A stretch of 64,000 nt of DNA from the NCBI GenBank assembly GCA_016188355.1, contig JACPHY010000016.1, positions 2,345 to 66,344 on the forward strand. Direction: 5' to 3'. The position numbers and the translations under genes were made by a program. Positions 1-64,000 of this stretch are shown here, one piece after another (position 1 is the stretch's first letter; every line of letters starts with the position of its first letter). A model generated the notes under the pieces. The model searched no databases and was not told where the DNA came from. It was given only the letters and a program-made list of their open reading frames with translations. This stretch comes from Candidatus Uhrbacteria bacterium. GTDB lineage: Bacteria > Patescibacteriota > Patescibacteriia > JACPHY01.

Positions 1-735
1 TGTGGAGAGAATGAAGAACTCATCGCGACGGAGTATAACGTGCCCATTCTTGGGGCGGGGAATCGGCTCAAAGAAGTCGAGGGGATCGTGATCCGTCGAT
101 CGGAAATCAAGGACGGTGCCGCCATGAGGACGGCACTTGTATCCGACGATCGGTTGTTCGAGATCGACCGTGAGCGTGACGCCACCACGGTCATCAAGTT
201 CGACGTGCTCGCGGGCGATGTGGATGCCGTTCTCCGTGTGGAGGAGCGCATCGTACGCATAGAGCGCCTCGAGTTCCGTTCGGCTGAGCGTGCTCTCCGC
301 ATTGAAGAATCGGATTTGATTCAAGGCGTCGCCCGCCGAGAGCTTCACCGAGAATGAACGCGGAATCACGAGGAGCCAAAGACTGCCATGGTACCCACGG
401 GGGAGCGCATCAAAACGAGGCACGCCATCCGCGAGTACGCGCGCCTGGAGGTTCACGCGTCCGGTGGAAGATTTGTTATTCGTGCGCGCGTAGACGGTGG
501 GACGCAACGCGAGCGTCTCGCGCAAGCGGATGAGGTAGATGCCTTGGCACTCGAGCGGCTTGCCGAGATCCCAGGGGAAAAGTGATCCCTCCTGGAGGAG
601 GTCGCTGATGGATTCCCCGGCACGCGGGAGAAAGACCCCCTTCATTTTGTAGATTTCATCGGAGATGGTGAGATCGAGCGATGAGGGCTGCGTGCGCGCC
701 AAATCCCCGCCGACGATTTCTCCGTCCGCGATCAT
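1..735 (-). CDS. dCTP deaminase-like protein (dUTPase superfamily); N-terminal 245 codons, gene continues beyond window start
   Basis: Hand translation of the minus strand gives an unbroken frame from ATG at 735 to base 1 (edge-truncated, so absent from the ORF track). Segment ARTNNKSSTGRVNLQARV resembles the dCTP deaminase RSSLARLGL region. Plus-strand ORFs 40-357 and 388-585 are antisense to it. Confidence 0.45.
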   Translation of the reverse strand, partial: MIADGEIVGGDLARTQPSSLDLTISDEIYKMKGVFLPRAGESISDLLQEGSLFPWDLGKPLECQGIYLIRLRETLALRPTVYARTNNKSSTGRVNLQARVLADGVPRFDALPRGYHGSLWLLVIPRSFSVKLSAGDALNQIRFFNAESTLSRTELEALYAYDALLHTENGIHIAREHVELDDRGGVTLTVDLEQPIVGYKCRPHGGTVLDFRSTDHDPLDFFEPIPRPKNGHVILRRDEFFILST

Positions 736-835
736 GCGCTCGATGCACTGACTGGGAAATGCGCCGAGAGCCACAAGTCATTGTGGGCAAACCTTCCGGT
801 TTTCCCACAGACCCTTTCCCTCCAGCCGGTCAGCA

Positions 836-900
836 CACCGATTCGGTCGCTTGCTTCCGGGCGAGCGAGGGCCGGGCAAAGCCCTTCCCCCCTCGTTCGT
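836..900. repeat. Diverged short copy of the 99-bp repeat family at 33186-33376 (core ccgggcaaagccc hairpin with a different but still complementary outer stem)
   Basis: Shares gccgggcaaagcccttc and cgttcgtcctc with the long copies. Outer stem is gaggg/ccctc here versus gcaggag/ctcctgc there. Confidence 0.4.
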
Positions 901-945
901 CCTCAGCTTCGCTCTGATCAGTTTGGAGGAGTGTCTGTGGATGAA

Positions 946-1626
946 TTAGAGCTGCACTTTCACGCTCGGACCCATGGTGGTGGTGAGGAAGGCGGACTGG
1001 ATGTACGTACCCTTGGCGGATGGGGGTTTGGCACGGCGGATCGCGTCAAGGAATGTGGTGGCGTTCTCGAGAATTTTTTCCGCTCCCCATGATGCCTTTC
1101 CAATAATTTGATGGACATTCGAAGTGGCATCATTCTTGAAGGCGACGCGACCGCCTTTGAGTTCACGAATCGCCTCTGCGATTTTTGGGGTGACGGTGTC
1201 ATTTTTTGGTGAGGGCATGAGACCGCGCGGACCCAAGATTTTTGCGATGGTCGCCAGGTCCTTCATGAGGTCCGGTGTGGCCACCGCAACATCGAATTCG
1301 ATGTGTTCCGTGGTGCGAATCTGATCGATGAGCTCCTTTCCGCCCACGAGATCTGCTCCAGCGGCGCGTGCGTCTGCCTCACGATCGGCGGGCACGAATG
1401 CGACGACGCGCTTCGATTTCCCGGTGCCGTGGGGGAGCGAGACGGTGCCGCGGACCTGCTGCTCTCCCTTTTTGGGGTCGATGCCCAGGCGCACGTGTAC
1501 TTCTACGGATGCATCAAACCGTGCTGGGGAGGTCGTCACGACGAGTGCCGCGGCGTCTGCGAGTGCGTAGGATTTCTTGGAATCGACGAGTGCTGCGCGT
1601 TTCTGATATCGCTTACCGTGTGCCAT
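946..1626 (-). CDS. rplA: 50S ribosomal protein L1
   Basis: 226-aa ORF with full-length L1-like sequence (MAHGKRYQK...GPRGLMPSPK). Confidence 0.95.
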   Translation of the reverse strand: MAHGKRYQKRAALVDSKKSYALADAAALVVTTSPARFDASVEVHVRLGIDPKKGEQQVRGTVSLPHGTGKSKRVVAFVPADREADARAAGADLVGGKELIDQIRTTEHIEFDVAVATPDLMKDLATIAKILGPRGLMPSPKNDTVTPKIAEAIRELKGGRVAFKNDATSNVHQIIGKASWGAEKILENATTFLDAIRRAKPPSAKGTYIQSAFLTTTMGPSVKVQL

Positions 1627-1698
1627 ATGGGTATGTGGTGCGAGCGTGTCGGAACAGAAACGTTCCGGGCACTCCCACGCGAGAGAAAATGAGAAAAA

Positions 1699-1989
1699 TT
1701 ATTTCGTGTGCTGCTCCCTGCTGCACGATTTCCGGCAGCACCACGTTCTTCCGGGGAGGACGAGAAGCGGAATACCGAGGATGAGGAATGTGGCGGCGCT
1801 GATCCATTGGCGTGCCGCGTAGGGGCCACTCGAGCTTCCGCCGTAATATCGGGCTGCCTCCGGAGCGAACAGGGTGAGCAGCTGCGTGATGCCGGCGTAT
1901 GCCCCAATGAGGATAAGGATGATCCCGGTGATCCGGAGGAGATACTGGTACACGGATCGAATGATGTCCATTTTTTCCGAGTGCTCCAT
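1699..1989 (-). CDS. Small two-helix membrane protein of unknown function between rplK and rplA
   Basis: 96-aa ORF with two hydrophobic segments. GAGGAG Shine-Dalgarno 7 nt upstream of the ATG, overlapping the rplK stop. Confidence 0.55.
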   Translation of the reverse strand: MEHSEKMDIIRSVYQYLLRITGIILILIGAYAGITQLLTLFAPEAARYYGGSSSGPYAARQWISAATFLILGIPLLVLPGRTWCCRKSCSREQHTK

Positions 1990-1993
1990 AGGG

Positions 1994-2419
1994 CTACTCC
2001 TCGGTCGTCACGCCCATCTGCCGCGCCGTGCCGGCGATGATCTTCATGGCGCGTTCGACGTTGGTGGTGTTGAGGTCGGGGATTTTTTTCTCTGCTACCG
2101 CGCGGAGCTGCTCCTTGGTGAGCTTACCAACCTTCTCCTGCCTCGGTTTTCCGGATCCCTTAGGAATGCCTGCGGCTTTTTTGATGAGCTCCGATGCGGG
2201 TGGCGTCTTCAGGATGAACGTGAACGATCGGTCCTCGTAGACCGTGATGATCGTCGGAACGATTTCGTCCACGCGTCCGGCCGTCTTCGCGTTGAATTGA
2301 CTGCAGAATTCCTGAATGGGCACGCCATGCTGACCGAGCGCCGGACCAATCGGCGGTGCGGGATTCGCTTTTCCTGCAGGAATCTGGAGCTTAATGAGGA
2401 CTTTAATCTTTTTTGCCAT
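1994..2419 (-). CDS. rplK: 50S ribosomal protein L11
   Basis: 141-aa [35 protein letters not shown], canonical L11 N-terminus. Confidence 0.95.
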
Positions 2420-2422
2420 ACA

Positions 2423-2968
2423 TCAAATTTTCTTCACTTGGAGGAAGTCGAGTTCCACGGGCGTTTCGCGGCCGAACATGGAGACGAGCACCTTCACCTT
2501 ACCGCGCGCATCATCCACCTCCGCGACCTTGCCCTCAAAGTCCTTGAACGGACCATCGGTGATCCGTACGGGCATGTCCGCCACCACGTCAATTTTATAC
2601 TTCGGCTCATCGACACCCATGCGTTTCATGAGTGCGTCAATTTCCTCCTGGGCAATCGGCGTCGGAGTCGTGCCGCTCCCAATGAACCCGGTGACGTTTG
2701 GTGTGTTGCGGACCACGTACCAGGAATCGTCCGTGACGGTCATTTCCACGAGCACGTATCCAGGGAAAATCTTTTCCTCGACGACGCGTCGTTTCCCGTT
2801 TTTAATTTTGATTTTCTTTTCTTTGGGAATGAGGATGTTGAAAATCTTGTCTTCCATCCCCATGGAGTCGATACGTTGCTGGAGATTGCGCGCCACGTTC
2901 TCCTCGTATCCGGAGTACGTGTGAATGGCATACCAGCGGCGACCAACGGTCGTGGCTTGGCGTGGCAT
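2423..2968 (-). CDS. nusG: Transcription termination/antitermination factor NusG
   Basis: ORF 2423-3007; likely start at internal Met (MPRQATTVGRRWYAIHTYSGYE), matching the NusG N-terminal RWY..SG.E motif, and a C-terminal KOW-like region. Confidence 0.9.
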   Translation of the reverse strand: MPRQATTVGRRWYAIHTYSGYEENVARNLQQRIDSMGMEDKIFNILIPKEKKIKIKNGKRRVVEEKIFPGYVLVEMTVTDDSWYVVRNTPNVTGFIGSGTTPTPIAQEEIDALMKRMGVDEPKYKIDVVADMPVRITDGPFKDFEGKVAEVDDARGKVKVLVSMFGRETPVELDFLQVKKI

Positions 2969-3007
2969 AGAGATGCGAACAAAAAGGACGGCGCGCCAAT
3001 GACGCAC

Positions 3008-3199
3008 TTACGCGCGCAGGCGCAAAAATTGTTCAAATCCAAGGGTGAAGAGGTAATCGATGCCACCAATGAAGATGGCGATGGCGGCGCTCACCCCAAA
3101 GACGAGGAGCGTGTGCTGGATGATCTGCTCCTTGCTCGGCCAGATCACCTTTTGGAGCTCTTGCCGTGCTTCGCGGACGTATGCAGTGAGCGTCGACAT
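3008..3199 (-). CDS. secE: Preprotein translocase subunit SecE
   Basis: 63-aa single-TM protein immediately upstream of nusG-rplK-rplA, the conserved synteny. Confidence 0.8.
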   Translation of the reverse strand: MSTLTAYVREARQELQKVIWPSKEQIIQHTLLVFGVSAAIAIFIGGIDYLFTLGFEQFLRLRA

Positions 3200-3249
3200 A
3201 AAATGCTGGGTTTGAAAACGCCCCGCGGTGCGGGGGTTCTCATGAAAAA

Positions 3250-3278
3250 AGTATCGCGTCCTTCCTGGGTACTGTCAA
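3250..3278 (-). promoter_or_regulatory. Putative sigma70-like promoter for secE-nusG-rplK-rplA (TTGACA-N17-GATACT on minus strand)
   Basis: Hexamers read directly; about 45 nt upstream of the secE ATG. The 5' UTR contains a ccccgc/gcgggg hairpin. Confidence 0.35.
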
Positions 3279-3302
3279 GTCTGTATTTTTCTCAGAATAC
3301 AG

Positions 3303-3337
3303 AAAAAATCCATCCCCAGGCCGTCGCCTGGGGATGG
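3303..3337 (-). terminator. Orphan intrinsic terminator on the minus strand (11-bp stem ccatccccagg/cctggggatgg followed by UUUUUU)
   Basis: Perfect 11-bp stem with 6-nt loop. U-tract is present only in the minus orientation. No annotated minus-strand gene lies upstream (3338-3627 is ORF-free). Confidence 0.4.
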
Positions 3338-3627
3338 AGGATTTGGTGTGTGTTGGTGGCTCTCGCGTGATCATCTTTCCGGAGCGAGCGCGTCGACAGC
3401 GCAGGCAATCCCAAGCGCTTGGGAGGGGTTCCGGTAAGAATATCCCGCAACTGAGCGAAAAGTAATTTGTATCCTGACTCGCCGCGTCATTGCGTGGCGG
3501 TCTCTACCTACAAGCATATCAGGCTACACGGTGTCCGTCGTCTGCATATCTGCGGATATGGAGTGGATTGTTTGTAGTTTGGCATTATTGGCAGGGTACG
3601 AAGCGTAGCTCTGGATTCCGGGAATTA

Positions 3628-3656
3628 TTGACAATAGAGATCTTTTCTGTTAGCGT
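3628..3656 (+). promoter_or_regulatory. Putative promoter TTGACA-N17-TAGCGT for the 3741 operon
   Basis: Consensus -35 with 17-nt spacer in an AT-richer intergenic stretch, about 85 nt upstream of the GTG start. Confidence 0.35.
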
Positions 3657-3740
3657 ACAGGAAACCGCACCAATGTGCGGATCGATCTTTCCCACACATC
3701 GGTTCGATTTTGACTTGGAAGCTGAGAAAGGAGCTGCCTC

Positions 3741-4481
3741 GTGGGTGAACAGGACACGTCAGAGCGATCGGGATCGAGGTCTGGCATCGGGAAGACGGTA
3801 CTGGGCTGGTTTGTGCAAACCGATCCGAGCGGCCCATCCGATCCGGCAGAAGTCGCGCCAACAGATTCGGGGCAAGCCGCAGATGCAATTCCGGCATCCC
3901 TCCGCAAGGACGTCCAGCCGACGGTGCCCGCGGGCGCTCCCGTGGAGTCTCCTCCCGTACCGTCGACCCCGCCGATCGATGTCGAGGTCAATCTCGATTC
4001 GATCTACGCGGAGCAGGGACTCGCCAGCAATCCTGATGCCGAGCGGATTCTCGGTGCAATCGAAGGCATGCAGGGCATCGATGCGTCCGCACGCCGTGCG
4101 GCAGTGGTCGCCATGGTGCGGGCATTCGCGGTGGATGCGTCGACGCTGCGTGCGACATTGATGGATCGGACATCTGCGCTGGATGCGACCATTACGGACT
4201 GCGAGCGGGTCGCAGAGAGCGGTCGCACGGAGCGTGCGCGCTCCCTCGCGGCGCTCACCGCGTCGACGCAACAGGAAATCGCGGCGCTCCAAGAGGAGAT
4301 TGCACAGAAGGAACGCACGCTCGAGGGGACGCGCACCATGATGCAGCGGACGGAAGCCGCAGAACAAGAGAAACTGGATGGGCTCCGGGCGAAGCTCGGG
4401 GCAGAGCGCGATCGATTGACCGCGCTCATGGAGTATCTCCCCATGACGGGGAGCAGCCCGAAGGAGGGACTGAAGCCATGA
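3741..4481 (+). CDS. Hypothetical coiled-coil protein (Pro/Ala-rich N-terminus)
   Basis: 246-aa ORF with GTG start preceded by AAGGAG. Stop overlaps the start of the next gene (ATGA). Confidence 0.5.
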   Translation: MGEQDTSERSGSRSGIGKTVLGWFVQTDPSGPSDPAEVAPTDSGQAADAIPASLRKDVQPTVPAGAPVESPPVPSTPPIDVEVNLDSIYAEQGLASNPDAERILGAIEGMQGIDASARRAAVVAMVRAFAVDASTLRATLMDRTSALDATITDCERVAESGRTERARSLAALTASTQQEIAALQEEIAQKERTLEGTRTMMQRTEAAEQEKLDGLRAKLGAERDRLTALMEYLPMTGSSPKEGLKP

Positions 4482-6313
4482 AGTTGAAGCCACAGGCGTG
4501 GGTCGCGATTGTTGTGATCGCGGGTGCGATCGGGTACTTCAGTATCAAGCAGTTCGCGCCAGATCTCTTCGCGAATCTCGCGGCGGCGGTCGCTCCGGCG
4601 AAACCGGTCGCGGAATCCACGGTGCCACCCGAGGCGAATCTGCCGGAGCTTCCGAAGGATGCGCCGCTCGCTGCGCCGACGCCGGTCGCGGCTGCGCCGA
4701 TGCCGGGTGAGGGTCCGGGGTGCGCGAATCTCGGGGAGGTGCGCGCGCACATCTGGGCCTGGAACGCACAGATGGGTTGGATGTTCGCGAACGGCGGAGT
4801 CCAGTCCACGGCCGGATCGCTCATGTGTCAGCGTGGAGTGAATCTCAAGCTGTTGCGACAGGATGACGTTCCGAAGATGCGCGAAGCGCTCATTGCGTTC
4901 GCGACGGATCTCCAGCGCGGCAATGCGAATCCCACCGCCGGCGTGCACTTCGTGGCCATCATGGGCGATGGCGTTGCGGGGTTCATTCAGCCGCTCAACG
5001 TCGAGCTCGCGAAATTCGGCATGCGCGCGCAGGTCATCGGCTCCGCAGGATGGTCCCGCGGCGAAGACAAGTTCATGGGACTCCCGGAGTGGCGAACGGA
5101 TCCCCAGAAAGCGCGCGGCGCGCTCGTTGCGGGATACGTGGGCGACGGCGACTGGAATATCGCCATCTTCTGGGCCTCTCGGAACGACATCTGCAACAAT
5201 CCCGACTGGACGACGTACGACCCCGAGTGCCTCAATTGGGTGAACGCGGAGAACTACGTCGACGCTGCCCAGAAGTACGTCATGAGCGCGGAGGGGTACT
5301 GCGAGGAGCGGCCGGTCGTTCGGAAGGGAAAGAAGACCGGCGACAAGCAGCGGGTGTGCGTGAATGGTGTGGTGACCTGGACGCCGGGCGACGTCACCGT
5401 CGCCGAGCGGAAGGGCGGTCTTGTCTCCGTGCTTTCGACGAAGGAGAACGCCTCGCAGATGCCGAACACGATTATCGGCGTCGATCGCTGGATGCAAGCG
5501 AATCGATCAACGGTCGAGAGCATGCTCGCGGCCATCTTCGCGGGAAGCGATCAGGTGAAGCAGGCGGACGGCAGGGCGCTCGCGCGAGCCGCGGCCATCA
5601 GTGCGACCGTGTACGGCGAGCAGGACGCGGCGTACTGGGAGAAGTACTTCTACGGTGTGAGTGTGCGCGATGCGAAGGGATTGTCCGTGGAACTCGGTGG
5701 TTCCGCAGTGAACAATCTCGCGGACAACCTGTACCTCTTCGGCATGAACGGGGGGACGAACCTCTTCGAGGCAACGTACCTCACGTTCGGGAACTTCCTC
5801 CAGCACTACCATCCGGACATGCTCCCGAGCGTGCCGCCGGTGCGGGAGATTCTCGATACGAGCTACCTCGCGGCGCTCGCGCAGCGGGAACAGCCGACGA
5901 CCAAAGCGGACACTCCGGTGTTCACGGGCATCCGCCCCGTCACGTCGGAGCAGCTGTCGAGCCAGCAGTGGCGGATCGAATTCGCTTCCGGCAGTGATGC
6001 GATTCTGCCATCGAGTCAGACGCAGCTCGAGCAGCTGCAACGTGAGCTCGCGATCGCCACGAAGACGATGGTCGACCTCGAAGGCCACACGGACACGACG
6101 GGAGATGTGAATGCGAATCAGGATCTCTCCCTGCGCCGTGCGCATGCGATACAGCGGTGGCTCCAGGAACGCGACGGAGTGAATTTCCCGGCAGCGCGAT
6201 TCCGGGTCACGGGCTTCGGAGAATCGCGGCCGATCAAGTTCCCGGAGACGACCGCGGCGGACAAGGCGGTGAATCGGCGCGTGGAGATCATCACGCACCG
6301 CACCGCGAGCTGA
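4478..6313 (+). CDS. ABC transporter substrate-binding protein (NMT1/SsuA-like) fused to a C-terminal OmpA-like peptidoglycan-binding domain; N-terminal TM anchor
   Basis: 611 aa. N-terminal hydrophobic helix, NMT1-like central region, and C-terminal LEGHTDTTGD...SLRRAHAIQRWL...NRRVEI, typical of OmpA_C. Followed by the permease and ATPase genes. Confidence 0.65.
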   Translation: MKLKPQAWVAIVVIAGAIGYFSIKQFAPDLFANLAAAVAPAKPVAESTVPPEANLPELPKDAPLAAPTPVAAAPMPGEGPGCANLGEVRAHIWAWNAQMGWMFANGGVQSTAGSLMCQRGVNLKLLRQDDVPKMREALIAFATDLQRGNANPTAGVHFVAIMGDGVAGFIQPLNVELAKFGMRAQVIGSAGWSRGEDKFMGLPEWRTDPQKARGALVAGYVGDGDWNIAIFWASRNDICNNPDWTTYDPECLNWVNAENYVDAAQKYVMSAEGYCEERPVVRKGKKTGDKQRVCVNGVVTWTPGDVTVAERKGGLVSVLSTKENASQMPNTIIGVDRWMQANRSTVESMLAAIFAGSDQVKQADGRALARAAAISATVYGEQDAAYWEKYFYGVSVRDAKGLSVELGGSAVNNLADNLYLFGMNGGTNLFEATYLTFGNFLQHYHPDMLPSVPPVREILDTSYLAALAQREQPTTKADTPVFTGIRPVTSEQLSSQQWRIEFASGSDAILPSSQTQLEQLQRELAIATKTMVDLEGHTDTTGDVNANQDLSLRRAHAIQRWLQERDGVNFPAARFRVTGFGESRPIKFPETTAADKAVNRRVEIITHRTAS

Positions 6314-6387
6314 TGGAGAGTTGGTGAACTGCGTGCCCGATCCCGATGCATCGGGGTCGGGCACATTCCTGAAGTGATCATGCGCTC

Positions 6388-7260
6388 ATGGTCCATTCAG
6401 GAATGCCCACGCAAGTGGCGCAGAGTCGTCGATCATTCTCAATGGATGAAAGGGAGGTGTGGACGATGCAGCTACTTCGTGCGGCGTTTTCGCCGAATCG
6501 CACGCTAAGTGCGCGGGTCATGTTCCTGTTCGCCATCGCATGGGCGGTGAGCGGTTGCTTGATTTGGATTGCGTCGCCGTTTGCAGTGCTCCCCGGTCCG
6601 GGAGCGGTGCTGCGTGCATTCGGATACCTCTGGATGCACCAGGGCATGAGCCGTGAGCTTTGGGCGAGTTTCAGTTTGAGCGTGCAGGCGGTAGCGATCG
6701 CGTTCGGGTGTTCGCTCCTCATCGCGTACGCGACGGTGCTTCCCATCTTTCGACCGTTTACGGCGGTCGTCTCGAAGCTGCGGTTTCTGGGGCTCATCGG
6801 CATCTCGTTCGTGTTCATGTTGATCGTGGGCGGCGGACGATGGCTCCAGGTGAGTCTGGTGGCATTCGGGATCACCGTGTTCCTTGGCACGTCACTGATC
6901 ACCATCGTGCAGAGCATTCCGAGTGATCGCTTCGATTACGCGCGGACGCTCCGGATGGGGGAGTGGCGAGTCGTATGGGAGGTGGTGGTCCGCGGAACGC
7001 GCGATCAGGCGCTGAGTGCGCTTCGGGAGAGTGCGGCAATTGGGTGGGTGATGATCACGATGGTCGAAGGGATTGTGCGTTCGGAGGGTGGCATCGGTGT
7101 GCTGCTCCTCAATGAGAACAAGTACAGCCACTTCGATCGCATTTTCGCGATTCAGATTTCGATTTTCCTGGTGGGGATCGCGCAGGACTACGGACTCGGA
7201 TTGCTTCGTCGCTGGCTTTGTCCATACGCGGATCTCACCACGGAAAGGAGAGGCGCATGA
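6388..7260 (+). CDS. ABC transporter permease (SsuC/TauC-like, nitrate/sulfonate/bicarbonate family)
   Basis: Multi-TM protein with EAA-like loop region. Start uncertain (internal Met candidates). Confidence 0.75.
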   Translation: MVHSGMPTQVAQSRRSFSMDEREVWTMQLLRAAFSPNRTLSARVMFLFAIAWAVSGCLIWIASPFAVLPGPGAVLRAFGYLWMHQGMSRELWASFSLSVQAVAIAFGCSLLIAYATVLPIFRPFTAVVSKLRFLGLIGISFVFMLIVGGGRWLQVSLVAFGITVFLGTSLITIVQSIPSDRFDYARTLRMGEWRVVWEVVVRGTRDQALSALRESAAIGWVMITMVEGIVRSEGGIGVLLLNENKYSHFDRIFAIQISIFLVGIAQDYGLGLLRRWLCPYADLTTERRGA

Positions 7261-8084
7261 TCGCGACCTATCATCCCGCCCCAGTGCTGCGGGTCGAGCA
7301 GGTGTCGTTGACGCTCGGAGGAAATGTGATTCTCCGGGACGTCTCCTGCATGATTCGCGATATCGTCGGGCGCGGGCAGGTGGTGGGACTTCTGGGGCCG
7401 TCGGGGATTGGGAAGACGCAGTTCTTTCGGATTCTCGCCGGACTCCAGCAACCGAATACGGGGCGCGTGCTCCTGAATGCGGCGGGCACCCCGGTGCGCG
7501 TGGGCGAGGTTGGCGTGGTCATGCAGCATTACCCGCTCTTTGCAGATCGGACCGTGCTCCAGAACTGCATGGATGCGGGTCGTCGCGCTGGCATGGATCG
7601 TGCGGCGGCAGCGACGCGCGCGACGGAGCTCCTCACGAAACTCGCGGTCGCGGATCGTGCGGAGTACTACCCCGCGCTGCTCTCCGGTGGACAGCGGCAA
7701 CGGGTGGCGATCGCGCAGCAGCTCATGTGCTCGCAGTACTTCCTGCTCATGGACGAGCCATTTTCTGGATTGGATCCGGAAGCGGTCGACACCGTATGCG
7801 AGCTCATCCATGACATCGCGGGCATGCATGAGCTGAATACGATCGTGGTGGTCACCCATGACATTCGTGCGGCCATGAAGGTTGCGGACGAGCTCTGGCT
7901 CATGGGACTCGATCGCGCCGCCGACGGGGCGTTTGTTCCTGGGGCACGCGTGCAAACCACGTACGATCTTGTGGCGCGAAACCTTGCGTGGGCACCCGAT
8001 GTGAGTCGGCGGCCGGAGTTCGACGCCCTGTACCATGAGGTGCGGGAGCGATTCCGCACGTTGAAACCAAAGCCCATCACGTGA
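7257..8084 (+). CDS. ABC transporter ATP-binding protein (SsuB/TauB-like)
   Basis: Walker A GPSGIGKT, signature LSGGQRQR, Walker B LLMDEP. ATGA overlap with the permease stop. Confidence 0.85.
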   Translation: MIATYHPAPVLRVEQVSLTLGGNVILRDVSCMIRDIVGRGQVVGLLGPSGIGKTQFFRILAGLQQPNTGRVLLNAAGTPVRVGEVGVVMQHYPLFADRTVLQNCMDAGRRAGMDRAAAATRATELLTKLAVADRAEYYPALLSGGQRQRVAIAQQLMCSQYFLLMDEPFSGLDPEAVDTVCELIHDIAGMHELNTIVVVTHDIRAAMKVADELWLMGLDRAADGAFVPGARVQTTYDLVARNLAWAPDVSRRPEFDALYHEVRERFRTLKPKPIT

Positions 8085-8099
8085 AGGAGGTGATGCATC

Positions 8100-9128
8100 A
8101 TGGCGGAACCATCCATCGCAAAGAAGACGGCGATGCGCGCTGCCTTCGCGAATGGAAATGTCGCTGCGGCGATTGCGGCGGGAGTGGCGAGTGTCGCGAC
8201 GGCGAATCCATTGCCGCTCATCCTCTACGGACTGGGATCGGGGTTGTGGGTGCTGCGGTGCACGCAATCACCGACCTATCGGCAACGAGTGTTGATGGAA
8301 GAACGCGTCGCGGCGGCGGCAGCAGCCGCGACGGCACGCAAGGCACATCGCGATCGTATCGCGGCGCAATGTACGGAAGAACCGCTCCGGACGTGGGTGG
8401 GAGGTGCGGATTTTCCGGAGTACCTCACTCGGTATGACGAGCTCGTGGAGGCGCATGATCGGATACTCGCGCTGTTGCGGGAGCGGCATACGGAAGCCGG
8501 AAGTACCGCGGATGATCTTGAGCAGCAGCTGGAAGATCTGCTCAATGCATACCTTCGGCTCGTCGATTCGCGTATCCTTATTGCGCGCGTGCTCACCGGG
8601 GCGTACCGTGCGAAAGCGCCACGGCCACGATCTCGTCGACCGGAGTTCGTTCCCCGTGAGCTCTGGCGAGTACTGGTGGACGAGGGAGAGGTAGATGATG
8701 CGCGAGATGAGTGCGTGGATGATACGGGTCGATCGCCGCGGCATCGTCGGCAACACGTCATCGATTTCGATCGACAGAAGCGGATCAATGAGCTCGATTG
8801 GCAGATTGCAGATCTCCGCGGGCAGATGGAGCAGCAGCCGCGACTTCGGGATGCGCTTGCGCCACTCCTCAAGCTTGCGGAGCAGCAGCGCGCGTCGATG
8901 GCGCAATGCTTGGATCGCGACGAGCGTATCGCGTTACAGCTCGAAACCTATCCACGTATGTTCGATCTCCTGTACACGCGATTGAGTCTCGCGCAGCCGA
9001 CTGCGGGGGATGTGCTGTACACGGAAATCACCGAGTTCGCAGATGGCGTGCAAGCGACGGAGCGTTCCGTCGCGGAAATCCAGCGGCTCGTCGGCGCGTT
9101 TGAGGCGCAGCATGGGCTTACCGCATAG
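8100..9128 (+). CDS. Hypothetical membrane-anchored coiled-coil protein
   Basis: 342-aa ORF with AAGGAGG RBS and an N-terminal hydrophobic helix; no family recognised. Confidence 0.5.
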   Translation: MAEPSIAKKTAMRAAFANGNVAAAIAAGVASVATANPLPLILYGLGSGLWVLRCTQSPTYRQRVLMEERVAAAAAAATARKAHRDRIAAQCTEEPLRTWVGGADFPEYLTRYDELVEAHDRILALLRERHTEAGSTADDLEQQLEDLLNAYLRLVDSRILIARVLTGAYRAKAPRPRSRRPEFVPRELWRVLVDEGEVDDARDECVDDTGRSPRHRRQHVIDFDRQKRINELDWQIADLRGQMEQQPRLRDALAPLLKLAEQQRASMAQCLDRDERIALQLETYPRMFDLLYTRLSLAQPTAGDVLYTEITEFADGVQATERSVAEIQRLVGAFEAQHGLTA

Positions 9129-9142
9129 GTGGTCGGAATATC

Positions 9143-9176
9143 AAGTCCCCAGGTCGCAAGTGCGATCTGGGGACTT
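9143..9176. terminator. Bidirectional hairpin between convergent genes (aagtccccag...ctggggactt)
   Basis: 10-bp perfect stem, 14-nt loop, T-rich flank on the plus side. Confidence 0.45.
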
Positions 9177-9254
9177 TCTTGTCTGCTTCCGTCTCCCATG
9201 GGAGATCCTTCGTCGGCGGCCTCCTCAGGATGACGAAGCAGGGGTGATGATGGA

Positions 9255-11315
9255 TCAAATATCCAAGTTTTTGACTGCCTTCGCGTGGGTCTGGATGAAT
9301 TTCTTTCTCGGCTCCACATCAGATCCCATGAGCACATCGAAGATGGCGTCCGCTTTTTGAGCATCGTCGACGGTGACGCGCTTGAGGACGCGACGTTCGG
9401 GGTCCATGGTGGTTTCCCAGAGCTGCTCCGGGTTCATTTCTCCCAACCCCTTGTATCGTTGAATCGATGCCTTGATTTCTGCGGGGATCTCCTCGTCCGT
9501 TTTTGCTTCCTTGTTTTTCCGCTCCTGCGTTTTTCCGTGCTTGCGTGATTCCTGGAGCTCGCGAAGGATATCATCGCGTTGGTGGTCGGAATACGCGTAC
9601 CGCACCTCCTTGCCCACCTGCACGCGGAAGAGCGGCGGCTGTGCGATGTAGAGATGGCCTTCGGTGATCACCTTGGAGAAATATCGCCAGAAGAGCGTGA
9701 GGAGGAGCGTGCGAATGTGTGCACCGTCCACGTCCGCATCGGTCGCGATGATGATGCGATCGTATCGGAGCTTTGCGATATCGAATTGTTCGCCGATGTT
9801 GGTGCCGAGCGCGATGATGAGTGACTTGATTTCGTTATTCGCCAGCATCTTGTCGATGCGTGCGCGTTCCACGTTGAGAATTTTTCCCCGGAGCGGAAGA
9901 ATCGCTTGGAATTCGCGATTGCGACCGGATTTCGCAGATCCTCCTGCGGAGTCACCCTCCACAATGAACATTTCGGAAACGCTGGGGTCACGAGATGAGC
10001 AGTCGGCGAGCTTCCCGGGGAGCGTGAGTCCTTCCAGTGCGCCCTTGCGGAGCACGGTGTCACGCGCCGCGCGTGCTGCCTTTCGGGCTTGCGCGGAGAG
10101 GAGACAGCGTCCAATGATCGACTCCGCGTCGCGGGGATGCTCTTCGAGGAATGCGGCGAACGAATCGCCCAATACCGTTGCGACCGCGGTTTGCGCTTCG
10201 GGGTTGCCGAGCTTCGCTTTCGTTTGCCCCTCAAACTGAGGATCTTTCACCTTGATGCTCACGATGGTGGTGAGTCCTTCGCGTACGTCTTCACCGGTGA
10301 GGTTCTCGTCTTTCTCTTTGAGCATCCCCTTCGCACGCGCGTACGCATTGAGCGTGCGGGTGAGCGCGGTGCGGAAGCCGGCGATGTGCGTGCCGCCCTC
10401 GGGGTTGAAAATGTTATTCGCAAACGCGAGCGCAGTTTCTTTGTAATCTTTCGTGTATTGCAGTGCGACCTCGACGTTGATTTCCTCCGCTTCTTTTTCC
10501 ACGTAGAAGACCGCATCCTGCGCGAGCTCTTTGCGGTGATTGAGGTGGCGCACGAATGCTGCAATGCCACCCTCGAAATGGAAGGTGTAGGTCGAGGTGA
10601 GGGGAACGGCGCCGGTGGCCTTGGGGTCAAATGCGGACTCCATGAATCGTTCCGCGAGTGCCGCATGGTTCCGGAGATCTTCCACGATGAGGGTGACGCC
10701 CTTCGTGAGGTACGCCTGCTGGCGAAGGTGGTCGAGGATCGTGGGGAGATCGAAGATGATCTCCGTGAAAATGGTGGGATCGGGATGAAACGTGACCGCC
10801 GTGCCCGTCCCGGGAAGCTGCGCGCGACCCACGGATTTCACCTTCCCCTGTGGAACGCCGCGGTGGTATTCCTGGACCCAGCGTTGCTTCTCCCGTTGCA
10901 CTTCTGCACGGAGCAGGGTGGAGAGCGCGTTCACCACGGAGACGCCCACGCCATGGAGTCCGCCGGAGACTTTGTAGCCGCCACCGCCGAACTTACCTCC
11001 CGCATGGAGCTTCGTCATGACGAGCTCTAGTGCCGAGGTTTTGAATTGCGGATGCGGATCCACGGGGATGCCGCGGCCGTCGTCGACGACCTGCACATAG
11101 TTGTCCGGCAGCATGCGCACGAGAATGCGCTTCGCGTGACCGGCCATGGCTTCATCGATGGAGTTGTCGACGACCTCCCAGACGAGATGATGCAGTCCCT
11201 GTGGTCCGGTGGAGCCGATGTACATTCCTGGGCGCTTCCGGACCGGATCGAGTCCCTCCAGCACGGTGATTTGCTGGGCAGTGTAGCCGGATTTTGGTGG
11301 AGTGGATTTGGGCAT
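9255..11315 (-). CDS. gyrB: DNA gyrase subunit B
   Basis: GHKL ATPase and TOPRIM motifs, C-terminal ...GLGEMNPEQLWETTMDP. Start placed at MPKSTPPKSGYTAQQI (internal Met of the ORF). Confidence 0.95.
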   Translation of the reverse strand: MPKSTPPKSGYTAQQITVLEGLDPVRKRPGMYIGSTGPQGLHHLVWEVVDNSIDEAMAGHAKRILVRMLPDNYVQVVDDGRGIPVDPHPQFKTSALELVMTKLHAGGKFGGGGYKVSGGLHGVGVSVVNALSTLLRAEVQREKQRWVQEYHRGVPQGKVKSVGRAQLPGTGTAVTFHPDPTIFTEIIFDLPTILDHLRQQAYLTKGVTLIVEDLRNHAALAERFMESAFDPKATGAVPLTSTYTFHFEGGIAAFVRHLNHRKELAQDAVFYVEKEAEEINVEVALQYTKDYKETALAFANNIFNPEGGTHIAGFRTALTRTLNAYARAKGMLKEKDENLTGEDVREGLTTIVSIKVKDPQFEGQTKAKLGNPEAQTAVATVLGDSFAAFLEEHPRDAESIIGRCLLSAQARKAARAARDTVLRKGALEGLTLPGKLADCSSRDPSVSEMFIVEGDSAGGSAKSGRNREFQAILPLRGKILNVERARIDKMLANNEIKSLIIALGTNIGEQFDIAKLRYDRIIIATDADVDGAHIRTLLLTLFWRYFSKVITEGHLYIAQPPLFRVQVGKEVRYAYSDHQRDDILRELQESRKHGKTQERKNKEAKTDEEIPAEIKASIQRYKGLGEMNPEQLWETTMDPERRVLKRVTVDDAQKADAIFDVLMGSDVEPRKKFIQTHAKAVKNLDI

Positions 11316-11410
11316 GCGTGAACAAAAATGACGATCCCCGTGGGGATCTGGAATCATCCACAGTGTACCAATGATTCCCGTGGCCGTTCAAGGGGGATTA
11401 TCATGCGGAG

Positions 11411-11439
11411 TTGACAAGAGAATGAGCCGCTGCTACGGT
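11411..11439 (+). promoter_or_regulatory. Putative promoter TTGACA-N17-TACGGT for the nfeD-flotillin operon
   Basis: Hexamers read directly. The same TACGGT -10 recurs at three other predicted promoters in this window. Confidence 0.4.
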
Positions 11440-11574
11440 CGCGACAGATCGTGGAGATGACGTCGGCGAGGAGTCTCGTCGAAAACTGCAGACGGCTTCA
11501 AGGCCGTCTGTGTGCGATCTCCGCTCGTTCACAATCCATGCGGCGTCTGACGCTGCAAAAGATCGGGGGTACCT

Positions 11575-12276
11575 ATGGAGTGGGCGTTCGCCTGGCAGAA
11601 TATCATCTTCCTCATCCCGCTCGTCTTCGGAGTGCTCATGGTCCTCGCGCAGGCGTTGGGTCTTCACGGGGATGGCGATACGGACGCGGACCATGATGTT
11701 GCGCACGATGCGCATGTGGGACATGAGCACGATGGGTCGAGTTCCGAGCAGCATCATGACACGCATCACGAGGGATTCGCCGCGAAAGCGCTCGGACTCC
11801 TTGGGGTGGGTCGTGTGCCGATGTCGACCATTCTCGCGTCATTGGGCCTGCTCTTCGGTGGTGTGGGCATCGGTATCAACCGGATGCTGGAATCCATACT
11901 GCCGGTTCCCATCGTGTACGGGATGATTTCAGTGGCGGTCGCTTCGGTGGCTGCGTTCATGGGAACGGGATTCATGGCTCGACTGATCGCACGGGTGCTT
12001 CCGAAGACGGAGACGTACTCGTTGCGGAAGGAGGGCTTGGTCGGGCGAACGGGTGAGCTCCTGTTTGGGATTAAGCCAGGCCAGGAGGGCGTGCTGTTGG
12101 TGCGGGATCCCTCGGGATCTCCGCATCAGGTGACCGCACGCCTAGAGCGGGCAGATCAATTCTTGCCGAAGGAGGCGAAGGTGCTCATCACGGGATACGA
12201 ACCGGAAGGGAACTGGTACCACGTGGTACCCGAGTCCGCGCTCTTCGAGGGTCGCTCCGGCGGAGCGACTTCCTAA
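11575..12276 (+). CDS. NfeD-like membrane protein (YqiJ-type; OB-fold C-terminus) with His/Asp-rich loop
   Basis: N-terminal TM helices, HxDxDxH-rich segment, C-terminal beta-rich domain; immediately upstream of the flotillin gene, the classical pairing. Confidence 0.65.
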   Translation: MEWAFAWQNIIFLIPLVFGVLMVLAQALGLHGDGDTDADHDVAHDAHVGHEHDGSSSEQHHDTHHEGFAAKALGLLGVGRVPMSTILASLGLLFGGVGIGINRMLESILPVPIVYGMISVAVASVAAFMGTGFMARLIARVLPKTETYSLRKEGLVGRTGELLFGIKPGQEGVLLVRDPSGSPHQVTARLERADQFLPKEAKVLITGYEPEGNWYHVVPESALFEGRSGGATS

Positions 12277-12335
12277 ATGCGCCGCGCAGACGTGGTGCAG
12301 GCAATCAGCAGGAACAAGAAGGAGGATATCTAGTC

Positions 12336-14216
12336 ATGGGTGGAATCATTGGCGCGCTCATCGTGTTCGGTCTCGCGCTCCTCGGTGTGGGGGTTGCGGG
12401 AAGTTCGTTCGGGCTTCCGATCAGCGGTCTCTCCGCGTTGGTCATGATTCTCGCGGGCATCGCATCGCTCGTCGTGGGAGCGATTCTCGCGACGATTTCT
12501 CGGCTCTACGTGCGGACGGGTGCGGATGTCGCACTCGTGAAGACGGGCCTCGGGGGACTCAAGGTCATCAAGGACGGTGGCGCAGTCATCGTGCCCATGG
12601 TGCATCAGGTCATCCGGGTGCCGTTGCGGACGTTCCGGCTCAAGGTCGTGCGCAATGGCGCCGAAGCGCTCCTCACGCAGAACAAGCTGCGGGCGGATGT
12701 CGAGGCTGAGTTCTTCATCAAGGTGCAACCGACCGACGAGCAGATCACTGCAGCGGCGCGCTCCATGGGTGATCGCACTGCGGATGAGAACAGCCTCATG
12801 CAGCTCCTCGGCGACAAGCTCGTCTCCGCGCTCCGGACCGTTGCGGCCCGGAAGACGCTCGAGCAGCTCAATGCGGAACGCGAAGAGTTCGTCGAGGCGG
12901 TCATCCAGGGCGTTCGGGCGGATCTCGAGCACAACGGGTTCACCCTGGAGTCGGTCACGATCTCGAAGCTCGACCAGGCGGACACGACGCAGCTCAACGC
13001 GAGGAACGTGTTCGATGCGGAAGGTCTCCTCACGATCACGAAAATCGCGGAGGAGAAGCTCACGGAGCGGAACGCGATCGAGCAGGAGCGCAAGCGCGAG
13101 CGGCTACAGCAGGACGTCGAAGCACAGAAGAAGATGCTCGCGCTCCAGCAGCAGCAGGCAGAAGCGCAGGCGGACCAGAGCGCGAAGATCGCGGCGGCGA
13201 GGTCGGCGCAAGAACGAGCGGAAAAGGAGGCGGAGATCGCGAAGGATCGCGCCGTCGCCGAGCTCGACTACAAGCGCCAGCAGGCGGTCGAGGTGGCGAA
13301 GCAGCAGGCCGAGCAAGCGGCGGAAGTCGCGGACCAGGAGCGCCAGCAGGCGGTCGAGGTCGCGCAGCGCGAGCGACAGATCGCAGTGGCCGACAAGGAG
13401 CGAGAGCGCGCCGAAGCGGAAACGAAGCGCCTCACCGCGATCAAGCTCCAGGAAACGGAGTCGCAGGCCGTCGAAACCGTGAAGGTCGAGGCGGCGGCAG
13501 AGCGGGCGAAGAAGCAGGCGATCATCGGCGCGGAGGCCGAAGCAGAGACGAAGCTGGTCGTTGCCCAGAAGGCGGCAGATGCGGAAGCGTACAAGACGAA
13601 GGCGCTTGCGGATGGCAAGAAGGCGGCGGCCGATGCGGACGCGGAGGCTATTCGCAAGAAGGCGGGGGCAGAGGCAGAGGCTGCGAAGCTCAAGTCGGAA
13701 GGCGACAAGGCCACTGCGCTCGTGCCGATCGAGGTGCAGCGACAGCAGGTCGAGATCACGAAGCAGCAGGCCATGATCCCCGTGAATGTTGCTGCGGCGC
13801 AGGTCACCGTCGACAAGGATCGGGTCGAGCAGGTGCTCAAGCCGGAGCTCGAGGCGCGCGACAGGTCCGGCAAGGCAGCACAGGAATTCGAGCTCGAGCA
13901 GCTGCGCATCAAGGGTCAGGTGGAGGTGCAGATCGCGGCGGCGCATGCGGCCGGCGCGTTCGGTGGCAGGGTCAACATGACCCTCTTCGGGACCGCGGAG
14001 GATGCCGCGAAGATGCAGGCGGGACTCGTGCGTGGCGCGGCGTTCGCGCGCACGCTGGACGGATTCCTCGGTGCTGCGAATGGTAACGGCGGCGGTTCCG
14101 CCCTGAAGCTCCTCGGCGCGGTTGCTGGGCATCTCGGCATCGACACGTCCGAGTTGCTCGGCAACAAGGACGCGAACGGCCACTCGAAGCCGGAGACGCC
14201 CGCGCAGCCGAGCTAG
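12336..14216 (+). CDS. Flotillin-like SPFH/band-7 protein (YqiK/FloT-type) with long E/A/Q-rich coiled coil
   Basis: N-terminal TM, SPFH core, then roughly 300-aa coiled-coil repeats (QQAVEVA... repeated at DNA level). Confidence 0.8.
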   Translation: MGGIIGALIVFGLALLGVGVAGSSFGLPISGLSALVMILAGIASLVVGAILATISRLYVRTGADVALVKTGLGGLKVIKDGGAVIVPMVHQVIRVPLRTFRLKVVRNGAEALLTQNKLRADVEAEFFIKVQPTDEQITAAARSMGDRTADENSLMQLLGDKLVSALRTVAARKTLEQLNAEREEFVEAVIQGVRADLEHNGFTLESVTISKLDQADTTQLNARNVFDAEGLLTITKIAEEKLTERNAIEQERKRERLQQDVEAQKKMLALQQQQAEAQADQSAKIAAARSAQERAEKEAEIAKDRAVAELDYKRQQAVEVAKQQAEQAAEVADQERQQAVEVAQRERQIAVADKERERAEAETKRLTAIKLQETESQAVETVKVEAAAERAKKQAIIGAEAEAETKLVVAQKAADAEAYKTKALADGKKAAADADAEAIRKKAGAEAEAAKLKSEGDKATALVPIEVQRQQVEITKQQAMIPVNVAAAQVTVDKDRVEQVLKPELEARDRSGKAAQEFELEQLRIKGQVEVQIAAAHAAGAFGGRVNMTLFGTAEDAAKMQAGLVRGAAFARTLDGFLGAANGNGGGSALKLLGAVAGHLGIDTSELLGNKDANGHSKPETPAQPS

Positions 14217-14294
14217 GCGACTGATCGACATGATGTCGTGCGCCCCCCGATTCGTTCGGGGGGCGCATTTACTGAAGAAGGAGGAAAGAGAATC

Positions 14295-14882
14295 ATGATC
14301 AGCAACCGTCAGCGAGATCCGGCCTTGCCAAAGCCGCCGCGACTACCCACTGCTCCTGCGACTGCGAAAGCGGTCGCGCCGCCCCCGTCGCCGGTCGCGG
14401 CAACGGGCGCTCGTCGCGCGCGCCTGGGAGACGGCATCCGTTCCGGAACGAAGTTCGTACCACATCCGCCCTCGACGATCGTTGTCGCGTGTGCGGACGG
14501 ACGGTACACGGTGAATGACGCGGACTTGCTCGAGGCGCTCAAGATTCCGGAGCCGCCGGATCGACAATCGCCTGCGGGTGGTCCGGCAACGTACCATGCG
14601 CTCTCGTGCCATCGGCACGCGGATCGGGAACGTGGACTCAATCGTCTCGCATTCCTCGTGGAACACCATGCGACGCAGCGGATCATTCTCGTGAATCACG
14701 AGGACTGTGCGCACTACAAATCGAAGTTCGCCCAGGACACGCCAGAGCGACGTCGTCAGCGACAGCTCGATGATCTCCTGGAAGTGCGCGCGGAGCTCCG
14801 ACGGCTGCATCCCGCAATCCGCGTGGATTGCTATTTCGCTCGCGCGCTCGAAGGATATGTGACGTTCTTCGTGGTGCAGTAA
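14295..14882 (+). CDS. Hypothetical protein with beta-carbonic-anhydrase-like zinc-site signature (CADGR...HEDC); Pro-rich N-terminus
   Basis: AGGAGG RBS before the internal Met MISNRQ. Motifs VVACADGR and NHEDCAHY resemble the CxDxR / HxxC ligand pattern; weak inference. Confidence 0.45.
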   Translation: MISNRQRDPALPKPPRLPTAPATAKAVAPPPSPVAATGARRARLGDGIRSGTKFVPHPPSTIVVACADGRYTVNDADLLEALKIPEPPDRQSPAGGPATYHALSCHRHADRERGLNRLAFLVEHHATQRIILVNHEDCAHYKSKFAQDTPERRRQRQLDDLLEVRAELRRLHPAIRVDCYFARALEGYVTFFVVQ

Positions 14883-14961
14883 TGCAATGCGGGGCTTAAC
14901 TTTTCCGCTGAGCTGTGCAACGATCGTAGTGCGCAAGGACAGCTGCGCAGAGGAGGTTTCG

Positions 14962-15201
14962 ATGTTCTGGAGGTTCTTGATCATGGCGGGCACTGGAGCG
15001 GTTGCCGCGCTGCAGATTTCGGATGACACGAAGTCCAAGGTTCGGGAGGCGGGCAGGGCGGTGAAGGGCGATCTCGCGAAACAGTTCGATCCGGTGGTCC
15101 GTACCGTGAGGGAGTTCTGGGGCGAGGCGGTGCATGGCGAGCCGTCGCAGCCGAAATCCAAGCAGCCGGAGCGGCCGCCGAAGGGTCCGCAGCCCTCGTA
15201 A
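14962..15201 (+). CDS. Small membrane-anchored hypothetical protein
   Basis: GAGGAGG RBS before MFWRFLIMAGTGAVAAL; 79 aa. Confidence 0.5.
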   Translation: MFWRFLIMAGTGAVAALQISDDTKSKVREAGRAVKGDLAKQFDPVVRTVREFWGEAVHGEPSQPKSKQPERPPKGPQPS

Positions 15202-15291
15202 GGATCGGTTCGTGGTACTGGCGGAGTTCTCTCCAAAGAGAACTCCGCCTTTTCGTTCCTCGGTCATTTCGCGGTACAATGGGAAAAATAA

Positions 15292-16209
15292 TTGCCTATG
15301 GATTCGTCATTTGGAGGAAGAGATCGGATTACCGATCGACAGCTCCGCTGGGGGGCGTGGTATGTGGAGCATCGGGCGCAGCTGCAGCGACTCGGTCGGT
15401 GGATTGCGATTGGGGTGACCACGATGATCGGATTGTACGCATTGTGGCGATTGACGTGGTACGGGGCAGTCGAGTGGCCCCGTTTTCTCCGGAGTGCTCG
15501 CGTATGGTCTACGCCGAATAATGCACGAGGGACGTACGTGGCACAGCTCCGTCCGAAGCCCCCGGTGCTTGGCGAGGTGATGTTGATTGCGAATGGCGGA
15601 ACGAGCTACGATGCCGTCGCACAGGTGTCGAATCCGAATGCGAGATGGGTCGGCATCATGACCTATGAGCTCGAAGTGCCGGGCGCAGAACCGCAGGTTC
15701 TGCGTACGACATTACTCCCCGGGCGAGATCGCTGGATTACGCGTTTGAATGCGGTCTCGACTACGAATCCGACCCGTGCAACACTCGTGATTCGGGAGAC
15801 GGTGTGGGAACGGATTTCGCTGGAGGCATCCCGTGATCCGGAGCGATACGTGAGCGATCGGCTACGGGTGGAGATTGTGGATCCGAAATTCGTTCCTCCC
15901 GCCGCGCTGGTCTTGCAGACGGGGACCCCGTCGGTCGCGGTTTCTGGTGGAGCTCCCGTCCGCATATCACGCGCCACGTTCGGCGTGCGGAACACGAGTG
16001 CGTACACATTCCGAGAATTAGAGCTCGACATTCTTCTCCGGAGAGGATCGGGCATCGTGGGGGTGAATCGGGTGACCATTAGCGACCTCGTTCCGGGCGA
16101 GCAGCGCGCGGTAGCTGCGACGTGGTTCCAGCCACTCGGGCTCGTGCAGTCAGTGGAGGTTATTCCTTATACGGATGTCTTCAATCCGGGATCGTTTGTC
16201 ACTCGATGA
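15292..16209 (+). CDS. Hypothetical membrane protein upstream of the SEDS-family gene
   Basis: 305-aa ORF with an N-terminal TM segment; no family recognised. Confidence 0.5.
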   Translation: MPMDSSFGGRDRITDRQLRWGAWYVEHRAQLQRLGRWIAIGVTTMIGLYALWRLTWYGAVEWPRFLRSARVWSTPNNARGTYVAQLRPKPPVLGEVMLIANGGTSYDAVAQVSNPNARWVGIMTYELEVPGAEPQVLRTTLLPGRDRWITRLNAVSTTNPTRATLVIRETVWERISLEASRDPERYVSDRLRVEIVDPKFVPPAALVLQTGTPSVAVSGGAPVRISRATFGVRNTSAYTFRELELDILLRRGSGIVGVNRVTISDLVPGEQRAVAATWFQPLGLVQSVEVIPYTDVFNPGSFVTR

Positions 16210-17395
16210 TTGTGTATCTGTGGTTGAACATCTCCGTGCGTTGTGGTCGCGATTGGATAGTGTGCTCATGGCCGCGTTGGCGTTGCTCGCGACCTTCGGG
16301 CTGGTCGGTCTCTCGAGCCTCGCGTTGCGTGGTCATGCGCCAGATTTTTCCGTGGTCATGCGCCAGGGAGTTGCTTTGGGATTGGGCGTCATCGCGTTTT
16401 TCGTCGTTGCTCGAATTGATTGGCGTGCATGGGAGCGATGGTGGCCATTCGTGGCGGTCGGTACCCTCAGCGTGCTGATCGCGGTCTTGGTGGTGGGTGC
16501 TCGCGTGCATGGGACACGGGGATGGCTCACGATTGGGTCCTGGACGCTCCAGCCGGTGGAGTTTGCGAAAATAGGTTTGATCGTACTGCAGGCGGTTTAT
16601 TTTCGTCGGCGCGCGCGGTCACTTGGGCGTCTTCGGACGATTCTGGAGAGTGCGGCGATTACTGCGGTCATTGTCGTCCCAGTGCTTTTGCAGCCGGATT
16701 TGGGTTCCGCATTGGTGCTCCTCGCGACCTGGTTTGGCATGCTGCTCGTTTTGGGACTGCGCCGTGCGCATCTTCTCATGTTTGCGTTGGGTGCCTTCGC
16801 AGCAGCGGTGGTGGCGTGGTTTACGGTATTGCAGCCATACCAACGCGAGCGGATGCTCACGTTCCTCGATCCGAATCGCGATCCGCAGGGCGCGGGGTAC
16901 AATCAACGGCAAGCGGTGATTGCGATTGGCGCGGGAGGGTGGTTGGGGCGTGGATTCGGCCAGGGCACACAAGCGCAATTGCGGTTTCTCCCGGAGGCGC
17001 AATCGGATTTTTTGCCTGCGGTGGTAGGGGAGGAGTTCGGTTTTTTGGGAATGGCGGTGCTGGTGGTGTGTCTTTTGGCTATTGCGATTCGTTTGGGTTT
17101 GCTGGCGCGTCGATGCCCAGATGATGCCTCCGCAGCATTGGTGGTCGGCATCGCGATCTGTTTTGGGGTGCAGTCGGCATTCAATCTTGCCATGAATCTC
17201 GGTGTGGCTCCGGTGATGGGCGTGCCCTTCCCTTTTGTGAGTGCGGGCGGTAGTGCGATCCTTGCGTTTGCGTGCGCATTTGGTATGGTGTCGAGCATTG
17301 CGGCGACGGTGCCGCGCGCGGAACCGCGAGCGTATGCATTTGATGTACTTGCTTCGGTCCGTGATGCTCATGGGACATCAGAGAGGTGTGGATGA
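16175..17395 (+). CDS. SEDS-family peptidoglycan polymerase (RodA/FtsW)
   Basis: About 10 TM segments and conserved motifs (QPVEFAKIGLIV, FLPEAQSDFLPAVVGEEFGFLG); 35-nt overlap with the upstream gene. Confidence 0.8.
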   Translation: MSSIRDRLSLDDCVSVVEHLRALWSRLDSVLMAALALLATFGLVGLSSLALRGHAPDFSVVMRQGVALGLGVIAFFVVARIDWRAWERWWPFVAVGTLSVLIAVLVVGARVHGTRGWLTIGSWTLQPVEFAKIGLIVLQAVYFRRRARSLGRLRTILESAAITAVIVVPVLLQPDLGSALVLLATWFGMLLVLGLRRAHLLMFALGAFAAAVVAWFTVLQPYQRERMLTFLDPNRDPQGAGYNQRQAVIAIGAGGWLGRGFGQGTQAQLRFLPEAQSDFLPAVVGEEFGFLGMAVLVVCLLAIAIRLGLLARRCPDDASAALVVGIAICFGVQSAFNLAMNLGVAPVMGVPFPFVSAGGSAILAFACAFGMVSSIAATVPRAEPRAYAFDVLASVRDAHGTSERCG

Positions 17396-17447
17396 CGGTG
17401 GGCATGGTATACTCGTGCGGTGACGCGTTATTTCCAGCCGGTCCCTT

Positions 17448-17789
17448 ATGCGTGCGAATCGACGACCTCCACAGTTTATCCAAGAGAGCCTCCGCCTCAT
17501 CTCATACTGTCCGGTGTGTGACACGAGCTACAACCCGATGGAGGCGCGAGTGATTGAAGATCGAGGCGATCAACACCTCATGCATATTCGGTGCAAGAAG
17601 TGCGCGCATTCTATTTTGGCGCTCGTGCTCACGAGCGGCATGGGGGTGAGTTCGATGGGTCTCCTCACGGATCTCGCATTTGAAGATGTGCTCAAATTTC
17701 GAGATGCGGCACCACTCACCCTAGATGACGTGATTGGATTTCACGAGCACTTGGAGGCGCAGGAGCGTGCCCCGAAAGAGCGGACATGA
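17448..17789 (+). CDS. Zinc-ribbon hypothetical protein (CPVC...CKKC)
   Basis: 113-aa ORF with two CxxC pairs. Confidence 0.45.
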   Translation: MRANRRPPQFIQESLRLISYCPVCDTSYNPMEARVIEDRGDQHLMHIRCKKCAHSILALVLTSGMGVSSMGLLTDLAFEDVLKFRDAAPLTLDDVIGFHEHLEAQERAPKERT

Positions 17790-17950
17790 TGCTGCATGAT
17801 CGTTCTTGTGCGGATCAGGGAACGGTGAGCGCTCGGGCGGATCGCGGAAGAAATGTTCGTGTGCGGCGGTAGGACTGGTGGATGGGCCATTGACAGGGAA
17901 ACGGGAGTTCGGTACGCTACCGATGTGCATCCGCGCGTACGGCGTGTTTC

Positions 17951-18125
17951 GGACCTATCGCCGAATGCCATTCCTGCTGCGAACGGCGATATTCGGCCGG
18001 AATCACCTCACCGGATATTGGCGTACCTTCCCAGTACGCCGGCAATCTGGATTCGGCGATTCCGTCTCGAATCTCGCCGTTCTCGCGACGGAAGCGCATT
18101 CGGCGATAGGTCCTTTTTGTTTTCC
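17951..18125 (+). ncRNA. Structured element A: 18-bp perfect outer stem enclosing a second 8-bp stem and three hairpins, ending in a U-tract, immediately upstream of the L25 gene
   Basis: ggacctatcgccgaatgc (17951-17968) pairs exactly with gcattcggcgataggtcc (18096-18113), followed by tttttgttttcc. Inner pairs gaacggcg/cgccgttc, gcgtac/gtacgc and cggcga/tcgccg. Confidence 0.4.
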
Positions 18126-18156
18126 GGCGCGTCGATGATTCGACGCATGTAACATT

Positions 18157-18810
18157 ATGGCTACGCATACTCTTGCAGCGACCCCTCGAACGGTATTGGG
18201 TCGAAAGGTGAATCAGCTGCGACGCTCGGGATCTATTCCGGCCGTCATTTACGGACACGGGGTGCCCGCACGTTCGTTGACCGTTTCTGCTGTAGAATTT
18301 CAGCGCCTGGAACGTTCCGCACCTGGTGCGGCATTGCTTGATCTGGCCATTGAAGGCGGAGCTCCGGTGAAGGCGCTCCTCCAGGAGGTGGCACGACATC
18401 CGGTGCACGGTCAGGTGGTTCATATTGATTTTCGGGAGGTATCGATGACCGAAGAAGTGGAGACGCAGATTCCGCTTCGTTTTACGGGCACTGCCCCGGT
18501 GCTTTCGGATGGATCGTACGTGCTGGTGAAGCAGCTCGATCATTTGGATGTTCGTGCCTTGCCCGGAGCACTCGTGGAGGAGATTGTGATCGACCTCGCG
18601 TCCTTGGTCACGGGAGACGACCTGATCGCCATTCGTGATATCGCCCTGCCTCCTGGCATTACGGCGGAACATGAACCGGAGGACATCGTGGTTTCGGTGA
18701 CGGAGGTGCAGGAGGAGGCGGTGGCTCCGGTCGCCGAGGTGAGTCCTGCTGATGTTCCGGTAGTGGAGAAGAAGGAGAAGGCGAAAGAAGATGAAGGAAG
18801 CGAGAAGTAA
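18157..18810 (+). CDS. rplY: 50S ribosomal protein L25 / general stress protein Ctc (long form)
   Basis: Begins MATHTLAATPRTVLGRKVNQLRRSGSIPAVIYG, canonical L25 start; acidic C-terminal extension. Confidence 0.85.
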   Translation: MATHTLAATPRTVLGRKVNQLRRSGSIPAVIYGHGVPARSLTVSAVEFQRLERSAPGAALLDLAIEGGAPVKALLQEVARHPVHGQVVHIDFREVSMTEEVETQIPLRFTGTAPVLSDGSYVLVKQLDHLDVRALPGALVEEIVIDLASLVTGDDLIAIRDIALPPGITAEHEPEDIVVSVTEVQEEAVAPVAEVSPADVPVVEKKEKAKEDEGSEK

Positions 18811-18825
18811 TACCTGCAGCATAGC

Positions 18826-20055
18826 ATGCGCGGTCATCGAGTTCGTCGCCACCGGATTGGGACTCGAACGTTCGCGCGCTTGCGCGGGATTTTATTGCAA
18901 TATCGATCAGCGGCCCTTCGATGGGCCGCTGATCGATCGTTTCGGTGGGGGGTGGTTGGCGTCGGCATTGTGGTGATGATGTTGGGGAGTGTGTCGATTT
19001 GGGCATGGTGGCACACGAGTATCCGTGGGCATAAAGCTCCCATGCAAGCTCCGGCGGTATTGGTACATTCAGATGATCGTGCGGTTCTAACCAGAGCCGC
19101 GCCCGTAGCGCCGGTCATACGCCGCTGGATTGATGGGCAACCGCTCCCTGAGGGCACTGCGCAGCCATTCGCCGTGGCGGTGGTCGTGGACAATGCGTCC
19201 GAAGCGCGTCCGCAGTCTGGACTATCAGAGGCACCGATCGTGGTGGAGGTGCCGGTGGAAGGTCGACGGACGCGGTTTGTGGTGTTTGCGTCACTCGATG
19301 GAGCATTGTCGGAGCTAGGACCGGTGCGATCCGCACGACCCTACCTCATCGGTATCGCGCGGCATTTCGGCGTCCCCTTGGTGCATGTGGGTGGTAGTCC
19401 GGAGGCGCTGACCCTCTTTCGGGATTTGCGTCTCTTTCACGTGAATCAGTATTATGATCCGCCGTTCTGGCGGAGCCGTTCGCGACCCGCGCCATTCAAT
19501 GTGTATACGGCAGTGGATCGACTCGCTGCATTTGTGCGTGCGCGTGCGCAAGAGCAGTGGAAGCGGCAGCCGCTCCCACTGCTCCCGTATGTGGAGTCTG
19601 TGCCCTCCACGCAGGGGTCGGTGGCCGCGCAACTCCGCATTACGTATTCCGCTGCTCATGTGGTGGAGTGGCGCTATGACGCGGAGCGCGCGGTGTATGT
19701 GCGTTCGCAGGATGGGCGTCCGCATCGCGATGCTGCGGGGCATTCGATTGAGGCGGTGAATGTGCTGGTGCTTGAGGTGCGTTCGCGGGTGCTTGATGCG
19801 ATGGGACGGCTTCGGATTCCGGACCTCGATCCGCGAGATCGCACCGCGGGAGACGGCGGCAAGCGGACCGCAATCGTGATGACGCGTGGGCGACGGGTGG
19901 ATGGGTTCTGGAATTGGCATGCCGAGCAGAACGCGGACCCGCCGTCTGCTGCGCGTATTCGATTCCGGCCCTCCGTACCTTCGGATGCGCCCACGGTATT
20001 GCAGGTGGGGAACACTTGGATCGAGATTGTGGACCAGGGGACCGCGGTACAGTAG
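18826..20055 (+). CDS. DUF3048-family (YerB-like) membrane-anchored protein
   Basis: N-terminal TM followed by a DUF3048-like region; start uncertain. Confidence 0.6.
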   Translation: MRGHRVRRHRIGTRTFARLRGILLQYRSAALRWAADRSFRWGVVGVGIVVMMLGSVSIWAWWHTSIRGHKAPMQAPAVLVHSDDRAVLTRAAPVAPVIRRWIDGQPLPEGTAQPFAVAVVVDNASEARPQSGLSEAPIVVEVPVEGRRTRFVVFASLDGALSELGPVRSARPYLIGIARHFGVPLVHVGGSPEALTLFRDLRLFHVNQYYDPPFWRSRSRPAPFNVYTAVDRLAAFVRARAQEQWKRQPLPLLPYVESVPSTQGSVAAQLRITYSAAHVVEWRYDAERAVYVRSQDGRPHRDAAGHSIEAVNVLVLEVRSRVLDAMGRLRIPDLDPRDRTAGDGGKRTAIVMTRGRRVDGFWNWHAEQNADPPSAARIRFRPSVPSDAPTVLQVGNTWIEIVDQGTAVQ

Positions 20056-20085
20056 CGAGTTGCCGGCTGCGTAAACAACCAAAAG

Positions 20086-20105
20086 CCCCGGAGGTTGGTC
20101 CGGGG
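20086..20105. terminator. Short hairpin between convergent DUF3048 gene and prmC (ccccgga...tccgggg)
   Basis: 7-bp GC stem; weak. Confidence 0.3.
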
Positions 20106-20108
20106 TGG

Positions 20109-20972
20109 TTATTGGTGCTTCATCTCTGGTGGGCGGAGTTCGAGCACGCGCCAACGATCCGCGAGGTCGCGATGCCATCCTCTGTGCCAGTGTGGTACTC
20201 GTTGTTGGGTGAGTCGAGTGAGTGCTGGTTTTCGTTGGGGATCGATTTCCAAGAAGACAGACCGGACGCGGTGGTGCGTGGCGAATGAGGAGAGTTGTCG
20301 GAAAAATGTTCGGAAACAATACAGTCCGTCGCGTCCACCATCAAACGCATTGCGCGGTTCAAATGTGCGAAGGGAGTTTGGGAGCGCACGCCATTCTGCG
20401 GTCGTGAGATACGGGAGGTTCGCGAGGATGACGAATGGGGCATTTTTCATTTTTCCATTTTTTATTTGGAAATCCAGGAGGTTGCTTTGGTGAAAGGCGA
20501 TTCGGTCACGTACCTGATGGGTGCGTGCGTTGTGGCGTGCGATGTGAAGTGCGCTCGGCGAAGCATCGAGTGCGATCACCCGTGCGCGCGGCCGTTCCGC
20601 TGCCATGGTGACCGCGATGCAACCGGAGCCGGTGCCGACGTCGATGATGGTCGTGGGCTCGGAGATCGGAACTGTGCCAAGCGCAAGCTCCACAGAGAGT
20701 TCTGTTTCTGGCCGTGGGATGAGCACGTCGTGGGTCACGCGGAACGTGCGTCCAAAAAACCACTGCGTGCCCAGGAGATGGGCAAGTGGCTCGCCGCGTG
20801 TTCGCCGGATCACCATGCGGCGGAATCGCGTGGCATGGCTCGGATGGATGGTTGTTTCGGGATGCGCAAGGAGCCACTCGCGTTCTCTGTGGAGCGCGTA
20901 CGCGAGGAGCAGGTCCGCATCGCGAACATCAATGCGTAGCCGGGCCCATTGGAGGAGTGTGGCGGCGTGCAT
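20109..20972 (-). CDS. prmC: Release factor glutamine N5-methyltransferase PrmC/HemK
   Basis: SAM-binding DVGTGSGCIA and ANLPY (NPPY-type) motif; follows prfA as usual. Confidence 0.85.
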   Translation of the reverse strand: MHAATLLQWARLRIDVRDADLLLAYALHREREWLLAHPETTIHPSHATRFRRMVIRRTRGEPLAHLLGTQWFFGRTFRVTHDVLIPRPETELSVELALGTVPISEPTTIIDVGTGSGCIAVTMAAERPRARVIALDASPSALHIARHNARTHQVRDRIAFHQSNLLDFQIKNGKMKNAPFVILANLPYLTTAEWRALPNSLRTFEPRNAFDGGRDGLYCFRTFFRQLSSFATHHRVRSVFLEIDPQRKPALTRLTQQRVPHWHRGWHRDLADRWRVLELRPPEMKHQ

Positions 20973-20990
20973 GTGCGGAGCGTACCGCGC

Positions 20991-22076
20991 TCATGCGGCA
21001 GTACCCGCATGAGGTGTGGATCCTGGCTTTCGGAGTTTATTGCGGATAAGCGTCATGATTTCCGTGAGGTCGCCATCAAGAATGCCGTCGAGGTGGTGCC
21101 AGGACTCGTTGATGCGGTGATCGGTGAGGCGATCCTGCGGAAAATTGTAGGTTCTGATTTTTTCTGAGCGTTCTCCAGATCCAATTTGCGACCGGCGCGC
21201 ATCCGATCGTTCTCGATCTGCGCGTTCTTGTTCTGCGGCAAAGAGACGTGCGCGGAGGATTTCGAGTGCGCGGAGACGATTCTGTTGTTGGGAGCGTTCA
21301 TCCTGACAGGTGACCACGAGGCCGGTGGGGATGTGGGTGATGCGGACCGCGGAATAGGTGGTTTGCACGCTTTGTCCGCCATGGCCAGAGGAGAGATACG
21401 TATCAATGCGGAGGTCCTTGGGCTCGATGTGAATCTCGACGGCCTCTACTTTAGGGAGAACGGCGACGGTGGCGGTGGAGGTATGAATGCGGCCAGATTT
21501 TTCGGTGGTCGGTACGCGCTGCACCCGATGGACGCCGCTTTCGTATTTCATCCAGCGGTAGACATGATCGCCGTCGACCATAAAGGTGGCGTGACGAAAT
21601 CCGCCGATGGGGGATTGCTCCGAGTCGAGGAGACGCGTGGTCCAGCCGCGGCGCTCCGCGAATCGTGCGTACATGCGGAGGAGATCTGCCGCGAAGAGCG
21701 CCGCTTCATCACCGCCGACTCCTGCGCGAATTTCCACAATGATGCCCTTTTCATCCATGGGGTCGCCAGGTTCGAGGAGCTCATTGAGGTGCGTGGTGAC
21801 GCGCGTTTGTTCCGCGAGCGCCTCGGCGAGTTCCTCCTCGGCGAGTGCATGGAGATCGGGGTCCGTAGTGGTTGCTGCGGTGTTCCGTGCATCCGCGATG
21901 CGGCGTTCGAGCTGGTCGAGGAGATGGAATTGCTCTAGCTGCGCGCATATTTCCGCATGAGAACGAGAAGCGGCCGCAAGCCGTTCGGGATTGCGGAACA
22001 CGTCAGGATTACTGAGGTCCTGTTCGAGGGCAACACGTTGTGCTTCGAGTGTGCGACGCTGCTCGAGAGAAGCCAT
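20991..22076 (-). CDS. prfA: Peptide chain release factor 1
   Basis: GGQ motif ([12 protein letters not shown]) and an RF-1 type N-terminus starting MASLEQRR (internal Met of the ORF). Confidence 0.9.
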
Positions 22077-22181
22077 AAGGAATGCGCGGCAGGGATCCGA
22101 TGAGGGAGGAGGGGCCTCGTACGCTATCGTACCGCACACCGCGAGCCTTTGGAGGCTCGCGGTGTGCGGTACGCCGTCAAA

Positions 22182-22481
22182 TTACTTTTCTGCACCGAGC
22201 GCTTCCGACTTTTCCTTACGTCGTGCGGCGGCGCGTTCTTTCTTCACGCGGCGACCCGTTCGGGCAGCGGCAACGGTCTCCTGCAGTGCGGTGCGTCGCT
22301 GGAAGCGGTCCACGCGGCGAGCGCTGTCTACCGTTTTCGTTTGTCCGGTGTAAAACGGGTGGCATGCAGAGCAGAGTTCCGTGTGAATCTCACTCACCGT
22401 AGAACCGGTCGTGAATGTCGTTCCACAGGAACAAACTACTTTTGCGGCGGGGTGGTAGGTGGGATGAATCTCCGTTCGCAT
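22182..22481 (-). CDS. rpmE: 50S ribosomal protein L31 (C4 zinc type, basic C-terminal extension)
   Basis: MRTEIHPTYHPAAKVVCSCG...CSACHPFYTGQ matches the L31 consensus. Confidence 0.85.
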   Translation of the reverse strand: MRTEIHPTYHPAAKVVCSCGTTFTTGSTVSEIHTELCSACHPFYTGQTKTVDSARRVDRFQRRTALQETVAAARTGRRVKKERAAARRKEKSEALGAEK

Positions 22482-22531
22482 AAACGTCATCAAGATACCG
22501 TCTGGTTTCGTCGGCAAAGTCTACGGTTGTT

Positions 22532-22560
22532 ACCGTAACGAAATATGAGGTACCTGGCAA
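22532..22560 (-). promoter_or_regulatory. Putative promoter TTGCCA-N17-TACGGT for rpmE
   Basis: Read on the minus strand, about 45 nt upstream of the L31 start. Confidence 0.35.
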
Positions 22561-22578
22561 GTGCAGTGGGAAGATAGG

Positions 22579-22609
22579 AAAACCCCCACCCTTGAAGGGT
22601 GGGGGTTTT
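22579..22609 (-). terminator. Intrinsic terminator of the large secreted-protein gene (13-bp stem aaaacccccaccc/gggtgggggtttt)
   Basis: Perfect 13-bp stem with ttgaa loop; U-run follows on the minus strand directly after the gene stop at 22624. Confidence 0.55.
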
Positions 22610-22623
22610 CCGGTTGCTGCTCG

Positions 22624-24840
22624 TTAGAGTCCGAACAGCTTTTCAAGGTCGCTTGCCCCGGAATTTCCGCTCTGTTTGCGGAATGTATCAAAGGCGTCGA
22701 GCTTGAGTCCTGTTGATGCACTCGAGCTTCCGAATGCGCTCGATGACTTTTGCCCGCGCGCTTCTTGAAGCGCGTTGTTGAGCGAATTTCGAGCCTCGGA
22801 GAGCTGCTCAAATGCCTCCAGAAGTGCATCGGTGTCCACCGGCTTCTTCTTGGCGAGGCCCTGAATCTGGGCGAGCACGATCTTCCCATCGCTGAGCGCT
22901 GCCTCGAGCGACTTTACGTCCACGCGTTTGCGCTTCAGGGTCGTGATCTCGCGCTGGATTTTCGAGACCTCCTTGGTCGCATCGGAAATACCGCGACCCA
23001 TGTCGGTCACCGATCGGATCGCTTCAATTTTTTCACGGATGTCATCGAAACTGTCCCGGAGTTCGAAGAGACGATCGAGCGACTCCTCACTGACCGATTT
23101 CATTGCTTCTGCGAGTGCGTTCTTGATTTCTCCGATGGATTTACCGGCAGCGTCGATTTCTTCGCTCACGTCGATCTTCGCACGAGTCGCTTGGCTGGTG
23201 ATTCGCTTGAGATCCGACTCCATGCGTCGGAGTTCGCTCGTGAGCTGTTTCGAGACGCGCGGGAATTCCTGGATGCGCTGACAGTGGTCCACGGTTTCTC
23301 GGACACGGTCACCTACGTCCGCGAATTCCGAGAAGTCCACATCCTGTACTTCTTCAACGTCGGTAGCAGATTGGACCTTCGTGAGCGAATCGCGCAGCAT
23401 CTGGAGTCCATCGGTTACCTCCTCTGGGACCTCCACCTTTGCTTTCGTGCAGATGGCTAGGGCGCTCGACATTCGCTTATATCCGGATTCCAGATCCTTC
23501 AATCGCTTCTTCGCCTCCTTCAGCATCTGCTCTTTCTGCTGTTTCTCCATTTCCTCGCCCATCTCGTCGTTGGGCTGCATCCGATCCGACGCGTCGCCCA
23601 TTTCCGGTCGACCAAGGGATTCGCTGCCGATGCCATCAGCAGAGCGGCGAGCGGGGGAGCATTTTTCTTGCACCATTCGGCGCTGTGCCTCACTGGGCCC
23701 GCTTCCACTGCGGAGTTGATCGACCTTGTCGCCGATGACGGAGCGGACGCAGGATTCGAACTCATTTGCCGCGGGGCGCATGTTTTGTGCCTCCCCACCG
23801 AATTTGTTGTTTTCATTGGGTCCAGAGAACGGCGCGCGAGCTCCTCCAAGGACTGAGGGGTCGTTATCGGGCATCCGTTTGGAATCCTGCATGCGCGTCG
23901 CATCCTCCATGGGAGGACCCTTCATCACTTCCCCGGGTCCCTGGGGGGCCTTTGGGGTGAGTCCCGATGGGTCGTTGCGGGTCATTCCATTGATGCCATT
24001 GGGGCCATTCACGCCGTTCATCCCATTCAAACCATTCATCCCGTTGATGCCGTTTAGTCCATTCATCCCATTCGGTGCGCCCGGAAAGTTCGTTCCCACA
24101 TTCGGCCCGGAGTTGGGATTGTTGAAATTATTTGGCTGGTTTCCACCGAAATTCGTATTGGGGCCACCCATTCCCCCAGGGGAATTCATGTTCCCGGATT
24201 TGAGCGGATCCTTGGAGTCACCGGAGCCGCCGGGGGGTTGTTGGCCGCCAAAGTTATTGCCACCCAATCCCGGCATGCCGCCGAAATTATTCCCTCCGGG
24301 CGTTCCACCGAAGTTTGGGCCACCGAAATTGCCTCCCGGATTTCCTGGATTCCCGCCAAAATTATTTCCGCCGGGATTGATTCCAGTGTTCCCTCCGCCG
24401 GGATTTCCCCCGAAATCACCTCCTCCGGGATTCCCACCGAACGATCCTCCTGGTGGCGGACCTCCGAACGATCCTCCTGGTGGCGGACCTCCGGGCGAAC
24501 CGCCTGGTGGCGGACCTCCTGGGGGTGGACCTCCTGGGGAGCCGCCGCCTGGCGGGGGTCCTCCGGGGGGTGGACCTCCGGGATCCTCTGCGGCGCGGAA
24601 AGTGGCGCTGCCCGATTTCGACCATGATGCACGAAGTTCCGAGCATTCCTCCTGCTGATCCATGCAGAAAGAGGTGCACTCTGCCTCCGTGGTGCATTTG
24701 CCATCAAGATATGGAGGAACAATGAAATCTGCGGTGACGCGGTACTGATCGATGGAATTCGCCGCAATGATGGTTGCGGATGGGGCGAGTACCACGATGA
24801 GTCCCGCAGTAATGAGCTGCTTGCGGTAGGGAAACGCCAT
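22624..24840 (-). CDS. Large secreted/surface low-complexity protein (signal peptide, Cys-rich head, GGPPPGG and GxNGxNG repeat arrays, C-terminal coiled coil)
   Basis: 738-aa ORF with an N-terminal hydrophobic signal-like segment. About 250 aa of Gly/Pro/Asn repeats, then an alpha-helical C-terminal half. Confidence 0.7.
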   Translation of the reverse strand: MAFPYRKQLITAGLIVVLAPSATIIAANSIDQYRVTADFIVPPYLDGKCTTEAECTSFCMDQQEECSELRASWSKSGSATFRAAEDPGGPPPGGPPPGGGSPGGPPPGGPPPGGSPGGPPPGGSFGGPPPGGSFGGNPGGGDFGGNPGGGNTGINPGGNNFGGNPGNPGGNFGGPNFGGTPGGNNFGGMPGLGGNNFGGQQPPGGSGDSKDPLKSGNMNSPGGMGGPNTNFGGNQPNNFNNPNSGPNVGTNFPGAPNGMNGLNGINGMNGLNGMNGVNGPNGINGMTRNDPSGLTPKAPQGPGEVMKGPPMEDATRMQDSKRMPDNDPSVLGGARAPFSGPNENNKFGGEAQNMRPAANEFESCVRSVIGDKVDQLRSGSGPSEAQRRMVQEKCSPARRSADGIGSESLGRPEMGDASDRMQPNDEMGEEMEKQQKEQMLKEAKKRLKDLESGYKRMSSALAICTKAKVEVPEEVTDGLQMLRDSLTKVQSATDVEEVQDVDFSEFADVGDRVRETVDHCQRIQEFPRVSKQLTSELRRMESDLKRITSQATRAKIDVSEEIDAAGKSIGEIKNALAEAMKSVSEESLDRLFELRDSFDDIREKIEAIRSVTDMGRGISDATKEVSKIQREITTLKRKRVDVKSLEAALSDGKIVLAQIQGLAKKKPVDTDALLEAFEQLSEARNSLNNALQEARGQKSSSAFGSSSASTGLKLDAFDTFRKQSGNSGASDLEKLFGL
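24420..24600. repeat. Tandem 15/27-nt codon repeats (ggtggcggacctcc...) encoding the GGPPPGG array inside the large gene
   Basis: Direct near-identical DNA repeats visible at 24430-24590. A second NG-repeat array lies near 23990-24075. Confidence 0.5.
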
Positions 24841-24997
24841 AGGCGAAGGGGCGATGGATTATCGTAGGACCGTTGCGGTGTTCGGCCCTGTGCATCGGCG
24901 AGATATGCACAGCACCGTAGCGGTTCGTACGGTTAGGAGAAATAGTATATCACGCGCAAGTGGTGATTTGCTGTGCATTGCGCATGCTACACTGCGA

Positions 24998-25729
24998 ATG
25001 CAGATTCATCATGCTATGCCCACGAAGCTCTCTCCGTCATTTGCGACCGAGCAATTGCGTCGACCACTCGTTGCGACGGATATTGTGGTTTTTGCGATTC
25101 GTGATGGCGCGCTTTCCGTGGTATTGATCCGTCGGGCAATGCCGCCATTCGCGGGAAAGTGGGCATTGCCGGGTGGATTTGTATTGCCGGAGGAGACGGT
25201 GGACCGTGCTGCGCAGCGCGAATTGCGCGAGGAAACTGATGTGCAGATTGCCGAGGGGTATCTCGAGCAGTTATATACCTTTGGCAATGTGCACCGTGAC
25301 CCGCGCGGTCGGGTCATTTCTGTGGCATATCTCGCGTTGATTCCGGGTGAGGCCGCAGTACCGCGTGGGGGTTCCGATGCCGCGGAGGCGCAGTGGTGGC
25401 CGATGGAACGGTTGCCGCCACTCGCTTTTGATCATGCGCAGATCATCGCGTACGCGGTGACGAGATTGCGGTACAAGCTCGAATACACGAACGTGTTGTA
25501 TGCAGCGCTGCCGAACCGTTTTTCGCTAACTGAGTTACAAGAAGCGTATGAGGCGGTGCTCGGTAAATCGCTGGATAAACGCAATTTTAGGAAGAAAATC
25601 GTTGCATTGGGTTTTGTGCAGCCGACCACACAGTACCGAAAGCCAGAGCAGGGGCGTCCTGCGCAATTGTGGCGTTTCACCAAACGAACGCCGGTGTCCG
25701 TAAAGACGTTTGTGACGAAGGCGGGATAG
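24998..25729 (+). CDS. NrtR-like Nudix hydrolase / regulator (Nudix domain plus C-terminal winged-helix-like domain)
   Basis: Nudix box GGFVLPEETVDRAAQRELREETDV. C-terminal region LYAALPNRFSLTELQEAYEAVLGKSLDKRNFRKK resembles the NrtR DNA-binding domain. Start could be 24998 or 25016. Confidence 0.7.
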   Translation: MQIHHAMPTKLSPSFATEQLRRPLVATDIVVFAIRDGALSVVLIRRAMPPFAGKWALPGGFVLPEETVDRAAQRELREETDVQIAEGYLEQLYTFGNVHRDPRGRVISVAYLALIPGEAAVPRGGSDAAEAQWWPMERLPPLAFDHAQIIAYAVTRLRYKLEYTNVLYAALPNRFSLTELQEAYEAVLGKSLDKRNFRKKIVALGFVQPTTQYRKPEQGRPAQLWRFTKRTPVSVKTFVTKAG

Positions 25730-25760
25730 GTTGCGGTGGGGCACAGAAGATGGTGTGGGC

Positions 25761-25790
25761 TTGACACTAAATTAGTGTTTGTTTTACAAT
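25761..25790 (+). promoter_or_regulatory. Near-consensus promoter TTGACA-N18-TACAAT upstream of the SPFH gene
   Basis: Both hexamers read directly in an AT-rich 230-bp intergenic region. Confidence 0.5.
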
Positions 25791-25850
25791 AATTACGAAG
25801 CTGCGATGCGGATGGAGTATGGTACGGACGGGAAGTGGTGGCGAAGCTGT

Positions 25851-25879
25851 TTAATTAGTGTGATAATTACACATTCAAG
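25851..25879. promoter_or_regulatory. Candidate operator ttaattagtgtgataattacaca (AATTAGTGT word also at 25771-25779 and a variant upstream of pncB)
   Basis: Repeated word AATTAGTGT plus near-palindrome TGTGATAATTACACA between the promoter and the SPFH start. Confidence 0.25.
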
Positions 25880-25964
25880 CAAGTGGAGGAGACGGGGGAT
25901 GCGCGTCCATTTGCTCGAGCGTGTGATGGACACACGCCGTTCCTTGGACAATGGAGGATGAGTC

Positions 25965-26849
25965 ATGCGACTACCGTTCACGTGGTACCGGGCAACGCCG
26001 GCAGAGTACGTCGTGAAGTTCGTGAATGGCGCGCGTCGCGCCGAAGGGAAGGGGAAGATCTTCTTCGTGGGGCCTCGCACGACCCTTGCGAGGGTGATGG
26101 CGACGGAATTCGGCATTGGGTATGCGTTCACCGAACGCACGGCCGATGGCCAGGAAGTCGTCGTGCATGGAGAAGTCGTCGTGCGGTTCGATGTGCAGAA
26201 GATGCTCGATCGGCATGACTTCTCGTTCGATCCGCGATCGGGTGTGGGCGAGGGGAGCGAAGACGTGGTGGAGAGTGAGGTGCAGGCCGTACTCCAGACG
26301 TATGTTCGTCGCGAGATCGCGACGAAGAAACTGAAGGATGCGCTTGCATCTGCGGCGGCGCTCCAGGCGACCGTGGCAGAGATGATCAAGAACGACAGCG
26401 CCGCATTCGACGCGTTGGGCGTCGGTGTGTGCAACCTCTTCGTGACGAACGTGTCGCCGGCGAATCTTGACCTCAAGAAGGCGCTCGAGGCCGAAGCGCG
26501 TGAGCAGATGCTCGCGGCGGCGGATCGTGCGCTTGCCGATCGACGCATGGATGCCGCGAGGAACGATCGTTCGCTCAAGGAGTTCGAATCCGATACGGCC
26601 ATGACGCTCGAGCAGCGGCGCGCGGCACTTGTCGAGGCGCGGAACAAGAACGTCGTGGCGGAAGCGGAGGCAGATGCAGAGGCGAATCGGAAGCGTCTCG
26701 AACCGTACGCGCATGTGGATCCGCGGATGGTGTTTGCGCTCGGCATTCGGGAGCTTGGCGCGAACGGTCGGATCGGGCAGTTCAACGTGACGCCGGAGTT
26801 TCTGGCGGCCATGCAGGGTGCGTCGAACGGCCGTATGCCGGGAGCGTGA
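25965..26849 (+). CDS. SPFH/band-7 domain protein without obvious TM anchor
   Basis: GGAGGA RBS. SPFH-like core followed by an E/A-rich helical tail; translationally coupled to the next gene (3-nt gap, GGGAG RBS). Confidence 0.6.
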   Translation: MRLPFTWYRATPAEYVVKFVNGARRAEGKGKIFFVGPRTTLARVMATEFGIGYAFTERTADGQEVVVHGEVVVRFDVQKMLDRHDFSFDPRSGVGEGSEDVVESEVQAVLQTYVRREIATKKLKDALASAAALQATVAEMIKNDSAAFDALGVGVCNLFVTNVSPANLDLKKALEAEAREQMLAAADRALADRRMDAARNDRSLKEFESDTAMTLEQRRAALVEARNKNVVAEAEADAEANRKRLEPYAHVDPRMVFALGIRELGANGRIGQFNVTPEFLAAMQGASNGRMPGA

Positions 26850-26852
26850 GCC

Positions 26853-27836
26853 GTGCCGACGCCCATCGAACGTGTGGTGCTCGTGACGAAGTCGTCGCGG
26901 CTGGCGGAGCTCCTCGATCGATATTGTGGTCGTGATCGGGTCCGGTTCGTGATCGAATCCCGTGGAGAGTCCTTTGCCGAGTATGAGGCAGAGGACGACC
27001 GATGGCGCATGGCAACGGACCGATTGCGGGCTGCCATCCCGCGGGAGATTGCGCATACGGTCATTTCCCGTGCCTACATCCCCACCGAGCTCTTCCGGCC
27101 CACGGATCTCGTGATGACGATCGGACCCGACGGACTCGTCGCGAATGCGGCGAAGTATCTCGACGGTCCGCCGATTCTCGCGGTGAATCCCGACCCAGAT
27201 CGGATCGATGGTACGATTGCGCGGTTCTCCCCGGATGCAGCGATCGCTGTGTTGCCGCGGCTGCTCCGCGGGCAGTATCGTACGGATCCGTTGACCATCG
27301 CGATGGCGACCACGAACGATGGACAGGTTGCCTATGCGGCGAACGATTTTCTCGTCGGTCGACGAGACACCGTTTCTGCACGGTATCGGCTCGGAGTAGG
27401 GAATGGACCGGATGTGGTTGCGTCCGAGCGACAATCCTCGAGCGGCGTTCTGGTGACGACTGGTCTCGGCTCCACTGCATGGGCAACGTCGATCGTATCG
27501 AGCGCATTTGCGATTGCCGCTGTCATGGTGGGATTCGGGACCGGAGAAGACCTCCGCGGAGAATTGCGCGTGCAGCAGGAATTTGAGGTTCCGTATCCCT
27601 GGAGTGCGCGTCATCTCCTCTTCTTTGTCCGCGAGGCATTCCCGACGCGTTCCACGAGCGCCCGACAGTGCTTCGGCCGCATCGAGGAAACAGGCGTGCT
27701 CGTGATCACCTCCGAAATGCCCGATGGGGGAGCGATATTCTCCGACGGCGTCGTCGAGGACGCGCTCCCATTCCTCGCCGGTACCACGGTCACGATCCGT
27801 CCGGCCGATCGTGTCGCGCAGCTCATTCGTCCCTGA
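26853..27836 (+). CDS. NAD-kinase-fold protein (divergent, GPDG instead of GGDG; non-canonical paralog of nadK)
   Basis: DLVMTIGPDGLV... and NDFLVGRR...VLVTTGLGSTAWATSI align to the NadK GGDG and NE/D...TPTGSTAYS segments; GTG start. Confidence 0.55.
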   Translation: MPTPIERVVLVTKSSRLAELLDRYCGRDRVRFVIESRGESFAEYEAEDDRWRMATDRLRAAIPREIAHTVISRAYIPTELFRPTDLVMTIGPDGLVANAAKYLDGPPILAVNPDPDRIDGTIARFSPDAAIAVLPRLLRGQYRTDPLTIAMATTNDGQVAYAANDFLVGRRDTVSARYRLGVGNGPDVVASERQSSSGVLVTTGLGSTAWATSIVSSAFAIAAVMVGFGTGEDLRGELRVQQEFEVPYPWSARHLLFFVREAFPTRSTSARQCFGRIEETGVLVITSEMPDGGAIFSDGVVEDALPFLAGTTVTIRPADRVAQLIRP

Positions 27837-27847
27837 TCCCTCATTTG

Positions 27848-27868
27848 AGCCCGATCCCAGCGATCGGG
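27848..27868 (+). terminator. Weak hairpin after the NAD-kinase-like gene (gcccgatc...gatcgggc), followed by a second palindrome
   Basis: 8-bp stem, no clear U-tract; factor-independent termination uncertain. Confidence 0.3.
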
Positions 27869-27966
27869 CGTCCTCTCGGGATCCGTACGGAATCGTACGG
27901 AGTCCGAGATGGTGGACATGAAAATACTATTGAACCCAGCGACAAAAACGTTCATGTTTCCAGGAC

Positions 27967-27995
27967 TTGACGTAATTGGTTTTTCTGTGTAGGTT
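27967..27995 (+). promoter_or_regulatory. Putative promoter TTGACG-N17-TAGGTT upstream of the PP2C-kinase pair
   Basis: Located in an AT-rich 320-bp intergenic region, about 200 nt upstream of the PP2C start. Confidence 0.35.
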
Positions 27996-28192
27996 TGGCG
28001 TATCTATCAGAAAAATAAGCGATTTTGTACATGGTGGCGGTGCTTCATGGGTAGCGATGCTACGGAGTGCTCACGTGAACGGGTGATGCGGGGCATCGTC
28101 TTTTCGGGTGAGCATTCAACGATCGTTGATTCACAATGTATCAATTACTGTAACTGCTCGTGGGTGTTGCTCACGAGGAGAGGGGAGGGTAC

Positions 28193-29095
28193 ATGCGAGA
28201 TCAGTTCGCGGTCGCGGGCGGCTCCATCGCCGGTCGCGACCACACGCGCGCGGGCAGAAATAATCATGATGCGTTCTCCTGGATTCAAGATCCGGACTGG
28301 ACTATCGCATTCGTCGCGGATGGCTGTGGTGGTGCGGATGACAAAGTGCCGATGGATGTACGCGTCCGGCACGGCGCGGGTCCGCATAGTGAGGTGGGCG
28401 CGAAGCTTGGGGTGCGTCTGGTTGCAGAGTCCGTCCGCCGAAGTTTGCGGCGATTCGCCGAGCATCCGATTGCAGCGACCGGCGTGTTGCCGGAGCACGA
28501 TTCCTTCTGGGAGCGGATTCGTCAGGATGTGCTCGCCGGTCTCCGTGTATTGGCGCTCCAGATGGGCGACAGCCTTTCCGAGGTGGTGAACGAGTATTTC
28601 CTCTTCACCCTCGTTGGAGCGGTGATCACGAAATGGGGAACGTCGATCGTTTCATTGGGCGATGGCATTTATGGGTGCAACGGCAACGTACGCGTCCTGG
28701 GTCCATATCCCGATAATGAGCCACCGTACCTCGCGTACGGTCTCGTGCCGACCTCCCTCGCAAATACAGATCCGCGGCTCCTGAAATTCGTGGTGCATGA
28801 AATGCTATCGACGGATCAGGTGCATTCGATTCTCCTGGGTACCGACGGCGGCAAGGATCTGCAGGAAGCCGCTGGCCGTTGTATTCCTGGCAGTGCAGAG
28901 CTCGTCGGTCCTTTGGATCAATTCTGGATGAACGATCTCTACTTCCGAAATCCGGACGCGCTGCGCCGTCGACTGGCGGTGATCAACCGTGATCGGAGTG
29001 TTCAGGGTGACGGTGGCGGTACGCAGAATGCTGCCGGCCTACTCCCGGACGATACGACGCTCATTGCCATCCGGAGACGATCCGGAGGTGCGTGA
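28193..29095 (+). CDS. PP2C-family Ser/Thr protein phosphatase
   Basis: GGGGAGGG RBS before MRDQFAVAGGS. PP2C motifs DGCGG, LGDGIYGCNGN, DDTTLIAIRR. Stop overlaps the kinase ATG (TGATG). Confidence 0.8.
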   Translation: MRDQFAVAGGSIAGRDHTRAGRNNHDAFSWIQDPDWTIAFVADGCGGADDKVPMDVRVRHGAGPHSEVGAKLGVRLVAESVRRSLRRFAEHPIAATGVLPEHDSFWERIRQDVLAGLRVLALQMGDSLSEVVNEYFLFTLVGAVITKWGTSIVSLGDGIYGCNGNVRVLGPYPDNEPPYLAYGLVPTSLANTDPRLLKFVVHEMLSTDQVHSILLGTDGGKDLQEAAGRCIPGSAELVGPLDQFWMNDLYFRNPDALRRRLAVINRDRSVQGDGGGTQNAAGLLPDDTTLIAIRRRSGGA

Positions 29096-30990
29096 TGGAC
29101 GTGTTCATCGATGGAAAGAAGTTTCGTGTTTCGCCGAAGCAGGCGATTGGAAAGGGCGGAGAGGCGGACGTCTACAATCTCGGTGATGGGCGGGCGCTGA
29201 AGATCTTCAAGCCGCCGACGCATCCCGATTATGCGGACATACCGGATCGCGGAGAGCGCGAACGGGAAATGTGTGGCGCGCGAGATCGGATCGCGCTCCA
29301 TCAGGAGAAGCTCCCCGCGTTTCCCAGAGACCTCCCGGATCACGTCGTGGTGCCCGCGGATCTGGCCATGGATGCAGGAGGATCATCAATCGTTGGGTAC
29401 GCGATGCCGCTCCTCACCGGTGCGGAAACGTTCTGGAAATACGGGCATCGCGGAGAGCGACCGGCGGGTATCACGAACGAGCACGTGCAGAGCATCCTTC
29501 GGAATCTCCATCGGACCGTGCAGGGATGCCATGCGAAGCAGGTGGTCATTGGCGACTTCAACGACCTCAATGTGTTGGTGGTCGGGGAGGAGCCCTACCT
29601 CATCGATGTGGACAGCTTCCAGTTCGGGAAGTATCTCTGCCGGGCATTCACGGTGCGCTTTGTGGATCCGCTCCGGTGTGATCCGCATGCATCGAGTTTG
29701 CTCCTGGCGCAGCCGCACACTCCCGATTCGGACTGGTACGCGTTCACTGTGATGCTCATGCGGAGCCTGCTCTTCGTGGAGCCGTACGGTGGGGTGTTCA
29801 AACCGAAGGATCGCACGAAGTTGGTGCCTCATGATGCGCGGCCTCAGCATCGTATTACGATCTTCCATCCCGAGGTGATTTGTCCCAAGGTGGCCATTCC
29901 GTATGGAAGACTTCCAGACGATCTCCTCCATCACCTGCAGCAGGTGTTCGAGAAGGATCTCCGTGGGGTGTTCCCGATGCAGCTGCTCGAGAGCATGCGT
30001 TGGACGACCTGCGCGCAGTGCCAGACGGAGCATGCGCGAGCGCTTTGTCCGAATTGCCAGCATGCGGCTCCGGCGGCGATTCGGGAGGTGACCGTGATTC
30101 GTGGCCAGGTGACCGCGACGCGGATTTTCCGCACGCATGGTCGAATCTGTCAGGCGGCGATGCAGGATGGTGCGTTGTGTTGGTTGTATCATGAGGACCA
30201 CGCATTTCGTCGGGAAGATGGCGCGTTGGTGATTTCCGGCGGCATGGATCCCAAGTTTCGCTACCGTCTCCAGGGTCGCGCGACGCTCATCGCCCGCGAT
30301 GATCAGCTCGCGACGATTTCGCCGCATGCGGGAACGCAACGACGGACCGTCGAACAATTCCAGGGTCGATTGCCCGTCTATGATACGAACGCGCGCCACG
30401 CCTACTGGCTGGAGGGTGGCACGATCTATCGGGACGGCGATCTCGCTCAGGAACGTATCGGCGATGTGTTGGCGGGACAGACGTTGTTTTGGGTGGGGCC
30501 GGCATTCGGGTTCGGGTTCTATCGAGCCGGCGAGCTCAATGTGGCGTTCGTCTTTGATGCAGAGCGTCGCGGTATCAATGATGCGGTATCATTGCCACGT
30601 TTCCACGGTCAGATCCTCGATGTCGCGACGACGTTCTCCAATGAGCGCTGCTGGTTCTTCGTTGCATACGAACACGGAGGGAAGACGGTGCATCGGTGCA
30701 CGGTGATCCGTCCGGATGGCGGCATCGAAGCAACCATGGAGGCGACGGCTGGGGAACCGGCGTGGTCGTGGCTCGGAACGATCCGTGGTCACGCGGCAAC
30801 GGGAAAGTTCCTCCTCGCGGCAACGGATGACGGTATCGTCCGCGTCGAAGTGCATCAGGGGCAGCTTGCGGCGACGAAGTCCTTTCCGGATACGGAGCCG
30901 TTTGTGGGGGCCGGTGACTTGCTCTTCGCGGGAAAAGACGGTCTCTACGTCGTGAGTCGCAGCGAGATCACGCGTCTCCAGATTCGCTAA
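29095..30990 (+). CDS. Ser/Thr protein-kinase-like protein with internal Zn ribbon (CAQC...CPNC) and C-terminal beta-rich domain
   Basis: Gly-rich loop IGKGGEADVY, lysine ALKIF, catalytic-loop-like VIGDFNDLNVLV, DFG-like IDVDSF. Confidence 0.7.
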   Translation: MDVFIDGKKFRVSPKQAIGKGGEADVYNLGDGRALKIFKPPTHPDYADIPDRGEREREMCGARDRIALHQEKLPAFPRDLPDHVVVPADLAMDAGGSSIVGYAMPLLTGAETFWKYGHRGERPAGITNEHVQSILRNLHRTVQGCHAKQVVIGDFNDLNVLVVGEEPYLIDVDSFQFGKYLCRAFTVRFVDPLRCDPHASSLLLAQPHTPDSDWYAFTVMLMRSLLFVEPYGGVFKPKDRTKLVPHDARPQHRITIFHPEVICPKVAIPYGRLPDDLLHHLQQVFEKDLRGVFPMQLLESMRWTTCAQCQTEHARALCPNCQHAAPAAIREVTVIRGQVTATRIFRTHGRICQAAMQDGALCWLYHEDHAFRREDGALVISGGMDPKFRYRLQGRATLIARDDQLATISPHAGTQRRTVEQFQGRLPVYDTNARHAYWLEGGTIYRDGDLAQERIGDVLAGQTLFWVGPAFGFGFYRAGELNVAFVFDAERRGINDAVSLPRFHGQILDVATTFSNERCWFFVAYEHGGKTVHRCTVIRPDGGIEATMEATAGEPAWSWLGTIRGHAATGKFLLAATDDGIVRVEVHQGQLAATKSFPDTEPFVGAGDLLFAGKDGLYVVSRSEITRLQIR

Positions 30991-31011
30991 TTTGTGTAGA
31001 TGTTTGTGGGG

Positions 31012-31054
31012 AATTGCGGCAGCCCACAGCATCGGTATCTCCACTGCCGCAATT
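31012..31054. promoter_or_regulatory. 11-bp perfect inverted repeat aattgcggcag-N21-ctgccgcaatt directly upstream of the nicotinamidase-like gene
   Basis: Read directly; lies between the kinase stop (30990) and the AAGGAG RBS of the next gene. Confidence 0.3.
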
Positions 31055-31079
31055 ACGAGACAAGAAGAAGGAGTTCGCC

Positions 31080-32243
31080 ATGGGTAAGGCTCTTCCGTTC
31101 CCGAAATTCTACGATCCGCACAACGTCAGCGACTGGAATTACGCGCCGGATCTCCAGGAGGTGCTCCTGGAGGCGCAGGAATACGTACGGCGCAACGACA
31201 TCAAGCCGGCGTCCACCGCGAAGGTGCGGATCGGCGTTCTCGGCATCGACAACCAGAAGGACTTCTGCTATCCGCCGGACGCGCGGGTCGTCCGTGGCAA
31301 GCCGCGCGGCGGCACGCTCTACGTGGCGGGCCGGAGCGGCACTGGCGCGATCGATGACAGCCGGCGGTACACCGAGTTCCTCTACCGGAACGCGGCACAC
31401 ATCACGAACATCTGGGACACGATGGACACGCACTTCCTATATCAGTGCTTCTTCCCGACGTTCTGGCTCCTCGAGAACGGTCAGCATCCCAATCCCCATA
31501 CGCTGATCGACCTCAATGCGCACGAGCAGCTCGTGAACCTCGATCTCGCGGGCAAGGAGATCGGCGCGGTGCGGGTGAATCCCGCCATCATGTCGTGGCT
31601 CCTCCCCGGGGTGTCGCCGAGCGCGGCGTTCACCTGGGCGACGAAGCAGATGGAATTCTATGCGCGTCAGCTGAAGCTGCCGAAGGGGCAGTACTCGAAG
31701 ACCCCGTACACGCTGTATCTTTGGCCGTTCCACTGCATCCTCGGCGGTGACGGGCACGCGCTCGTGGGGAGCATCCAGGAGGCACGGATGTTCGTCGCGG
31801 CGGCGCGCGGCATCCAGTCGTATCGCGAGGTGAAGGGAGGGAACGAGTGGTCCGAGAACTACGGCATCATCAGTGCCGAAGTACTCGAACGCCATGACGG
31901 CAAGGGGCAGATCGCGCAGAAGAACGTCGCGTTCCTGAAGAAGCTCCTCGAGCATGACATCATCATCATCGGCGGTCAGGCGGCGAGCCACTGCGTGAAG
32001 AGCTCGATCGAGCAGATCCTCGACGGTATCGTCGCGCAGGATCCGAAGCTCGCGAAGAAGGTGTACATCCTCGAGGACTGCATGTCCGCAGTCACCGTGC
32101 CCGACGGGAAGGGCGGATTCGCGGCGGACTTCACGCCGCAGGCGGAAGCGGCGATCCTCGAGTTCAAGAAGGCGGGCATGCACGTCGTCCAGTCGACGGA
32201 TTCCATCGAGAGCTGGCCGGGCGTCGGATCGCTCGCGGCCTAA
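31080..32243 (+). CDS. Enlarged isochorismatase-family cysteine hydrolase, nicotinamidase (PncA)-like
   Basis: GIDNQKDFCYPP resembles the PncA DVQNDFC motif; catalytic-Cys segment IIIGGQAASHCVKSS. About 390 aa versus about 190 for canonical PncA. Confidence 0.6.
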   Translation: MGKALPFPKFYDPHNVSDWNYAPDLQEVLLEAQEYVRRNDIKPASTAKVRIGVLGIDNQKDFCYPPDARVVRGKPRGGTLYVAGRSGTGAIDDSRRYTEFLYRNAAHITNIWDTMDTHFLYQCFFPTFWLLENGQHPNPHTLIDLNAHEQLVNLDLAGKEIGAVRVNPAIMSWLLPGVSPSAAFTWATKQMEFYARQLKLPKGQYSKTPYTLYLWPFHCILGGDGHALVGSIQEARMFVAAARGIQSYREVKGGNEWSENYGIISAEVLERHDGKGQIAQKNVAFLKKLLEHDIIIIGGQAASHCVKSSIEQILDGIVAQDPKLAKKVYILEDCMSAVTVPDGKGGFAADFTPQAEAAILEFKKAGMHVVQSTDSIESWPGVGSLAA

Positions 32244-32326
32244 TCCACTTCGGAGGGGTCGCCGGTGGTGCTTTCGGGTGCCATTGGCGATCCTTTCGAA
32301 CCACCAAAACCAAAGGAGTATCTACC

Positions 32327-33127
32327 GTGGCGAATACGGGTTCTTCCCAGAACGTCAGTCAGCTCTTCCAGGCCGCGCAGCAGGAGGGCGACCTCTCGGC
32401 GCAGTCCGCGGCGATTCTGCTCGCGCCGGATATGGGTCTCCAGATTCAGGCCGGGCTCGGCGCGCAGATCGATGATGTCCAGGCGAGCGAGGTGTTTCTC
32501 GTGGCGCTGATGCCGGATGACTCTGGGTCGATCGCGTCTGCGAACAATGAGCAGACCGTTCGTGACGGACACAACCTCGTGATCGAGGCCCTGCGGGATT
32601 CGAAGCAGGGCGATGGCATCCGGGCGCACTGCCGATATCTGAACGGCAAAGTGCTCTACGCGTTCGGGTCGCTCGACGCGGCCGTGAAGATGGATGGTCG
32701 AAACTACCGCGCGGACCAGGGGACGCCGCTCTACGATCAGACGGTGGTGCTCCTCGGGACGGTACTCGCGGAGGCGAAGGCGTTCGAGGATGCGGGCGTT
32801 CCGGCACGGACCGCGACCCTCATCATCACCGATGGCGCCGATCTCCACTCGAGGAGGAAGGCGAAGGATGTGAAGGCGATCGTCGACGATATGCTCCGCA
32901 AGGAAATGCATATCGTCGCGGCCATGGGCATCGATGACGGTGGCGGCACGGACTTCCGCAGGGTGTTCCGCGACATGGGCATCCGCGACGAGTGGATCCT
33001 CACGCCGGGCAACTCGGCGAGCGAGATTCGTCGGGCATTCTCGGTGTTCTCGCGGTCCGCGGTGCGTGCGTCGCAGTCCGCGGGCAGCTTCAGTCAGACG
33101 GCGGCCGGCGGTTTCGGCGCTCCGTAG
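32327..33127 (+). CDS. Small vWA-domain protein (TerY-like) with intact MIDAS
   Basis: DDSGS MIDAS, downstream Thr and TDGADL motif; GTG start with AAGGAG RBS. Confidence 0.7.
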   Translation: MANTGSSQNVSQLFQAAQQEGDLSAQSAAILLAPDMGLQIQAGLGAQIDDVQASEVFLVALMPDDSGSIASANNEQTVRDGHNLVIEALRDSKQGDGIRAHCRYLNGKVLYAFGSLDAAVKMDGRNYRADQGTPLYDQTVVLLGTVLAEAKAFEDAGVPARTATLIITDGADLHSRRKAKDVKAIVDDMLRKEMHIVAAMGIDDGGGTDFRRVFRDMGIRDEWILTPGNSASEIRRAFSVFSRSAVRASQSAGSFSQTAAGGFGAP

Positions 33128-33185
33128 CTGATCATCGGTACGCAGTTCCTTCTGACCGGTCCCACCATGCGTGGGGCCGGTCGTT

Positions 33186-33376
33186 CTTTTCACAAGGGAC
33201 TTCGTCCTCGGTGCGACCCCTGCCTCGCCACGGCGCAGGAGCCGGGCAAAGCCCTTCTCCTCCTGCTTGGGCTCGGCATGCCCTCTTTTCACAAGGGACC
33301 TCGTCCTCGGTGCGACCCCTGCCTTGCCATGGCGCAGGAGCCGGGCAAAGCCCTTCTCCTCCTGCTTGGGCTCGGC
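33186..33376. repeat. Two tandem 99-bp direct repeats (about 95% identical), each containing a nested stem-loop gcaggag-cc-gggc-aaa-gccc-ttct-ctcctgc
   Basis: Copies start at 33186 and 33285 with identical cores. Located between the vWA stop and a shared terminator; a third diverged copy is at 836-900. Confidence 0.7.
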
Positions 33377-33378
33377 GG

Positions 33379-33420
33379 TGAAAAAAAGAACACCGGCTCT
33401 GGGGAAGCCCAGAGCCGGTC
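33379..33420 (-). terminator. Intrinsic terminator for the convergent large vWA gene (11-bp stem ccggctctggg/cccagagccgg plus U7 on minus strand)
   Basis: Perfect stem with gaag loop. tgttcttttttt follows on the minus strand; T-rich flank also on the plus side (possibly bidirectional). Confidence 0.5.
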
Positions 33421-33446
33421 TTATTCATCCGTCGTTCACTGAAGTC

Positions 33447-35012
33447 TCAGGTGTCGGTGCCGCGATTGCCGCCGCCGAGGAGTTTCCCGAGGCGCTCGAT
33501 CACACTCGGCCGGCGTCGCAGTTCGGCGGTATTGCTCACTCGGAGCCGATCGCCGTCGATGATGATGTGGTTCGGATCCACGCCCGCCTGCCGCACTGCC
33601 TCGAAGTCTTTTATTTTGAGATCTCCGAGGATCGTCATGTCATCGAATGCCTGCTGCTGCTGGGCGGACGGCATGCCGAGCGACGTGTAGTCGGACCGAC
33701 CGCCGCCATAGCCCGACATGTACGTCCGTCCTGCATCCCGGAGGTGTCCCGCCTGCTCCGCGAATCGCTGTCGGTCTCCGAGGTCACTGCCGATCCGTTC
33801 GAGTTCGGCAACTCGTTCCTTTGCTTCCGGGAGATCGATGCGCTTCAGCTCCTCTCGAATGGCGAGGATGCGCTGCGCTGCGTCCGTGAATCGACTATCC
33901 CGTGCGTACCGCCACGCATCCTGAATGGCGATGCCGGCCGCGATCTGGAGTCGATCGAGCTCGATCTGCGGATCCGGTCGTTGCTCGGCGTCACTGGGTG
34001 CCACGTATCGGAATCGCGCCTCGCTCGAGATGTCGAACGGCGTGCCGTCCACCCGTTGACCGGTCACTCGAACCGTCGCTGCGGACGTCGCACGCGGGAA
34101 GACTTTGTCGACGGACGGAATCTGGAGTTCCGCCGTCACGGATGCCGGCTTTCCGTCGTACAGGTTGCCGATGGCCAGCGTGACGTCGTTGCCGTTTTGT
34201 CCCGCTGCAATGATCGGCACGTTCTCCAGGACGACGACGTGGAACGGATCATGTGCGGTGATGCGGACGCGCACGTTCGTCGCGGTGAGACTGCGGAGGA
34301 ACCCGAGCTCCATCGCGAACGCGTGGATGAGCGCATCTGCTCCCTCTGCGTGGTACGAGACGCCGCCACTCAGCGTTGCGATTGCCTCGAGCAGTTCCGG
34401 GTCGTATCCATCGGCACCGGCCGCATGACCGACTGGACCGAATCCGAACGTCGCGATGGGCACATCACTCATCGCGGCTCGTCGGCGTTCCCGAATTGCC
34501 GCGCAGATGTTGTCGTGCCCCGTAATGCCGACGGTCGGCACGCCATCCGTGAAGAGGATGATGCGTTGCGTGCGGAGCTGGTCTTCGGGCTGTGTCTCCT
34601 CCGCGAGCATCGTGATCGCTTCGCCTACACCGTCGACGAGGTTCGTGCTCCCATGCGCACCGATGCGTCGGATGCTCTGCTCGAGCATGGCACGCTTCGT
34701 CCGCAGGGTACCGATCGGCGTGAGCACGTGCGCGCTGTCCGAGAATGCGACGAGCCCGACGCGATCGTGGTCATCGAGCTGGAGCAGGAATCGGAACATG
34801 GCCTCTCGCGCGGCGTCGCGTTTGGTGGGACTACCGTGGCGATGATCCGTGGCCTCGCACATGGAGGATGATGTATCCGCGACGAGGACGATGTCCTTCG
34901 GCATCGGCTGCATCGCATGCGGCATGGGTCCGGCGACGCGCACGACGAGGTGTGTGGGTTCCGGATGGCGATGGTTGATTTTCTGTCGGGTCAATCGGAC
35001 GCTGACGTCCAT
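33447..35012 (-). CDS. Large vWA-domain protein with long C-terminal helical extension
   Basis: MIDAS DTSSSM, then T and LFTDG. GAGGAG RBS 7 nt before the internal ATG (MDVSVRLTRQ), so the start is placed at 35012, not the ORF-track 35078. Confidence 0.7.
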   Translation of the reverse strand: MDVSVRLTRQKINHRHPEPTHLVVRVAGPMPHAMQPMPKDIVLVADTSSSMCEATDHRHGSPTKRDAAREAMFRFLLQLDDHDRVGLVAFSDSAHVLTPIGTLRTKRAMLEQSIRRIGAHGSTNLVDGVGEAITMLAEETQPEDQLRTQRIILFTDGVPTVGITGHDNICAAIRERRRAAMSDVPIATFGFGPVGHAAGADGYDPELLEAIATLSGGVSYHAEGADALIHAFAMELGFLRSLTATNVRVRITAHDPFHVVVLENVPIIAAGQNGNDVTLAIGNLYDGKPASVTAELQIPSVDKVFPRATSAATVRVTGQRVDGTPFDISSEARFRYVAPSDAEQRPDPQIELDRLQIAAGIAIQDAWRYARDSRFTDAAQRILAIREELKRIDLPEAKERVAELERIGSDLGDRQRFAEQAGHLRDAGRTYMSGYGGGRSDYTSLGMPSAQQQQAFDDMTILGDLKIKDFEAVRQAGVDPNHIIIDGDRLRVSNTAELRRRPSVIERLGKLLGGGNRGTDT

Positions 35013-35347
35013 GGCAATTCTCCTCTGCTGGTTGGGTTGCGGATAGTCGATGCGGAGTGAGGGATGTGTCACTCCCAAATCGACCGAGATCCCATCCCCA
35101 CACCCTCAGCCATACGCAGCGGCGGTCATCCCAATTCCGGAGATCCGGAAGCGGACGACCCAACGGTGTCGTACGGTGGAGCGATGTGCGTGAACTCCCC
35201 GATTGGGAAGGAGCACCAGGACGATACCATAGACGATCCGTCATGTCCAGGGCTTGACGCGGTGCGGAAGGATGGGTATACCAAGGCTGGGAGTCCTCCC
35301 AAGGAATTGCTGTCGGTGTCCCATACAGGGGCGCAGAGAGGAGCATC

Positions 35348-35833
35348 ATGCGATTCGTAGTGATGACCGGGAGCTTCTTGCCGACCATACTGGTAATCGT
35401 ATGTATCGGCGTGGTGCTGTTTCGCTGGTGGCGCGCGGCGCGTCATCGATTGCCGACGATCGATGGTCCGGCGGTGCGGGAGCGGCAGTCGGTGCCATGG
35501 CAGTGTGACGAGCAGCCATCCGCGCCAACGTTGGTAGTGGTAATCCCCGCGCCAGAGGCGCCTCGCACTGCGGAGCTATCTCTCGTTCCGGCGTTCCCGC
35601 CGCTCCTGTTGCCGATTCCCTCGCGAGCGCCGTCCATGCCACAGGGTCATGCGCTGCGACTCGCCGAACGGGCGATTGCGCGCGCGGATCGTCGCCGTCG
35701 TACTCGGGGTGATCTCCGGCTGGTGCGCCGAAGCCGGAATCGTCCTCGCCTGTTGCGTGAGCGCTATGCATCGGAAGTGCCCACGGAGGATTTGGTGCCG
35801 CTCGCGCCGCCTGCATGGGAGCAGGAGCGATGA
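35348..35833 (+). CDS. Hypothetical single-TM protein, Pro/Arg-rich
   Basis: GAGGAG RBS; N-terminal TM helix. Confidence 0.5.
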   Translation: MRFVVMTGSFLPTILVIVCIGVVLFRWWRAARHRLPTIDGPAVRERQSVPWQCDEQPSAPTLVVVIPAPEAPRTAELSLVPAFPPLLLPIPSRAPSMPQGHALRLAERAIARADRRRRTRGDLRLVRRSRNRPRLLRERYASEVPTEDLVPLAPPAWEQER

Positions 35834-36070
35834 GGTATACGGGAGCCGCATGTTGCGGCTCCCGTTGTTCGTGGGTGAGCATTCGGCTCTCCTGGGCCAA
35901 TTCTGTGGTAGAGGTTGACAACTGAGCGGATTTGTGGTTGTCTGGGAGTGCATCAAAGGCGATGGGTCGGCGGAGCAGGTCCGTCGAGCCGCTCGTTCAT
36001 AATTGAGGTGGTTTTCCGTACAAAAACGATCCGCGCATGTGCGCGAGATCCGGGAAGGAAGGAGATCGTG

Positions 36071-38554
36071 ATGCAGAATCACCAAGGTGGGCGCGCGTAC
36101 CAACGCGTGCTGCTCATGATGCTCGGGCTCGCCGCGTTCCTCGCGGGGGTATCGACGCCGGCAATGGCGCAGGACTGCGATGCGGTGGTGGTGGACTCGG
36201 CGCGTTTGTTCGGTGGCGATACCGCGGCCGTGGAATCGGCTGCGCGTGCGTTGACGCAGCGCGGTGCGACCGTTCGCGTGCGCACGGTGCCGACGTTCGG
36301 CGGTGCCGGCAGTCTCGATCACTACGAGGCGGCCATCGAGCGGCAGTGCCCCTCGTGGCAAGCGCCTGGCGGAGGCACGCGGAATTCGCTTCTCGTGTTC
36401 ATGATCGCAGTCAAGGAGCGCGCGTCCGGCATGTACAGCGGCACGCAGTGGAAGCACATCGTTGGTCCGCACTGGGCGACGATTCAAGCGCAAGAAATGA
36501 ATCCGCGATTCCGCGATCGTGATTTCGCGGGTGGGTTTGCTGCCGGCATGCAGGCGGTCGATCGTCTCATCGGACAATCGCAAGTCGGAGTCGCGGCAGC
36601 GCCAACGACCAGCGCGCCGGTGCAGGTACATGTGCAAGTTCCGGCTGCTGCACCCGCGGGTCCGCCGCCCGATTACTCTGGGTTTGTTCGATTCCTCGGC
36701 TGGCTGCTCGCCATCGCGGTGCTCGGCGTCATCGTGTACGTCGTGCTCGCCGGGCGGGCGCGTCGCAAGCGAGAGGAGGAGGAGCGACAGACCGCCCAAT
36801 CTGCGGCGAGCCGCCAGAAGAAAGCGGTTGCCGCGCGGATCGGAGAGCTGACGGACAGCATGCCGCTCCTCAAGGCACGCGTCGGTGTCCTGGGTCAGAA
36901 GATCGATATCGAGCAAAAGGCCGCGTTCGATCGTCGATATCAGGAGGCGGATGTGTTGTTCGGAGGTGCGAGCACGGCGTTCGCCGATCTCTCGAGCAGC
37001 GCGGCGGATCCGGATCGTCCGGGACGGACGAAGCAGGAGTATGAGGACATCGCTCGGGAGTACCAGAGTGTCCTCAAGAAGCTCGATCAGGTCGCGGATG
37101 CGATGGCGAAGCTCAAGCAGGATTGCGAGCGTACCGATCGGGAGGCGAGTGAGCTGCCGCAGGCGATCGCGGTCGCGGAATCCGCCATCCAGGCGTATGC
37201 GGAGGCGGAGCGTACGCGATCCGGTGAGGGCTGGAAGACGGGCGCGGCGAGCGGGAAGGCGCAGGAAGCGGCCACGGAGTTTGCGAGGGCGAAGACCGAA
37301 CAGCAGGCGAAGCGTTTCGCGAAGGCGCTCGTCGCAGCGAAGGCGGCGACTGCAGCCGCGCGAGATGCGCAGCGGCTCGTGGACGAGCTACCGGCACGAC
37401 GCGAAACGCTCGCGGCGACGCTCACGAAGCTCGCGCAGCGGCTCACGGCGACCGAGGAGCGCGTCACGACCGACGCGAAGTCGGCGTTTGGGCGCATCCA
37501 GCAAGAGTTCGCGCGATCGTCCTGGCAGGATATCGCGGGGAACGGCAGTGAGGCCGAACGGCGCATCGATCAGGCGCTCGAAGCGCTCGAGGCGGGGAAC
37601 GCGGCGATCGCGCTCGAGGAGCAGCGGTGGTCGGATGCGGAAGCGCGCATCGCCGAGGCGCAGAAGCTCCTTGGCGAGGCGGACGGGCTGATCAAGTCCA
37701 TCACCGCGCTCGAGCAGCGTTTGCGTGAGGCCAAGGCGGCGGCACCCAATGAGATCAATGCGGCCGCGAAGGATCTCACGCGGGCGAAGGAGTATGAGCG
37801 GACGCACGATGACGACATCGACGATGCGATCAAGAAGGATATCCGCGTGGCGGATACGAAGCTCGCTGCGGCGCGTGAGGCACTCACGCTAGCGCAGCCG
37901 GACTATCTCGCCGTGGTCGACATGGCGCGTGCGGCGAACAACGCGGCGGATCAGATTCTTGCGTTCTGCCGGAACCAGCACGAAGCCGCCGAGCGGCAGC
38001 GCGCGAAGGCGGTGCAATCGGTTCGAGATGCAGAAGGCGCGATCGGGGATGCGCGACGGTACATCGACAACCATCGTTCGGATGTCGGTCGCTCCGCCCG
38101 TGATACGCTCCAGAATGCCGAGGTCGAGTACGAGCGTGCAAAAGTCGCGAGCGACCTCGCGTCCCGCATCCAGCATGCGGAACGCGCGGAGAGCGAGGCG
38201 AAGAGTGCGCTCACGCGCGCGAAGCGGGATTTTCGCGACGCTGAGGAGGAGCGCGAGCGAGCGGCAGAGCAGGTACGCGAGGCACAGCGTCGGGCGCAGC
38301 GTGCCGCTGAACGTGCCGCGGAAGATGCGGTGGATACGTTCGCGCGTGGTGCAGCGTGGGGAACGTATACGTCCCAACGTGCGCACCACTCCGCTCCGAC
38401 GCGCCGCGAGGACAGTGGTCCGTCGTTCCCGAGTTTCGGTGGCTCGTCGACCTTCGGAAACAGTGACAGCGACCGTTCCGGAGGTTCCTCGACCTGGGAG
38501 AGTTCCTCCCCGAGCAGTGACAGCGATCGTTCCGGAGGTTCCTCGACCTGGTAG
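36071..38554 (+). CDS. TPM-domain (TLP18.3/Psb32/MOLO-1-type) membrane protein with about 550-aa cytoplasmic coiled coil and C-terminal Ser-rich 18-aa tandem repeat
   Basis: AAGGAG RBS before MQNHQGG. Signal/TM, TPM-like VVVDSARLF...VRVRTVPTFGG...SLLVFMIAVKER, second TM, long E/A/R-rich helix, then SDSDRSGGSSTW twice. Confidence 0.7.
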   Translation: MQNHQGGRAYQRVLLMMLGLAAFLAGVSTPAMAQDCDAVVVDSARLFGGDTAAVESAARALTQRGATVRVRTVPTFGGAGSLDHYEAAIERQCPSWQAPGGGTRNSLLVFMIAVKERASGMYSGTQWKHIVGPHWATIQAQEMNPRFRDRDFAGGFAAGMQAVDRLIGQSQVGVAAAPTTSAPVQVHVQVPAAAPAGPPPDYSGFVRFLGWLLAIAVLGVIVYVVLAGRARRKREEEERQTAQSAASRQKKAVAARIGELTDSMPLLKARVGVLGQKIDIEQKAAFDRRYQEADVLFGGASTAFADLSSSAADPDRPGRTKQEYEDIAREYQSVLKKLDQVADAMAKLKQDCERTDREASELPQAIAVAESAIQAYAEAERTRSGEGWKTGAASGKAQEAATEFARAKTEQQAKRFAKALVAAKAATAAARDAQRLVDELPARRETLAATLTKLAQRLTATEERVTTDAKSAFGRIQQEFARSSWQDIAGNGSEAERRIDQALEALEAGNAAIALEEQRWSDAEARIAEAQKLLGEADGLIKSITALEQRLREAKAAAPNEINAAAKDLTRAKEYERTHDDDIDDAIKKDIRVADTKLAAAREALTLAQPDYLAVVDMARAANNAADQILAFCRNQHEAAERQRAKAVQSVRDAEGAIGDARRYIDNHRSDVGRSARDTLQNAEVEYERAKVASDLASRIQHAERAESEAKSALTRAKRDFRDAEEERERAAEQVREAQRRAQRAAERAAEDAVDTFARGAAWGTYTSQRAHHSAPTRREDSGPSFPSFGGSSTFGNSDSDRSGGSSTWESSSPSSDSDRSGGSSTW
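38462..38551. repeat. Two 54-nt in-frame direct repeats encoding SDSDRSGGSSTWESSSPS at the 3' end of the TPM gene
   Basis: agtgacagcga(c/t)cgttccggaggttcctcgacctgg present twice, 54 nt apart. Confidence 0.6.
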
Positions 38555-38629
38555 GGCGGGGGAGGGAGGACGCGGGGTCCTCACACCACAAGCAACATCG
38601 GCAAAGAAAGAAGAGAGAGGTAGTTACTC

Positions 38630-39352
38630 ATGGCAAGTTTCTTCGACAAGGTACGTACCGGAGTGCTCGCGATTGCACACCGAGCGGCCGACGCCGTCAT
38701 CGACCTCAATTCTGTCGAAGCGGTCAAGGTGCACATCCGCGACCTCGAGGAGGCGCAGGAAGACCTCCAGGGAGCTGCGGCGGAGGCGACGGGCGGCGTG
38801 CGGACGCTGCGCCGCGAGCGCGACACCACGCAGGCGAAGGTCACGGAGCTCGATGAAAGCATCGGCTTCATCCTCAGCGATGGCGACGACACGAACGACC
38901 ACCTCGCGGTCCCGCTCCAGGCGAGGCTCGACGGCCTCAAAGCCCAGCTCGCGGCCAAGGAAGACGAGATCGCGACCGCCGAGCAGGTCGCGCAGCAGAT
39001 GAACGAGGCGGCCTCGGCACTCCAGGCGAAGCTCACCTCCATGGTCGAGCGCGTGCGAGGTCTCGAGGCGCAGGAGCGAGCGGCGAAGGCGAAGGAGTCC
39101 GCGGCGAGCGCGGTCGCCCAGGCCGGAAAGATCGCAGCGGGCGCGGATGCGGTGTCGGTGGATGACATCTCGGCTCGGCTCCAGCGGCGAACCGATGTCG
39201 CGGACGAGAAGTTCAAGCGCGCCATGGGCGGCATCTCTGGGGGTCTCGAGCAGGACGTCGCGCTCGCGAAGGCGAAGGCGGCCATCGCGGCGCGCAAAGC
39301 GGCGCTCCAGAAGCCGAAGGAGGGCGACGCGCCGGCCGCCAAGGCGGGCTAG
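38630..39352 (+). CDS. PspA/IM30-family protein (phage-shock protein A / Vipp1 / LiaH-like)
   Basis: N-terminal amphipathic MASFFDKVRTGVLAI followed by a 230-aa heptad-rich helical protein, PspA-like length and organisation. Confidence 0.7.
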   Translation: MASFFDKVRTGVLAIAHRAADAVIDLNSVEAVKVHIRDLEEAQEDLQGAAAEATGGVRTLRRERDTTQAKVTELDESIGFILSDGDDTNDHLAVPLQARLDGLKAQLAAKEDEIATAEQVAQQMNEAASALQAKLTSMVERVRGLEAQERAAKAKESAASAVAQAGKIAAGADAVSVDDISARLQRRTDVADEKFKRAMGGISGGLEQDVALAKAKAAIAARKAALQKPKEGDAPAAKAG

Positions 39353-39374
39353 GCGCGCGGTAGGTGCGTATTCA

Positions 39375-39410
39375 GAGAGCTCCCGTTCAACGGGAGCTCT
39401 CATTCTTTTC
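39375..39410 (+). terminator. Intrinsic terminator after the PspA-like gene (11-bp stem gagagctcccg/cgggagctctc plus attcttttc)
   Basis: Perfect stem with ttcaa loop and downstream U-tract. Confidence 0.6.
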
Positions 39411-39420
39411 GGGACTCGTG

Positions 39421-39448
39421 TTGACGAGCATGGCAGATATGTTACGGT
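39421..39448 (+). promoter_or_regulatory. Putative promoter TTGACG-N16-TACGGT for paralog A
   Basis: Immediately after the terminator; GGAGGG RBS follows. Confidence 0.4.
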
Positions 39449-39478
39449 TCGGTTGGTTCATTTCCTGAAGGAGGGATC

Positions 39479-40366
39479 ATGCGAAAACGAGCGAATGGGT
39501 CGGCAGTCCCCGCGCAGGTGCGGCCCCACGGCGACACCAAAGATGGTCTGACGCCGGACGAGGCGGCCGCATGGGATGCGTGCCTCGGCGTGCATGTGGA
39601 TGATGTGCTGGTCTGGGGGTGGTTCATAGCCTGCACCCTGCTCCGGATTCCTCCGGAGCGTCGATATGCGCACATCGCGCACATGGTTCGGTACTACCCG
39701 TTTGTTCCGAGCACTGCGCCGGACCAGTTCACCGGAATTCCGTCGTTTGATGTGCATCGGGTGCGTCTCGCGCATTTCCAAATGTGCCACGTGGAGACTC
39801 CGTTAGCGCGCGACCTCATGCAGACCATGCAGCGACATGAAGATGCGGCGCCGGTCACCCCCGAGATGATCGCATCGTGCGTCCTCCGGCACCTCGATCG
39901 GTGCGAGCCGTCCGAACTTGCGGCGCTCTTCGTCCTCCTCTGCCGAGAGCCGGGATGCACGCCGCTCGGCCATTCGGTGGCATTGGGGAAGATGTGGGAA
40001 GTCCCACCCGCGGCCGTATGGGAAGTGCTCGTCGCCGAGCGCGATGTGGTCTGTGCAATCCTGGAGAACCTCTCGTGCCTTCGGTGTCAGTACCACGCCA
40101 CGCCATTCGGGGTTGCGCGCATCGTACTTGCGCAGGTGGAACGGATCGCGAATCCCGAGCATCGTGCAATCGTCCTCGGGCATTGTCTCGAGCATTGGTC
40201 CGAAACGCTCGAAGCGCGTGCGCGGCAACGGATGTGCGCAGCGATCGCCCATGCGGCACGGGAGGGGAATCTCGATGTGGCGGTGGTGATGATGCCGGAT
40301 GCGCAGGATGATGCAGCGGCGGATGACCACGATGAAGGCGATGCGCGGGGGCGATTTCTGCATTAG
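39479..40366 (+). CDS. Hypothetical Cys-rich protein, paralog A (shared motif H[IV]AH..R.YP[FY]VP)
   Basis: 295 aa. Clear similarity to the next gene (TP.E...W...LG..V...VVWG...R..H.AH..R.YP.VP); no family recognised. Confidence 0.55.
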   Translation: MRKRANGSAVPAQVRPHGDTKDGLTPDEAAAWDACLGVHVDDVLVWGWFIACTLLRIPPERRYAHIAHMVRYYPFVPSTAPDQFTGIPSFDVHRVRLAHFQMCHVETPLARDLMQTMQRHEDAAPVTPEMIASCVLRHLDRCEPSELAALFVLLCREPGCTPLGHSVALGKMWEVPPAAVWEVLVAERDVVCAILENLSCLRCQYHATPFGVARIVLAQVERIANPEHRAIVLGHCLEHWSETLEARARQRMCAAIAHAAREGNLDVAVVMMPDAQDDAAADDHDEGDARGRFLH

Positions 40367-40388
40367 TCCGTAGTCGATGCATCGTGTG

Positions 40389-40425
40389 CGCACCGGCCCT
40401 CAGGGCCGGTGCGATTCCTTTTGTG
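40389..40425 (+). terminator. Intrinsic terminator after paralog A (11-bp stem cgcaccggccc/gggccggtgcg plus ttccttttgt)
   Basis: Perfect stem, tca loop, T-rich tail. Confidence 0.5.
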
Positions 40426-40431
40426 GGAATA

Positions 40432-40460
40432 TTGACAACTGTCACTATTCCTGGTATGGT
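40432..40460 (+). promoter_or_regulatory. Putative promoter TTGACA-N17-TATGGT for paralog B
   Basis: Hexamers read directly; AAGGAGGG RBS before the ATG at 40511. Confidence 0.5.
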
Positions 40461-40510
40461 GGTGCTGCCCTTTTGTGTGCGATGCCTCATGCCAGCAGGA
40501 AGGAGGGCAC

Positions 40511-41269
40511 ATGTCGTTCGTTCTCACCCCCGCGGAGCAGCGCGACTGGGAATTGCGTCTCGGATGGCGCGTACAGGAGTCGGTTGTTTGGGGAGTGCGC
40601 GTTGTGGAGTACTTGTACGAAGAGGTGGCGGAAGATCGACGCGTGCTGCATGTGGCGCATGCGCTCCGCGTCTACCCGTATGTGCCGCGTATCGAGCGGG
40701 GCGTATTCGCGGAACGACGCATCGGTCCGCTTGCGCTTGCCGAATGTGAGCCTGCGTGTCGGCGGCTTCTCGATGCGTTGCTCGCGACCGCACGGGAGCA
40801 GCGATGGGGAGCGGATGAATTTGCGGCGCAGTGCGTGGAGCGGCTGTCTCCACTGGATACCACCGCCCGCGCCTATGTCTTCGGGAATTTGTTTCACGAG
40901 CGGGGGTGCTGCCCCTTCACGAGCAACGTGACGCTAGGAATCACGTTATCGGAAGGGGATCACTGGAGTGTTCTCGTGCGTTATCGCGACATCATCGCGC
41001 CGATCGTGCGGCGACTGCGTCACTTCGCATGCTGCATGACTGCGGATGAGTTGGCGGGTGCTTTTGACCAGTGCGCGCAAATAACCGCTGCTGCGGAGCG
41101 CCGAGTCGTACTCGTGCATCTCGCGCTGCTCATCATTTCGCATCGCGACCAGATGCGAGATGCCGCGCGCATGGTCGTTGCGGCGCTACAGGGGTCCGGT
41201 GGTGACGAGGAAGGCGCAGATGGCGACGGCCTCGTGTTTCCGGGTTCGCGGCCAGGACCTGCATCCTGA
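40511..41269 (+). CDS. Hypothetical Cys-rich protein, paralog B
   Basis: Start at the internal Met after a strong RBS; paralogous to 39479-40366. Confidence 0.55.
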   Translation: MSFVLTPAEQRDWELRLGWRVQESVVWGVRVVEYLYEEVAEDRRVLHVAHALRVYPYVPRIERGVFAERRIGPLALAECEPACRRLLDALLATAREQRWGADEFAAQCVERLSPLDTTARAYVFGNLFHERGCCPFTSNVTLGITLSEGDHWSVLVRYRDIIAPIVRRLRHFACCMTADELAGAFDQCAQITAAAERRVVLVHLALLIISHRDQMRDAARMVVAALQGSGGDEEGADGDGLVFPGSRPGPAS

Positions 41270-41331
41270 GTTCGACGACGGCCGCTGTCCCTCGCGGATG
41301 GCGGCCGGTTCCTTTCCAAGGAGGTGATGTC

Positions 41332-42282
41332 GTGATGGAGGAAGTGCTGCGTGGGCAACCCATACGGGTGATCGGGTGCGTGGTATCGGCGCATGCGCAT
41401 GCACAGGTGCTTGCGGAGCGATTGCGCCGCATCTGGAATTCGGCGGATGCGTCGGGTTTGGGATGGGTAGATGGGGAATCGCCCAAGGAACTGGCCGCGG
41501 CAATGGCATCCGCGCAGTCCACCGCATCCATTCCCGTTTCGTGCATTGATGCGGTCTTCGTGGTGGGTGGCGATGGATTTCTCATGGAGACATACCACGC
41601 ATTCGATGGCACGGGTCTCCGGCCGCTCCTCATAGGATGGAATGCGGGGCATGTGGGATTTCTCATGAATGATGCGCCGCACGCTGATGATGCGCTGCAG
41701 GTGCAGCTGGCGAATTTCCGTAACGGCGTCTACACCACGGAACTCGCGTATCCGGTGTGTGCGCAGGTGCAGCTCCGGGATGGAACGGAGCGCACCATTC
41801 GGGCGTTCAATGAGATTACGCTCCGCGCATCCGGTCGCCAGGCGGTCCGACTGCATCGGTGGATCAATGGAGCGGATTTGGGAGTATTTGGCGGTGGCGG
41901 ATTCATTGTGGCGACCCCGCAGGGATCCACGGCGTTTGCAGGAGATGCGGGTGGTCCGCTAGTGGATCCCGCCGTTCCATCGCTCGTGCTGGTCCCAATG
42001 ACGACGCATCGTGCGCGTATTTTCGCGCAACTTCATAACGCGCTGGTGCTCTCGCCCCATTCGTCCATCCGTGTGGATGTGCTGGAACGGGACAAGCGAC
42101 CGATCGCGGTGGAAACGGAAACGGAGCAGATCACGGACGTGGATCGCGTCCTGATTACGAGCGCGTATCGGCACGGCCCATCGCAGGCGATCGCATTGGG
42201 GTATGCGTATGCCCCGGACGGTCGACGCTTTCCCGCGCGAGTCGCCAAGAAATTCATCGGGAGGATTCGGGAGCGGCACTAA
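41332..42282 (+). CDS. nadK: NAD kinase
   Basis: VVGGDGFLM GGDG motif and GGGFIVATPQGSTAFAGDAGGP; AAGGAGG RBS. Confidence 0.85.
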   Translation: MMEEVLRGQPIRVIGCVVSAHAHAQVLAERLRRIWNSADASGLGWVDGESPKELAAAMASAQSTASIPVSCIDAVFVVGGDGFLMETYHAFDGTGLRPLLIGWNAGHVGFLMNDAPHADDALQVQLANFRNGVYTTELAYPVCAQVQLRDGTERTIRAFNEITLRASGRQAVRLHRWINGADLGVFGGGGFIVATPQGSTAFAGDAGGPLVDPAVPSLVLVPMTTHRARIFAQLHNALVLSPHSSIRVDVLERDKRPIAVETETEQITDVDRVLITSAYRHGPSQAIALGYAYAPDGRRFPARVAKKFIGRIRERH

Positions 42283-42312
42283 GGTATCCGTGGCGGTTCG
42301 CCGCAACGCAGT

Positions 42313-42346
42313 GGAGTCATTCCTTTGGAGTGACTCCGTTCTTTTT
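42313..42346 (+). terminator. Intrinsic terminator after nadK (ggagtca...tgactcc plus ttcttttt)
   Basis: 7-8 bp stem and U-run directly after the stop. Confidence 0.5.
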
Positions 42347-42361
42347 GATGTAGTTGACGAT

Positions 42362-42393
42362 AGTTAGTGTCAAATGCACAATAATTGTATACC
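42362..42393. promoter_or_regulatory. Candidate operator/promoter upstream of pncB containing agttagtgtcaa and cacaataattgtat
   Basis: Shares the TTAGTGT and ATAATT words with the 25771-25879 sites; preceded by TTGACG at 42354. Confidence 0.25.
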
Positions 42394-42601
42394 GGTTCCG
42401 GAATCGCTTTGATTGGGCATTTGGACATCCATTTGACGCTTTGGTGATTTCATGATAGGGTTTTGGGTCTGTAGAGGGAAATTGAGGTTCCGTGCGCTGG
42501 GCGCGCGCGGGTGCTCAGTGGCTCTCGATGGCTCTTTTGGATCGCAGGCAACAGACGGAAGCGCTGCGTGCAATGGCGCGTCAGCAGAAAGGAGCTTGGG
42601 A

Positions 42602-43900
42602 ATGCAATTTCTTCGATCACCGCATCCGCTCTTACGGCAGTTCGTGGTGGATGGACCGATCATCGAATCGCTGCTCGATGTCGACTTCTACACCTTCACG
42701 ATGCAGGCGTACATTCGGAGGTACCATCCCGGGACCCATGTGCGCTTTGGGCTTCGGAATCGCACGAAGATTCCGCTCGGGCGTTCCATCCGGGAAGGGG
42801 AGCTCCGTGAGCAGCTGGATCATGTCCGCTCGCTCCGCGCGACGCGGTCCGAATGCCATTACCTTGCGGGTACGTTCGAATACGGCCGGCGCATGTTCGA
42901 CGATGCGTACATCGACTGGTTCGCAAACCTGCAGCTGCCCGAGTACGATCTCGAGTATCTTCCGGATGGCCACATCCGCCTCGAGTTCGCGGGGGACTGG
43001 GAGGCGGCGCTGCATTGGGAGACCATCGGCATGCCCATCCTGACGCAGCTCTACTTCAAGAGCCTACTCAAGAACATGATGACGATCGAGTGTGATGCGG
43101 TCGTTGCGGAGGGCATCCGGCGTCTCCATGAGAAGATACAGATGGTCCAGCAGCGCTGCGCATCGGGGCGACCGTTCTCCTTCGCGGAGTTCGGCACCCG
43201 GCGCCGCGCGTTTCGTGACTGGCAGCGCTACACGGATGCCATGTTCGGGGAGAGCTTGCCGGGTCAGTATCTCGGTACCTCCAATACGTTGAACGCCATG
43301 CTCCTCGGGCAGCAGCCCATGGGCACGAATGCGCACCAGCTCCAGATGGTGGCGGTGGCGCTCGCATCTTCCGGGAGCGATGAGGACATGCGTGCCGCAT
43401 CGCGACAGGTGTACGAACGGTGGTGGGAGATGTTTGGGCATGGACTCTCAATTGCACTGCCGGATACGTACGGAACGCCTGCGGGTCTCGAAGACCTCGG
43501 TGCATCGGGGGCGGGGTACTGGAAGGGTACGCGTCAGGATTCGGGATCGCCTGAGCGGGACACTGACCGGAAGATCGCATGGTACCTATCGCACGACATT
43601 GATCCTCGGGAGAAGCTGCTCTTGTACTCCGATGGGCTCACCTTTCCGCGCGCGTTCGCAATCGACGACTACCGCGCCGGCGCAATCAAGAAATCGTTCG
43701 CGCTCGGGACGAATGCGACGAATGACTTCCCGGTTCCGTCCGCGCTCTCCATCGTCGTGAAGCCGCTCCGTGCGAACGTGTTCGGATGCGTGAAGCTCTC
43801 TGACAACCCCGCGAAGGCGCAGGGCGATGCCGAGCTCATCCAGCGATACTGTCGCGTCTTCCGGTACCAGGAGGGCGAACGGACAGAGTGCGTGTATTGA
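42602..43900 (+). CDS. pncB: Nicotinate phosphoribosyltransferase
   Basis: AAAGGAG RBS before MQFLRS. Motifs DVDFYTFTMQ, EFGTRR and LGTSN typical of PncB. Confidence 0.85.
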   Translation: MQFLRSPHPLLRQFVVDGPIIESLLDVDFYTFTMQAYIRRYHPGTHVRFGLRNRTKIPLGRSIREGELREQLDHVRSLRATRSECHYLAGTFEYGRRMFDDAYIDWFANLQLPEYDLEYLPDGHIRLEFAGDWEAALHWETIGMPILTQLYFKSLLKNMMTIECDAVVAEGIRRLHEKIQMVQQRCASGRPFSFAEFGTRRRAFRDWQRYTDAMFGESLPGQYLGTSNTLNAMLLGQQPMGTNAHQLQMVAVALASSGSDEDMRAASRQVYERWWEMFGHGLSIALPDTYGTPAGLEDLGASGAGYWKGTRQDSGSPERDTDRKIAWYLSHDIDPREKLLLYSDGLTFPRAFAIDDYRAGAIKKSFALGTNATNDFPVPSALSIVVKPLRANVFGCVKLSDNPAKAQGDAELIQRYCRVFRYQEGERTECVY

Positions 43901-43911
43901 GGTAGAAGTAT

Positions 43912-43938
43912 GAGCGGTCCGGAAGGACCGGACCGCTC
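43912..43938 (+). terminator. GC hairpin after pncB (gagcggtccgg aagg ccggaccgctc), no U-tract
   Basis: 11-bp stem read directly; termination function uncertain. Confidence 0.3.
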
Positions 43939-44026
43939 CTTGCTCGAGGCGCGAAGTGCGACGACGCATTTCGCGGCTCAAGCGAAGGAATGCTCATGAC
44001 GTCAACACCAAGAGGAGGGACGATCC

Positions 44027-44971
44027 GTGCAAATTCAGACGTTCAGCATCGTGGTAGGGACCAAAGCGTGCAACGCGCGGTGTCCGTTCTGCGTGAGCAG
44101 CATGACGGGATTCGGGGAGCTGCCGAAACGGGGAGCGATCGAGTTGGTGCATTTCGCAAAGGCCTGTCAGCTCGCGCGGCTCGCCGGCACCACGACGGTG
44201 CTCATGACGGGCAAGGGCGAACCGACGCTCTATCCGGAGGAGATCTCCGAATACCTCCGGCTGCTCGTGCGCAGCCAGTTCCCGTTCATCGAGCTCCAGA
44301 CGAATGCGCTGGATATCGGCTGGCTCGCGCGTGACGGTCGGGCGAAGCACGCGAAGTCACTCGAGCGCCACACGTTAGCGGGGTGGCGGCAGAGCGGGCT
44401 GAATACGGTCGCAATCTCGGTGGTGGGCATCGACCCGGAGCTGAATCGTCCCGTATACCACGATGACTACCCGGATCTCGCGACGACGATCAAATTCCTC
44501 CACGAGATCGGATTCACCGTGCGGCTGTGCGTCATGATGCAGCAGGGCAGTGTGGATACTCCGGAGGCGTTGCAGCGGGTCATCGATTTTTGTCGGATCA
44601 ACCTCGTGGAGCAGCTCACGGTGCGGCCGATTCGGAAGCCCGATCATAGCGAGGATCGCGACGTATCGACGTACGTCGTCGAGCGCGGGATCACCCACGA
44701 TCAGGAGTTGGTCATCCGTACGTGGGTCGAGCGGCAGGGGCGTCGGCTCCTCTCGCTCATGCATGGGGCTATCGTGTACGACGTTGGTGGGCAGAACGTG
44801 TGTCTCTCGGACTGCCTCACGAACGATTCATCGAATGGAGACATCCGGACGCTCATTTTCTACAGCGATGGGCGACTGACCTACGATTGGCAGTACGAGG
44901 GCGCGGTGCTCCTCGGCGGCGTGCCGATGGCATTGCGGGAGGCCGATCGCCGAAATCGAGAGGAGATTTGA
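44027..44971 (+). CDS. Radical SAM domain protein of unknown function (CNARCPFC)
   Basis: GTG start with GAGGAGGG RBS. CxxxCxxC cluster near the N-terminus, glycine-rich SAM motif GKGEP. Confidence 0.65.
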   Translation: MQIQTFSIVVGTKACNARCPFCVSSMTGFGELPKRGAIELVHFAKACQLARLAGTTTVLMTGKGEPTLYPEEISEYLRLLVRSQFPFIELQTNALDIGWLARDGRAKHAKSLERHTLAGWRQSGLNTVAISVVGIDPELNRPVYHDDYPDLATTIKFLHEIGFTVRLCVMMQQGSVDTPEALQRVIDFCRINLVEQLTVRPIRKPDHSEDRDVSTYVVERGITHDQELVIRTWVERQGRRLLSLMHGAIVYDVGGQNVCLSDCLTNDSSNGDIRTLIFYSDGRLTYDWQYEGAVLLGGVPMALREADRRNREEI

Positions 44972-45131
44972 GCGCGTGACGAAGGGATGAGGATGGGGAG
45001 ATAGGCTGGTGCGGTCCTGCGAATAGCGGGACCGCACTCCACCAGAGCTTCGATGATGATCGAGATTCTGGCGGAGTGAAAGCTCCGTGCTGCTTTCCCA
45101 ATTCAGACTACTGAGCAAGGAGGATGCGATC

Positions 45132-47180
45132 ATGGCACAGCATCAGGGATTCGTGCGCATTGCGACTGCGGTACCTCGAGTACATGTCGGAGATCCTGAG
45201 GCGAACGTGCGGGCGATGGTTGAGCTCGCGAAAACAGCGGGGAATGCCGGTGCGCAGGTGCTCGTGTTCCCAGAGCTTGGGATCACCGGATACACCTGCC
45301 GGGATCTCTTCCTGCAGCCGGAGCTGCAGCGGGCTGCGTACGCACAGCTGCGCACGTTTGTGATGCGAATGGATAATGAGGCGTGCCGCGGCATGCTTGC
45401 GATTGTGGGGCTGCCGCTCGCAGTGGACGGACAGCTGTTCAATGTGGCAGCGGTTGTGGTAGCAGGGGAGGCGCGGGTGCTCGCGTACATCCCGAAGGTA
45501 TACCTCCCGGGGTACAAGGAGTTTGAGGAGAATCGGTGGTTTGCACCTGCGGATCGATTGTGCAGCACGGTCCATGCGGATGATGGCGCGCTCATTGGCG
45601 CGGATATTCTGATCGACGTGCGCACGACCGCAATGCGGCGGTTCACGCTCGGCGTCGAGATTTGTGAGGATCTCTGGATGCCGATCCCGCCCAGCTCGCA
45701 TCTCGCAAATCAGGGTGCGACCGTGCTCCTGAATTGCTCCGCGTCAAACGCGGTTGTGGGCAAGGCGGACTACCGTCGCGAGCTCGTGCGGGGTCAGTCC
45801 TCGCGGTGCATCGCGGCGTACGCGTACGTCTCGTGTGGTCCGGGGGAATCCACCGCGGACGTCTCCTTTGATGGACATGCGTTCATTGCGGAGAACGGAT
45901 CGCTGCTCGCGGAATCGCCGCGATTTCAGCGGACGGGACACCTCACGGTCGCGGATGTGGACGTGGAGCGTTTGCTCCGCGAGCGAACCATGACCGGAAG
46001 TTTCGGGCAGTCCGTCGCGTCAGAGCAACGCGCGTACCGACGCGTGCTTGCGGATGGCATCACGGAACTCAATGTGCGGCAGTCGTTTCGGCGGAGTGTG
46101 GATCCGTTCCCGTTCGTACCGCGTGACCCCGCAACACGCGATGCGCGGTGTGATGAGGTGTTCGCGATTCAGGTGGATGGTCTGACGCGTCGCCTCGAGC
46201 ACCTCGAAGCGATGACCGGGAAGCGACAGGTGAGCATCGGCATCTCCGGTGGGCTCGACTCGACGCTCGCGCTGCTCGTCGTCGTCCGTGCGTTCCAGGC
46301 GCTTGGGTGGGATCTTTCGGGGATCCACGCATACACGTTCCCGGGGTTCGGAACCACTGACCGCACGAAGAGCAATGCGTACGCGCTCTGCGCAGCGCTC
46401 GGCGTTCCGTTGCGTGAGGTGTCCATCGTCGAAGCGTCATTGCTCACGTTGCGTCAGCTGGGGCACCTGCATGCGGACGAGCAGCCGCACCGCGATTGCC
46501 TCACCTGTCAGAACGCGCAGGCGCGCATTCGAACGCTCTTTCTGATGACGGACGGATTCGTCATTGGCACTGGCGACCTCTCCGAGAGCGCGCTCGGGTG
46601 GTGCACGTACAATGGCGACCACATGTCCATGTACAACGTGAACGCGGGCGTGCCGAAGACACTCGTCCGGTACGTGGTGGGCTGGGTGGCAGAGCGCGGG
46701 TTGCTCGGAGCAGCGGCATCAACCGTGCTCCGCGATATCCTCGCGACGCCGATCTCGCCCGAGCTCGATCCCGTAGCCGCAGATGGCCAGATGGGGCACA
46801 CGACCGAGGAGCAGATTGGTCCGTACGACCTGCACGATTTCTTCCTGTTCCACTTCCTTCGGAATGGGTATGGTCCCCGGAAGATTGTTTTCCTTGCGGA
46901 ATGTGCGTTCGCCAATATCCGATGGGAAGACGGTCCGCATCGCGGAGAACTCAAGTATCCGTCGTCCGTGATTCGGAAGTGGCTGCTCGAGTTCTTCCGG
47001 AGGTTCCCGAAGGCGCAGTTCAAGCGGGACGCGGCGCCGGACGGTGTGAAGGTAGGATCTGTCGCTCTTTCGCAGCGCGGAGACTGGCGCATGCCGAGCG
47101 ACGTGGACATGGCGCTTTGGGTTCATGAGGCGGAGGCTCTCCTCGCAGAGGCAGAGCATCGGGACGCAGACACGGATTGA
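45132..47180 (+). CDS. nadE: Glutamine-dependent NAD+ synthetase (nitrilase-type glutaminase domain plus NAD synthase domain)
   Basis: AAGGAGG RBS before MAQHQG. CN-hydrolase N-domain (VFPELGITGY) and PP-loop SGGLDSTLAL. Confidence 0.9.
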   Translation: MAQHQGFVRIATAVPRVHVGDPEANVRAMVELAKTAGNAGAQVLVFPELGITGYTCRDLFLQPELQRAAYAQLRTFVMRMDNEACRGMLAIVGLPLAVDGQLFNVAAVVVAGEARVLAYIPKVYLPGYKEFEENRWFAPADRLCSTVHADDGALIGADILIDVRTTAMRRFTLGVEICEDLWMPIPPSSHLANQGATVLLNCSASNAVVGKADYRRELVRGQSSRCIAAYAYVSCGPGESTADVSFDGHAFIAENGSLLAESPRFQRTGHLTVADVDVERLLRERTMTGSFGQSVASEQRAYRRVLADGITELNVRQSFRRSVDPFPFVPRDPATRDARCDEVFAIQVDGLTRRLEHLEAMTGKRQVSIGISGGLDSTLALLVVVRAFQALGWDLSGIHAYTFPGFGTTDRTKSNAYALCAALGVPLREVSIVEASLLTLRQLGHLHADEQPHRDCLTCQNAQARIRTLFLMTDGFVIGTGDLSESALGWCTYNGDHMSMYNVNAGVPKTLVRYVVGWVAERGLLGAAASTVLRDILATPISPELDPVAADGQMGHTTEEQIGPYDLHDFFLFHFLRNGYGPRKIVFLAECAFANIRWEDGPHRGELKYPSSVIRKWLLEFFRRFPKAQFKRDAAPDGVKVGSVALSQRGDWRMPSDVDMALWVHEAEALLAEAEHRDADTD

Positions 47181-47190
47181 CCTTCTGGTG

Positions 47191-47237
47191 GCCCCCGTGG
47201 TACGGTTTTTCCGTGCCCACGGGGGCTTTTCTTATTC
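47191..47237 (+). terminator. Strong intrinsic terminator after nadE (10-bp stem gcccccgtgg/ccacgggggc, U-rich tail ttttcttattc)
   Basis: Perfect GC stem, 16-nt loop with its own small stem, U-tract. Confidence 0.65.
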
Positions 47238-47345
47238 ATCACACACCCCTCTGGACTGCGGTGGCCCTGCTCTCAACCTGCGTTACAGGTGAGGGACCCA
47301 CGGCAGGAGGAAGGAGGGGGAGGCATAAGGGCAGTTTTTCTATTT

Positions 47346-48161
47346 ATGGCGACGATTCCCGCATTGGCAGAATTACTCGAGGCAGGAGTTCATTTTGGAC
47401 ATCGGGTTTCCAAACGGCATCCGAAGATGCAGCCGTATTTGTTTGGAAGTCGAAACGACATTTCGATCATCAATTTGGAGGAGACACGCACAAAGCTCGC
47501 TGCGGCGTGCGATGCGGTGCGTGCGCTTGCGGCAGAGGGGAAGACGATCCTCTTCGTGGGAACGAAGGATCAGGCGCGGAGCATGGTGCAATCCGCAGCA
47601 GATCGCGTCGGCATGCCGCATGTGACCGGCCGCTGGCTGGGAGGAACCATCACGAATTTCGCGATCATCGGGAAGCTCATCCAGAAGTATCGCGGACTTT
47701 GTCGGCAGCGGGATACGGGAGAGCTGCAGCAGAAATATACGAAGTTCGAGCAGGGAGAGCTCCTCAAGGAGATTGATCGGCTCGCAGATGCGGTGGGCGG
47801 GATTGCGGAGCTGAATCGCATTCCCGACGCAATTTTTGTCGTAGATATCTGCGAGGAGGAGATTGCCATTCGAGAGGCCAATCGATCCGGCGTGACGACG
47901 TTTGCCATTTGCGACTCCAATGTCGATCCAACCACGGTGACGTATCCCATTCCCGGCAACGACGACGCAGTTTCCGCGGTTTCCCTGCTGGTTCGTGTCT
48001 TCACGGATGCGGTCGCGGATGGCATTCAAGAGCGGGCGCGCACCATGGCATCTTCGGCGCCGACGCCTTCTGCAAAAATTGCGGAATCGGAACCCGTGAT
48101 TGTGGTTCCTGAACCCACGGTAGTGGCGGAAGAGGAGGACGGGGATGCAGTTGCGGCGTAA
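47346..48161 (+). CDS. rpsB: 30S ribosomal protein S2
   Basis: MATIPALAELLEAGVHFGHRVSKRHPKM canonical S2 start. Confidence 0.9.
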   Translation: MATIPALAELLEAGVHFGHRVSKRHPKMQPYLFGSRNDISIINLEETRTKLAAACDAVRALAAEGKTILFVGTKDQARSMVQSAADRVGMPHVTGRWLGGTITNFAIIGKLIQKYRGLCRQRDTGELQQKYTKFEQGELLKEIDRLADAVGGIAELNRIPDAIFVVDICEEEIAIREANRSGVTTFAICDSNVDPTTVTYPIPGNDDAVSAVSLLVRVFTDAVADGIQERARTMASSAPTPSAKIAESEPVIVVPEPTVVAEEEDGDAVAA

Positions 48162-48201
48162 TAAGTCACTTTTCATTGAACGATTTTCGTGTGCATTGCA
48201 T

Positions 48202-48783
48202 ATGGACGCGAAGCTGATCATGGAGCTCCGGAATATGACCGGAGCGGGGATCCTGGATGCGAAATCCGCGCTCGAGGAGACCGGGGGGAATTTAGAGACT
48301 GCTGCAGAGCTTCTCCGGAAGAAGGGACAGGCGAAGGCGGCGAAGAAAATGGATCGGATGACGAACGAGGGTCTCGTGGGCAGCTACATTCACGGCAATG
48401 GAAAGGTGGGCGTACTGGTGGAGGTTGCCTGCGAAACGGATTTCGTCGCACGGAGTGATGAATTCCAGCAATTGGTGCACGATTTGGCGATGCATATCGC
48501 CGCATCGAATCCGTCGTATTTGAAGCCGGAAGAAGTGCCCGAAGCAATCGTCATGAAAGAGCGAGAAATTGCTGCGGCGGAGTTTGCGGGGTCCGGAAAA
48601 CCGCCCGCCGTGATTGAGAAGATTGTGGACGGGAAAATATCCAAATTTTACGCGGATGTTTGCTTGTTGCCGCAGGCGTTCGTGAAAGATGATGCGATCA
48701 CCGTCGCGCAGCGAGTCGAACAGGCAGTGGCGAAGCTGGGAGAGAACATTCAGATTCGCCGATTCTGTCGGTTCGCACTGTAG
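48202..48783 (+). CDS. tsf: Elongation factor Ts (short form, about 194 aa)
   Basis: MDAKLIMELRNMTGAGILDAKSALEETGGNLE UBA-like N-terminus and dimerisation core; follows rpsB. Confidence 0.9.
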   Translation: MDAKLIMELRNMTGAGILDAKSALEETGGNLETAAELLRKKGQAKAAKKMDRMTNEGLVGSYIHGNGKVGVLVEVACETDFVARSDEFQQLVHDLAMHIAASNPSYLKPEEVPEAIVMKEREIAAAEFAGSGKPPAVIEKIVDGKISKFYADVCLLPQAFVKDDAITVAQRVEQAVAKLGENIQIRRFCRFAL

Positions 48784-48803
48784 AAGTCTCGGTGATATGA
48801 GGA

Positions 48804-48832
48804 GAACAGCCACCCGGACGGGTGGCTGTTCT
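48804..48832. terminator. Bidirectional hairpin between tsf and the convergent gene (12-13 bp stem gaacagccacccg/gggtggctgttc)
   Basis: Perfect stem with 3-nt loop. Confidence 0.5.
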
Positions 48833-48843
48833 GGTGAATTGCG

Positions 48844-50058
48844 CTATCGGACGACGACGCGGAGGAAGTTGTTCCCGCGTTGACCGACGTACGAGACCGC
48901 CTGCTCCGCATGGAGCCAGCGGACGTGGTGCACGGCATCGAATCGTGGACCCTCGTCCTCATCGATGACGACGCACGAGCCGTTGATGTCGTGTGCGGTG
49001 ACGACGAGCGCGCCGCGGGGGGTGAAGAACGGGTACTCCGCGTATCGGTAGCCCTTGCGCCACGCGGCGTGCTGCGTGGCGGGGAAGTACCGGCGAGAGC
49101 GTAGCGCGAATGCGCTGCCGATGCCGCCGTTTGGGGTGAAGAGCATGGCGAGCGGCATGGCGATGTATCGCGAGCGCCACCCATCCTCCCTCGGTTCCTT
49201 CCGCTCGACCCACTCGAGGATACGATATGCGGTGGCGCTCATGGAATCGATGATACTGCCGTACCGGGTGCCAATGTAACCCGCGAACATGCCGTCATCG
49301 CTGATCGCGAAGTCGGGCATCCCGTCCTCTCGTTCGATGGCGTGGAACACGGGTCCAGTGACACCGCGGAACGTGACCCGATGCATCCTTCCTGCGACTG
49401 TTACTTGGGGCTGTTGCGGGTTGGCATTGCAGAGCGGCGGAATGTCCGTGAACAACCCCCAGTTGCACCGTGGGATCGGTCCCTCGTGTGCGGGGATCGG
49501 ACGTGGCGGCGTTGCGAATCCGGTGTCATCGACCGTCCACCACGCCTTGCGCGTGTAGTCGACGGCGGTGAGCCCGTGGCGATCCGCTGGCGGTGTCATG
49601 AAATGTTCGTCGAAATCGAACACTCCGGTGACATCCTCGCCGTTTCGGAACACGCGGATGCGCTCGAGACCGCGCCTGCCTTCCTCCGCGTCGCGCGAAG
49701 CGAAAGCGGACCAGCAGAGCGTTCCCGAATCGAGCCAAGCGAAGCGCGATACCACGTCGAATGGTACCTGGTACCGAGGCTCGCCGTTCACGGTGATGGA
49801 GTAGGTATCTGCGCGTGGCGGATCGAGAAATCCGTACATCGCGAACTGCTTGCCGTCCGGTGAGAGCTCCGCTCGCGTATGCCCGGTGCCTCCCTGCACG
49901 CGGTCCTGGAAGATGTACGCCCGGTCGCAGGCGTCATCGGTACGGATCCCGAACGCGACCGCGGAGTTGTTTCCGGCGCACAGCACGTGGTCGAGTGGCG
50001 CTTGCCATCGTTCCGGTTGGTACGTTGCAACGTGATCAGTATCGTGTCGAGCAGACAT
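48844..50058 (-). CDS. Hypothetical protein with beta-propeller-like repeats
   Basis: GGAGGG RBS 7 nt before the internal ATG (MSARHD). The upstream 148 codons of the track ORF look non-coding, so the start is placed at 50058. Confidence 0.55.
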   Translation of the reverse strand: MSARHDTDHVATYQPERWQAPLDHVLCAGNNSAVAFGIRTDDACDRAYIFQDRVQGGTGHTRAELSPDGKQFAMYGFLDPPRADTYSITVNGEPRYQVPFDVVSRFAWLDSGTLCWSAFASRDAEEGRRGLERIRVFRNGEDVTGVFDFDEHFMTPPADRHGLTAVDYTRKAWWTVDDTGFATPPRPIPAHEGPIPRCNWGLFTDIPPLCNANPQQPQVTVAGRMHRVTFRGVTGPVFHAIEREDGMPDFAISDDGMFAGYIGTRYGSIIDSMSATAYRILEWVERKEPREDGWRSRYIAMPLAMLFTPNGGIGSAFALRSRRYFPATQHAAWRKGYRYAEYPFFTPRGALVVTAHDINGSCVVIDEDEGPRFDAVHHVRWLHAEQAVSYVGQRGNNFLRVVVR

Positions 50059-50110
50059 GGCATGTCCCTCCTGGAAGGTGCTGCGCGCAGCGTAACAAAA
50101 ATCGATGTGG

Positions 50111-50139
50111 TTGTCAATGGTGTTGCGGTTGTCTACGGT
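50111..50139 (+). promoter_or_regulatory. Putative promoter TTGTCA-N17-TACGGT for gap
   Basis: Located 30 nt upstream of the gap ATG in the divergent intergenic region. Confidence 0.4.
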
Positions 50140-50169
50140 ACGAGTATAGGCAACTACCTTTCTCCTCCT

Positions 50170-51204
50170 ATGATTCGCGTGGCAATCAATGGGTTTGGTC
50201 GGATTGGTCGGAACACGTTCAAGGCGATCGTGGAGCGCGGTTTGGATCGGGAGCTCGAGGTGGTTGCGGTGAATGACCTCACCGATGCGCCCACGCTGGC
50301 GCATCTCCTCGCGTACGACACCGTCTTCGGTCGATTTGGTGCTTCCGTGGAGGCGGTGGATGGTGGGCTGCTGGTGGATGGCCGACGGATCGCGGTCGTT
50401 GCCGAAAAAGATCCCGAGCAATTGCCCTGGGGAACATTGAACATTGATGTCGTGCTGGAGTGTACCGGGCGATATGCCAAGGATGGTGCGGCGCGTGCGC
50501 ATATCCGCGCAGGGGCGAAGCGGGTCATCGTCTCGGCACCGACGAAAGGGGGAGAGGTGAAGACCTTTGTGCTTGGGGTGAACGATTCAGAGTATGCGGG
50601 AGAGGATGTGATCAATAATGCATCTTGCACCACGAATTGCGTTTCTCCGGTGACGCGCGCCATTCATGAGGCATTCGGTGTAGAGCGCGCCGTTCTGACG
50701 ACGATCCATGCGATTACCGCGGAACAGAACGTGGTCGACGGTCCGCCGCCCGGATTGAAATCCGGTGATCTCCGCCGCGCGCGTGCCGCGGGATTCAACA
50801 TGGTACCCACGACCACGGGAGCGGCGATTGCGGTCACGGAAGCGATCCCGGAGCTTCGAGAGAAGTTTGATGGGCTGGCGGTCCGCGTGCCGGTCATGGA
50901 TGTCTCGCTTACCGATTTCGTTTTTGTGGTAGCAAAACCAGTTACTGTGGAGGCGGTCAATGCCGCATTCCAGGCGGCAGCGGAGCATCCCTCTTACCGT
51001 GGGGTGCTCGGCGTGACTACGGAGCCGCTCGTTTCCTCAGATTTTATCCGCAGTCCATATTCCGCAGTGGTGGATTGCACGTTGACGAAGGTGGTGGACG
51101 GGACGCTGGTGAAGGTGATCGCCTGGTACGATAATGAGTGGGGGTACAGTTGTCGACTTGCAGAAATGGCGCGGGAGGTGGGTCGGGGGATTGGGCAGGG
51201 GTAA
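50170..51204 (+). CDS. gap: Glyceraldehyde-3-phosphate dehydrogenase
   Basis: INGFGRIGR Rossmann motif and catalytic ASCTTNC. Confidence 0.9.
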   Translation: MIRVAINGFGRIGRNTFKAIVERGLDRELEVVAVNDLTDAPTLAHLLAYDTVFGRFGASVEAVDGGLLVDGRRIAVVAEKDPEQLPWGTLNIDVVLECTGRYAKDGAARAHIRAGAKRVIVSAPTKGGEVKTFVLGVNDSEYAGEDVINNASCTTNCVSPVTRAIHEAFGVERAVLTTIHAITAEQNVVDGPPPGLKSGDLRRARAAGFNMVPTTTGAAIAVTEAIPELREKFDGLAVRVPVMDVSLTDFVFVVAKPVTVEAVNAAFQAAAEHPSYRGVLGVTTEPLVSSDFIRSPYSAVVDCTLTKVVDGTLVKVIAWYDNEWGYSCRLAEMAREVGRGIGQG

Positions 51205-51318
51205 GATACGGTGCGCGGTATCGATGATTTGGGAACAGCAGGAATACGCAGTCACATCCCCCGGCCGCGATGGCTCGGGGGATGCTGCTGATCCTGCTAT
51301 GATAGCGATGTACACCCT

Positions 51319-52632
51319 ATGCCTCGGACGATTGTCGTTATTGGTGCGAGCTTTGCGGGTCTTGGCGTCGCGCAGGCGCTCGAGTCTCGGGCGGAAAGTG
51401 TGGATGCGGAGGTGGTGCTTATTGATAAGCGCCCCTATCACGAATTCCACGCGTTGCTCTACGAGGTCGCGACTGGAGCAGTGGAGGGCCGTCCGGAGGA
51501 TTGCGAGAAAATACTGGCGAGTGGGGTGAGTGTGAATTTGCACGCGTACGAGCGATTGCTCCGTGGCCGTCGCCTCACGTTTCGTTGCGCGGAAGTCATG
51601 GCGATTGATCGGCTCACGAAGCGGATTCAATTACGTGGGGGAGAGGAGTTGGCGTACGACGCGCTCGTCCTTGCGGTCGGCGCGGAAGCGGCATTTTTTG
51701 GCATTCCTGGTCTTCGGGAGCATGCGATCCCATTAAAAACGACCGCGGACGCGCTGCGTATTCGGCGGCGTGTTCTCCAGATGTTGGCGGAGGTCGCATC
51801 GGATGCCGTGCGGCCCCGTACGATTTTGATTGGTGGCGGCGGCCCTACGGGGGTCGAATTTGCGGCGGAACTCGCGAACACGCTGCAGGCGTTTGTCCGC
51901 CGAGGAACGTTGCAACCGGGGCGTGTATTGGTGGCATTGGTAGAAGGATCTGCTCGATTGCTCTCCATGTTTCCGGAGCGACTCGGTCGCAGCGCGCTGC
52001 AGCGGCTTCATGCGTTTGGTGTGCGAGTGTGTCTCGATGCACTGGTGCAGCGCGTCGAATTCGGTCGCGTCACGGTGGTGCCTCGCCACCTGCGAACCGG
52101 AGAATCGCGTGCACAGCTCCTCTGCGGATTTGATGGGCCATCATGTACAATTGATGCGGAGCTGGTGGTGTGGACGGGCGGAATACAATTTTCCCCGTTG
52201 CCCAGTCGCGCAGGATTTTGCTGCGACGAGAAAGGGCGCGTGCAAGTCGGGGAAGATTTTTTGGTACGAGACACTGCAGAGGTTTTCGCGCTGGGCGATT
52301 GCGCTGCATTTCTCCATCATCGGACCGGAAAAGCGCTGCCGCCTGTTGCCTCGGTGGCCGTCCGGCAGGCGCCGGTAGCTGCGGACAACATTCTCCGGTT
52401 GCTCAACGGATATCCATTGCGACGCTTCCGACCCCCCACACTGCCGGCGATCGTGCCGTTGGGAGGGAAATGGGCAGGATGTGTGTACCGTGGACGGACG
52501 ATCATGGGTCGGATTCCGTGGATGCTGCGGCTCGCCGTGGATAGTTGGTACTTCATGACGACGCTTGGATGGTGGCGCGGATTCCGTGTGTGGTGGCGCG
52601 GTGCGCGGGTATACGTGCAGAACGACGGATGA
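51319..52632 (+). CDS. ndh: Type II NADH dehydrogenase / FAD-dependent pyridine nucleotide-disulfide oxidoreductase
   Basis: Two dinucleotide-binding motifs (VVIGASFAG, ILIGGGGPTG) and the GDCA motif. Confidence 0.75.
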   Translation: MPRTIVVIGASFAGLGVAQALESRAESVDAEVVLIDKRPYHEFHALLYEVATGAVEGRPEDCEKILASGVSVNLHAYERLLRGRRLTFRCAEVMAIDRLTKRIQLRGGEELAYDALVLAVGAEAAFFGIPGLREHAIPLKTTADALRIRRRVLQMLAEVASDAVRPRTILIGGGGPTGVEFAAELANTLQAFVRRGTLQPGRVLVALVEGSARLLSMFPERLGRSALQRLHAFGVRVCLDALVQRVEFGRVTVVPRHLRTGESRAQLLCGFDGPSCTIDAELVVWTGGIQFSPLPSRAGFCCDEKGRVQVGEDFLVRDTAEVFALGDCAAFLHHRTGKALPPVASVAVRQAPVAADNILRLLNGYPLRRFRPPTLPAIVPLGGKWAGCVYRGRTIMGRIPWMLRLAVDSWYFMTTLGWWRGFRVWWRGARVYVQNDG

Positions 52633-53171
52633 CGACCGCTCGTATGTTTCGAATGCGTGGGCCGAGCATGCTCATGGGAATCGCAGCGACGGTACTTGTC
52701 GTACACGGCGCATTTGCGATGCTCGGAGTGTATGCCGTTTTTCCGTGGATGGATAATCTCATCCATGCGAGCGGCGGCGCGTGGGGGGCGTTGGTGGGAT
52801 ACTGGCTACTCACGGATGCGCGATGGCGACGACGCTGGGGCGCGCCTTCGCGTCGGTTGATTGCCCTCGCAATTTTCGGGGTTGCTGCGGTAGTGGGTAT
52901 CGCATGGGAAATATTGGAGTTTGTGGTGCTTTGGCTTTCCGCGACGACCGCGGAAATGCTGCAGTTCACCTCGGCGAGTGTGGGGGATATGGTGAGCGAT
53001 CTCTCCGCAGATCTCGTGGGGGCGCTGGCAGTGGGTATGGGGGTAGTGCGGGGGCGGCGCGTGCGCCGTCCGAGTGCTGCGCCCCGATCTCCGCGAAAGA
53101 AGCGAGCACGACGAGCACGGGTTTCTGTGCAGCCGGTGGCGGTTGGAGCAACGAGCATTCCCCCAGCATGA
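52629..53171 (+). CDS. Hypothetical multi-TM membrane protein
   Basis: ATGA overlaps with both ndh (upstream) and pgk (downstream); start inferred at an internal Met. Confidence 0.45.
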   Translation: MTTARMFRMRGPSMLMGIAATVLVVHGAFAMLGVYAVFPWMDNLIHASGGAWGALVGYWLLTDARWRRRWGAPSRRLIALAIFGVAAVVGIAWEILEFVVLWLSATTAEMLQFTSASVGDMVSDLSADLVGALAVGMGVVRGRRVRRPSAAPRSPRKKRARRARVSVQPVAVGATSIPPA

Positions 53172-54376
53172 GTATGCAACTCCGTACGCTCGCACATCTT
53201 GGTGATAGTCGTGGCAAGCGCGTACTCCTTCGGGTGGACTGGAATGTGCCGATGGAGCGTTCGCGTATTGTGGATGATACGAAAATTCGGTTGAGTCTCC
53301 CTACGTTGGCTGCCCTGCGCGCTTCCGGGGCCGCAGTGATCGTGGTATCGCATCTGCGGGAAGGCGCAACGGGCGATACATTAGCACCCGCAGTGCGAGC
53401 GGCGGGACGTCTTTTAGGAGGGCGACGACCCACGTTGGTGCGTACGGCCGTCGGGAGTCCCACCCTGCTTCGCGTATGTCGTGCGTTGCGACCGGGCGCG
53501 GTGCTCGTGCTCGAAAACATCCGCCGGTATCCGGGAGAAGAGCGGAACGAGCGCGCATTTGCTCGTACATTGGCTGCATTGGCGGATGTATATGTGAACG
53601 ATGCATTTGCGGCATGCCATCGCCGTCACGCATCCGTTGCGGCGGTCGCAGATTATTTGCCTGCCGTCGCAGGACTGCTCCTGCAGCGTGAGGTGGAAGT
53701 GCTCCAGCGAGTGCTCGAACAGCCCGCGCATCCCATGATTGCGCTCATGGGTGGCGCAAAGATAGCAACGAAGGCACCGGTCATTGATCGGTTGCGGCGT
53801 TCAGCTTCCGCAGTGCTTTTGGGCGGTGGTCTCGCGAACACCGTTTGGGCGGTTCGGGGGTACGGGATCGGCGCGTCATTGGTGGATTCGGACGCAGCTC
53901 CCGTCGTGCGGCAATTACTCCGTGCACGGCGGCACGGAGCCGTACGAATGCCAGTAGATGTGGTCGTGGGGGATCCATCGGCCCGCGGTCGTGGGCATCG
54001 TGTAGTTCCGGTGGGTCCGCGTCCGCACGTCATCTGTGAACGGCCGGAAGCGGTACTCGACATTGGACCTGCGACGATTCGGGCGTATAGCGCCGAGCTC
54101 CGTACGGCGGCCACCATGGTATGGAACGGACCGATGGGGTGGTTGGAGTGTTCCCCATTTCATTACGGGAGCGTCATGTTGGCGCGGGTCATCGCATCAC
54201 GCGCGTCCGGTCGCGCCTTCGGTGTGGTGGGCGGCGGTGAGACGCTCGCCGCGCTCCAGCAGACACAGATGGCGCAGTATATTGATCACGTTTCTTCTGG
54301 CGGAGGAGCGATGCTTGCATTTTTGGGAGGCGAGGCGCTCCCCGGTTTGCTACCGTTATATCGAACAGGCGCATAA
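53168..54376 (+). CDS. pgk: Phosphoglycerate kinase
   Basis: Start placed at MSMQLRTLAHL (ORF-track N-terminal extension rejected). PGK motifs RVDWNVP and GGGA. Confidence 0.9.
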   Translation: MSMQLRTLAHLGDSRGKRVLLRVDWNVPMERSRIVDDTKIRLSLPTLAALRASGAAVIVVSHLREGATGDTLAPAVRAAGRLLGGRRPTLVRTAVGSPTLLRVCRALRPGAVLVLENIRRYPGEERNERAFARTLAALADVYVNDAFAACHRRHASVAAVADYLPAVAGLLLQREVEVLQRVLEQPAHPMIALMGGAKIATKAPVIDRLRRSASAVLLGGGLANTVWAVRGYGIGASLVDSDAAPVVRQLLRARRHGAVRMPVDVVVGDPSARGRGHRVVPVGPRPHVICERPEAVLDIGPATIRAYSAELRTAATMVWNGPMGWLECSPFHYGSVMLARVIASRASGRAFGVVGGGETLAALQQTQMAQYIDHVSSGGGAMLAFLGGEALPGLLPLYRTGA

Positions 54377-54448
54377 GGATGCACTCATGCGCGATTCCTT
54401 CGTTCTTTGGTGCTCGAGCTCGCTCTCCTTGTTCTTCAATTTTTCTAT

Positions 54449-55216
54449 ATGTGGCCCGATTATCGAAAGCAGCCGTTGTTTGCTGGACTTTTTGCGTTGG
54501 TACTACTCGGAGCGTTTGCGTGGGAGCTTGCTGCAGCAACCGAGCACGCGCGGAATGCTGCTGCGGTGCGAAAACCAACTCCACCCATTCGTGAGCTCAC
54601 CGTTTCCGGTACGGGTAAGGTACGCGGTATTCCCGATACCGCGGTGATTACTGCCGGCATGACGGTGCAGGGAACCGAGGTGCGTATCGTGCAGTCGGAA
54701 GTGAACAAGAAGACGACTGCGCTGATTGCGGCGGTAAAGCGTGCGGGAGTTGCGGCAGAGGATATTCAAACCGCTCAATTTTCGATTACCCCGCGTTACG
54801 TGTACGGCGAGCGCGTCGCGCCTTCTATTAGTGGATACGAAGCATCGCAGTCGGTTGAAGTGCGCATCCGAAATCTCGAAAAGGTGAACACGGTGCTTGA
54901 TGCAATGGGTGATGCGGGTGCCACGAATATTGGTAACCTGCAATTTATCATTGATAATCCACAGGGGCTGCAGGCGGAGGCGCGGGAGCGGGCAATTGCG
55001 GATGCGCGCGCAAAGGCGGGAACGATCTCGGGTCAGCTGCGCGTGCGATTGGTTCGTGCGGTAGGCTTTCAGGAGGGCGGCGGCTATGTTCCTCCCATGA
55101 TGCCGCTCATGCTCCGAGGTGACATGGGCGGCGGTGAGGCGGTGCCCGCGCCGACCGTGGAAAAGGGGAGCCAAGATATCGTGTCGAATGTGTCGGTGAC
55201 GTTTGAAATTGAATAA
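54449..55216 (+). CDS. SIMPL-domain (DUF541/YggE-like) periplasmic protein
   Basis: Signal-like MWPDYRKQPLFAGLFALVLLGAFA, then TVSGTGKVRGIPDTA and a typical SIMPL core. Confidence 0.7.
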   Translation: MWPDYRKQPLFAGLFALVLLGAFAWELAAATEHARNAAAVRKPTPPIRELTVSGTGKVRGIPDTAVITAGMTVQGTEVRIVQSEVNKKTTALIAAVKRAGVAAEDIQTAQFSITPRYVYGERVAPSISGYEASQSVEVRIRNLEKVNTVLDAMGDAGATNIGNLQFIIDNPQGLQAEARERAIADARAKAGTISGQLRVRLVRAVGFQEGGGYVPPMMPLMLRGDMGGGEAVPAPTVEKGSQDIVSNVSVTFEIE

Positions 55217-55393
55217 CGAGACCTCTGCGAAAATCCAGATTCGCGCCAGGAACGCGCTGTTCGGCTGCGCTGCGTTCCTCGACCACTCACGAGATCCGCT
55301 GGATATCGCTCGGGTCTGCGTCGCGCAGCTCGCTCGAACATCACGTCCCTGGCGCGAAAGCGATTTTTGTAGAGGTCTCTAACGTTGTTTTCC
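55217..55393 (+). ncRNA. Structured element B: 19-bp imperfect outer stem, nested 9-bp stem and inner hairpins, U-rich tail ending 8 nt before the eno start
   Basis: gagacctctgcgaaaatc (55217-55234) pairs with gatttttgtagaggtctct (55362-55380). Inner cgcgccagg/cctggcgcg and aggaacgc/gcgttcct. Same architecture as element A. Confidence 0.4.
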
Positions 55394-55400
55394 CGCGTCT

Positions 55401-56711
55401 ATGTCGTCCATTGCGTCCGTGCGTGCATGGGAAATTCTGGATTCTCGCGGTAATCCGACCGTTCGTGCAGAAGTGCGCACGGATTCCGGACATGTAGGTG
55501 TGGCGGCGGTGCCTTCCGGCGCGTCGACCGGCGTGCATGAGGCACTCGAATTGCGTGATGGCGATGCAAAGCGGTACGGCGGAAAGGGGGTGCGGAAGGC
55601 CGTGGCCAATGTGAATGGTCCCATCGCGCGAGCGGTGGTTGGCCATGCGGTCCATGCGCAGGGGGAACTGGATCAGATCATGCGCGAATTGGACGGGACA
55701 CCCAATAAATCAACGCTGGGCGCAAACGCCGTGCTCGCGGTGTCCCTCGCCGCCGCTCGGGCTGCGGCGCTTGCTGCCGGACTCCCGTTGTATCGGTATC
55801 TCCGGGGGGTAGCGCAAATTGCGTCCGATGAGTTTCGGCTTCCCGTGCCCATGATGAATATCCTGAATGGCGGGCGACATGCGGATTCCGGACTTTCGAT
55901 CCAGGAATTCATGGTAATTCCGAAGCATCGAAAATTTTCCGAACGATTGCGCATGGGGACCGAGGTGTTCCACGTGCTCCACGACATTCTCCGGAAGCGT
56001 GATTTTGCGACGACCGTCGGCGATGAGGGAGGATTTGCACCTCGGTTGGGCGATAACGAGCGCGCGCTGCGCGTGATCCTGGAGGCAATTCGAAAAGCGG
56101 GCTATACGCCGGGGCGTGACATCGCGCTCGGGCTCGATGTTGCCGCGTCGGAATTCTACACTACTCCCGAAGCGGATGCATCGTCGTCGAACGGCAGCGG
56201 AAAAGGAACGCGTGGGGGACGGTACTTTTTTAAGGATGCGGCTACGCCGTGGACCCCGGTGCAGATGATGGCGTGCATGGAGCGTTGGGCGAGGAAGTAT
56301 CCACTCATTTCGATTGAGGATCCGCTCGCAGAGGATGATTGGGATCATTGGACGCAACTCACCTCACGCATCGGGAAGCGGGTGCAGTTGGTCGGCGATG
56401 ATCTTTTCGTGACCAATGTCGAGCGCCTCGAACGGGGTATCGCGGAGCACGTAGGAAATGCGATCTTGATCAAGGTCAATCAGATTGGTTCGCTCTCGGA
56501 GACGCTCGCCGCGATTACGCGCGCCCGCGCAGCGAAGTATCGGGTCATTATCTCGCATCGTTCCGGAGAGACCGCGGATACGTTCATTGCGGATCTCGCC
56601 GTCGCGGTCAATGCAGAGTACATCAAGACGGGGTCACTTTCGCGGAGTGAACGCGTGGAGAAATACAATCGACTACTCGAAATTGAATCCGAGGTTCGTG
56701 CGGATCGATAG
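55401..56711 (+). CDS. eno: Enolase
   Basis: [21 protein letters not shown] canonical enolase N-terminus, full length 436 aa. Confidence 0.95.
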
Positions 56712-56717
56712 GACGAT

Positions 56718-58298
56718 ATGGCGACGCGGCGTCCGAAACCGGTGGTCGTCTGTGTGCTCGATGGGTATGGAGTGGCGCCCGAGAGCACGGGCAACGCGAT
56801 TGCGCACGCGGAGCGTCCGGTGTTCGATCGTTTGATTCGGGCGTACCCCGCCATGACGCTCCACGCATCAGGACTGGAGGTGGGATTGGCGCGGGGAGAA
56901 ATGGGAAATTCGGAGGTCGGGCACCTGAACATCGGCGCGGGCCGCGTGTTCTATCAAAGTCGGCCGCGAATCGACAAGGAGATCCAGCAGGGGTCGTTCC
57001 ATGAGAATCCGGTGTTTCGGAATGCGGTGGCCCATATCCAGAAGCACGGATCAAAGCTCCATATTATGGGGCTCCTCTCTCCTGGTGGCGTGCATAGTCA
57101 TCAGGAGCACTGTTTCGCGTTGTTGGAATTTGCGCAGCGCGCACAAGTGGCGCCGGTGTATCTTCACCTGTTCCTCGATGGACGGGACGCAATTTACAAT
57201 AGCGGCATTGGATTTGTGCGGGAGTTGCTGCGCGTCGCGCAGGAGCGCGGGCGGGGGACCATTGCGACGCTCGCGGGACGCTATTACGCCATGGATCGAG
57301 ACAACCGGTGGGATCGAGTAGAAAAGGCGTACCGCGCGATGGTGGAAGGAGTGGGGATGATGGCGGATGACCCCCTGCATGCCATTGCGGCGAGCTACGA
57401 AATGAAGATGTACGACGAGGAGTTCCTGCCTACGGTATGCACGGCGAGCGGGAAGCCGGTGGCGACCATTGGCGATGGAGACGCGGTGCTCTTCTTCAAC
57501 TTTCGTGCGGACCGCGCGCGACAAATCGCGCAGGCATTCGTGAGCCCGAAGTTTGCGGGCTTCGATCGAAGGAAGCTTCAGAATTTGTTCTTCGGCGCGA
57601 TGATGGAATATGAGCAGGGACTGCCGATGGAGGTGGCCTATCCATCAGAATCCATCCCCACGTGCCTCGCGAAAGTTTGGAGCGAGAAAAAGTTGCAGCA
57701 GCTCCACATTGCCGAGACGGAGAAATACGCACACGTCACCTTCTTCTTCAATGCCATGCGTGAGGAGCCGTATCCTGGTGAGGAGCGCATCCTCATTCCG
57801 TCGCCCAAGGTGGCCACCTATGACCTCCAACCGGAGATGTCCGCACGTATCCTGACGGACCGCGTGATCGCGGAGATCGAGAGCGGGAAATACGATGGTG
57901 TGATCATGAATTACGCGAATCCGGACATGGTGGGGCACACCGGAAAACTGGAAGCCACGATCGAAGCGATTCGTGTGGTCGACGCATGCATCGGGAAATT
58001 GGAGGCAGCGGTCACTGCGGCGGGGGGAATACTGGCAATCACGGCGGACCATGGCAATGCAGAGGAGGTACTCAATTTACAGACAGGAGAAATCGATAAA
58101 GAGCATGCGACGAACCCGGTGCCATTCATTGTCTGTGGGAAATCTCTTGCGGGGCAGGTGAACGAAGAGTTGCGCGATGTGGATTGGAACCTGCACCTGT
58201 TGCCTCCGGTGGGGATGTTGGCCGACGTGGCGCCGACGGTGTTGCAGCTCATGGGAATTCGGCAGCCCGAAGCAATGACCGGTCGAACATTATTATAG
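56718..58298 (+). CDS. gpmI: 2,3-bisphosphoglycerate-independent phosphoglycerate mutase
   Basis: VLDGYG, NSEVGHLNIGAGR and ADHGN motifs; 526 aa. Confidence 0.9.
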   Translation: MATRRPKPVVVCVLDGYGVAPESTGNAIAHAERPVFDRLIRAYPAMTLHASGLEVGLARGEMGNSEVGHLNIGAGRVFYQSRPRIDKEIQQGSFHENPVFRNAVAHIQKHGSKLHIMGLLSPGGVHSHQEHCFALLEFAQRAQVAPVYLHLFLDGRDAIYNSGIGFVRELLRVAQERGRGTIATLAGRYYAMDRDNRWDRVEKAYRAMVEGVGMMADDPLHAIAASYEMKMYDEEFLPTVCTASGKPVATIGDGDAVLFFNFRADRARQIAQAFVSPKFAGFDRRKLQNLFFGAMMEYEQGLPMEVAYPSESIPTCLAKVWSEKKLQQLHIAETEKYAHVTFFFNAMREEPYPGEERILIPSPKVATYDLQPEMSARILTDRVIAEIESGKYDGVIMNYANPDMVGHTGKLEATIEAIRVVDACIGKLEAAVTAAGGILAITADHGNAEEVLNLQTGEIDKEHATNPVPFIVCGKSLAGQVNEELRDVDWNLHLLPPVGMLADVAPTVLQLMGIRQPEAMTGRTLL

Positions 58299-58582
58299 GT
58301 ATGGTGCATTTTTTGAAACGTTGGTTGCGGGGATCGCGCGCGGCGTCTGCTCCCGCGCGCGCGCAGCATTCCGGTATCGATCAGGAGCACCTCCAGCTGC
58401 GGCGCGCGATCGAACGCTGCGATAGCTTAAAATTTGCGGTGATCGCAAAGCAGATGTCGATTTTGGATGTCGTGGAGAAACTCCAGAGCAATAATTTCAC
58501 TGCCCCGATTATTCGACAGGCAATTGCGGAGAGTTTCGGAGAGGCTGCAGCAAAGAAGTACTGCGGCGCGGCACAGGCTTGA
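58293..58582 (+). CDS. Possible small hypothetical protein overlapping the gpmI stop
   Basis: 96-aa frame from an internal ATG; no RBS and no family; weak. Confidence 0.25.
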
Positions 58583-58644
58583 CGGAGCGACGATTCCTTG
58601 ATACGGTGCGGGTGCTCTGGAGTCTTCGGAGCGGGAGGTTCTGC

Positions 58645-58941
58645 ATGCGTCACTGGATTGCATATCTTCGACGAACGGATTGGCGGCGGACGCTGCCGGA
58701 AGTGCTCCCCGCGCTGCGGGTGATGACGGCGACCGTGTTCCGTGGTCGGAATGCCGTGGTCGTCGTGGCGACGCTGCTTTTCGCGGGGCTGCTGACGTTG
58801 CTCGGATTCTCGACCCATTGGGCGGTTGGTGTGCTTGCGCTGTGGGCCTGGGCTGCTGCATTTGCCATGGCGTACCTCATGGAGCGCGCACGTGCGGTAC
58901 ACGCGCGCCGATTGGTCCCGGTTGCGGTACGACGCGGGTAG
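58645..58941 (+). CDS. Small two-TM hypothetical membrane protein
   Basis: GGGAGG RBS before MRHWIAYL. Confidence 0.45.
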   Translation: MRHWIAYLRRTDWRRTLPEVLPALRVMTATVFRGRNAVVVVATLLFAGLLTLLGFSTHWAVGVLALWAWAAAFAMAYLMERARAVHARRLVPVAVRRG

Positions 58942-58975
58942 ATCGGTGCCCCGAAAAACCATCCACCGTGGGGAT

Positions 58976-59203
58976 GTGGGAACCATCAAGCATCGAAAGC
59001 TCGTGGTGCAATTGCGGCGAGAAGATGAGGCTGCCATCGCAGCGGTGCGACGGCGATTTGGGATTTCGAGTGACACCGCCGCACTGCGATCAGGGCTTCA
59101 GCTGCTCCGGGTTCTGGGTGAATACCACGAAGGGGACGGTCCGGTGCTTTCGGTGACGGTCATGCACTGCGGTAAACCGAAAACGTTTGACTACGCGACA
59201 TAA
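58976..59203 (+). CDS. Possible ribbon-helix-helix (CopG/Arc-like) DNA-binding protein, GTG start
   Basis: KLVVQLRREDEAAIAAVRRRFGISSDTAALRSGLQLL fits beta-strand plus two helices of RHH proteins. No SD and no partner toxin gene. Confidence 0.3.
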   Translation: MGTIKHRKLVVQLRREDEAAIAAVRRRFGISSDTAALRSGLQLLRVLGEYHEGDGPVLSVTVMHCGKPKTFDYAT

Positions 59204-59267
59204 TGCACATCGCCTCGGGCTGCGGTCAGCGGCTCGAGGTTTTCTGTTACGCTGCTAATGATCATGT

Positions 59268-60488
59268 ATGTGCCCCGTCATTATCCTCCATTATCACGAA
59301 ATCGCCTTGAAAGGCCGCAACCGCGATCAGTTTGAACGACAACTCGTCGCGAATGTGCGACGAGGAATTGGCGGCGGGGAGGCGGTGGAGGTACGACGCA
59401 TGTCGGGACGCATTGCGGTGCGATGGATGGAGGATGTATCGGTTGCCCGGCTTCGGGATATGGCGGCGAAACTGCGACGGGTATTTGGTATTGCAAACCT
59501 GCGTTTGGGATATGAGGTCCGTTCGGACCGGGAGGGGCTCGCAGAAGAGACCGTACGCGTCGTCCGCATGCATCTCGCTGCGTATCCAGTGGACTCGCAG
59601 CCGAAAACGTTTGCGGTGCGAGCGAAACGATCTACCAAGATGTATCCGGAGCATTCTACGGAGATCGAACGACGCATTGGAGCTGCGGTGCAGGTGGCAA
59701 CCGGCCTGCGGGTGCATCTCGATGCGCCGGATTGTTTGGTGTCTCTTGAAATAGTGGAGCGCACTGCATTTGTCTTATTGGAGAAGATTCCAGGAGTAGG
59801 AGGGTTGCCGGTGGGTTCGTCGGATCGGGTACTCACCCTGCTTTCCAGTGGATTCGATTCTCCGGTTGCCGCATGGAAGCTCCTGCGGCGTGGTTGTGTG
59901 GTCGATAGCATTCATTTCCATAGCTACCCTTATACATCGGATGCGTCCATACGGAATGTGGAGGACATCGTGCAGCGCCTCGTCGAGTGGGGTGGATCCG
60001 GTGTACTGCATGCGGTGCCGCTTGCGGAGTTTCAGAAATCGGTCCTCATGAGCGCGCCCACAGAGCTTCGTGTGGTGCTCTATCGACGCATGATGGTGCG
60101 CGTCGCAGAGGCAGTGGCACGGCAAACACGTGCATGGGCGCTGGTCACCGGGGAGAGTGTGGGGCAGGTGGCATCGCAGACGTTGCCGAATATTGCTGCC
60201 GTAGACACGGTGGCGACCATGCCGATTTTACGCCCCCTCATTGGAGAGGACAAGCAAGATATTATTGATCGTGCATCGGTGATTGGGACTGCGGAAATTT
60301 CTGCGCGGCCATACGATGACTGCTGCTCGCTTTTCACCCCGGAGCACCCCACCACGCACGCCCGCATCCAGGAGTGCGAAGATGCCGAGCGAGCGCTGCG
60401 CGTGACTGATTGGATTCCGCGACTGCTCGCGCAGACGACCAGTCGTTGCTTTGTGGGGGGTGGAATTTGGAAGAATGTGATACGCTGA
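59268..60488 (+). CDS. thiI: tRNA 4-thiouridine synthase ThiI (THUMP plus PP-loop)
   Basis: HYHEIALKGRNR start and PP-loop LLSSGFDSPVAAW. Confidence 0.85.
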   Translation: MCPVIILHYHEIALKGRNRDQFERQLVANVRRGIGGGEAVEVRRMSGRIAVRWMEDVSVARLRDMAAKLRRVFGIANLRLGYEVRSDREGLAEETVRVVRMHLAAYPVDSQPKTFAVRAKRSTKMYPEHSTEIERRIGAAVQVATGLRVHLDAPDCLVSLEIVERTAFVLLEKIPGVGGLPVGSSDRVLTLLSSGFDSPVAAWKLLRRGCVVDSIHFHSYPYTSDASIRNVEDIVQRLVEWGGSGVLHAVPLAEFQKSVLMSAPTELRVVLYRRMMVRVAEAVARQTRAWALVTGESVGQVASQTLPNIAAVDTVATMPILRPLIGEDKQDIIDRASVIGTAEISARPYDDCCSLFTPEHPTTHARIQECEDAERALRVTDWIPRLLAQTTSRCFVGGGIWKNVIR

Positions 60489-60494
60489 ACGCCT

Positions 60495-61466
60495 ATGATG
60501 GATGCCGCAATTCGTGCGTTTCCGAATCAATTTTTGTATCAGCCGCAGGTCGGAAACGAAGATCGGCTGGATCGTCGCTCGGGAGTGATTGTGGCCGGTA
60601 TGGGCGGATCGGCGCTCGCACCGGAACTGTTACGTTTGCGACGACCGGAACTCGATTTATTGGCACACCGTAATTATGGTCTTCCGCACATGGTTTCCGG
60701 GCGGGAATCGCAGTACTGGTGTATTGCCTCCTCCTATTCCGGGAATACCGAAGAGACTCTGGATGCCCTGCAGCGCGCGGAGGAAATGCAGATGCCGATC
60801 GCGGTGATCGCAGTAGGTGGCGTGCTCCTCGATCGTGCGATCGCAGAGCATATTCCCTATGTGCAGTTACCCGACACCGGCATTCAGCCGCGCTCAGCAC
60901 TCGGGTTGAGCACCATTGCGCTGGTGACCTTGCTGGGAGACCGAGTGGTGTGCGATGAGCTCCATCAGCTTCCGACGCAGCTCCGTGTGGAGCAGGCAGA
61001 AGCAGACGGACGCGCACTGGCGATGCGCCTTCGCGGCAAGATCCCGATCATCATCTCTTCGCAGGACAATGCTCCGGTGGGGTATAACTGGAAAATCAAG
61101 TGCAATGAGACCGGGAAAATACCGGCATTTGCGAGCGTCCTTCCGGAGTTGAATCACAACGAGATGACGGGTTTTGATGCGATGACGGCGACCCGTGGAT
61201 TGGTGGAGTCGTTTGTCGCGGTCTTTCTCCAAGATGTGACAGATCACCCGCGCGTGCGTCGCCGCATGGAGGTGTGTGCGGATTTATATGCGGAGCGGGG
61301 GATGGGAGTGGAGCGGGTCGAGATGCAGGGCGCATCGCTGTGGCAGCGCGTCTTCCAGTCATTGCTGCTGGCGGATTGGACTGCCTTCGCGATTGCGGAA
61401 GCGAATGGCGCAGAGGCTGAACAGGTTCCGATGGTCGAGGACTTCAAGCGGCGGATTCGTGATTGA
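60495..61466 (+). CDS. pgi: Bifunctional phosphoglucose/phosphomannose isomerase (SIS-domain, archaeal type)
   Basis: VIVAGMGGSALAPEL SIS motif and about 320 aa, characteristic of the PGI/PMI family. Confidence 0.75.
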   Translation: MMDAAIRAFPNQFLYQPQVGNEDRLDRRSGVIVAGMGGSALAPELLRLRRPELDLLAHRNYGLPHMVSGRESQYWCIASSYSGNTEETLDALQRAEEMQMPIAVIAVGGVLLDRAIAEHIPYVQLPDTGIQPRSALGLSTIALVTLLGDRVVCDELHQLPTQLRVEQAEADGRALAMRLRGKIPIIISSQDNAPVGYNWKIKCNETGKIPAFASVLPELNHNEMTGFDAMTATRGLVESFVAVFLQDVTDHPRVRRRMEVCADLYAERGMGVERVEMQGASLWQRVFQSLLLADWTAFAIAEANGAEAEQVPMVEDFKRRIRD

Positions 61467-61475
61467 ATACAATCT

Positions 61476-62027
61476 GTGTTCATTCAAGAACTTCGCGCGT
61501 TCGATCGACAGCTGACCCTTGCGATACATGGTCTTGCGGGTCACTGGGCGATATTGGACGGTATTGGTTGGATATTGGCGGTGCTCCTGATCTGGGTTCT
61601 GATCGGCGGGGTTGCGTACTGCGTGCACCGGCAGTCTCCGGAGCAGCGCAGGCGATTGCTTGGGGAGATTGGCGCGACATTGGTGATTGCATGGAGCTGT
61701 AATCAGGTGATTGGCGTGTTGGCATTCCGGGAGCGACCATTCGTCCGGGGAAGTACGCAGCAGCGCATTACGATGGATGCTCGATTGAAGTCATTTCCAT
61801 CCGACCACGCGGCGCTCGCCATGGCGCTCGTGCTGCCGATTTTGCCGTACGTGCGTCGGCGCTCCCTGCGTGCAATGCTCGTGGTTGCGGCAATGGGGGT
61901 GGCAGTGGGACGAGTATATGTGGGAGTACACTACGTGACTGATATTTTGGCGGGTATGGTGGTGGCGATGGGGAGTTGGGGGAGCGTGCGATGGCTCCAA
62001 ACACATTTGCGTCGATGGGATGGATGA
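61476..62027 (+). CDS. PAP2-family phosphatase (undecaprenyl-diphosphate / phosphatidate phosphatase-like)
   Basis: PSDH and GRVYVGVHYVTD motifs of PAP2; several TM helices. Confidence 0.7.
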   Translation: MFIQELRAFDRQLTLAIHGLAGHWAILDGIGWILAVLLIWVLIGGVAYCVHRQSPEQRRRLLGEIGATLVIAWSCNQVIGVLAFRERPFVRGSTQQRITMDARLKSFPSDHAALAMALVLPILPYVRRRSLRAMLVVAAMGVAVGRVYVGVHYVTDILAGMVVAMGSWGSVRWLQTHLRRWDG

Positions 62028-62039
62028 GAAGAGATTGGA

Positions 62040-62074
62040 AAAGCGCCCCGCTCCATTTCGGAGCGGGGCGCTTT
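62040..62074. terminator. Bidirectional terminator between PAP2 gene and convergent lipoprotein gene (15-bp stem aaagcgccccgctcc/ggagcggggcgcttt)
   Basis: Perfect 15-bp stem with atttc loop; A/T tracts on both sides. Confidence 0.55.
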
Positions 62075-62077
62075 GGT

Positions 62078-62926
62078 TCACGGACTCGGCGCGTATCGGA
62101 CGTATTCGCCGCCGACTTCCCCTACGAGGCGTTTCAGGTTGGCCTCACAGAGATAGTCGCTGCCTTCCGGCAGGCAGGTTGCGATGACCTTCGGGAGGCC
62201 CATGCTCGAGAGGAGCCCGGGCCATTCCCAGTCATCGCCCGGTTCATCGGTCACGAGGACGATGAGGTCCGGGTTCGATTTCGCGGCCTCCTTCAGGGCG
62301 CCGTACGTGTTTTCGAGATTCCCGCCGGTCGATCGGAAGTCCACGAACCCTTCAGGGTCGAGGTGCTGGACTTGGCCATCGCCATACATCCAGATACCGG
62401 TAATCTGTCGTCCGTACTTCCGGAGCGCGGCACTGTAGTAGAGTGCCACGATGCGTTGGTCATTCGCCATGGATCCGGTCGCGTCTACGACGATCGCAAC
62501 CTTCTCACCCTTCGTACGATCAATGACGTCGGCGATGACTGCCGGTGCCTTGCCGATCGGAATGATGAGTTTCCAGCCGGGGAGCAGCGTGTTTGCGTAT
62601 GGCCGCTTGTACCGGTCATTGCAGAACGTGCCCCGGCGTCTGGGGTTGTTCCGGTACCGTGACGACTTTCCGTTGCACACGTTCTCGTACTCGCCCTGGA
62701 GGAACTCCATGTTGGCGAGGAACACGTCCTCCCAGCCCACGTTCGTGTACTGGGGGGCGATGCTGCGGAGGAATTCTCCCTTTCGTACCGTGTGTGTCGC
62801 CTGGATCGGAATGTGGATATCCCGAGGAGCTTCCTCCTCGCTGCACGCGAAGTAGCCCACTGCGAGCAGTACGATCGCGAAGCAGCATCCCGCGATCGCG
62901 AGATTTCGTCGGTTCATGTGGCTCAC
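62078..62926 (-). CDS. Lipoprotein with LysM-like segment and vWA domain
   Basis: Lipobox-like LAVGYFACS. HTVRKGEFLRSIAPQY LysM-like; MIDAS DATGSM and LVTDEPGDD. Confidence 0.65.
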   Translation of the reverse strand: MSHMNRRNLAIAGCCFAIVLLAVGYFACSEEEAPRDIHIPIQATHTVRKGEFLRSIAPQYTNVGWEDVFLANMEFLQGEYENVCNGKSSRYRNNPRRRGTFCNDRYKRPYANTLLPGWKLIIPIGKAPAVIADVIDRTKGEKVAIVVDATGSMANDQRIVALYYSAALRKYGRQITGIWMYGDGQVQHLDPEGFVDFRSTGGNLENTYGALKEAAKSNPDLIVLVTDEPGDDWEWPGLLSSMGLPKVIATCLPEGSDYLCEANLKRLVGEVGGEYVRYAPSP

Positions 62927-63047
62927 CTCCCATCCATGTATTTCGAAAGAGTCTGCGCGCAGATTATCACGAAATCACCCGAAAGTCAATAAGGAAATCA
63001 AAAGAACGTGTTACTCGGGTAACACGTTGCAGCGTCCTTCCGTTTGT

Positions 63048-63605
63048 TTACGCGTGGTGGAGTCCCGAGGGGAGCGCATGCCAGAGGCGGAGGTTCGGGG
63101 CTTGTCGTTCGCCGAACATTTGGACAACGACGATAGTAGGGATGCCTGCGAAGTCCCCTGAGGCGATGCCGATCCCTGTATCGGTGTATTGCGTGTTCCA
63201 GAGGTTGCGTCGGTGGTCCGGGCTTTGATCCCATGCGCGCATTAATGGGTCTTCTGCTGTAAAGGCGATTGCGAGATTTTCGGCAACGCGGGAAAACGGA
63301 TACCGTGCATCCTGTGCGGCCGTGGCAAAGCTCGTGCCATTCGGGCGTTCATGGGCAAAGTGTTGTCGGGTAAGGATTTCCTCTGCGCGCTGCTGGGCGG
63401 CAGCGGTGAGAGCGGTGTCCATGTGGAGCGGGGGAGCGCCTGCAGTCGATCGAATACGATTGGTGTCCACTAGGACTGTGTCCGCCCGAATGCCTGCAGA
63501 AACAACAAACCGCGGCATCGCGAGGAGTGCGAGCGCGGCAATGACGGCGAACAGGTGATAGGTGACGGAACGCTCCTGCGAAACGGAGCACGAAGTGACG
63601 GACAT
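63048..63605 (-). CDS. CAP/SCP/PR-1 domain secreted protein (YkwD-like)
   Basis: HFAHERPNG, ENLA and SPDHRRNLW motifs of CAP domains after a signal-like N-terminus; start uncertain. Confidence 0.6.
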   Translation of the reverse strand: MSVTSCSVSQERSVTYHLFAVIAALALLAMPRFVVSAGIRADTVLVDTNRIRSTAGAPPLHMDTALTAAAQQRAEEILTRQHFAHERPNGTSFATAAQDARYPFSRVAENLAIAFTAEDPLMRAWDQSPDHRRNLWNTQYTDTGIGIASGDFAGIPTIVVVQMFGERQAPNLRLWHALPSGLHHA

Positions 63606-63815
63606 GCGTTTTTGGGTATTGGTATTGAGATGGAGAACACGTGGGAGCGGGATTTGTGCTCCCACGTGTTCATTGTTGTCCGGCTGGCGTGGTGGCCCGC
63701 TGAAATTCTTGGGGCGCGATACGCTCAGGTCCGGTATCCACAGGAAGGTGCGATTGCTACATTACTCAGTATAGCACGTCAACGGCCGCGCGTCGATGAT
63801 TTTGCAGATTTTCTA

Positions 63816-64000
63816 TGCGCTACGCAGTAATTCTGGCGGGCGGGTCCGGTAAACGTCTCTGGCCGCTTTCTCGGCAATGCGCGCCGAAGCAGGTATGTGC
63901 GCTCCTGGATGCGGAAACACTCCTCCAAAAGACGTACCAGCGCGTGCGGCGTGCATTTCCGGTTCCGGCGGTTTGGGTGGCCACGACCGCTGCGCATGCG
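63816..64000 (+). CDS. Mannose-1-phosphate guanylyltransferase-like nucleotidyltransferase, N-terminal fragment (continues past window end)
   Basis: MRYAVILAGGSGKRLWPLSRQCAPKQ matches the G-rich NTP-transferase loop; edge-truncated, so absent from the ORF track. Confidence 0.6.

Follow-up and report, generated by a model that had tools for sequence, protein, structure and literature searches.

What are two nearly identical 99-nt repeats, sitting in the gap between two convergent genes of a Candidatus Uhrbacteria bacterium, a member of the Patescibacteria (CPR), and what is the hairpin they carry, whose center is found again at a second locus of the same contig within a stem of unrelated sequence? 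The question is of some interest, as the tiny genomes of CPR bacteria are thought to carry few repeats, and as small palindromic repeats in general are usually lineage-specific, with a spread that has been explained in no more than a handful of families, among them the REP elements with their associated RAYT transposase. Our analysis was conducted on 64,000 nucleotides of contig JACPHY010000016.1 (assembly GCA_016188355.1, positions 2,345 to 66,344), hereafter called the window, whose G+C content is 60.5% and to whose first letter all coordinates below refer unless another contig is named. Coverage of the Uhrbacteria genome comprised the window and about 6 kb beyond its left end. A first-pass annotation had proposed that the repeats belong to a family with compensatory stem changes, and its claims are taken up below wherever our results bear on them.

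Results

The tandem array spans positions 33185-33376, with a period of 99 nt, 1.9 copies, and 96% matches according to Tandem Repeats Finder, while BLAST gave 96.8% identity for unit 2 compared to unit 1; the range of these estimates is 96-97%, the value proposed initially being about 95%. Unit 1 (33185-33283, 99 nt, + strand; 115 bits with R2, our whole-unit model) was found by Tandem Repeats Finder and folding to consist of a small 5' hairpin and a long two-tier hairpin, and unit 2 (33284-33376, + strand) is 93 nt long due to truncation of its 3' end and carries three substitutions. All of these differences are structure-neutral, as they affect a hairpin-loop base, an internal-loop base, and a C-G pair that becomes U.G. 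The small 5' hairpin, located on the + strand at 33191-33213 in unit 1 and, as its counterpart, at 33290-33312 in unit 2, folds in unit 1 as CAC..GGGAC-UUC-GUCCU..GUG, and in both units corresponds to GGGAC-YUC-GUCCU lengthened by CAC/GUG. The core of the long hairpin lies at 33235-33266 in unit 1, where the stem extends to 33221-33278, and at 33334-33365 in unit 2, both on the + strand and both with a score of 46.5 bits for R1, our covariance model of the hairpin. In unit 1 it is composed of GCAGGAG (33235-33241), CC, the GGGC-AAA-GCCC apex (33244-33254), TTCTC, and CTCCTGC (33260-33266). The nested stem-loop drawn in the first-pass annotation was hence correct in its architecture, with the exception of the 3' internal loop, which is TTCTC and not TTCT.

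The two genes that flank the array are convergent and each has its own terminator. The upstream gene (32327-33127, + strand), supported by a third-position G+C (GC3) of 0.83, is followed by an intrinsic-terminator-like hairpin (33153-33183, + strand) that directly abuts unit 1, and the VWA gene on the other side (33447-35078, - strand) by a bidirectional terminator-like hairpin (33392-33419) located 16 nt beyond unit 2. The possibility that the core hairpin is itself an intrinsic terminator was discarded, as a terminator scan marked these two flanking structures and none of the core hairpins; the latter have no U-tract, the next bases being CUUGGGC for units 1 and 2, and CCUCAGC for the third hairpin. 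That the units encode a small protein was also dismissed, based on the non-coding GC3 pattern of the ORFs running across them. Scanning for the sigma-70 consensus, which may not apply to CPR bacteria, returned no promoter-like site near the tandem units.

The third hairpin (859-902, 44 nt, + strand; 51 bits with R1) has a 13-bp basal stem with two G.U pairs, followed by CC, GGGC-AAA-GCCC, and TTCCC. It resides in a 171-nt spacer between rplA (946-1626, - strand) and dcd (start at 774, - strand), in an orientation opposite to both genes, about 100 nt upstream of the dcd-dut-thyX-tmk-tdk cluster. The sequence of its basal stem is unrelated to that of the tandem units, and the longest exact stretch common to the two loci is the 17 nt of GCCGGGCAAAGCCCTTC. 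This matches the earlier claim that the third copy keeps the inner core within a different, still complementary, outer stem. The same copy had, however, been described as a diverged version of the 99-bp unit with a 35-nt deletion, and this part of the claim did not stand, as BLAST aligned only 37 nt at 76% identity and R2 matched 853-907 solely with model positions 38-93, at 32 bits. Because the third site cannot be aligned to the units outside the long hairpin, a deletion is unsupported, and what the third site shares with the units is the long hairpin module and not the whole repeat. Nor are both loci simply 3' regions as was suggested: the tandem pair is indeed found between gene ends, but the third site is antisense within an intercistronic spacer. 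A separate small hairpin, ACCG-AUU-CGGU (837-847, + strand), was predicted in a fold of 820-930 (z = -2.9), and its position 5' of the third hairpin mirrors the layout of a small hairpin followed by a long one seen in the tandem units. We also considered whether homology between the third site and a form of about 200 nt found in Firmicutes (described below) could be extended through a C/U-rich block, GGTTTTCCCAC...CCCTTTCCCTCC, but the third site ranked eighth in the nhmmer profile search, with E = 52, and for this reason we do not claim such similarity.

Within the window, the 13-mer CCGGGCAAAGCCC occurs exactly three times (positions 872, 33242, and 33341), compared to 0.15 expected occurrences. 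With the R1 model, the three sites scored 46-51 bits (E of about 1e-10), and the next best match in the 64 kb scored 15 bits. The observation is real and non-random.

To find copies elsewhere, genomes were scanned for GCCGGGCAAAGCCCTTC using one genome per species, which yielded at least 119 stretches, so that the copy numbers reported here are lower bounds. Most of the 17-mer matches listed are scattered chance matches inside genes, and a subset has the architecture seen in the window. Among the matches listed, 23 of the 117 unique 17-mer sites have six or more contiguous flanking pairs in exactly one register, the one that leaves CC and UUCNN unpaired, and in each of nine other registers there are between zero and two such sites. 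A Lachnospiraceae MAG carries at least eight sites on seven contigs, and the stems of these copies are compensatory variants of one another (TTGGCG/CGCCAA, TTGTCG/CGACAA, TTGCCG/CGGCAA, and TTGGAG/CTCCAA). Structured sites are also present in several Clostridia MAGs, whose isolate names suggest an origin from termite-gut and other gut samples, in a Eubacteriales MAG, in Candidatus Dormiibacterota MAGs, and in MAGs labelled as Chloroflexi, Actinomycetes, and Acidiferrales. A scan of metagenomes with GCCGGGCAAAGCCCTTCYCC returned 64 loci, mostly structured. Dozens of loci in metagenomes, in MAGs of Clostridia/Lachnospiraceae, and in Dormibacterota-like MAGs from soil thus share one architecture, [stem]-CC-GGGC-AAA-GCCC-UUCYC-[stem]. 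The invariance of its core is in part a matter of ascertainment, given that our search patterns fixed this core, and in the sole variant that we found UC replaces CC and UUCUG replaces UUCUC, which indicates that the loops can change.

Covariation was evaluated on 74 distinct sites picked by the 20-mer GCCGGGCAAAGCCCTTCYCC alone, a pattern that fixes only the first stem pair. Stem pairs 2-6 were paired in 81-91% of these sites, with all four Watson-Crick types represented at each position, and the covariation score was 0.476 compared to 0.125 in shuffled sets, with none of 500 shuffles reaching 0.476. When the 3' partner was slid as a control, 37-62% of the positions were paired. The first-pass annotation had argued that pairing preserved while sequence changes is the signature of a selected structure; with the same core set in co-varying stems in many unrelated genomes, that argument is supported and reaches far past the window.

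A phage or plasmid origin was rejected within the collections searched, as only two sites were found among viruses and nothing significant among plasmids. The Rfam 15 models gave no match at gathering score in the window or in 20 family loci, and at permissive thresholds only chance-level matches at the element, in the window and at the family loci alike. A search of the literature by sequence returned the AAV2 ITR and a Thermus 16S fragment, both of which are coincidences.

Homologues of the whole unit came from a search of the metagenome loci with R1, which returned a weaker match in L174. This metagenome contig is 10.7 kb long, has a G+C content of 65%, and encodes transketolase, pfkB, and class II aldolase on its + strand. 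The segment at 7470-7571 of this contig (- strand) aligns with the window unit end to end, with its small hairpin changed from GGGAC/GUCCU to GGGGC/GCCCC, its basal stem changed from GCAGGAG/CUCCUGC to GCAAGGG/CCCUUGC, and its 3' tail, UUGGGCUCGGC, identical to that of the window unit. A second, more degenerate copy is located at 9881-9980, 2.4 kb from the first, and both are antisense in intercistronic spacers. In the alignment of the four sequences, both partners are changed at four pairs; the small hairpin, paired in 100% of the cells, is kept with two compensatory pairs in the L174 homologues. These results show the repeat to be more than a local duplication of recent date, which was one of the outcomes that the first-pass annotation had named as speaking against its proposal.

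Several architectural classes could be recognized around the core, of which the window unit and L174 form one of their own. In one soil class, the element measures 55-60 nt and is composed, in this order, of (T)G6-loop-C6, a stretch of 2-4 nt, the core hairpin, a single nucleotide, and C6(TG). The G6-loop-C6 hairpin almost never occurs without the core and hence belongs to the element, which led us to reject the idea that such hairpins are pre-existing targets. We also rejected a role of this class as a translational leader based on start-codon adjacency, which gave no clear signal (9 reverse-complement and 14 motif-strand cases, n=43). A second soil class has its hairpin on the sense strand ahead of argB, guaA, rplB, and a cyclase gene, at a distance of 25-70 nt from the gene start, and in four related loci (L137, L173, L181, and L199), which have a sharp conserved left boundary, the element encodes an uncharacterized ORF with no match in Pfam, NCBIfam, or PDB. 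The Firmicutes class is about 200 nt long and includes a second conserved domain with G.U pairs on one strand only. The copies of termite-gut Clostridia are in sense orientation and start no more than about 15 nt from a stop codon or from the 3' end of a tRNA, with a U-run behind the element in L079 and L127. A variant hairpin in an Oscillospiraceae MAG is preceded, at a distance of about 5 nt, by an extended -10 promoter.

With regard to gain and loss, Uhrbacteria relatives keep the rplA-dcd synteny with spacers of 144, 108, and 42 nt, which are unrelated in sequence and do not contain the element, and this led us to reject its interpretation as a leader or riboswitch of dcd. At the other locus, a relative whose VWA protein is 87% identical (L193) keeps the same terminator, and the repeat is absent from the approximately 140 nt beyond it, up to the end of the contig. 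The R1 model found no copy in about 29 kb of the relatives' loci. Absence from the orthologous sites of close relatives indicates that the element is not a conserved cis-regulator of the dcd or VWA genes. Short-read contigs from the same strain break inside the repeat. Tandem pairs are also seen in L131 (66-nt period) and L161 (61-nt period).

In other lineages, insertion into functional sequences is tolerated. Upstream of metH in L043, on the strand opposite to the element, there is a SAM-I/IV riboswitch with a score of 39.3 bits (gathering score, 41.1), the sole near-threshold Rfam match that we obtained, whose P2 loop is interrupted by a 71-nt insertion consisting of the element (about 58 nt) and flanking bases. 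The copy in L134 is part of a reading frame and encodes residues 11-31 of UppS, the Pfam domain of which begins at residue 37. In L146 and its orthologues, the element exactly fills the spacer between the argR stop and the argG start, and when L146 is compared to L150 the element is 98.7% conserved versus 86-88% for the coding flanks. Gene context could be scored at 18 sites using crude longest-ORF gene calls, and was co-directional in 13, convergent in 5, and divergent in none; within the co-directional spacers the element is in sense orientation to the genes in eight cases and antisense in five. The neighboring genes are unrelated across loci.

Whether the structure acts as RNA or DNA was approached through the strand preference of its pairs. 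Of the 502 stem pairs counted in the family, 471 are of the Watson-Crick type, and among the remainder isolated G.U pairs number 3 on the motif strand and 8 on the opposite strand, with 20 other mismatches. Folding energies favor the + strand at the third site and, slightly, the - strand at the tandem units. In the window class, G.U pairs on the + strand are seen in the third hairpin and in the units' extended stem, and one of them is kept in L174a. Assignment of a strand by wobble pairs or folding energy was abandoned, as neither gave a consistent answer, and for the same reason RNA cannot be singled out over DNA. Stems that are almost entirely Watson-Crick, with few wobble intermediates and neither strand favored, fit a DNA palindrome.

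Discussion

Our results support the view that selection maintains the hairpin, as RNA or as DNA, and that it is REP-like in kind. What was unexpected is that a hairpin core is shared, to the letter, among Patescibacteria, Clostridia, and Dormibacterota-like genomes, and that this core is not in Rfam. As to what the three sites in the window represent, we favor, with roughly even confidence, their being small imperfect-palindrome repeat elements of the REP/MITE/RPE kind.

The likeness to REP, BIME, and REPIN sequences is considerable. Like these, the element is a small G+C-rich imperfect palindrome with an internal mismatch or bulge, it has multiple extragenic copies, often clustered or in tandem and occasionally inside genes, and both are plausibly transcribed as hairpins. 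The core hairpins, whose pairing is supported by covariation, measure 32-44 nt (the size criterion for REP palindromes is 20-40 bp), and, where REPs are dispersed at high copy number, we counted three copies in the 64 kb studied here and at least eight sites in the Lachnospiraceae MAG. REPs are found 3' of ORFs, in spacers whose flanking genes converge or run in the same direction and seldom where they diverge (PMC3733652), and the placement of our sites matches this distribution, with 0 of 18 in a divergent context according to the longest-ORF gene calls. REP super-families are, however, tagged by an unpaired GTAG or CGTC at one end of the palindrome (PMC3733652), whereas our element is without such a tag, no consistent GTAG or CGTC being present at the stem foot of the three window copies and the aligned family members. 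Also unlike REPs, the basal stem varies from copy to copy, even within one genome, and the apex and asymmetric loop are identical across phyla, whereas classical REPs are species- or genus-specific. A tblastn search with IS200 TnpA and RAYT queries, which is a weak test, gave no match in the window and about 1.4 Mb of loci.

Other families of mobile or repeated sequence share some of these features. Rickettsia palindromic elements (RPEs) insert into spacers and, in frame, into protein-coding and RNA genes without destroying them, and our element is likewise found in spacers and within genes, as exemplified by UppS in L134 and by the SAM-I/IV loop in L043. RPEs, however, are 100-150 bp long and not known outside Rickettsia, there is no sequence relationship between the two, and none of the window copies is inside a gene. 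MITEs are also small, non-autonomous intergenic repeats found in either orientation and with presence/absence polymorphism between relatives, and the G6...C6 termini of the 55-60 nt soil class could serve as short terminal inverted repeats. In contrast to MITEs, the conserved part of our element is the internal hairpin and not the ends; no target-site duplication or clear terminal inverted repeats were seen at the window copies, for which the empty sites of the relatives are too distant to define the element ends, and no parent insertion sequence was identified. The subterminal hairpins of IS200/IS605 elements are imperfect, with extrahelical bases, and are recognized in single-stranded DNA by Y1 (HUH) transposases. 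Our element resembles them in that the shape is conserved and the stem sequence is free, but differs in that no TnpA or TnpB gene adjoins any of the copies examined and no guide-tetranucleotide logic could be identified. Finally, there is some likeness to intrinsic terminators and 3'-UTR stabilizers, in that the window copies adjoin terminators and some of the Clostridia copies are followed by a U-run, but the window core lacks a U-tract, and terminators do not feature an asymmetric internal loop that is conserved.

Several other explanations need to be weighed against that of a repeat element, and the least probable is chance. A 17-mer common to two loci of a 64-kb window is not astronomically unlikely, and the third site is unalignable outside its hairpin, so that one could envision a simple recent local duplication accompanied by an accidental match. 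Yet the two tiers of the tandem units and their loop register are found unchanged at the third site, that register is enriched 10-fold or more over the others in an unbiased sample, full-unit homologues are dispersed in another organism (L174), and model E-values are about 1e-10; based on the model scores, the register enrichment, the stem covariation, and the L174 homologues, we regard chance combined with local duplication as refuted. Scarcely more credible is that GGGC-N3-GCCC represents a double-stranded DNA operator, bound by a dimeric regulator of, for example, the dNTP-metabolism genes near rplA. The apex is a perfect 4+4 palindrome, and the third site lies just upstream of the dcd-dut-thyX-tmk-tdk cluster, but the flanks co-vary as a hairpin instead of being conserved as sequence, an asymmetric internal loop with 2 nt facing 5 nt would be meaningless in duplex DNA, the tandem copies are flanked by the ends of two genes and hence have no promoter on which to act, neighboring genes are unrelated across loci, and relatives with the same dcd cluster lack the site.

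The main rival, which we rank below a repeat element and consider possible but clearly less probable, is a functional structured RNA module, namely a transcribed hairpin that would be bound by a conserved RNA-binding protein or would contribute to stability or termination, and that would have been recruited into lineage-specific RNAs such as 3' UTRs, intercistronic elements, leaders, and small RNAs. Several observations would be well explained in this way, including the structure-neutral nature of all three substitutions between the tandem units, the + strand G.U pairs of the window class with the one kept in L174a, the sense-strand hairpins upstream of gene starts in the second soil class, the Oscillospiraceae variant just downstream of a promoter, the sense-oriented copies right after stops or a tRNA 3' end in termite-gut Clostridia with their U-runs in L079 and L127, and the one-sided G.U pairs in the second domain of the Firmicutes class. 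Conservation at the orthologous argR-argG sites of soil genomes, where the element equals or surpasses the coding flanks (98.7% versus 86-88%), also points to a function at the level of the host rather than to junk, and as such appears to count against a repeat element, as does the fact that the third site shares only the hairpin module, unlike what is seen in a recently proliferating family. On the other hand, orientation is mixed (8 sense and 5 antisense, with antisense copies in the intercistronic spacers of both the window and L174), wobble pairs are few and show no strand bias in the family as a whole, folding energies favor different strands at different copies, the orthologous sites of close relatives lack the element, Rfam had no match at gathering or permissive thresholds, no promoter-like site was found near the tandem units (with the caveat on the consensus in CPR bacteria stated above), and one copy is translated within the UppS coding sequence of L134. 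REP-type elements are often co-opted as RNA hairpins, and the two explanations are for this reason not mutually exclusive.

If the three sites are indeed repeat elements, their defining part would be a two-tier hairpin with a fixed GGGC-AAA-GCCC apex, a fixed loop of CC opposite UUCYC, and a basal stem that need only pair, which would explain why the sequence of this stem varies freely, with full compensation, even between copies of a single genome. Such a hairpin may extrude in single-stranded nucleic acid, be it DNA exposed at replication or transposition, or a transcript. REP-associated and IS200/IS605 Y1 transposases recognize hairpins, and by analogy the invariant apex and loop would most plausibly provide the recognition surface for a putative trans-acting protein that spreads or maintains the elements. 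In the genome studied here, one element might have inserted into the rplA-dcd spacer, and another between two convergent terminators, where it would subsequently have been duplicated in tandem. Where transcribed, the hairpins may, as stable structures near the 3' end, shield mRNA ends or prevent read-through. The mechanism of mobility, the putative partner protein, and the effect on mRNA are all inferred here by analogy with the REP/RAYT and IS200/IS605 systems.

A bolder and, in our opinion, unlikely possibility is that G-CC-GGGC-AAA-GCCC-UUCYC-C is the recognition element of one widely distributed candidate machinery, operating through a single mechanism across Patescibacteria, Clostridia, and Dormibacterota-like bacteria, the alternative being that these are unrelated lineage-specific repeats. 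Candidates for this machinery would be a nuclease or transposase of a new, hairpin-specific type and an RNA-binding protein that is conserved, and under such a scenario the hairpin would define an undescribed, cross-phylum class of structured element. From a practical standpoint, the element breaks short-read assemblies and can be mistaken for a small RNA or a terminator. More importantly, if one partner does recognize this hairpin in all of these organisms, it would represent a new and very broadly distributed repeat-mobilizing or RNA-binding system, and would offer a handle on the genome dynamics of CPR bacteria.

Genomic surroundings of the element in the window

The convergent terminators lying on both sides of the tandem repeat (window 33153-33191 and 33377-33419) are similar to each other, sharing the pattern ACCGG..CCGGT(C)GTTCTTTT(TTT)CAC in inverted orientation; similar terminator modules, inverted relative to one another, thus enclose the two repeat units. 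A further cluster of tandem repeats, with periods of 9, 27, 15 and 45 (e.g. CCTCCTGGGGGTGGA), is found at window 23982-24583 and is probably a Pro/Gly-rich repetitive coding region.

The third hairpin of the window resides between rplA and dcd, a synteny common to Uhrbacteria relatives. In this genome (window 1-2419; L002 1-8285), the genes following secE-nusG-rplK-rplA are not rplJ-rplL but dcd, dut, a YfbR-like gene, thyX, tmk and tdk, which together make up a cluster for dNTP and thymidylate metabolism. The spacers of this ribosomal operon, namely nusG-rplK, rplK-rplA and rplA-dcd, appear to be insertion hotspots. One relative carries genes of the 23S_rRNA_IVP family (PF05635) in its nusG-rplK and rplA-dcd spacers (L192 1988-2365 and 3780-4166), and the window itself has, between rplK and rplA, a 96-aa ORF on the reverse strand (1699-1989), without a Pfam match, which is annotated as a gene in contigs of the same strain. 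The rplA-dcd spacer of two other Uhrbacteria relatives (L188 1646-1789; L190 2212-2319) holds different, A+T-rich nested inverted repeats, CTAATGACGAA...TTCGTCATT and AATGACCAA...TTGGTCATT, and these are another palindromic element occupying the same spot as the window's third hairpin.

The element in other lineages

In two compared loci the element lies within functional sequence. Upstream of the MetH gene of L043, a SAM-I/IV riboswitch on the forward strand (3394-3565; 39.3 bits, just below the gathering score of 41.1) has a P2 loop enlarged by an insertion of 71 nt, where the model has 10 nt, and this insertion consists of the ~58-nt hairpin element plus flanking bases. In L134, the UppS gene (6787-7569, forward strand) encodes an N-terminal extension, ESGGGPPARRPGKALPPPPPPP, which is the element translated in frame; the stretch from the element to the catalytic motif contains no alternative start codon.

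Three copies of a variant hairpin, GCAGACC-GCC-GGGCAAAGCCC-UUC-GGGUCUGC, which lacks the YC, are present in a single Oscillospiraceae MAG, Po218_bin13 (L003 1046, L012 7124 and L035 2666), where an extended -10 promoter (TGnTATAAT) is located ~5 nt ahead of the hairpin start. An 835-aa ORF, whose product when judged by eye looks like a GH3 beta-glucosidase, follows the L035 copy at a distance of ~100 nt.

The ~200-nt Firmicutes long form (L116 480-1100 and 2860-3500; L024, L058, L073, L079 and L127) contains a second conserved domain, which reads on the reverse-complement strand ACC-stemA-AGCGGUUAG-hairpin-CGUGYCCGCGUUAA-stemA'-GGUGYC, and whose stem A co-varies, with G.U pairs on the reverse-complement strand only. 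In L079 and L127 a tRNA 3' CCA precedes the element start by 8 nt, and L116 harbors further tandem hairpin repeats (CAGTGAAGG...). Rfam had no match for the long form, its second domain or the L116 tandem hairpin repeats.

Finally, in L137, L173, L181 and L199 (e.g. L199 2596-3117) a conserved sequence with sharp bounds, CGAAGCCTCGCCGACA..GGCTCGGC, has the core hairpin 60-70 nt inside it, followed by a Shine-Dalgarno site and then by an ORF of an uncharacterised family (P0126-P0130) without a match in Pfam, NCBIfam or PDB. The whole arrangement could be an autonomous element carrying the hairpin.

Follow-up and report, generated by a model that had tools for sequence, protein, structure and literature searches.

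YdjH of Bacillus subtilis is a small protein. In the PspA-YdjGHI system it carries a TPM domain and serves PspA as its membrane partner (PMC8581546; PMC11237479); a two-hybrid assay detected its interaction with PspA, and its deletion abolishes PspA foci (PMC8581546). The TPM-PspA link was also described by Ravi et al. (2024), including variants with "a long coiled coil". The classical proteobacterial PspF-PspABC system and the LiaIH system likewise use a dedicated membrane protein to bring a PspA/IM30 effector to the membrane. Phosphatase or nucleotidase activity of TPM domains is disputed even among characterised members (PMC11237479). Here we describe a TPM-PspA pairing from Candidatus Uhrbacteria, a member of the candidate phyla radiation (CPR), located in a 64,000-nucleotide stretch of DNA (the window). 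The pairing is thus known in outline from B. subtilis, and the present one is a much larger, structured variant.

A two-gene operon and its surroundings

The pair consists of a TPM-rod gene followed by pspA, both on the forward strand and spanning 36071-39352. Only 75 nt separate the end of the rod gene from the start of pspA, without a terminator in the gap, and an intrinsic terminator follows pspA at 39375..39401 (+), with a folding energy of -23.7 kcal/mol (z = -5.0). It comprises a perfect stem, a 3-nt loop and then AUUCUUUUCG; the perfect pairing given in the initial annotation was retained, while the stem length was corrected from 11 to 12 bp. Judged by the 75-nt gap, the absence of an internal terminator and the strong terminal hairpin, the two genes form an operon. 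YdjH is also encoded in one operon with pspA, but the order is reversed here, with TPM first and pspA second. Upstream of the rod gene, a block at 35903..35946 (+) contains the inverted repeats TTGGC...GCCAA and TTGACAAC...GTTGTC, and is conserved in the alignment with L002. This block may hold the operon's promoter or an operator; it was not called in a sigma-70 promoter scan.

Further upstream (35348..35833, +) lies an ORF of 161 aa, rich in R and P, whose N-terminus carries a single TM segment (hydrophobic aa 1-32); searches of Pfam and NCBIfam gave nothing above cutoff for it. This ORF had been counted as a member of the module, which our comparison does not support: it is lineage-specific, being present only in L001/L002 (54% aa identity in the closest relative) and missing from every other locus with the TPM-rod/PspA pair, and it carries its own strong hairpin directly 3' (35840..35864, +), which separates it from the TPM-rod gene. 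The core stem of this hairpin measures 10 bp and the MFE structure counts 12 pairs (-27.4 kcal/mol, z = -4.9); the hairpin is conserved in L002.

The other window neighbours of the pair are a vWA gene and two Pfam-less paralogues. Unlike in the Psp and Lia systems, no PspB, PspC, PspF or LiaI/F genes adjoin the pair in the window, where the TPM protein would act as the anchor, and PspC-domain genes were found a few kb off in only two relatives. YdjG (zinc ribbons and a TM segment) and YdjI (Band-7 and a zinc ribbon), which belong to the Bacillus system, do not adjoin the pair either. At 12336 there is a flotillin-like gene (E 2.8e-11 for NCBIfam FloT; below cutoff for Pfam Band_7), and at 25965 a Band_7 (SPFH) gene; both do lie ~10-23 kb from the pair, as first proposed, but they are not conserved neighbours, since flotillin/SPFH genes occur in none of the relatives' flanks examined. 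A YqiJ_N gene lies immediately upstream of the flotillin-like gene.

Architecture of the TPM-rod protein

The ORF at 35915-38554 was confirmed, and its true start is the ATG at 36071 behind the ribosome-binding site GGAAGGAGA. The gene (36071-38554) encodes an 827-aa protein that begins with a signal peptide and a TPM domain and continues with a single TM helix, ~530 helical residues and a Ser/Gly tail; its N-terminal part matches the SIG + TPM + TM architecture string taken from the supplement of Ravi et al. The first hydrophobic segment (aa 9-33) looks like part of a cleavable signal peptide (36071..36169, +; aa 1-33, from hydropathy), with cleavage between AMA and QD according to the -3/-1 rule applied by eye, in a region of low pLDDT. 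The TPM domain (36188..36565, +; aa 40-165) scores 39.8 bits against PF04536 (cutoff 22.1, E 5e-10), a family matched by 27 of 30 diverse members of the TPM-rod family, and its predicted fold matches 2kw7, 5anp, 3pvh and 8c7i (Foldseek, TMt 0.63-0.74) as well as 4oa3. Listed with this domain is a Cys36/Cys93 pair that is near-invariant in the family. The TM helix (36683..36754, +; aa ~205-228, KD maximum 2.76) overlaps a helix modelled from 209 to 275 and is directly followed by RARRKREEEER, as in the positive-inside pattern. Thus, the TPM domain is indeed flanked by two hydrophobic segments, and the topology signals show a predicted bitopic arrangement, with the TPM domain outside, the rod inside and one TM helix between them. 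YgcG/TLP18.3/Psb32-type proteins have the same TPM fold, likewise placed on the extracytoplasmic (lumenal) side, but, unlike the TPM-rod protein, they carry no long rod of repeats and have no general link to PspA. One TPM-rod family member carries the JGI name "YgcG".

The cytoplasmic rod (36755..38344, +; aa 229-758, ~58 kDa) is covered by no family in a Pfam search. It had been read as a giant, uninterrupted coiled coil; the ~530 A/R/E-rich helical residues (22/11/11%) agree with that reading, but the rod is interrupted, being made of 11 helices with conserved loops between them and high-confidence helix breaks. The helices follow a long-short-long pattern repeated about five times with a period of ~92 aa (AF2 pLDDT mostly >90), and comparing the protein with itself in hhalign revealed the same internal repeat, offset by ~92 aa (probability 94%, E 8.6e-8). 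The loop motifs DPDRxGRTxxEY, EGWKTG, GNGSEAE, YExxHDxDIDD and YIxxHxxDV are still present across the 30 diverse family members. The rod is therefore better described as a spectrin/EzrA-like array of about five predicted triple-helix repeats.

The best structural analogue of the rod is the EzrA repeat 4uy3 (Foldseek TMt 0.61, probability 0.99, 197 columns, E 1.2), a match to be read as a fold-level analogy only, from a predicted model whose global pTM is 0.42; three-helix bundles were also among the Foldseek matches. The EzrA family PF06160 gave no match in the window protein and one among the 30 members at chance level (E 0.0037), and EzrA chains were absent from a profile search of PDB sequences with the rod protein. 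EzrA (4uxv/4uy3; PMC4243239) resembles the modelled protein in having a membrane-anchored cytoplasmic domain of ~60 kDa with five linear triple-helix repeats, and it regulates a cytoskeletal-type polymer. It differs in its unrelated sequence, and the TPM-rod protein additionally has an extracytoplasmic TPM domain ahead of its TM helix and is paired in the genome with PspA instead of FtsZ. We rejected an SMC identity for the TPM-rod protein: its NCBIfam score of 16 bits, where the cutoff is 567, comes from coiled-coil positions only, there was no SMC_N Pfam match, and ABC-type ATPase heads and a hinge were not recognised. One family member is named "chromosome segregation ATPase-like" by NCBI.

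The protein ends in a disordered Ser/Gly-rich tail (38345..38554, +; pLDDT <50), in which the motif (D)RSGGSS(T/K)W occurs twice and the last residue is Trp. At the DNA level, a 40-nt direct repeat (38461-38500 and 38515-38554) with a spacing of 54 nt, i.e. 18 codons, accounts for the duplicated Ser-rich 18-mer noticed initially, and the tail motif recurs in every one of the 9 close and 30 diverse members. YdjH is built in a similar way, from a signal peptide and a TPM domain through a single TM helix to a Gly/Ser-rich cytoplasmic tail with an aromatic end: its C-terminus, ...SRGSF, as read from a cloning primer (PMC8581546), is of the same type as RSGGSSTW here, Gly/Ser with an aromatic last residue. 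What distinguishes the Uhrbacteria protein is the conserved ~530-aa rod of five repeats, placed after the TM helix and ahead of the tail.

The PspA/IM30 partner and conservation of the pairing

The downstream gene (38630..39352, +) encodes a 240-aa protein scoring 35.0 bits against PF04012, marginally (~1 bit) above the cutoff of 33.9, over profile positions 2-216 of 220. This PspA belongs to a divergent subfamily, in contrast to that of Bacillus, and the subfamily is often below Pfam detection: 32 of 40 homologues carry PF04012, and members L026 and L027 have no match at all. Sequence searches against solved PspA/Vipp1 structures gave no match. In contrast to these scores, the AF2 model (helices 4-25, 29-82, 87-171, 177-200 and 208-226; pLDDT 82) retrieved only Vipp1/PspA at Foldseek PDB ranks 1-17, with full-length coverage, and the E. 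coli PspA hairpin 4whe superposes on it with a TMt of 0.79 and an rmsd of 2.7 A. The model displays an alpha1-alpha2/3 hairpin followed by alpha4 and alpha5, as in the ESCRT-III-type fold. Helix 4-25, a possible amphipathic, membrane-binding alpha0, has a hydrophobic moment of 0.36-0.39 against a protein mean of 0.26, which is not the maximum of the protein. Taken from profile and predicted fold, the initial assignment to PspA/IM30 holds, and the protein is a divergent but genuine member.

At E<1e-30, the TPM-rod family comprises 608 representative clusters. Among 18 informative lineages, 12 encode a PspA of one subfamily directly downstream of the rod gene, on the same strand and at 54-275 bp, while the other neighbours are all different; the arrangement first noticed in the window, with the TPM protein directly preceding PspA, is thus a recurrent one. 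The pairing spans ~25-75% protein identity despite complete turnover of the flanking genes, and both PspA homologues looked up from the PspA side (2/2) have a TPM-rod gene directly upstream. The remaining six lineages (L007, L015, L016, L017, L020, L021) lack an adjacent PspA, L015 at 36% identity and the five others at <=31%, indicating that the rod protein can exist alone or pair with a PspA encoded elsewhere. Relatives with a TPM protein and no adjacent PspA, which the initial annotation had named as a refutation, therefore do occur at this distance, but none was found among Uhrbacteria relatives at 41-75% identity.

Proposed role of the TPM-rod protein

By analogy with YdjH, the TPM-rod protein is likely a transmembrane anchor or scaffold for PspA. 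The 12/18 pairing, the 2/2 look-ups from the PspA side and the YdjH precedent independently support the core of the initial annotation, a TPM protein with a long helical cytoplasmic part that is co-transcribed with PspA and probably scaffolds it. We propose with moderate confidence that this bitopic protein is a membrane receptor and scaffold, which would interact physically with the soluble PspA/IM30 polymer, recruit it to the membrane and organise it there. With the TPM domain outside the cell and the five-repeat rod inside, followed by a flexible Gly/Ser tail whose last residue is Trp, the TPM domain could report the state of the extracytoplasmic face. A more specific version, tentative and in our opinion rather doubtful, is that of a dedicated transmembrane adaptor for bacterial ESCRT-III, in which the rod would adopt an EzrA-like arch, tethered by the TM helix and the Trp-terminated tail, and would template or meter PspA assembly on the inner face upon a TPM signal.

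The direction of regulation would be recruitment rather than inhibition. An unlikely alternative is that the rod protein is a negative regulator, sequestering PspA protomers or capping polymers until a signal at the TPM domain releases them. Such a role draws on the same synteny evidence as recruitment and would parallel the way EzrA, to which the rod is structurally closest and which was identified as a polymerisation inhibitor (PMC4243239), restrains FtsZ assembly; five repeats with conserved loops could also bind one protomer each. Sequences alone do not separate the two directions, but loss of the TPM partner in B. subtilis abolishes PspA membrane foci and does not increase them (PMC8581546), which argues against inhibition.

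Another explanation, to which we give an equally low probability, could be that the two proteins share a transcript and act separately, the TPM-rod protein being a Psb32/TLP18.3-type assembly factor or nucleotide phosphatase, or an EzrA-like cytoskeletal regulator, while PspA protects the same membrane. TPM proteins take part in PSII repair and in the mycobacterial CIII2CIV2 supercomplex (fold matches 8c7i, 8ovc and 8hcr), and one third of the informative lineages have no adjacent PspA. However, separate action does not fit well with a pairing that outlasts flank turnover over such a range of identity, that is recovered from the PspA side, and in which the adjoining PspA is of one specific divergent subfamily; moreover, a purely extracytoplasmic enzyme needs no large conserved cytoplasmic rod. 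Finally, it is most improbable that the rod is a generic low-complexity coiled coil without specific structure and the PspA call an Ala/Glu-rich compositional artefact, as the weak SMC matches of both proteins (NCBIfam 16-22 bits against cutoffs >500) and the marginal Pfam score might suggest, since this is largely refuted by the register-specific 92-aa self-repeat with its helix breaks, the invariant loops (GNG, YxxxH, EGW) across 30 members, the 17 full-length PspA/Vipp1 fold matches and the nearly complete PF04012 alignment.

The targeting of PspA/IM30 polymers to damaged membrane is settled in few model systems only, and the pair described here represents a minimal system of one adaptor and one ESCRT-III-like protein. 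Besides its large size and confident model, the adaptor offers concrete sites for mutation in its repeats and invariant loops. The "long coiled coil" of Ravi et al. corresponds, at least in the TPM-rod family, to a spectrin/EzrA-like repeat array. If the adaptor reading is true, the TPM-rod proteins would constitute a second family of "bacterial spectrin", one tying a membrane-remodelling and not a cytoskeletal polymer to the membrane. The family is widespread, with at least 600 sequence clusters, and tiny CPR genomes have retained it. The TPM-rod family is kept in the reduced genomes of Uhrbacteria and other Parcubacteria, organisms as yet beyond genetic study, and this retention suggests that it is important for membrane maintenance.

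Organization and products of the gene pair

The window belongs to a CPR/Patescibacteria genome with a G+C content of ~60%. Its TPM-rod gene, encoding an 827-aa protein, runs on the + strand from the ATG at 36071, a real start preceded by GGAAGGAGA and agreeing with the gene call, to 38554, and is followed 75 nt downstream by a 240-aa ORF on the same strand (38630-39352). No terminator was found in the 75-nt gap. Downstream, a perfect hairpin (39375-39401, +; -23.7 kcal/mol, z = -5.0) followed by AUUCUUUUCG closes the pair; the terminator proposed in the initial annotation is present, with a stem of 12 bp and not 11. The same gene order was found around the PspA sequence on a Logan contig. Upstream of the pair, a 161-aa ORF (35348-35833, +) carries a strong hairpin directly 3' (35840-35864, +; -27.4 kcal/mol, z = -4.9). 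A block at 35903-35946, upstream of the rod gene, is conserved with L002, the closest relative of the window, and contains the inverted repeats TTGGCTCTCCTGGGCCAA and TTGACAAC-N-GTTGTC, making it a possible promoter or operator. A sigma-70 consensus scan called no promoter at this block, and an Rfam search of 30000-43000 matched no family.

Residues 1-33 of the TPM-rod protein look like a signal peptide, with a basic n-region, a hydrophobic core and an AMA↓QD site (hydropathy; cleavage rule applied by eye). Residues 40-165 match PF04536 (TPM) with 39.8 bits for a cutoff of 22.1, and the AlphaFold-modelled domain superposes in Foldseek on 2kw7 (PG_0361), 5anp (BA41), 3pvh (TLP18.3) and 8c7i (Psb32), as well as on the TPM-like subunit of the mycobacterial CIII2CIV2 supercomplex, which confirms the domain first read from the sequence. 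Cys36 and Cys93 are near-invariant among 30 diverse relatives, a pattern that would fit a disulfide bond in a domain outside the cytoplasm. Hydropathy then places a Pro/Ala-rich linker, a single TM helix (residues about 205-228) and the stretch RARRKREEEER, and therefore, by the positive-inside rule, the rest of the protein is cytoplasmic. Two TM segments had been proposed to flank the TPM domain: the second stands, whereas the first is probably the signal peptide. Finally, residues 759-827 form a disordered Ser/Gly tail with two copies of SDSDRSGGSSTW, the duplicated Ser-rich 18-mer already noticed, encoded by a 40-nt direct repeat with a 54-nt spacing. The tail, of RSGGSS(T/K)W type, is kept in every aligned member of the family (9 close and 30 diverse).

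The 240-aa protein matches PF04012 with 35.0 bits for a cutoff of 33.9, nearly the whole profile being aligned; two relatives of the same subfamily have no Pfam match at all. Since sequence searches against solved PspA/Vipp1 chains gave nothing but coiled-coil noise, we tested its fold. The AlphaFold model (40-sequence alignment) has a pLDDT of 82 and contains helices 4-25, 29-82, 87-171, 177-200 and 208-226; its 17 highest-ranking Foldseek matches are without exception structures of Vipp1 or PspA (best E 1.4e-4), and superposition of its hairpin onto E. coli PspA(1-144) gives a TMt of 0.79 and an rmsd of 2.7 A. Judged by this modelled fold, the protein is a genuine but divergent PspA/IM30, in agreement with the initial annotation. 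Its subfamily keeps two near-invariant elements, the hairpin tip LSDxDxxNDHLA and a hinge with the residues SVD. Directly 3' of the pspA terminator lie two paralogous genes (39479-40366 and 40475-41269; 28% identity, E 4e-16) without a family in Pfam or NCBIfam, each closed by or near its own hairpin (e.g. 40389-40413); L002 has one copy only.

Repeats in the rod

Residues 229-758 are helical, with A/R/E at 22/11/11%. The initial annotation described an uninterrupted coiled coil here, a description that has to be abandoned: the helices are broken by invariant loops following a ~92-residue repeat register. In an alignment of nine relatives, invariant blocks separate the helices (SASDPDRxGRTxxEY, EGWKTG, GNGSEAE, YExxHDxDIDD and YIxSHxxDV), and when 30 members of 22-46% identity are aligned, most of these blocks persist (G490-N491-G492, Y575, D582, Y664, H668). 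Comparison of the rod profile with itself (hhalign) gave a 304-column match shifted by ~92 residues (probability 94%, E 8.6e-8) and a weaker second match at double this offset. The EGW, GNG, YExxH and YIxxH loops are thus equivalent in successive repeats, of which about five fit between residues 255 and 740. The AlphaFold rod, with pLDDT mostly >90, shows a recurring succession of long (55-65 aa), short (about 20) and short/long helices. Its Foldseek matches are the cytoplasmic domain of EzrA, the "bacterial spectrin" (4uy3; probability 0.99, TMt 0.61), designed three-helix bundles and, as a weak hit, the alpha-actinin rod. The similarity to EzrA in size, repeat number and membrane anchoring is striking. 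The two share no sequence relationship, and PF06160 is unmatched. A Pfam search of the rod returned no family at all, and a search of PDB sequences with the whole family returned only coiled-coil noise. We conclude that the coiled coil of the TPM-rod family consists of five spectrin/EzrA-like repeats in a conserved array, for which Pfam has no model. An SMC-like annotation was rejected, and a duplicated PspA/ESCRT-III origin of the rod was ruled out (hhalign probability 0.2%).

Conservation and range of the pair

Related loci were gathered by contig look-ups and pattern scans, and each ORF was scanned with HMMs of both proteins; a search for related loci gave 10 from genomes and 3 from metagenomes. 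In 12 of 18 non-redundant informative lineages, a PspA of the window's subfamily lies directly downstream of the rod gene, co-oriented with it and separated from it by 54-275 bp. A thirteenth lineage (P0132) has a 236-aa ORF at the PspA position, a candidate only. The six others (L007/8, L015, L016, L017, L020 and L021) carry the rod gene without an adjacent PspA, so that the pairing expected by the initial annotation holds in the twelve and fails in these six; their proteins share 36% (L015) or 25-31% (remaining five) identity with that of the window. A 239-aa ORF downstream in L017 was rejected as a hidden PspA (hhalign probability 0.3%, no similarity to the PspA of locus L022). Starting from PspA, the two homologues examined are each immediately preceded by the TPM-rod gene. 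At L026, a single in-frame TAG (3805-3807) breaks the rod gene, with HMM positions 13-415 and 418-769 on either side, and could represent a pseudogene, a sequencing error or read-through.

The outer neighbours differ by lineage (vWA, glutamate dehydrogenase, histidine kinases, ribosomal protein S16, methyltransferase and others). The 161-aa TM ORF, counted as part of the module in the initial annotation, is shared only by the window and its closest relative; between these two, its identity is 54%, that of the rod protein 75% and that of PspA 91%. The SPFH/flotillin genes cited as neighbours are real, namely a YqiJ_N (NfeD-like) gene followed by a 626-aa flotillin-like gene (11575-14216 for the two genes; the second matches NCBIfam FloT with E 2.8e-11 and stays below the Pfam cutoff for Band_7) and a separate 294-aa Band_7 gene (25965-26849), but occur in no relative's flank. 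Therefore the conserved unit is exactly two genes, and the rod family is joined in a strict two-gene cassette to a divergent PspA subfamily of its own, adjacent in 12/18 lineages.

Other features surround the pair. The flotillin pair, the Band_7 gene and the PspA pair amount to three membrane-organisation modules within 64 kb of a small genome. A cluster at 28160-35078 resembles vWA/PP2C/kinase signalling triads: it comprises a PP2C phosphatase (28160-29095), a 632-aa protein (29092-30990) that weakly matches lanthionine synthetases in their kinase region, a 409-aa gene without a Pfam family, a 266-aa gene of vWA-like type (32327-33127, +; MIDAS-like DxSxS by eye only) and a 543-aa vWA protein (33447-35078, -). 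The gap between the last two, convergent genes is occupied by a tandemly duplicated 99-bp unit (33185-33376; 1.9 copies, 96% identical), for which Rfam gave no match; the predicted folding of one unit does not exceed that of shuffled sequences (z = -1.0). The window also contains genes for an NrtR-type Nudix/wHTH regulator and for two NAD-kinase-like proteins (24854-25729, 26853-27836, 41332-42282); NAPRTase and NAD synthase follow in L002, and at L017, a Kaiserbacteria locus, a gene for NrtR (4517-5269) is located upstream of the TPM-rod gene. This nearness to NAD metabolism genes may be coincidental. At L027 (8171-8557) and P0132, genes with a PspC domain, in one case fused to LiaI-LiaF-TM, are found a few kb from the pair, a hint that the two types of PspA partner coexist in some lineages.

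A word-indexed homologue search gave nine relatives only and was replaced by an exhaustive profile (HMM) search, which overturned the idea of a tiny, Uhrbacteria-only family: of the 2835 representatives retrieved, 1545 have an E value below 1e-10 and 608 fall under 1e-30. All of the 150 best are 660-850 aa long and aligned end to end. A further search, seeded with the diverse alignment, yielded hardly any additional members. Members occur in Uhrbacteria, other Parcubacteria and Kaiserbacteria, and the few with names are called "YgcG" or "chromosome segregation ATPase-like [Parcubacteria]". Five full-length members (L010, L012, L014, L015 and L016) lie on contigs of 63-68% G+C whose MAG labels fall outside CPR (Gammaproteobacteria, Vicinamibacterales, Binatia, Dehalococcoidia, Herpetosiphonaceae; record titles): the family may reach far outside CPR, or the binning of these contigs may be wrong.

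Predicted role in PspA anchoring

In B. subtilis, deletion of ydjH, encoding the TPM-domain membrane partner of PspA, abolishes the foci of PspA and of the Band-7 protein YdjI (PMC8581546). Domain homology and the conserved operon suggest that the TPM-rod protein is most likely a transmembrane anchor and scaffold for PspA, with the same function as YdjH. On this reading PspA would be bound or templated along the extended surface of the five-repeat rod, and the TPM domain would sit outside the cell as a possible sensor. An EzrA-like arch that touches the membrane again through the Trp-terminated tail would be an attractive hypothesis. The YdjH C-terminus (...SRGSF, deduced from a cloning primer, PMC8581546) resembles the RSGGSS(T/K)W tail, which is a candidate for a functional element common to YdjH and the family.

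The TPM-rod protein could instead be a negative regulator exerting an EzrA-like restraint on PspA polymerisation; sequence alone does not separate this reading from recruitment, and we consider it unlikely. Functional independence of the two proteins is disfavoured, as the reciprocal synteny holds whatever the flanks. The repeat register, the invariant loops and the fold search refute the reading as a generic coiled coil next to a PspA match of purely compositional origin.

We found no paper on PspA in Patescibacteria, nor on a functional TPM-LemA link. The association of TPM membrane proteins with PspA, long coiled-coil variants included, has been published (Ravi et al. 2024); to this link our analysis adds the five-repeat rod, a large family arranged as a two-gene cassette with its own PspA subfamily, and its presence in Uhrbacteria, other Parcubacteria and Kaiserbacteria.

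Follow-up and report, generated by a model that had tools for sequence, protein, structure and literature searches.

A probable MITE-type insertion between the SIMPL-domain and enolase genes in a glycolytic cluster of Candidatus Uhrbacteria

The autonomous elements IS621, IS1397 and ISKpn1, which belong to the IS3 and IS110 families, prefer palindromic extragenic repeats as targets, and the hairpins of Correia elements are processed by RNase III. Bacterial MITEs are defined by their small size, generally below 200 bp, by inverted repeats at their ends and direct repeats on either side, by a long stable stem-loop and by the lack of a transposase (PMC3184786). Both Correia and ERIC elements influence expression, and REPs serve as targets of insertion sequences, among which IS621 is named (PMC3184786). 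For Nezha, mobility was deduced from the comparison of filled with empty orthologous sites (Zhou et al., 2008; PMC3184786), an argument that is also used here.

Here, a rod-like hairpin of 162 bp (element B) is examined together with a second hairpin of similar size (element A); both are found in the window, by which is meant the whole 64-kb stretch of DNA that was analysed. Element B interrupts a glycolytic cluster in which GAPDH, Pyr_redox, DUF2238, PGK and SIMPL genes precede it and enolase and iPGM genes follow. The SIMPL-domain gene (54410-55216, plus strand, 268-269 aa), recognised by PF04402 (Pfam) on identical Logan contigs and from the list of open reading frames, ends in a TAA stop codon at 55214-55216. 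The element itself (55218-55379, plus strand) is complete and non-coding; its limits are given by the fold, the family profile, the ends of independently assembled contigs and a gap in the alignment with a sister genome. It starts 1 base past the SIMPL TAA and ends 21 nt ahead of the ATG of the enolase gene, eno (55401-56711, plus strand), which was identified on identical contigs by the Pfam families Enolase_N and Enolase_C and is annotated at NCBI as phosphopyruvate hydratase [Candidatus Uhrbacteria bacterium]. The 5' terminal inverted repeat, GAGACCTCTGCGAAAATC (55218-55235, plus strand), was delimited by inverted-repeat pairing and compared with the family consensus GAGACCTCTGCRAAAGTC, and the 3' terminal inverted repeat, GATTTTTGTAGAGGTCTC (55362-55379, plus strand), by pairing and by family column frequencies. 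Read directly from the sequence, TAAC stands on both sides of the element, the left copy of this target-site duplication (55214-55217) including the SIMPL stop codon and the right copy lying at 55380-55383. What remains of the native SIMPL-eno spacer (55384-55400, plus strand) lies outside the element and contains a T-rich tract, TTGTTTTCC, at 55385-55393; the corresponding spacer of the sister genome is 25 nt long and carries no element. The T-rich string occurs three times in the 64-kb window, one of these occurrences being intragenic, and is no general upstream motif. Exact-sequence look-up of the SIMPL reading frame, and of the 113-aa reading frame upstream of element A, returned no match.

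The outer arms of element B (55218-55235 and 55362-55379) are 18 nt long and 89% (16/18) complementary, and the inner arms, in which 55240-55274 pairs with 55324-55358, contain the perfect stem cgcgccagg/cctggcgcg. Folded alone, the 162 nt form a single rod of -90.4 kcal/mol; with flanks included the value is -94.5 kcal/mol (z = -7.06), and none of 200 shuffles was as stable. Element A (163 nt) folds at -99.7 kcal/mol (z = -8.9) into a shape like that of B, and both a sliding fold and a BLAST comparison of the window with its own reverse complement identify A and B as the strongest palindromes and the only long rods in the 64 kb. The preliminary description had placed a nested hairpin before eno, and its arms, the cgcgccagg/cctggcgcg stem, the T-tract and the eno ATG are all present; the likeness of A and B in length and nesting also holds, the two being rods of 163 and 162 nt. 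Its observation that the U-tail of B mirrors that of A stands for A, which is followed by TTTTTGTTTT, and does not stand for B, where the tail right after the stem is weak (UAACGUUG) and belongs to the old spacer. The loose 5' motif said to be common to both elements is not significant by itself, with 5 matches against 4.45 expected, 4 of the 5 being the arms of A and B themselves.

The reverse complement of the hairpin is as stable as the sense strand or more stable, and the structure is therefore no pointer to a sense RNA. Three reading frames of element B contain stops and the other three are open throughout, the length being too small for a transposase. When reverse-complemented, the 3' repeat departs from the consensus at positions 10 and 16, position 10 being G in 98% of the collected terminal repeats. 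Alignments show two internal motifs to be conserved in the lineage of B, TTCGGCTGCG in the 5' half (55260-55269, plus strand) and CTCGCTCGAA in the 3' half (55329-55338, plus strand); these are mutually asymmetric, so that B has an orientation. The Rfam search gave no match at the gathering score in the whole window, and permissive Rfam scans of B and 14 family loci returned generic long hairpins only, in the form of sub-threshold plant microRNA hairpins.

The history of the site can be read from related genomes. In Candidatus Uhrbacteria GCA_016206015.1 (locus L215), the enolase is 80% identical to that of the window and the gene order is the same from radical SAM through YceG, but 25 nt separate the SIMPL stop codon from the eno ATG, and B is absent. 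When this locus is aligned with the window, the coding flanks prove to be conserved, and a clean gap of about 165 nt falls at B; the same alignment indicates that the T-rich tract 3' of B belongs to the older spacer and predates the insertion. In more distant relatives, with enolases 72% identical, PGK is joined to eno by an 11-nt spacer, and an element of the B type was not found upstream of eno in L215 or in any of the loci L216-L219. The L25 locus of GCA_016206015.1 (L220; L25 78% identical) likewise has an uninterrupted leader from which A is absent: upstream of its L25 gene a conserved block, CCATTGACAGGG...TACGCTACCGATGTGCATCCGCGCGT, is followed by GGTGTTTTTTTGTTTC, where the window reads GCGTGTTTC[A]TTTTTGTTTTCC. 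As both orthologous sites are empty, A and B are insertions in the lineage of the window.

Independent assemblies carry the signature of a repeat at the same place. Logan assemblies from SRR12113419, SRR12113422 and SRR12113385, all from one study, are 99.98-100% identical to the window and confirm its flanks up to 55247 and from 55350 onward. Every left-hand Logan contig stops at 55247 and every right-hand one begins at 55350. With k presumably 31 in these assemblies, the breaks lie exactly k-1 = 30 nt inside the ends 55218 and 55379. Since a unitig halts on entering a repeat, breaks at k-1 inside both ends indicate that the sequence of B is present elsewhere in the sample, and the repeat boundaries deduced from the contig ends agree to the base with those of the hairpin. 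From these break points we infer that B is multi-copy in its source genome; the strict family has one copy only, B, within the 64-kb window. The possibility that the inner segment, bounded by the 11-bp repeats, inverts was considered and rejected, because inversion would give breaks at 55250 and 55348, whereas the observed 55247 and 55350 match the repeat model. At element A, the right-hand Logan contigs begin at 18075, from which it follows that at least 30 nt of its 3' arm are present elsewhere too. An empty site at SIMPL-eno would read ...GAATAAC joined straight to GTTGTTTTCC, and no contig with this junction was found among the three carrying SIMPL and the two carrying eno in the retrieved assemblies of the source population.

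The first relatives of B came from loci of candidate-phyla-radiation (CPR) bacteria that were fetched from named genomes by way of their enolase genes and that contain rods like B. One of these (L022, Candidatus Uhrbacteria nzgw337, 17925-18052) shares its termini with B, GAGACCCCTGCAAAATC...TTTTTCAGAGGTCTC. A scan of a genome collection for enolase gave a best match of 63% identity, too distant for close synteny. Metagenome contigs were then scanned with the pattern GAGACCYCTRCRAAA-N(120-150)-AGAGGTCTC, and at least 120 stretches were recovered where, by a rough estimate, about 1 was expected by chance; they contain 105 matches and 93 distinct copies, which measure 144-174 nt and most often 161. 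The preliminary description had suggested a search for further members; such members exist, and a profile built without B matches B and, weakly, the interior of A. All 93 listed copies terminate in GAGACCTCTGCRAAAGTC / GACTTTYGCAGAGGTCTC, and the 18-mer of B is common to 92 others. Terminal positions 16-18 are conserved although they were absent from the search pattern. At 50 of the 93 listed copies the flanks carry a perfect direct repeat of 4 bp or more, compared with about 1.5 expected with shuffled flanks, the duplications among listed copies being 5 bp long in 30 cases and 4 bp in 17. These flanking repeats vary from copy to copy, which argues for a duplicated target and against a fixed site.

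The interiors are very heterogeneous overall and fall into many subfamilies, too heterogeneous for all 93 to be aligned for a full-length covariance model. A profile HMM of 22 copies of several subfamilies, from which B was left out, matched the window at 55218-55379 over profile positions 1-162 on the plus strand (E = 6.8e-14). Element B can be aligned end to end with these 22 copies, shares TTCGGCTGCG and CTCGCTCGAA with its aligned relatives and is 51-64% identical to the closest eight. Several contigs hold 2-4 copies, and some copies are nested inside others. The contexts of the family copies are unrelated, between convergent, divergent and co-directional genes, and the orientation relative to neighbouring genes (9 the same, 5 opposite, on crude gene calls) has no significant bias. 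Of 48 insertions whose duplication is clear, 9 sit in the loop of a hairpin of at least 7 pairs, where 1.07 would be expected. One such loop insertion is at CCATCC-TGAAG-GGATGG, and some copies lie inside other palindromic repeats. A gene beside the copy at L154, which belongs to the sub-lineage of B, bears the source name Candidatus Uhrbacteria, and one beside the copy at L141 Candidatus Peregrinibacteria; G+C content among family-bearing contigs ranges from 21 to 73%. The literature searched held nothing specific on the terminal-repeat string, the inner GTCATTGCGAG core, MITEs of Patescibacteria or a link to Nezha/ISNpu3. The family is large, was not found in Rfam, in plasmid and phage records or in the literature searched, and appears to be undescribed.

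Element A (17951-18113, plus strand, 163 bp) was delimited by its fold, an interior profile match and the empty sister site. A promoter-like TTGACA-17 nt-TACGCT (17890-17918) precedes it, which places the element in the L25 leader. The profile that left B out matches its interior collinearly but weakly (profile 19-145 to 17969-18096, E = 0.0017), and ATTCGGC and TCGAATCT occur at the places that correspond to the motifs of B. Its termini, GGACCTATCGCCGAATGC...GCATTCGGCGATAGGTCC, are unlike the consensus and were missed by the terminal-repeat profile, in which the manner of collecting the copies introduces a bias; a fuzzy search for them in 2.2 Mb found A itself and no second A-type copy. On these sequence comparisons A is probably a more distant relative of the family of B. 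Directly after A stands the terminator-like TTTTTGTTTT, and the perfect 18-bp basal stem of A together with this string is a plausible candidate for a terminator in the L25 leader.

The explanation that we hold with considerable confidence is that B is a non-autonomous copy of the MITE type, passively carried, that inserted at TAAC inside the glycolysis operon. This reading follows from the terminal repeats, the target duplication, the dispersed relatives, the empty orthologous site and the long stable stem-loop; in its size, terminal repeats, duplication, dispersed family copies, filled and empty sites and stem-loop, B has the properties of a bacterial MITE. The insertion point is the TAAC that overlaps the SIMPL stop codon, in a SIMPL-eno spacer that formerly measured 18-25 nt. 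A transposase supplied in trans would recognise the 18-bp ends, and integration would take place at a staggered cut of 4-5 bp; about one in five of those copies whose duplication is clear (9/48) would have entered the loop of a short hairpin. Neither an autonomous element nor a transposase bearing these termini was found in about 2.2 Mb of loci, in viral contigs or in plasmids, and, with no partner found, mobilisation in trans by a transposase is a step that we infer. The viral contigs gave 6 matches with no autonomous element among them; in plasmids B was without a match, and a copy of cluster 1 matched an inner-core fragment only. Solo repeats and long-range pairs resolved into more MITE copies, nested copies or ordinary neighbours. 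Such ordinary neighbours included LysR, PRPP synthetase, DUF2851, Amt, CDC48, cyclophilin and 5S rRNA. Two reading frames without Pfam domains beside copies were considered as transposase candidates and rejected, being mutually unrelated.

A scan found no promoter-like site in or after B, and the sister spacer is too short for a promoter; on this sequence-based reasoning eno is very probably read through B as part of the operon mRNA. The preliminary description, which had made B part of the eno leader for want of space for a promoter, is very probably right as to transcription through B; B lies within an operon. In the operon mRNA the element would fold, with imperfect pairing, into a hairpin of about 80 bp whose end lies 21 nt ahead of the eno start codon, and such a hairpin may alter processing, stability or polarity and may be cleaved. 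Nothing indicates that the hairpin of B was selected for regulation. As an addition to the MITE reading, later co-option of the hairpin, which would then serve as a site of RNase III action or of transcript stability and uncouple expression of the two halves of the operon, is conceivable, and we regard it as unlikely. The insertion is present in every retrieved assembly of the population, and Correia and ERIC MITEs do affect transcripts (PMC3184786); the insertion is, however, limited to one lineage, and fixation in one sampled population is equally expected from neutral drift.

Some properties of the family fit the MITE reading less readily. In the lineage of B, compensatory double changes are found at 28 of 44 consensus pairs and one-sided changes from G-C to G-U are almost absent, kinship among copies being ignored in this count. 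With kinship again ignored, all 23 of 23 copies oriented as B are more stable as the reverse complement, by a mean of 18 kcal/mol, and transition mismatches between the arms, in the orientation of B on the plus strand, number 109 of the A:C type against 45 of the G:U type, also without regard to kinship. In the largest other cluster this bias is absent (102 versus 105). The strand favoured by the wobble bias at the eno locus is the one antisense to eno. These observations suggest self-folding of one particular strand at some stage, a step that plain cut-and-paste would not require; neither the compensatory changes nor the strand bias would be predicted for a plain cut-and-paste MITE. That the GAGACCTCTGCRAAAGTC elements are not ordinary cut-and-paste MITEs but hairpin mobile DNA spreading via a single-stranded intermediate, DNA or RNA, of one strand is a reading to which we give little weight. 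It would be compatible with the retention of the rod by compensatory changes while the interior turns over, with the strand-biased wobble in the lineage of B, with frequent landing in the loops of other hairpins, with the failure to find a transposase in the sequences searched and with the occurrence of the same 18-nt ends on contigs of 21-73% G+C, streamlined CPR genomes included.

A related proposal, that B is a single-stranded-DNA hairpin element moved by an HUH enzyme (REP/REPIN-RAYT or derived from IS200/IS605) and not a DDE-type MITE, would account for the rod pairing preserved by compensatory changes, for the strand-specific wobble bias and for the tendency of copies to sit in or near other hairpins. 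It is nonetheless very improbable, as such families have neither this type of repeat nor target duplications, whereas here 18-bp repeats are present and 50 of the 93 listed copies have variable duplications of 4-5 bp, and as REP units measure 20-40 nt (PMC3184786) compared with about 160 nt here.

It is just as hard to credit that B serves as an intrinsic terminator, or an attenuator, of large size and divides SIMPL and eno into separate transcription units. TTGTTTT does lie within about 8 nt past the hairpin, and A directly precedes the terminator-like TTTTTGTTTT. Yet the stem of B is followed by TAACGTTG, 8 nt with 3 T, and a terminator scan of 54900-55600 calls none; the T-rich tract is older than the insertion; and the usual terminator-like hairpins of this DNA have stems of 17-21 bp (22128-22173, 22577-22611). 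Moreover, the two genes on either side of B are separated by 25 nt in the sister genome, with no promoter-like site before eno, so that efficient termination 21 nt ahead of eno would silence both eno and iPGM.

An integron attC site was rejected as a candidate: attC sites have the core sites RYYYAAC ... GTTRRRY at their ends and belong to a cassette array beside an integrase, and B ends in GAGACC...GGTCTC among housekeeping glycolytic genes. Very improbable, too, is the reading that A and B represent a conserved cis-regulatory leader, or a processed sRNA, ahead of highly expressed genes: the hairpins are very stable, stand directly upstream of the L25 gene and eno with no space for a promoter after B, and keep their pairing by compensatory changes across the family, but both sister orthologous sites are empty, as is the region upstream of eno in other relatives, copies have no orientation bias relative to genes, terminal repeats and target duplications are marks of a transposon, Rfam has no match and the wobble bias in the lineage of B favours the strand antisense to eno. 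Of the earlier suggestion that a family of elements precedes highly expressed genes, the family itself survives and is large, with at least 120 stretches; its contexts are unrelated, and it is mobile and not regulatory.

With B and A taken as MITE-type insertions, the two most striking candidates for structured RNA in the window are transposon copies, which matters for annotation: they are not to be modelled as riboregulators of eno and L25. A MITE family has been active in small, streamlined CPR genomes, with one copy in a core glycolytic operon and another in the leader of a ribosomal-protein gene, and at both loci expression of the downstream gene must tolerate, or may be modulated by, an 80-bp hairpin. 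Ordinary as a kind of object, the family is a reasonable candidate for a focused mobile-element study on account of its very conserved ends, its preference for hairpin loops and its strand-biased hairpin.

Among described systems, Nezha of Anabaena and Nostoc resembles B: it measures about 130-170 bp, is bounded by inverted repeats and flanked by direct ones, and is predicted to form a very stable hairpin (PMC3184786). The terminal repeats of Nezha are shared with a known insertion sequence, ISNpu3 (PMC3184786), whereas no such partner was found for the family of B; the hosts of Nezha are cyanobacteria and those here CPR, and a sequence relationship to B was not found. Chunjie, described from Geobacter uraniireducens by Chen et al. 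(2008), is like B an extremely stable rod, with about -98 to -130 kcal/mol compared with -90 to -100 here and with 21-bp terminal repeats (PMC3184786). It differs in being 178-235 bp long and A+T-rich with 9-bp duplications (PMC3184786), where the family of B measures 144-174 bp with duplications of 4-5 bp. Correia of Neisseria and ERIC of Enterobacteriaceae are, like B, intergenic elements of about 105-160 bp that form long hairpins and are co-transcribed with their neighbours (PMC3184786). Unlike B, they have TA duplications, other termini and narrow hosts, and Correia elements carry promoters and an IHF site where B is without a promoter-like site. With IS621, IS1397 and ISKpn1 the likeness lies in target choice alone, that is in hairpin loops, and the ends differ. 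Element B is a newly recognised case, from a family that is itself probably new, of a known class of object.

Among the copies of the GAGACC elements, the MITE family that shares the termini of element B (the rod-like hairpin before eno), several were nested in or abutted one another (L183, 5926-6358; L152, 6323-6707; L100, 8961-9343; L207, 4065-4447), either as an element within an element or as solo ends located 220 nt from a complete copy. These arrangements show that the family has repeatedly inserted into pre-existing copies of itself. In some copies, the flanks formed inverted instead of direct repeats, an example being ACCCTTTCA[element]TGAAAGGGT, as observed in L152 (6536-6716) and L190 (10454-10612) when compared with L128 and L166. 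Such flanks would be the expected product of recombination, or of an assembly join, between two oppositely oriented copies. Additionally, one copy (L106, 831-991) was found between two tRNA genes (region 753-1254), one on the minus strand (753-824) and the other on the plus strand (1181-1254). A second, oppositely oriented copy is located at a distance of 1.7 kb in the same locus, and a separate 4-bp duplication accompanies each of the two.

Palindromic repeats of a second, widespread class, with cores such as GTCATTGCGAG...CTCGCAATGAC or GTCATCCTGAGC...GCTCAGGATGAC, were also observed (L089, 1179-1400; L168, 627-754; L024, 20704-20840; L010, 1858-1987). These palindromes occur in three settings: as stand-alone repeats, as the inner part of GAGACC elements (cluster 1), and as a hairpin with a GAGACC element inserted in its loop. 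Further, two variant rod elements, one of 123 nt with ends GGCCTCTGAAAAA... (L142, 1695-1817) and one of 161 nt with ends GAGCCTGCTACCAAAT... (L073, 8125-8285), have termini that are related to, yet different from, those of the family. The variant rods suggest a wider putative superfamily, which may include element A, the hairpin of the L25 leader, as well.

In the window, element A is preceded on its 5' side by a promoter-like block comprising TTGACA (17890-17895), a 17-nt spacing, and TACGCT (17913-17918), and the sister genome (GCA_016206015.1) retains this block of L25 almost base for base. Because TTTTTGTTTT is located directly 3' of element A (region 17890-18156), the element would give rise to a structure resembling a terminator within the leader of L25. 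In the sister genome, the contig (JACQSL010000012.1) starts with the C-terminal portion of a transposase of the integrase-core type (...YNTERPHWGNGGKTP...; L220, 1-110) just 5' of the promoter block, where the window carries other genes. The contig is broken at this fragment, as expected of a repeated insertion sequence, and no link between the fragment and the GAGACC elements was seen.

Long palindromes ending about 10 nt or less from the eno start codon were also found in other lineages. These are a hairpin of 111 nt in another Uhrbacteria genome, with TTTTTCT after it (L012, 9881-9991), and two GA/TC-rich hairpins of 158-208 nt in Gemmatimonadetes genomes (L061, 4241-4398; L070, 9783-9990). 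This placement may reflect sampling bias, since all of the loci concerned were fetched centred on eno. The window itself also contains two short perfect hairpins, at 22128-22173 and, with GGAAAA/TTTTCC flanks, at 22577-22611. With stems of 21 bp and 17 bp, respectively, they contrast in size with elements A and B, and they look like the ordinary terminators of this genome, possibly bidirectional ones.
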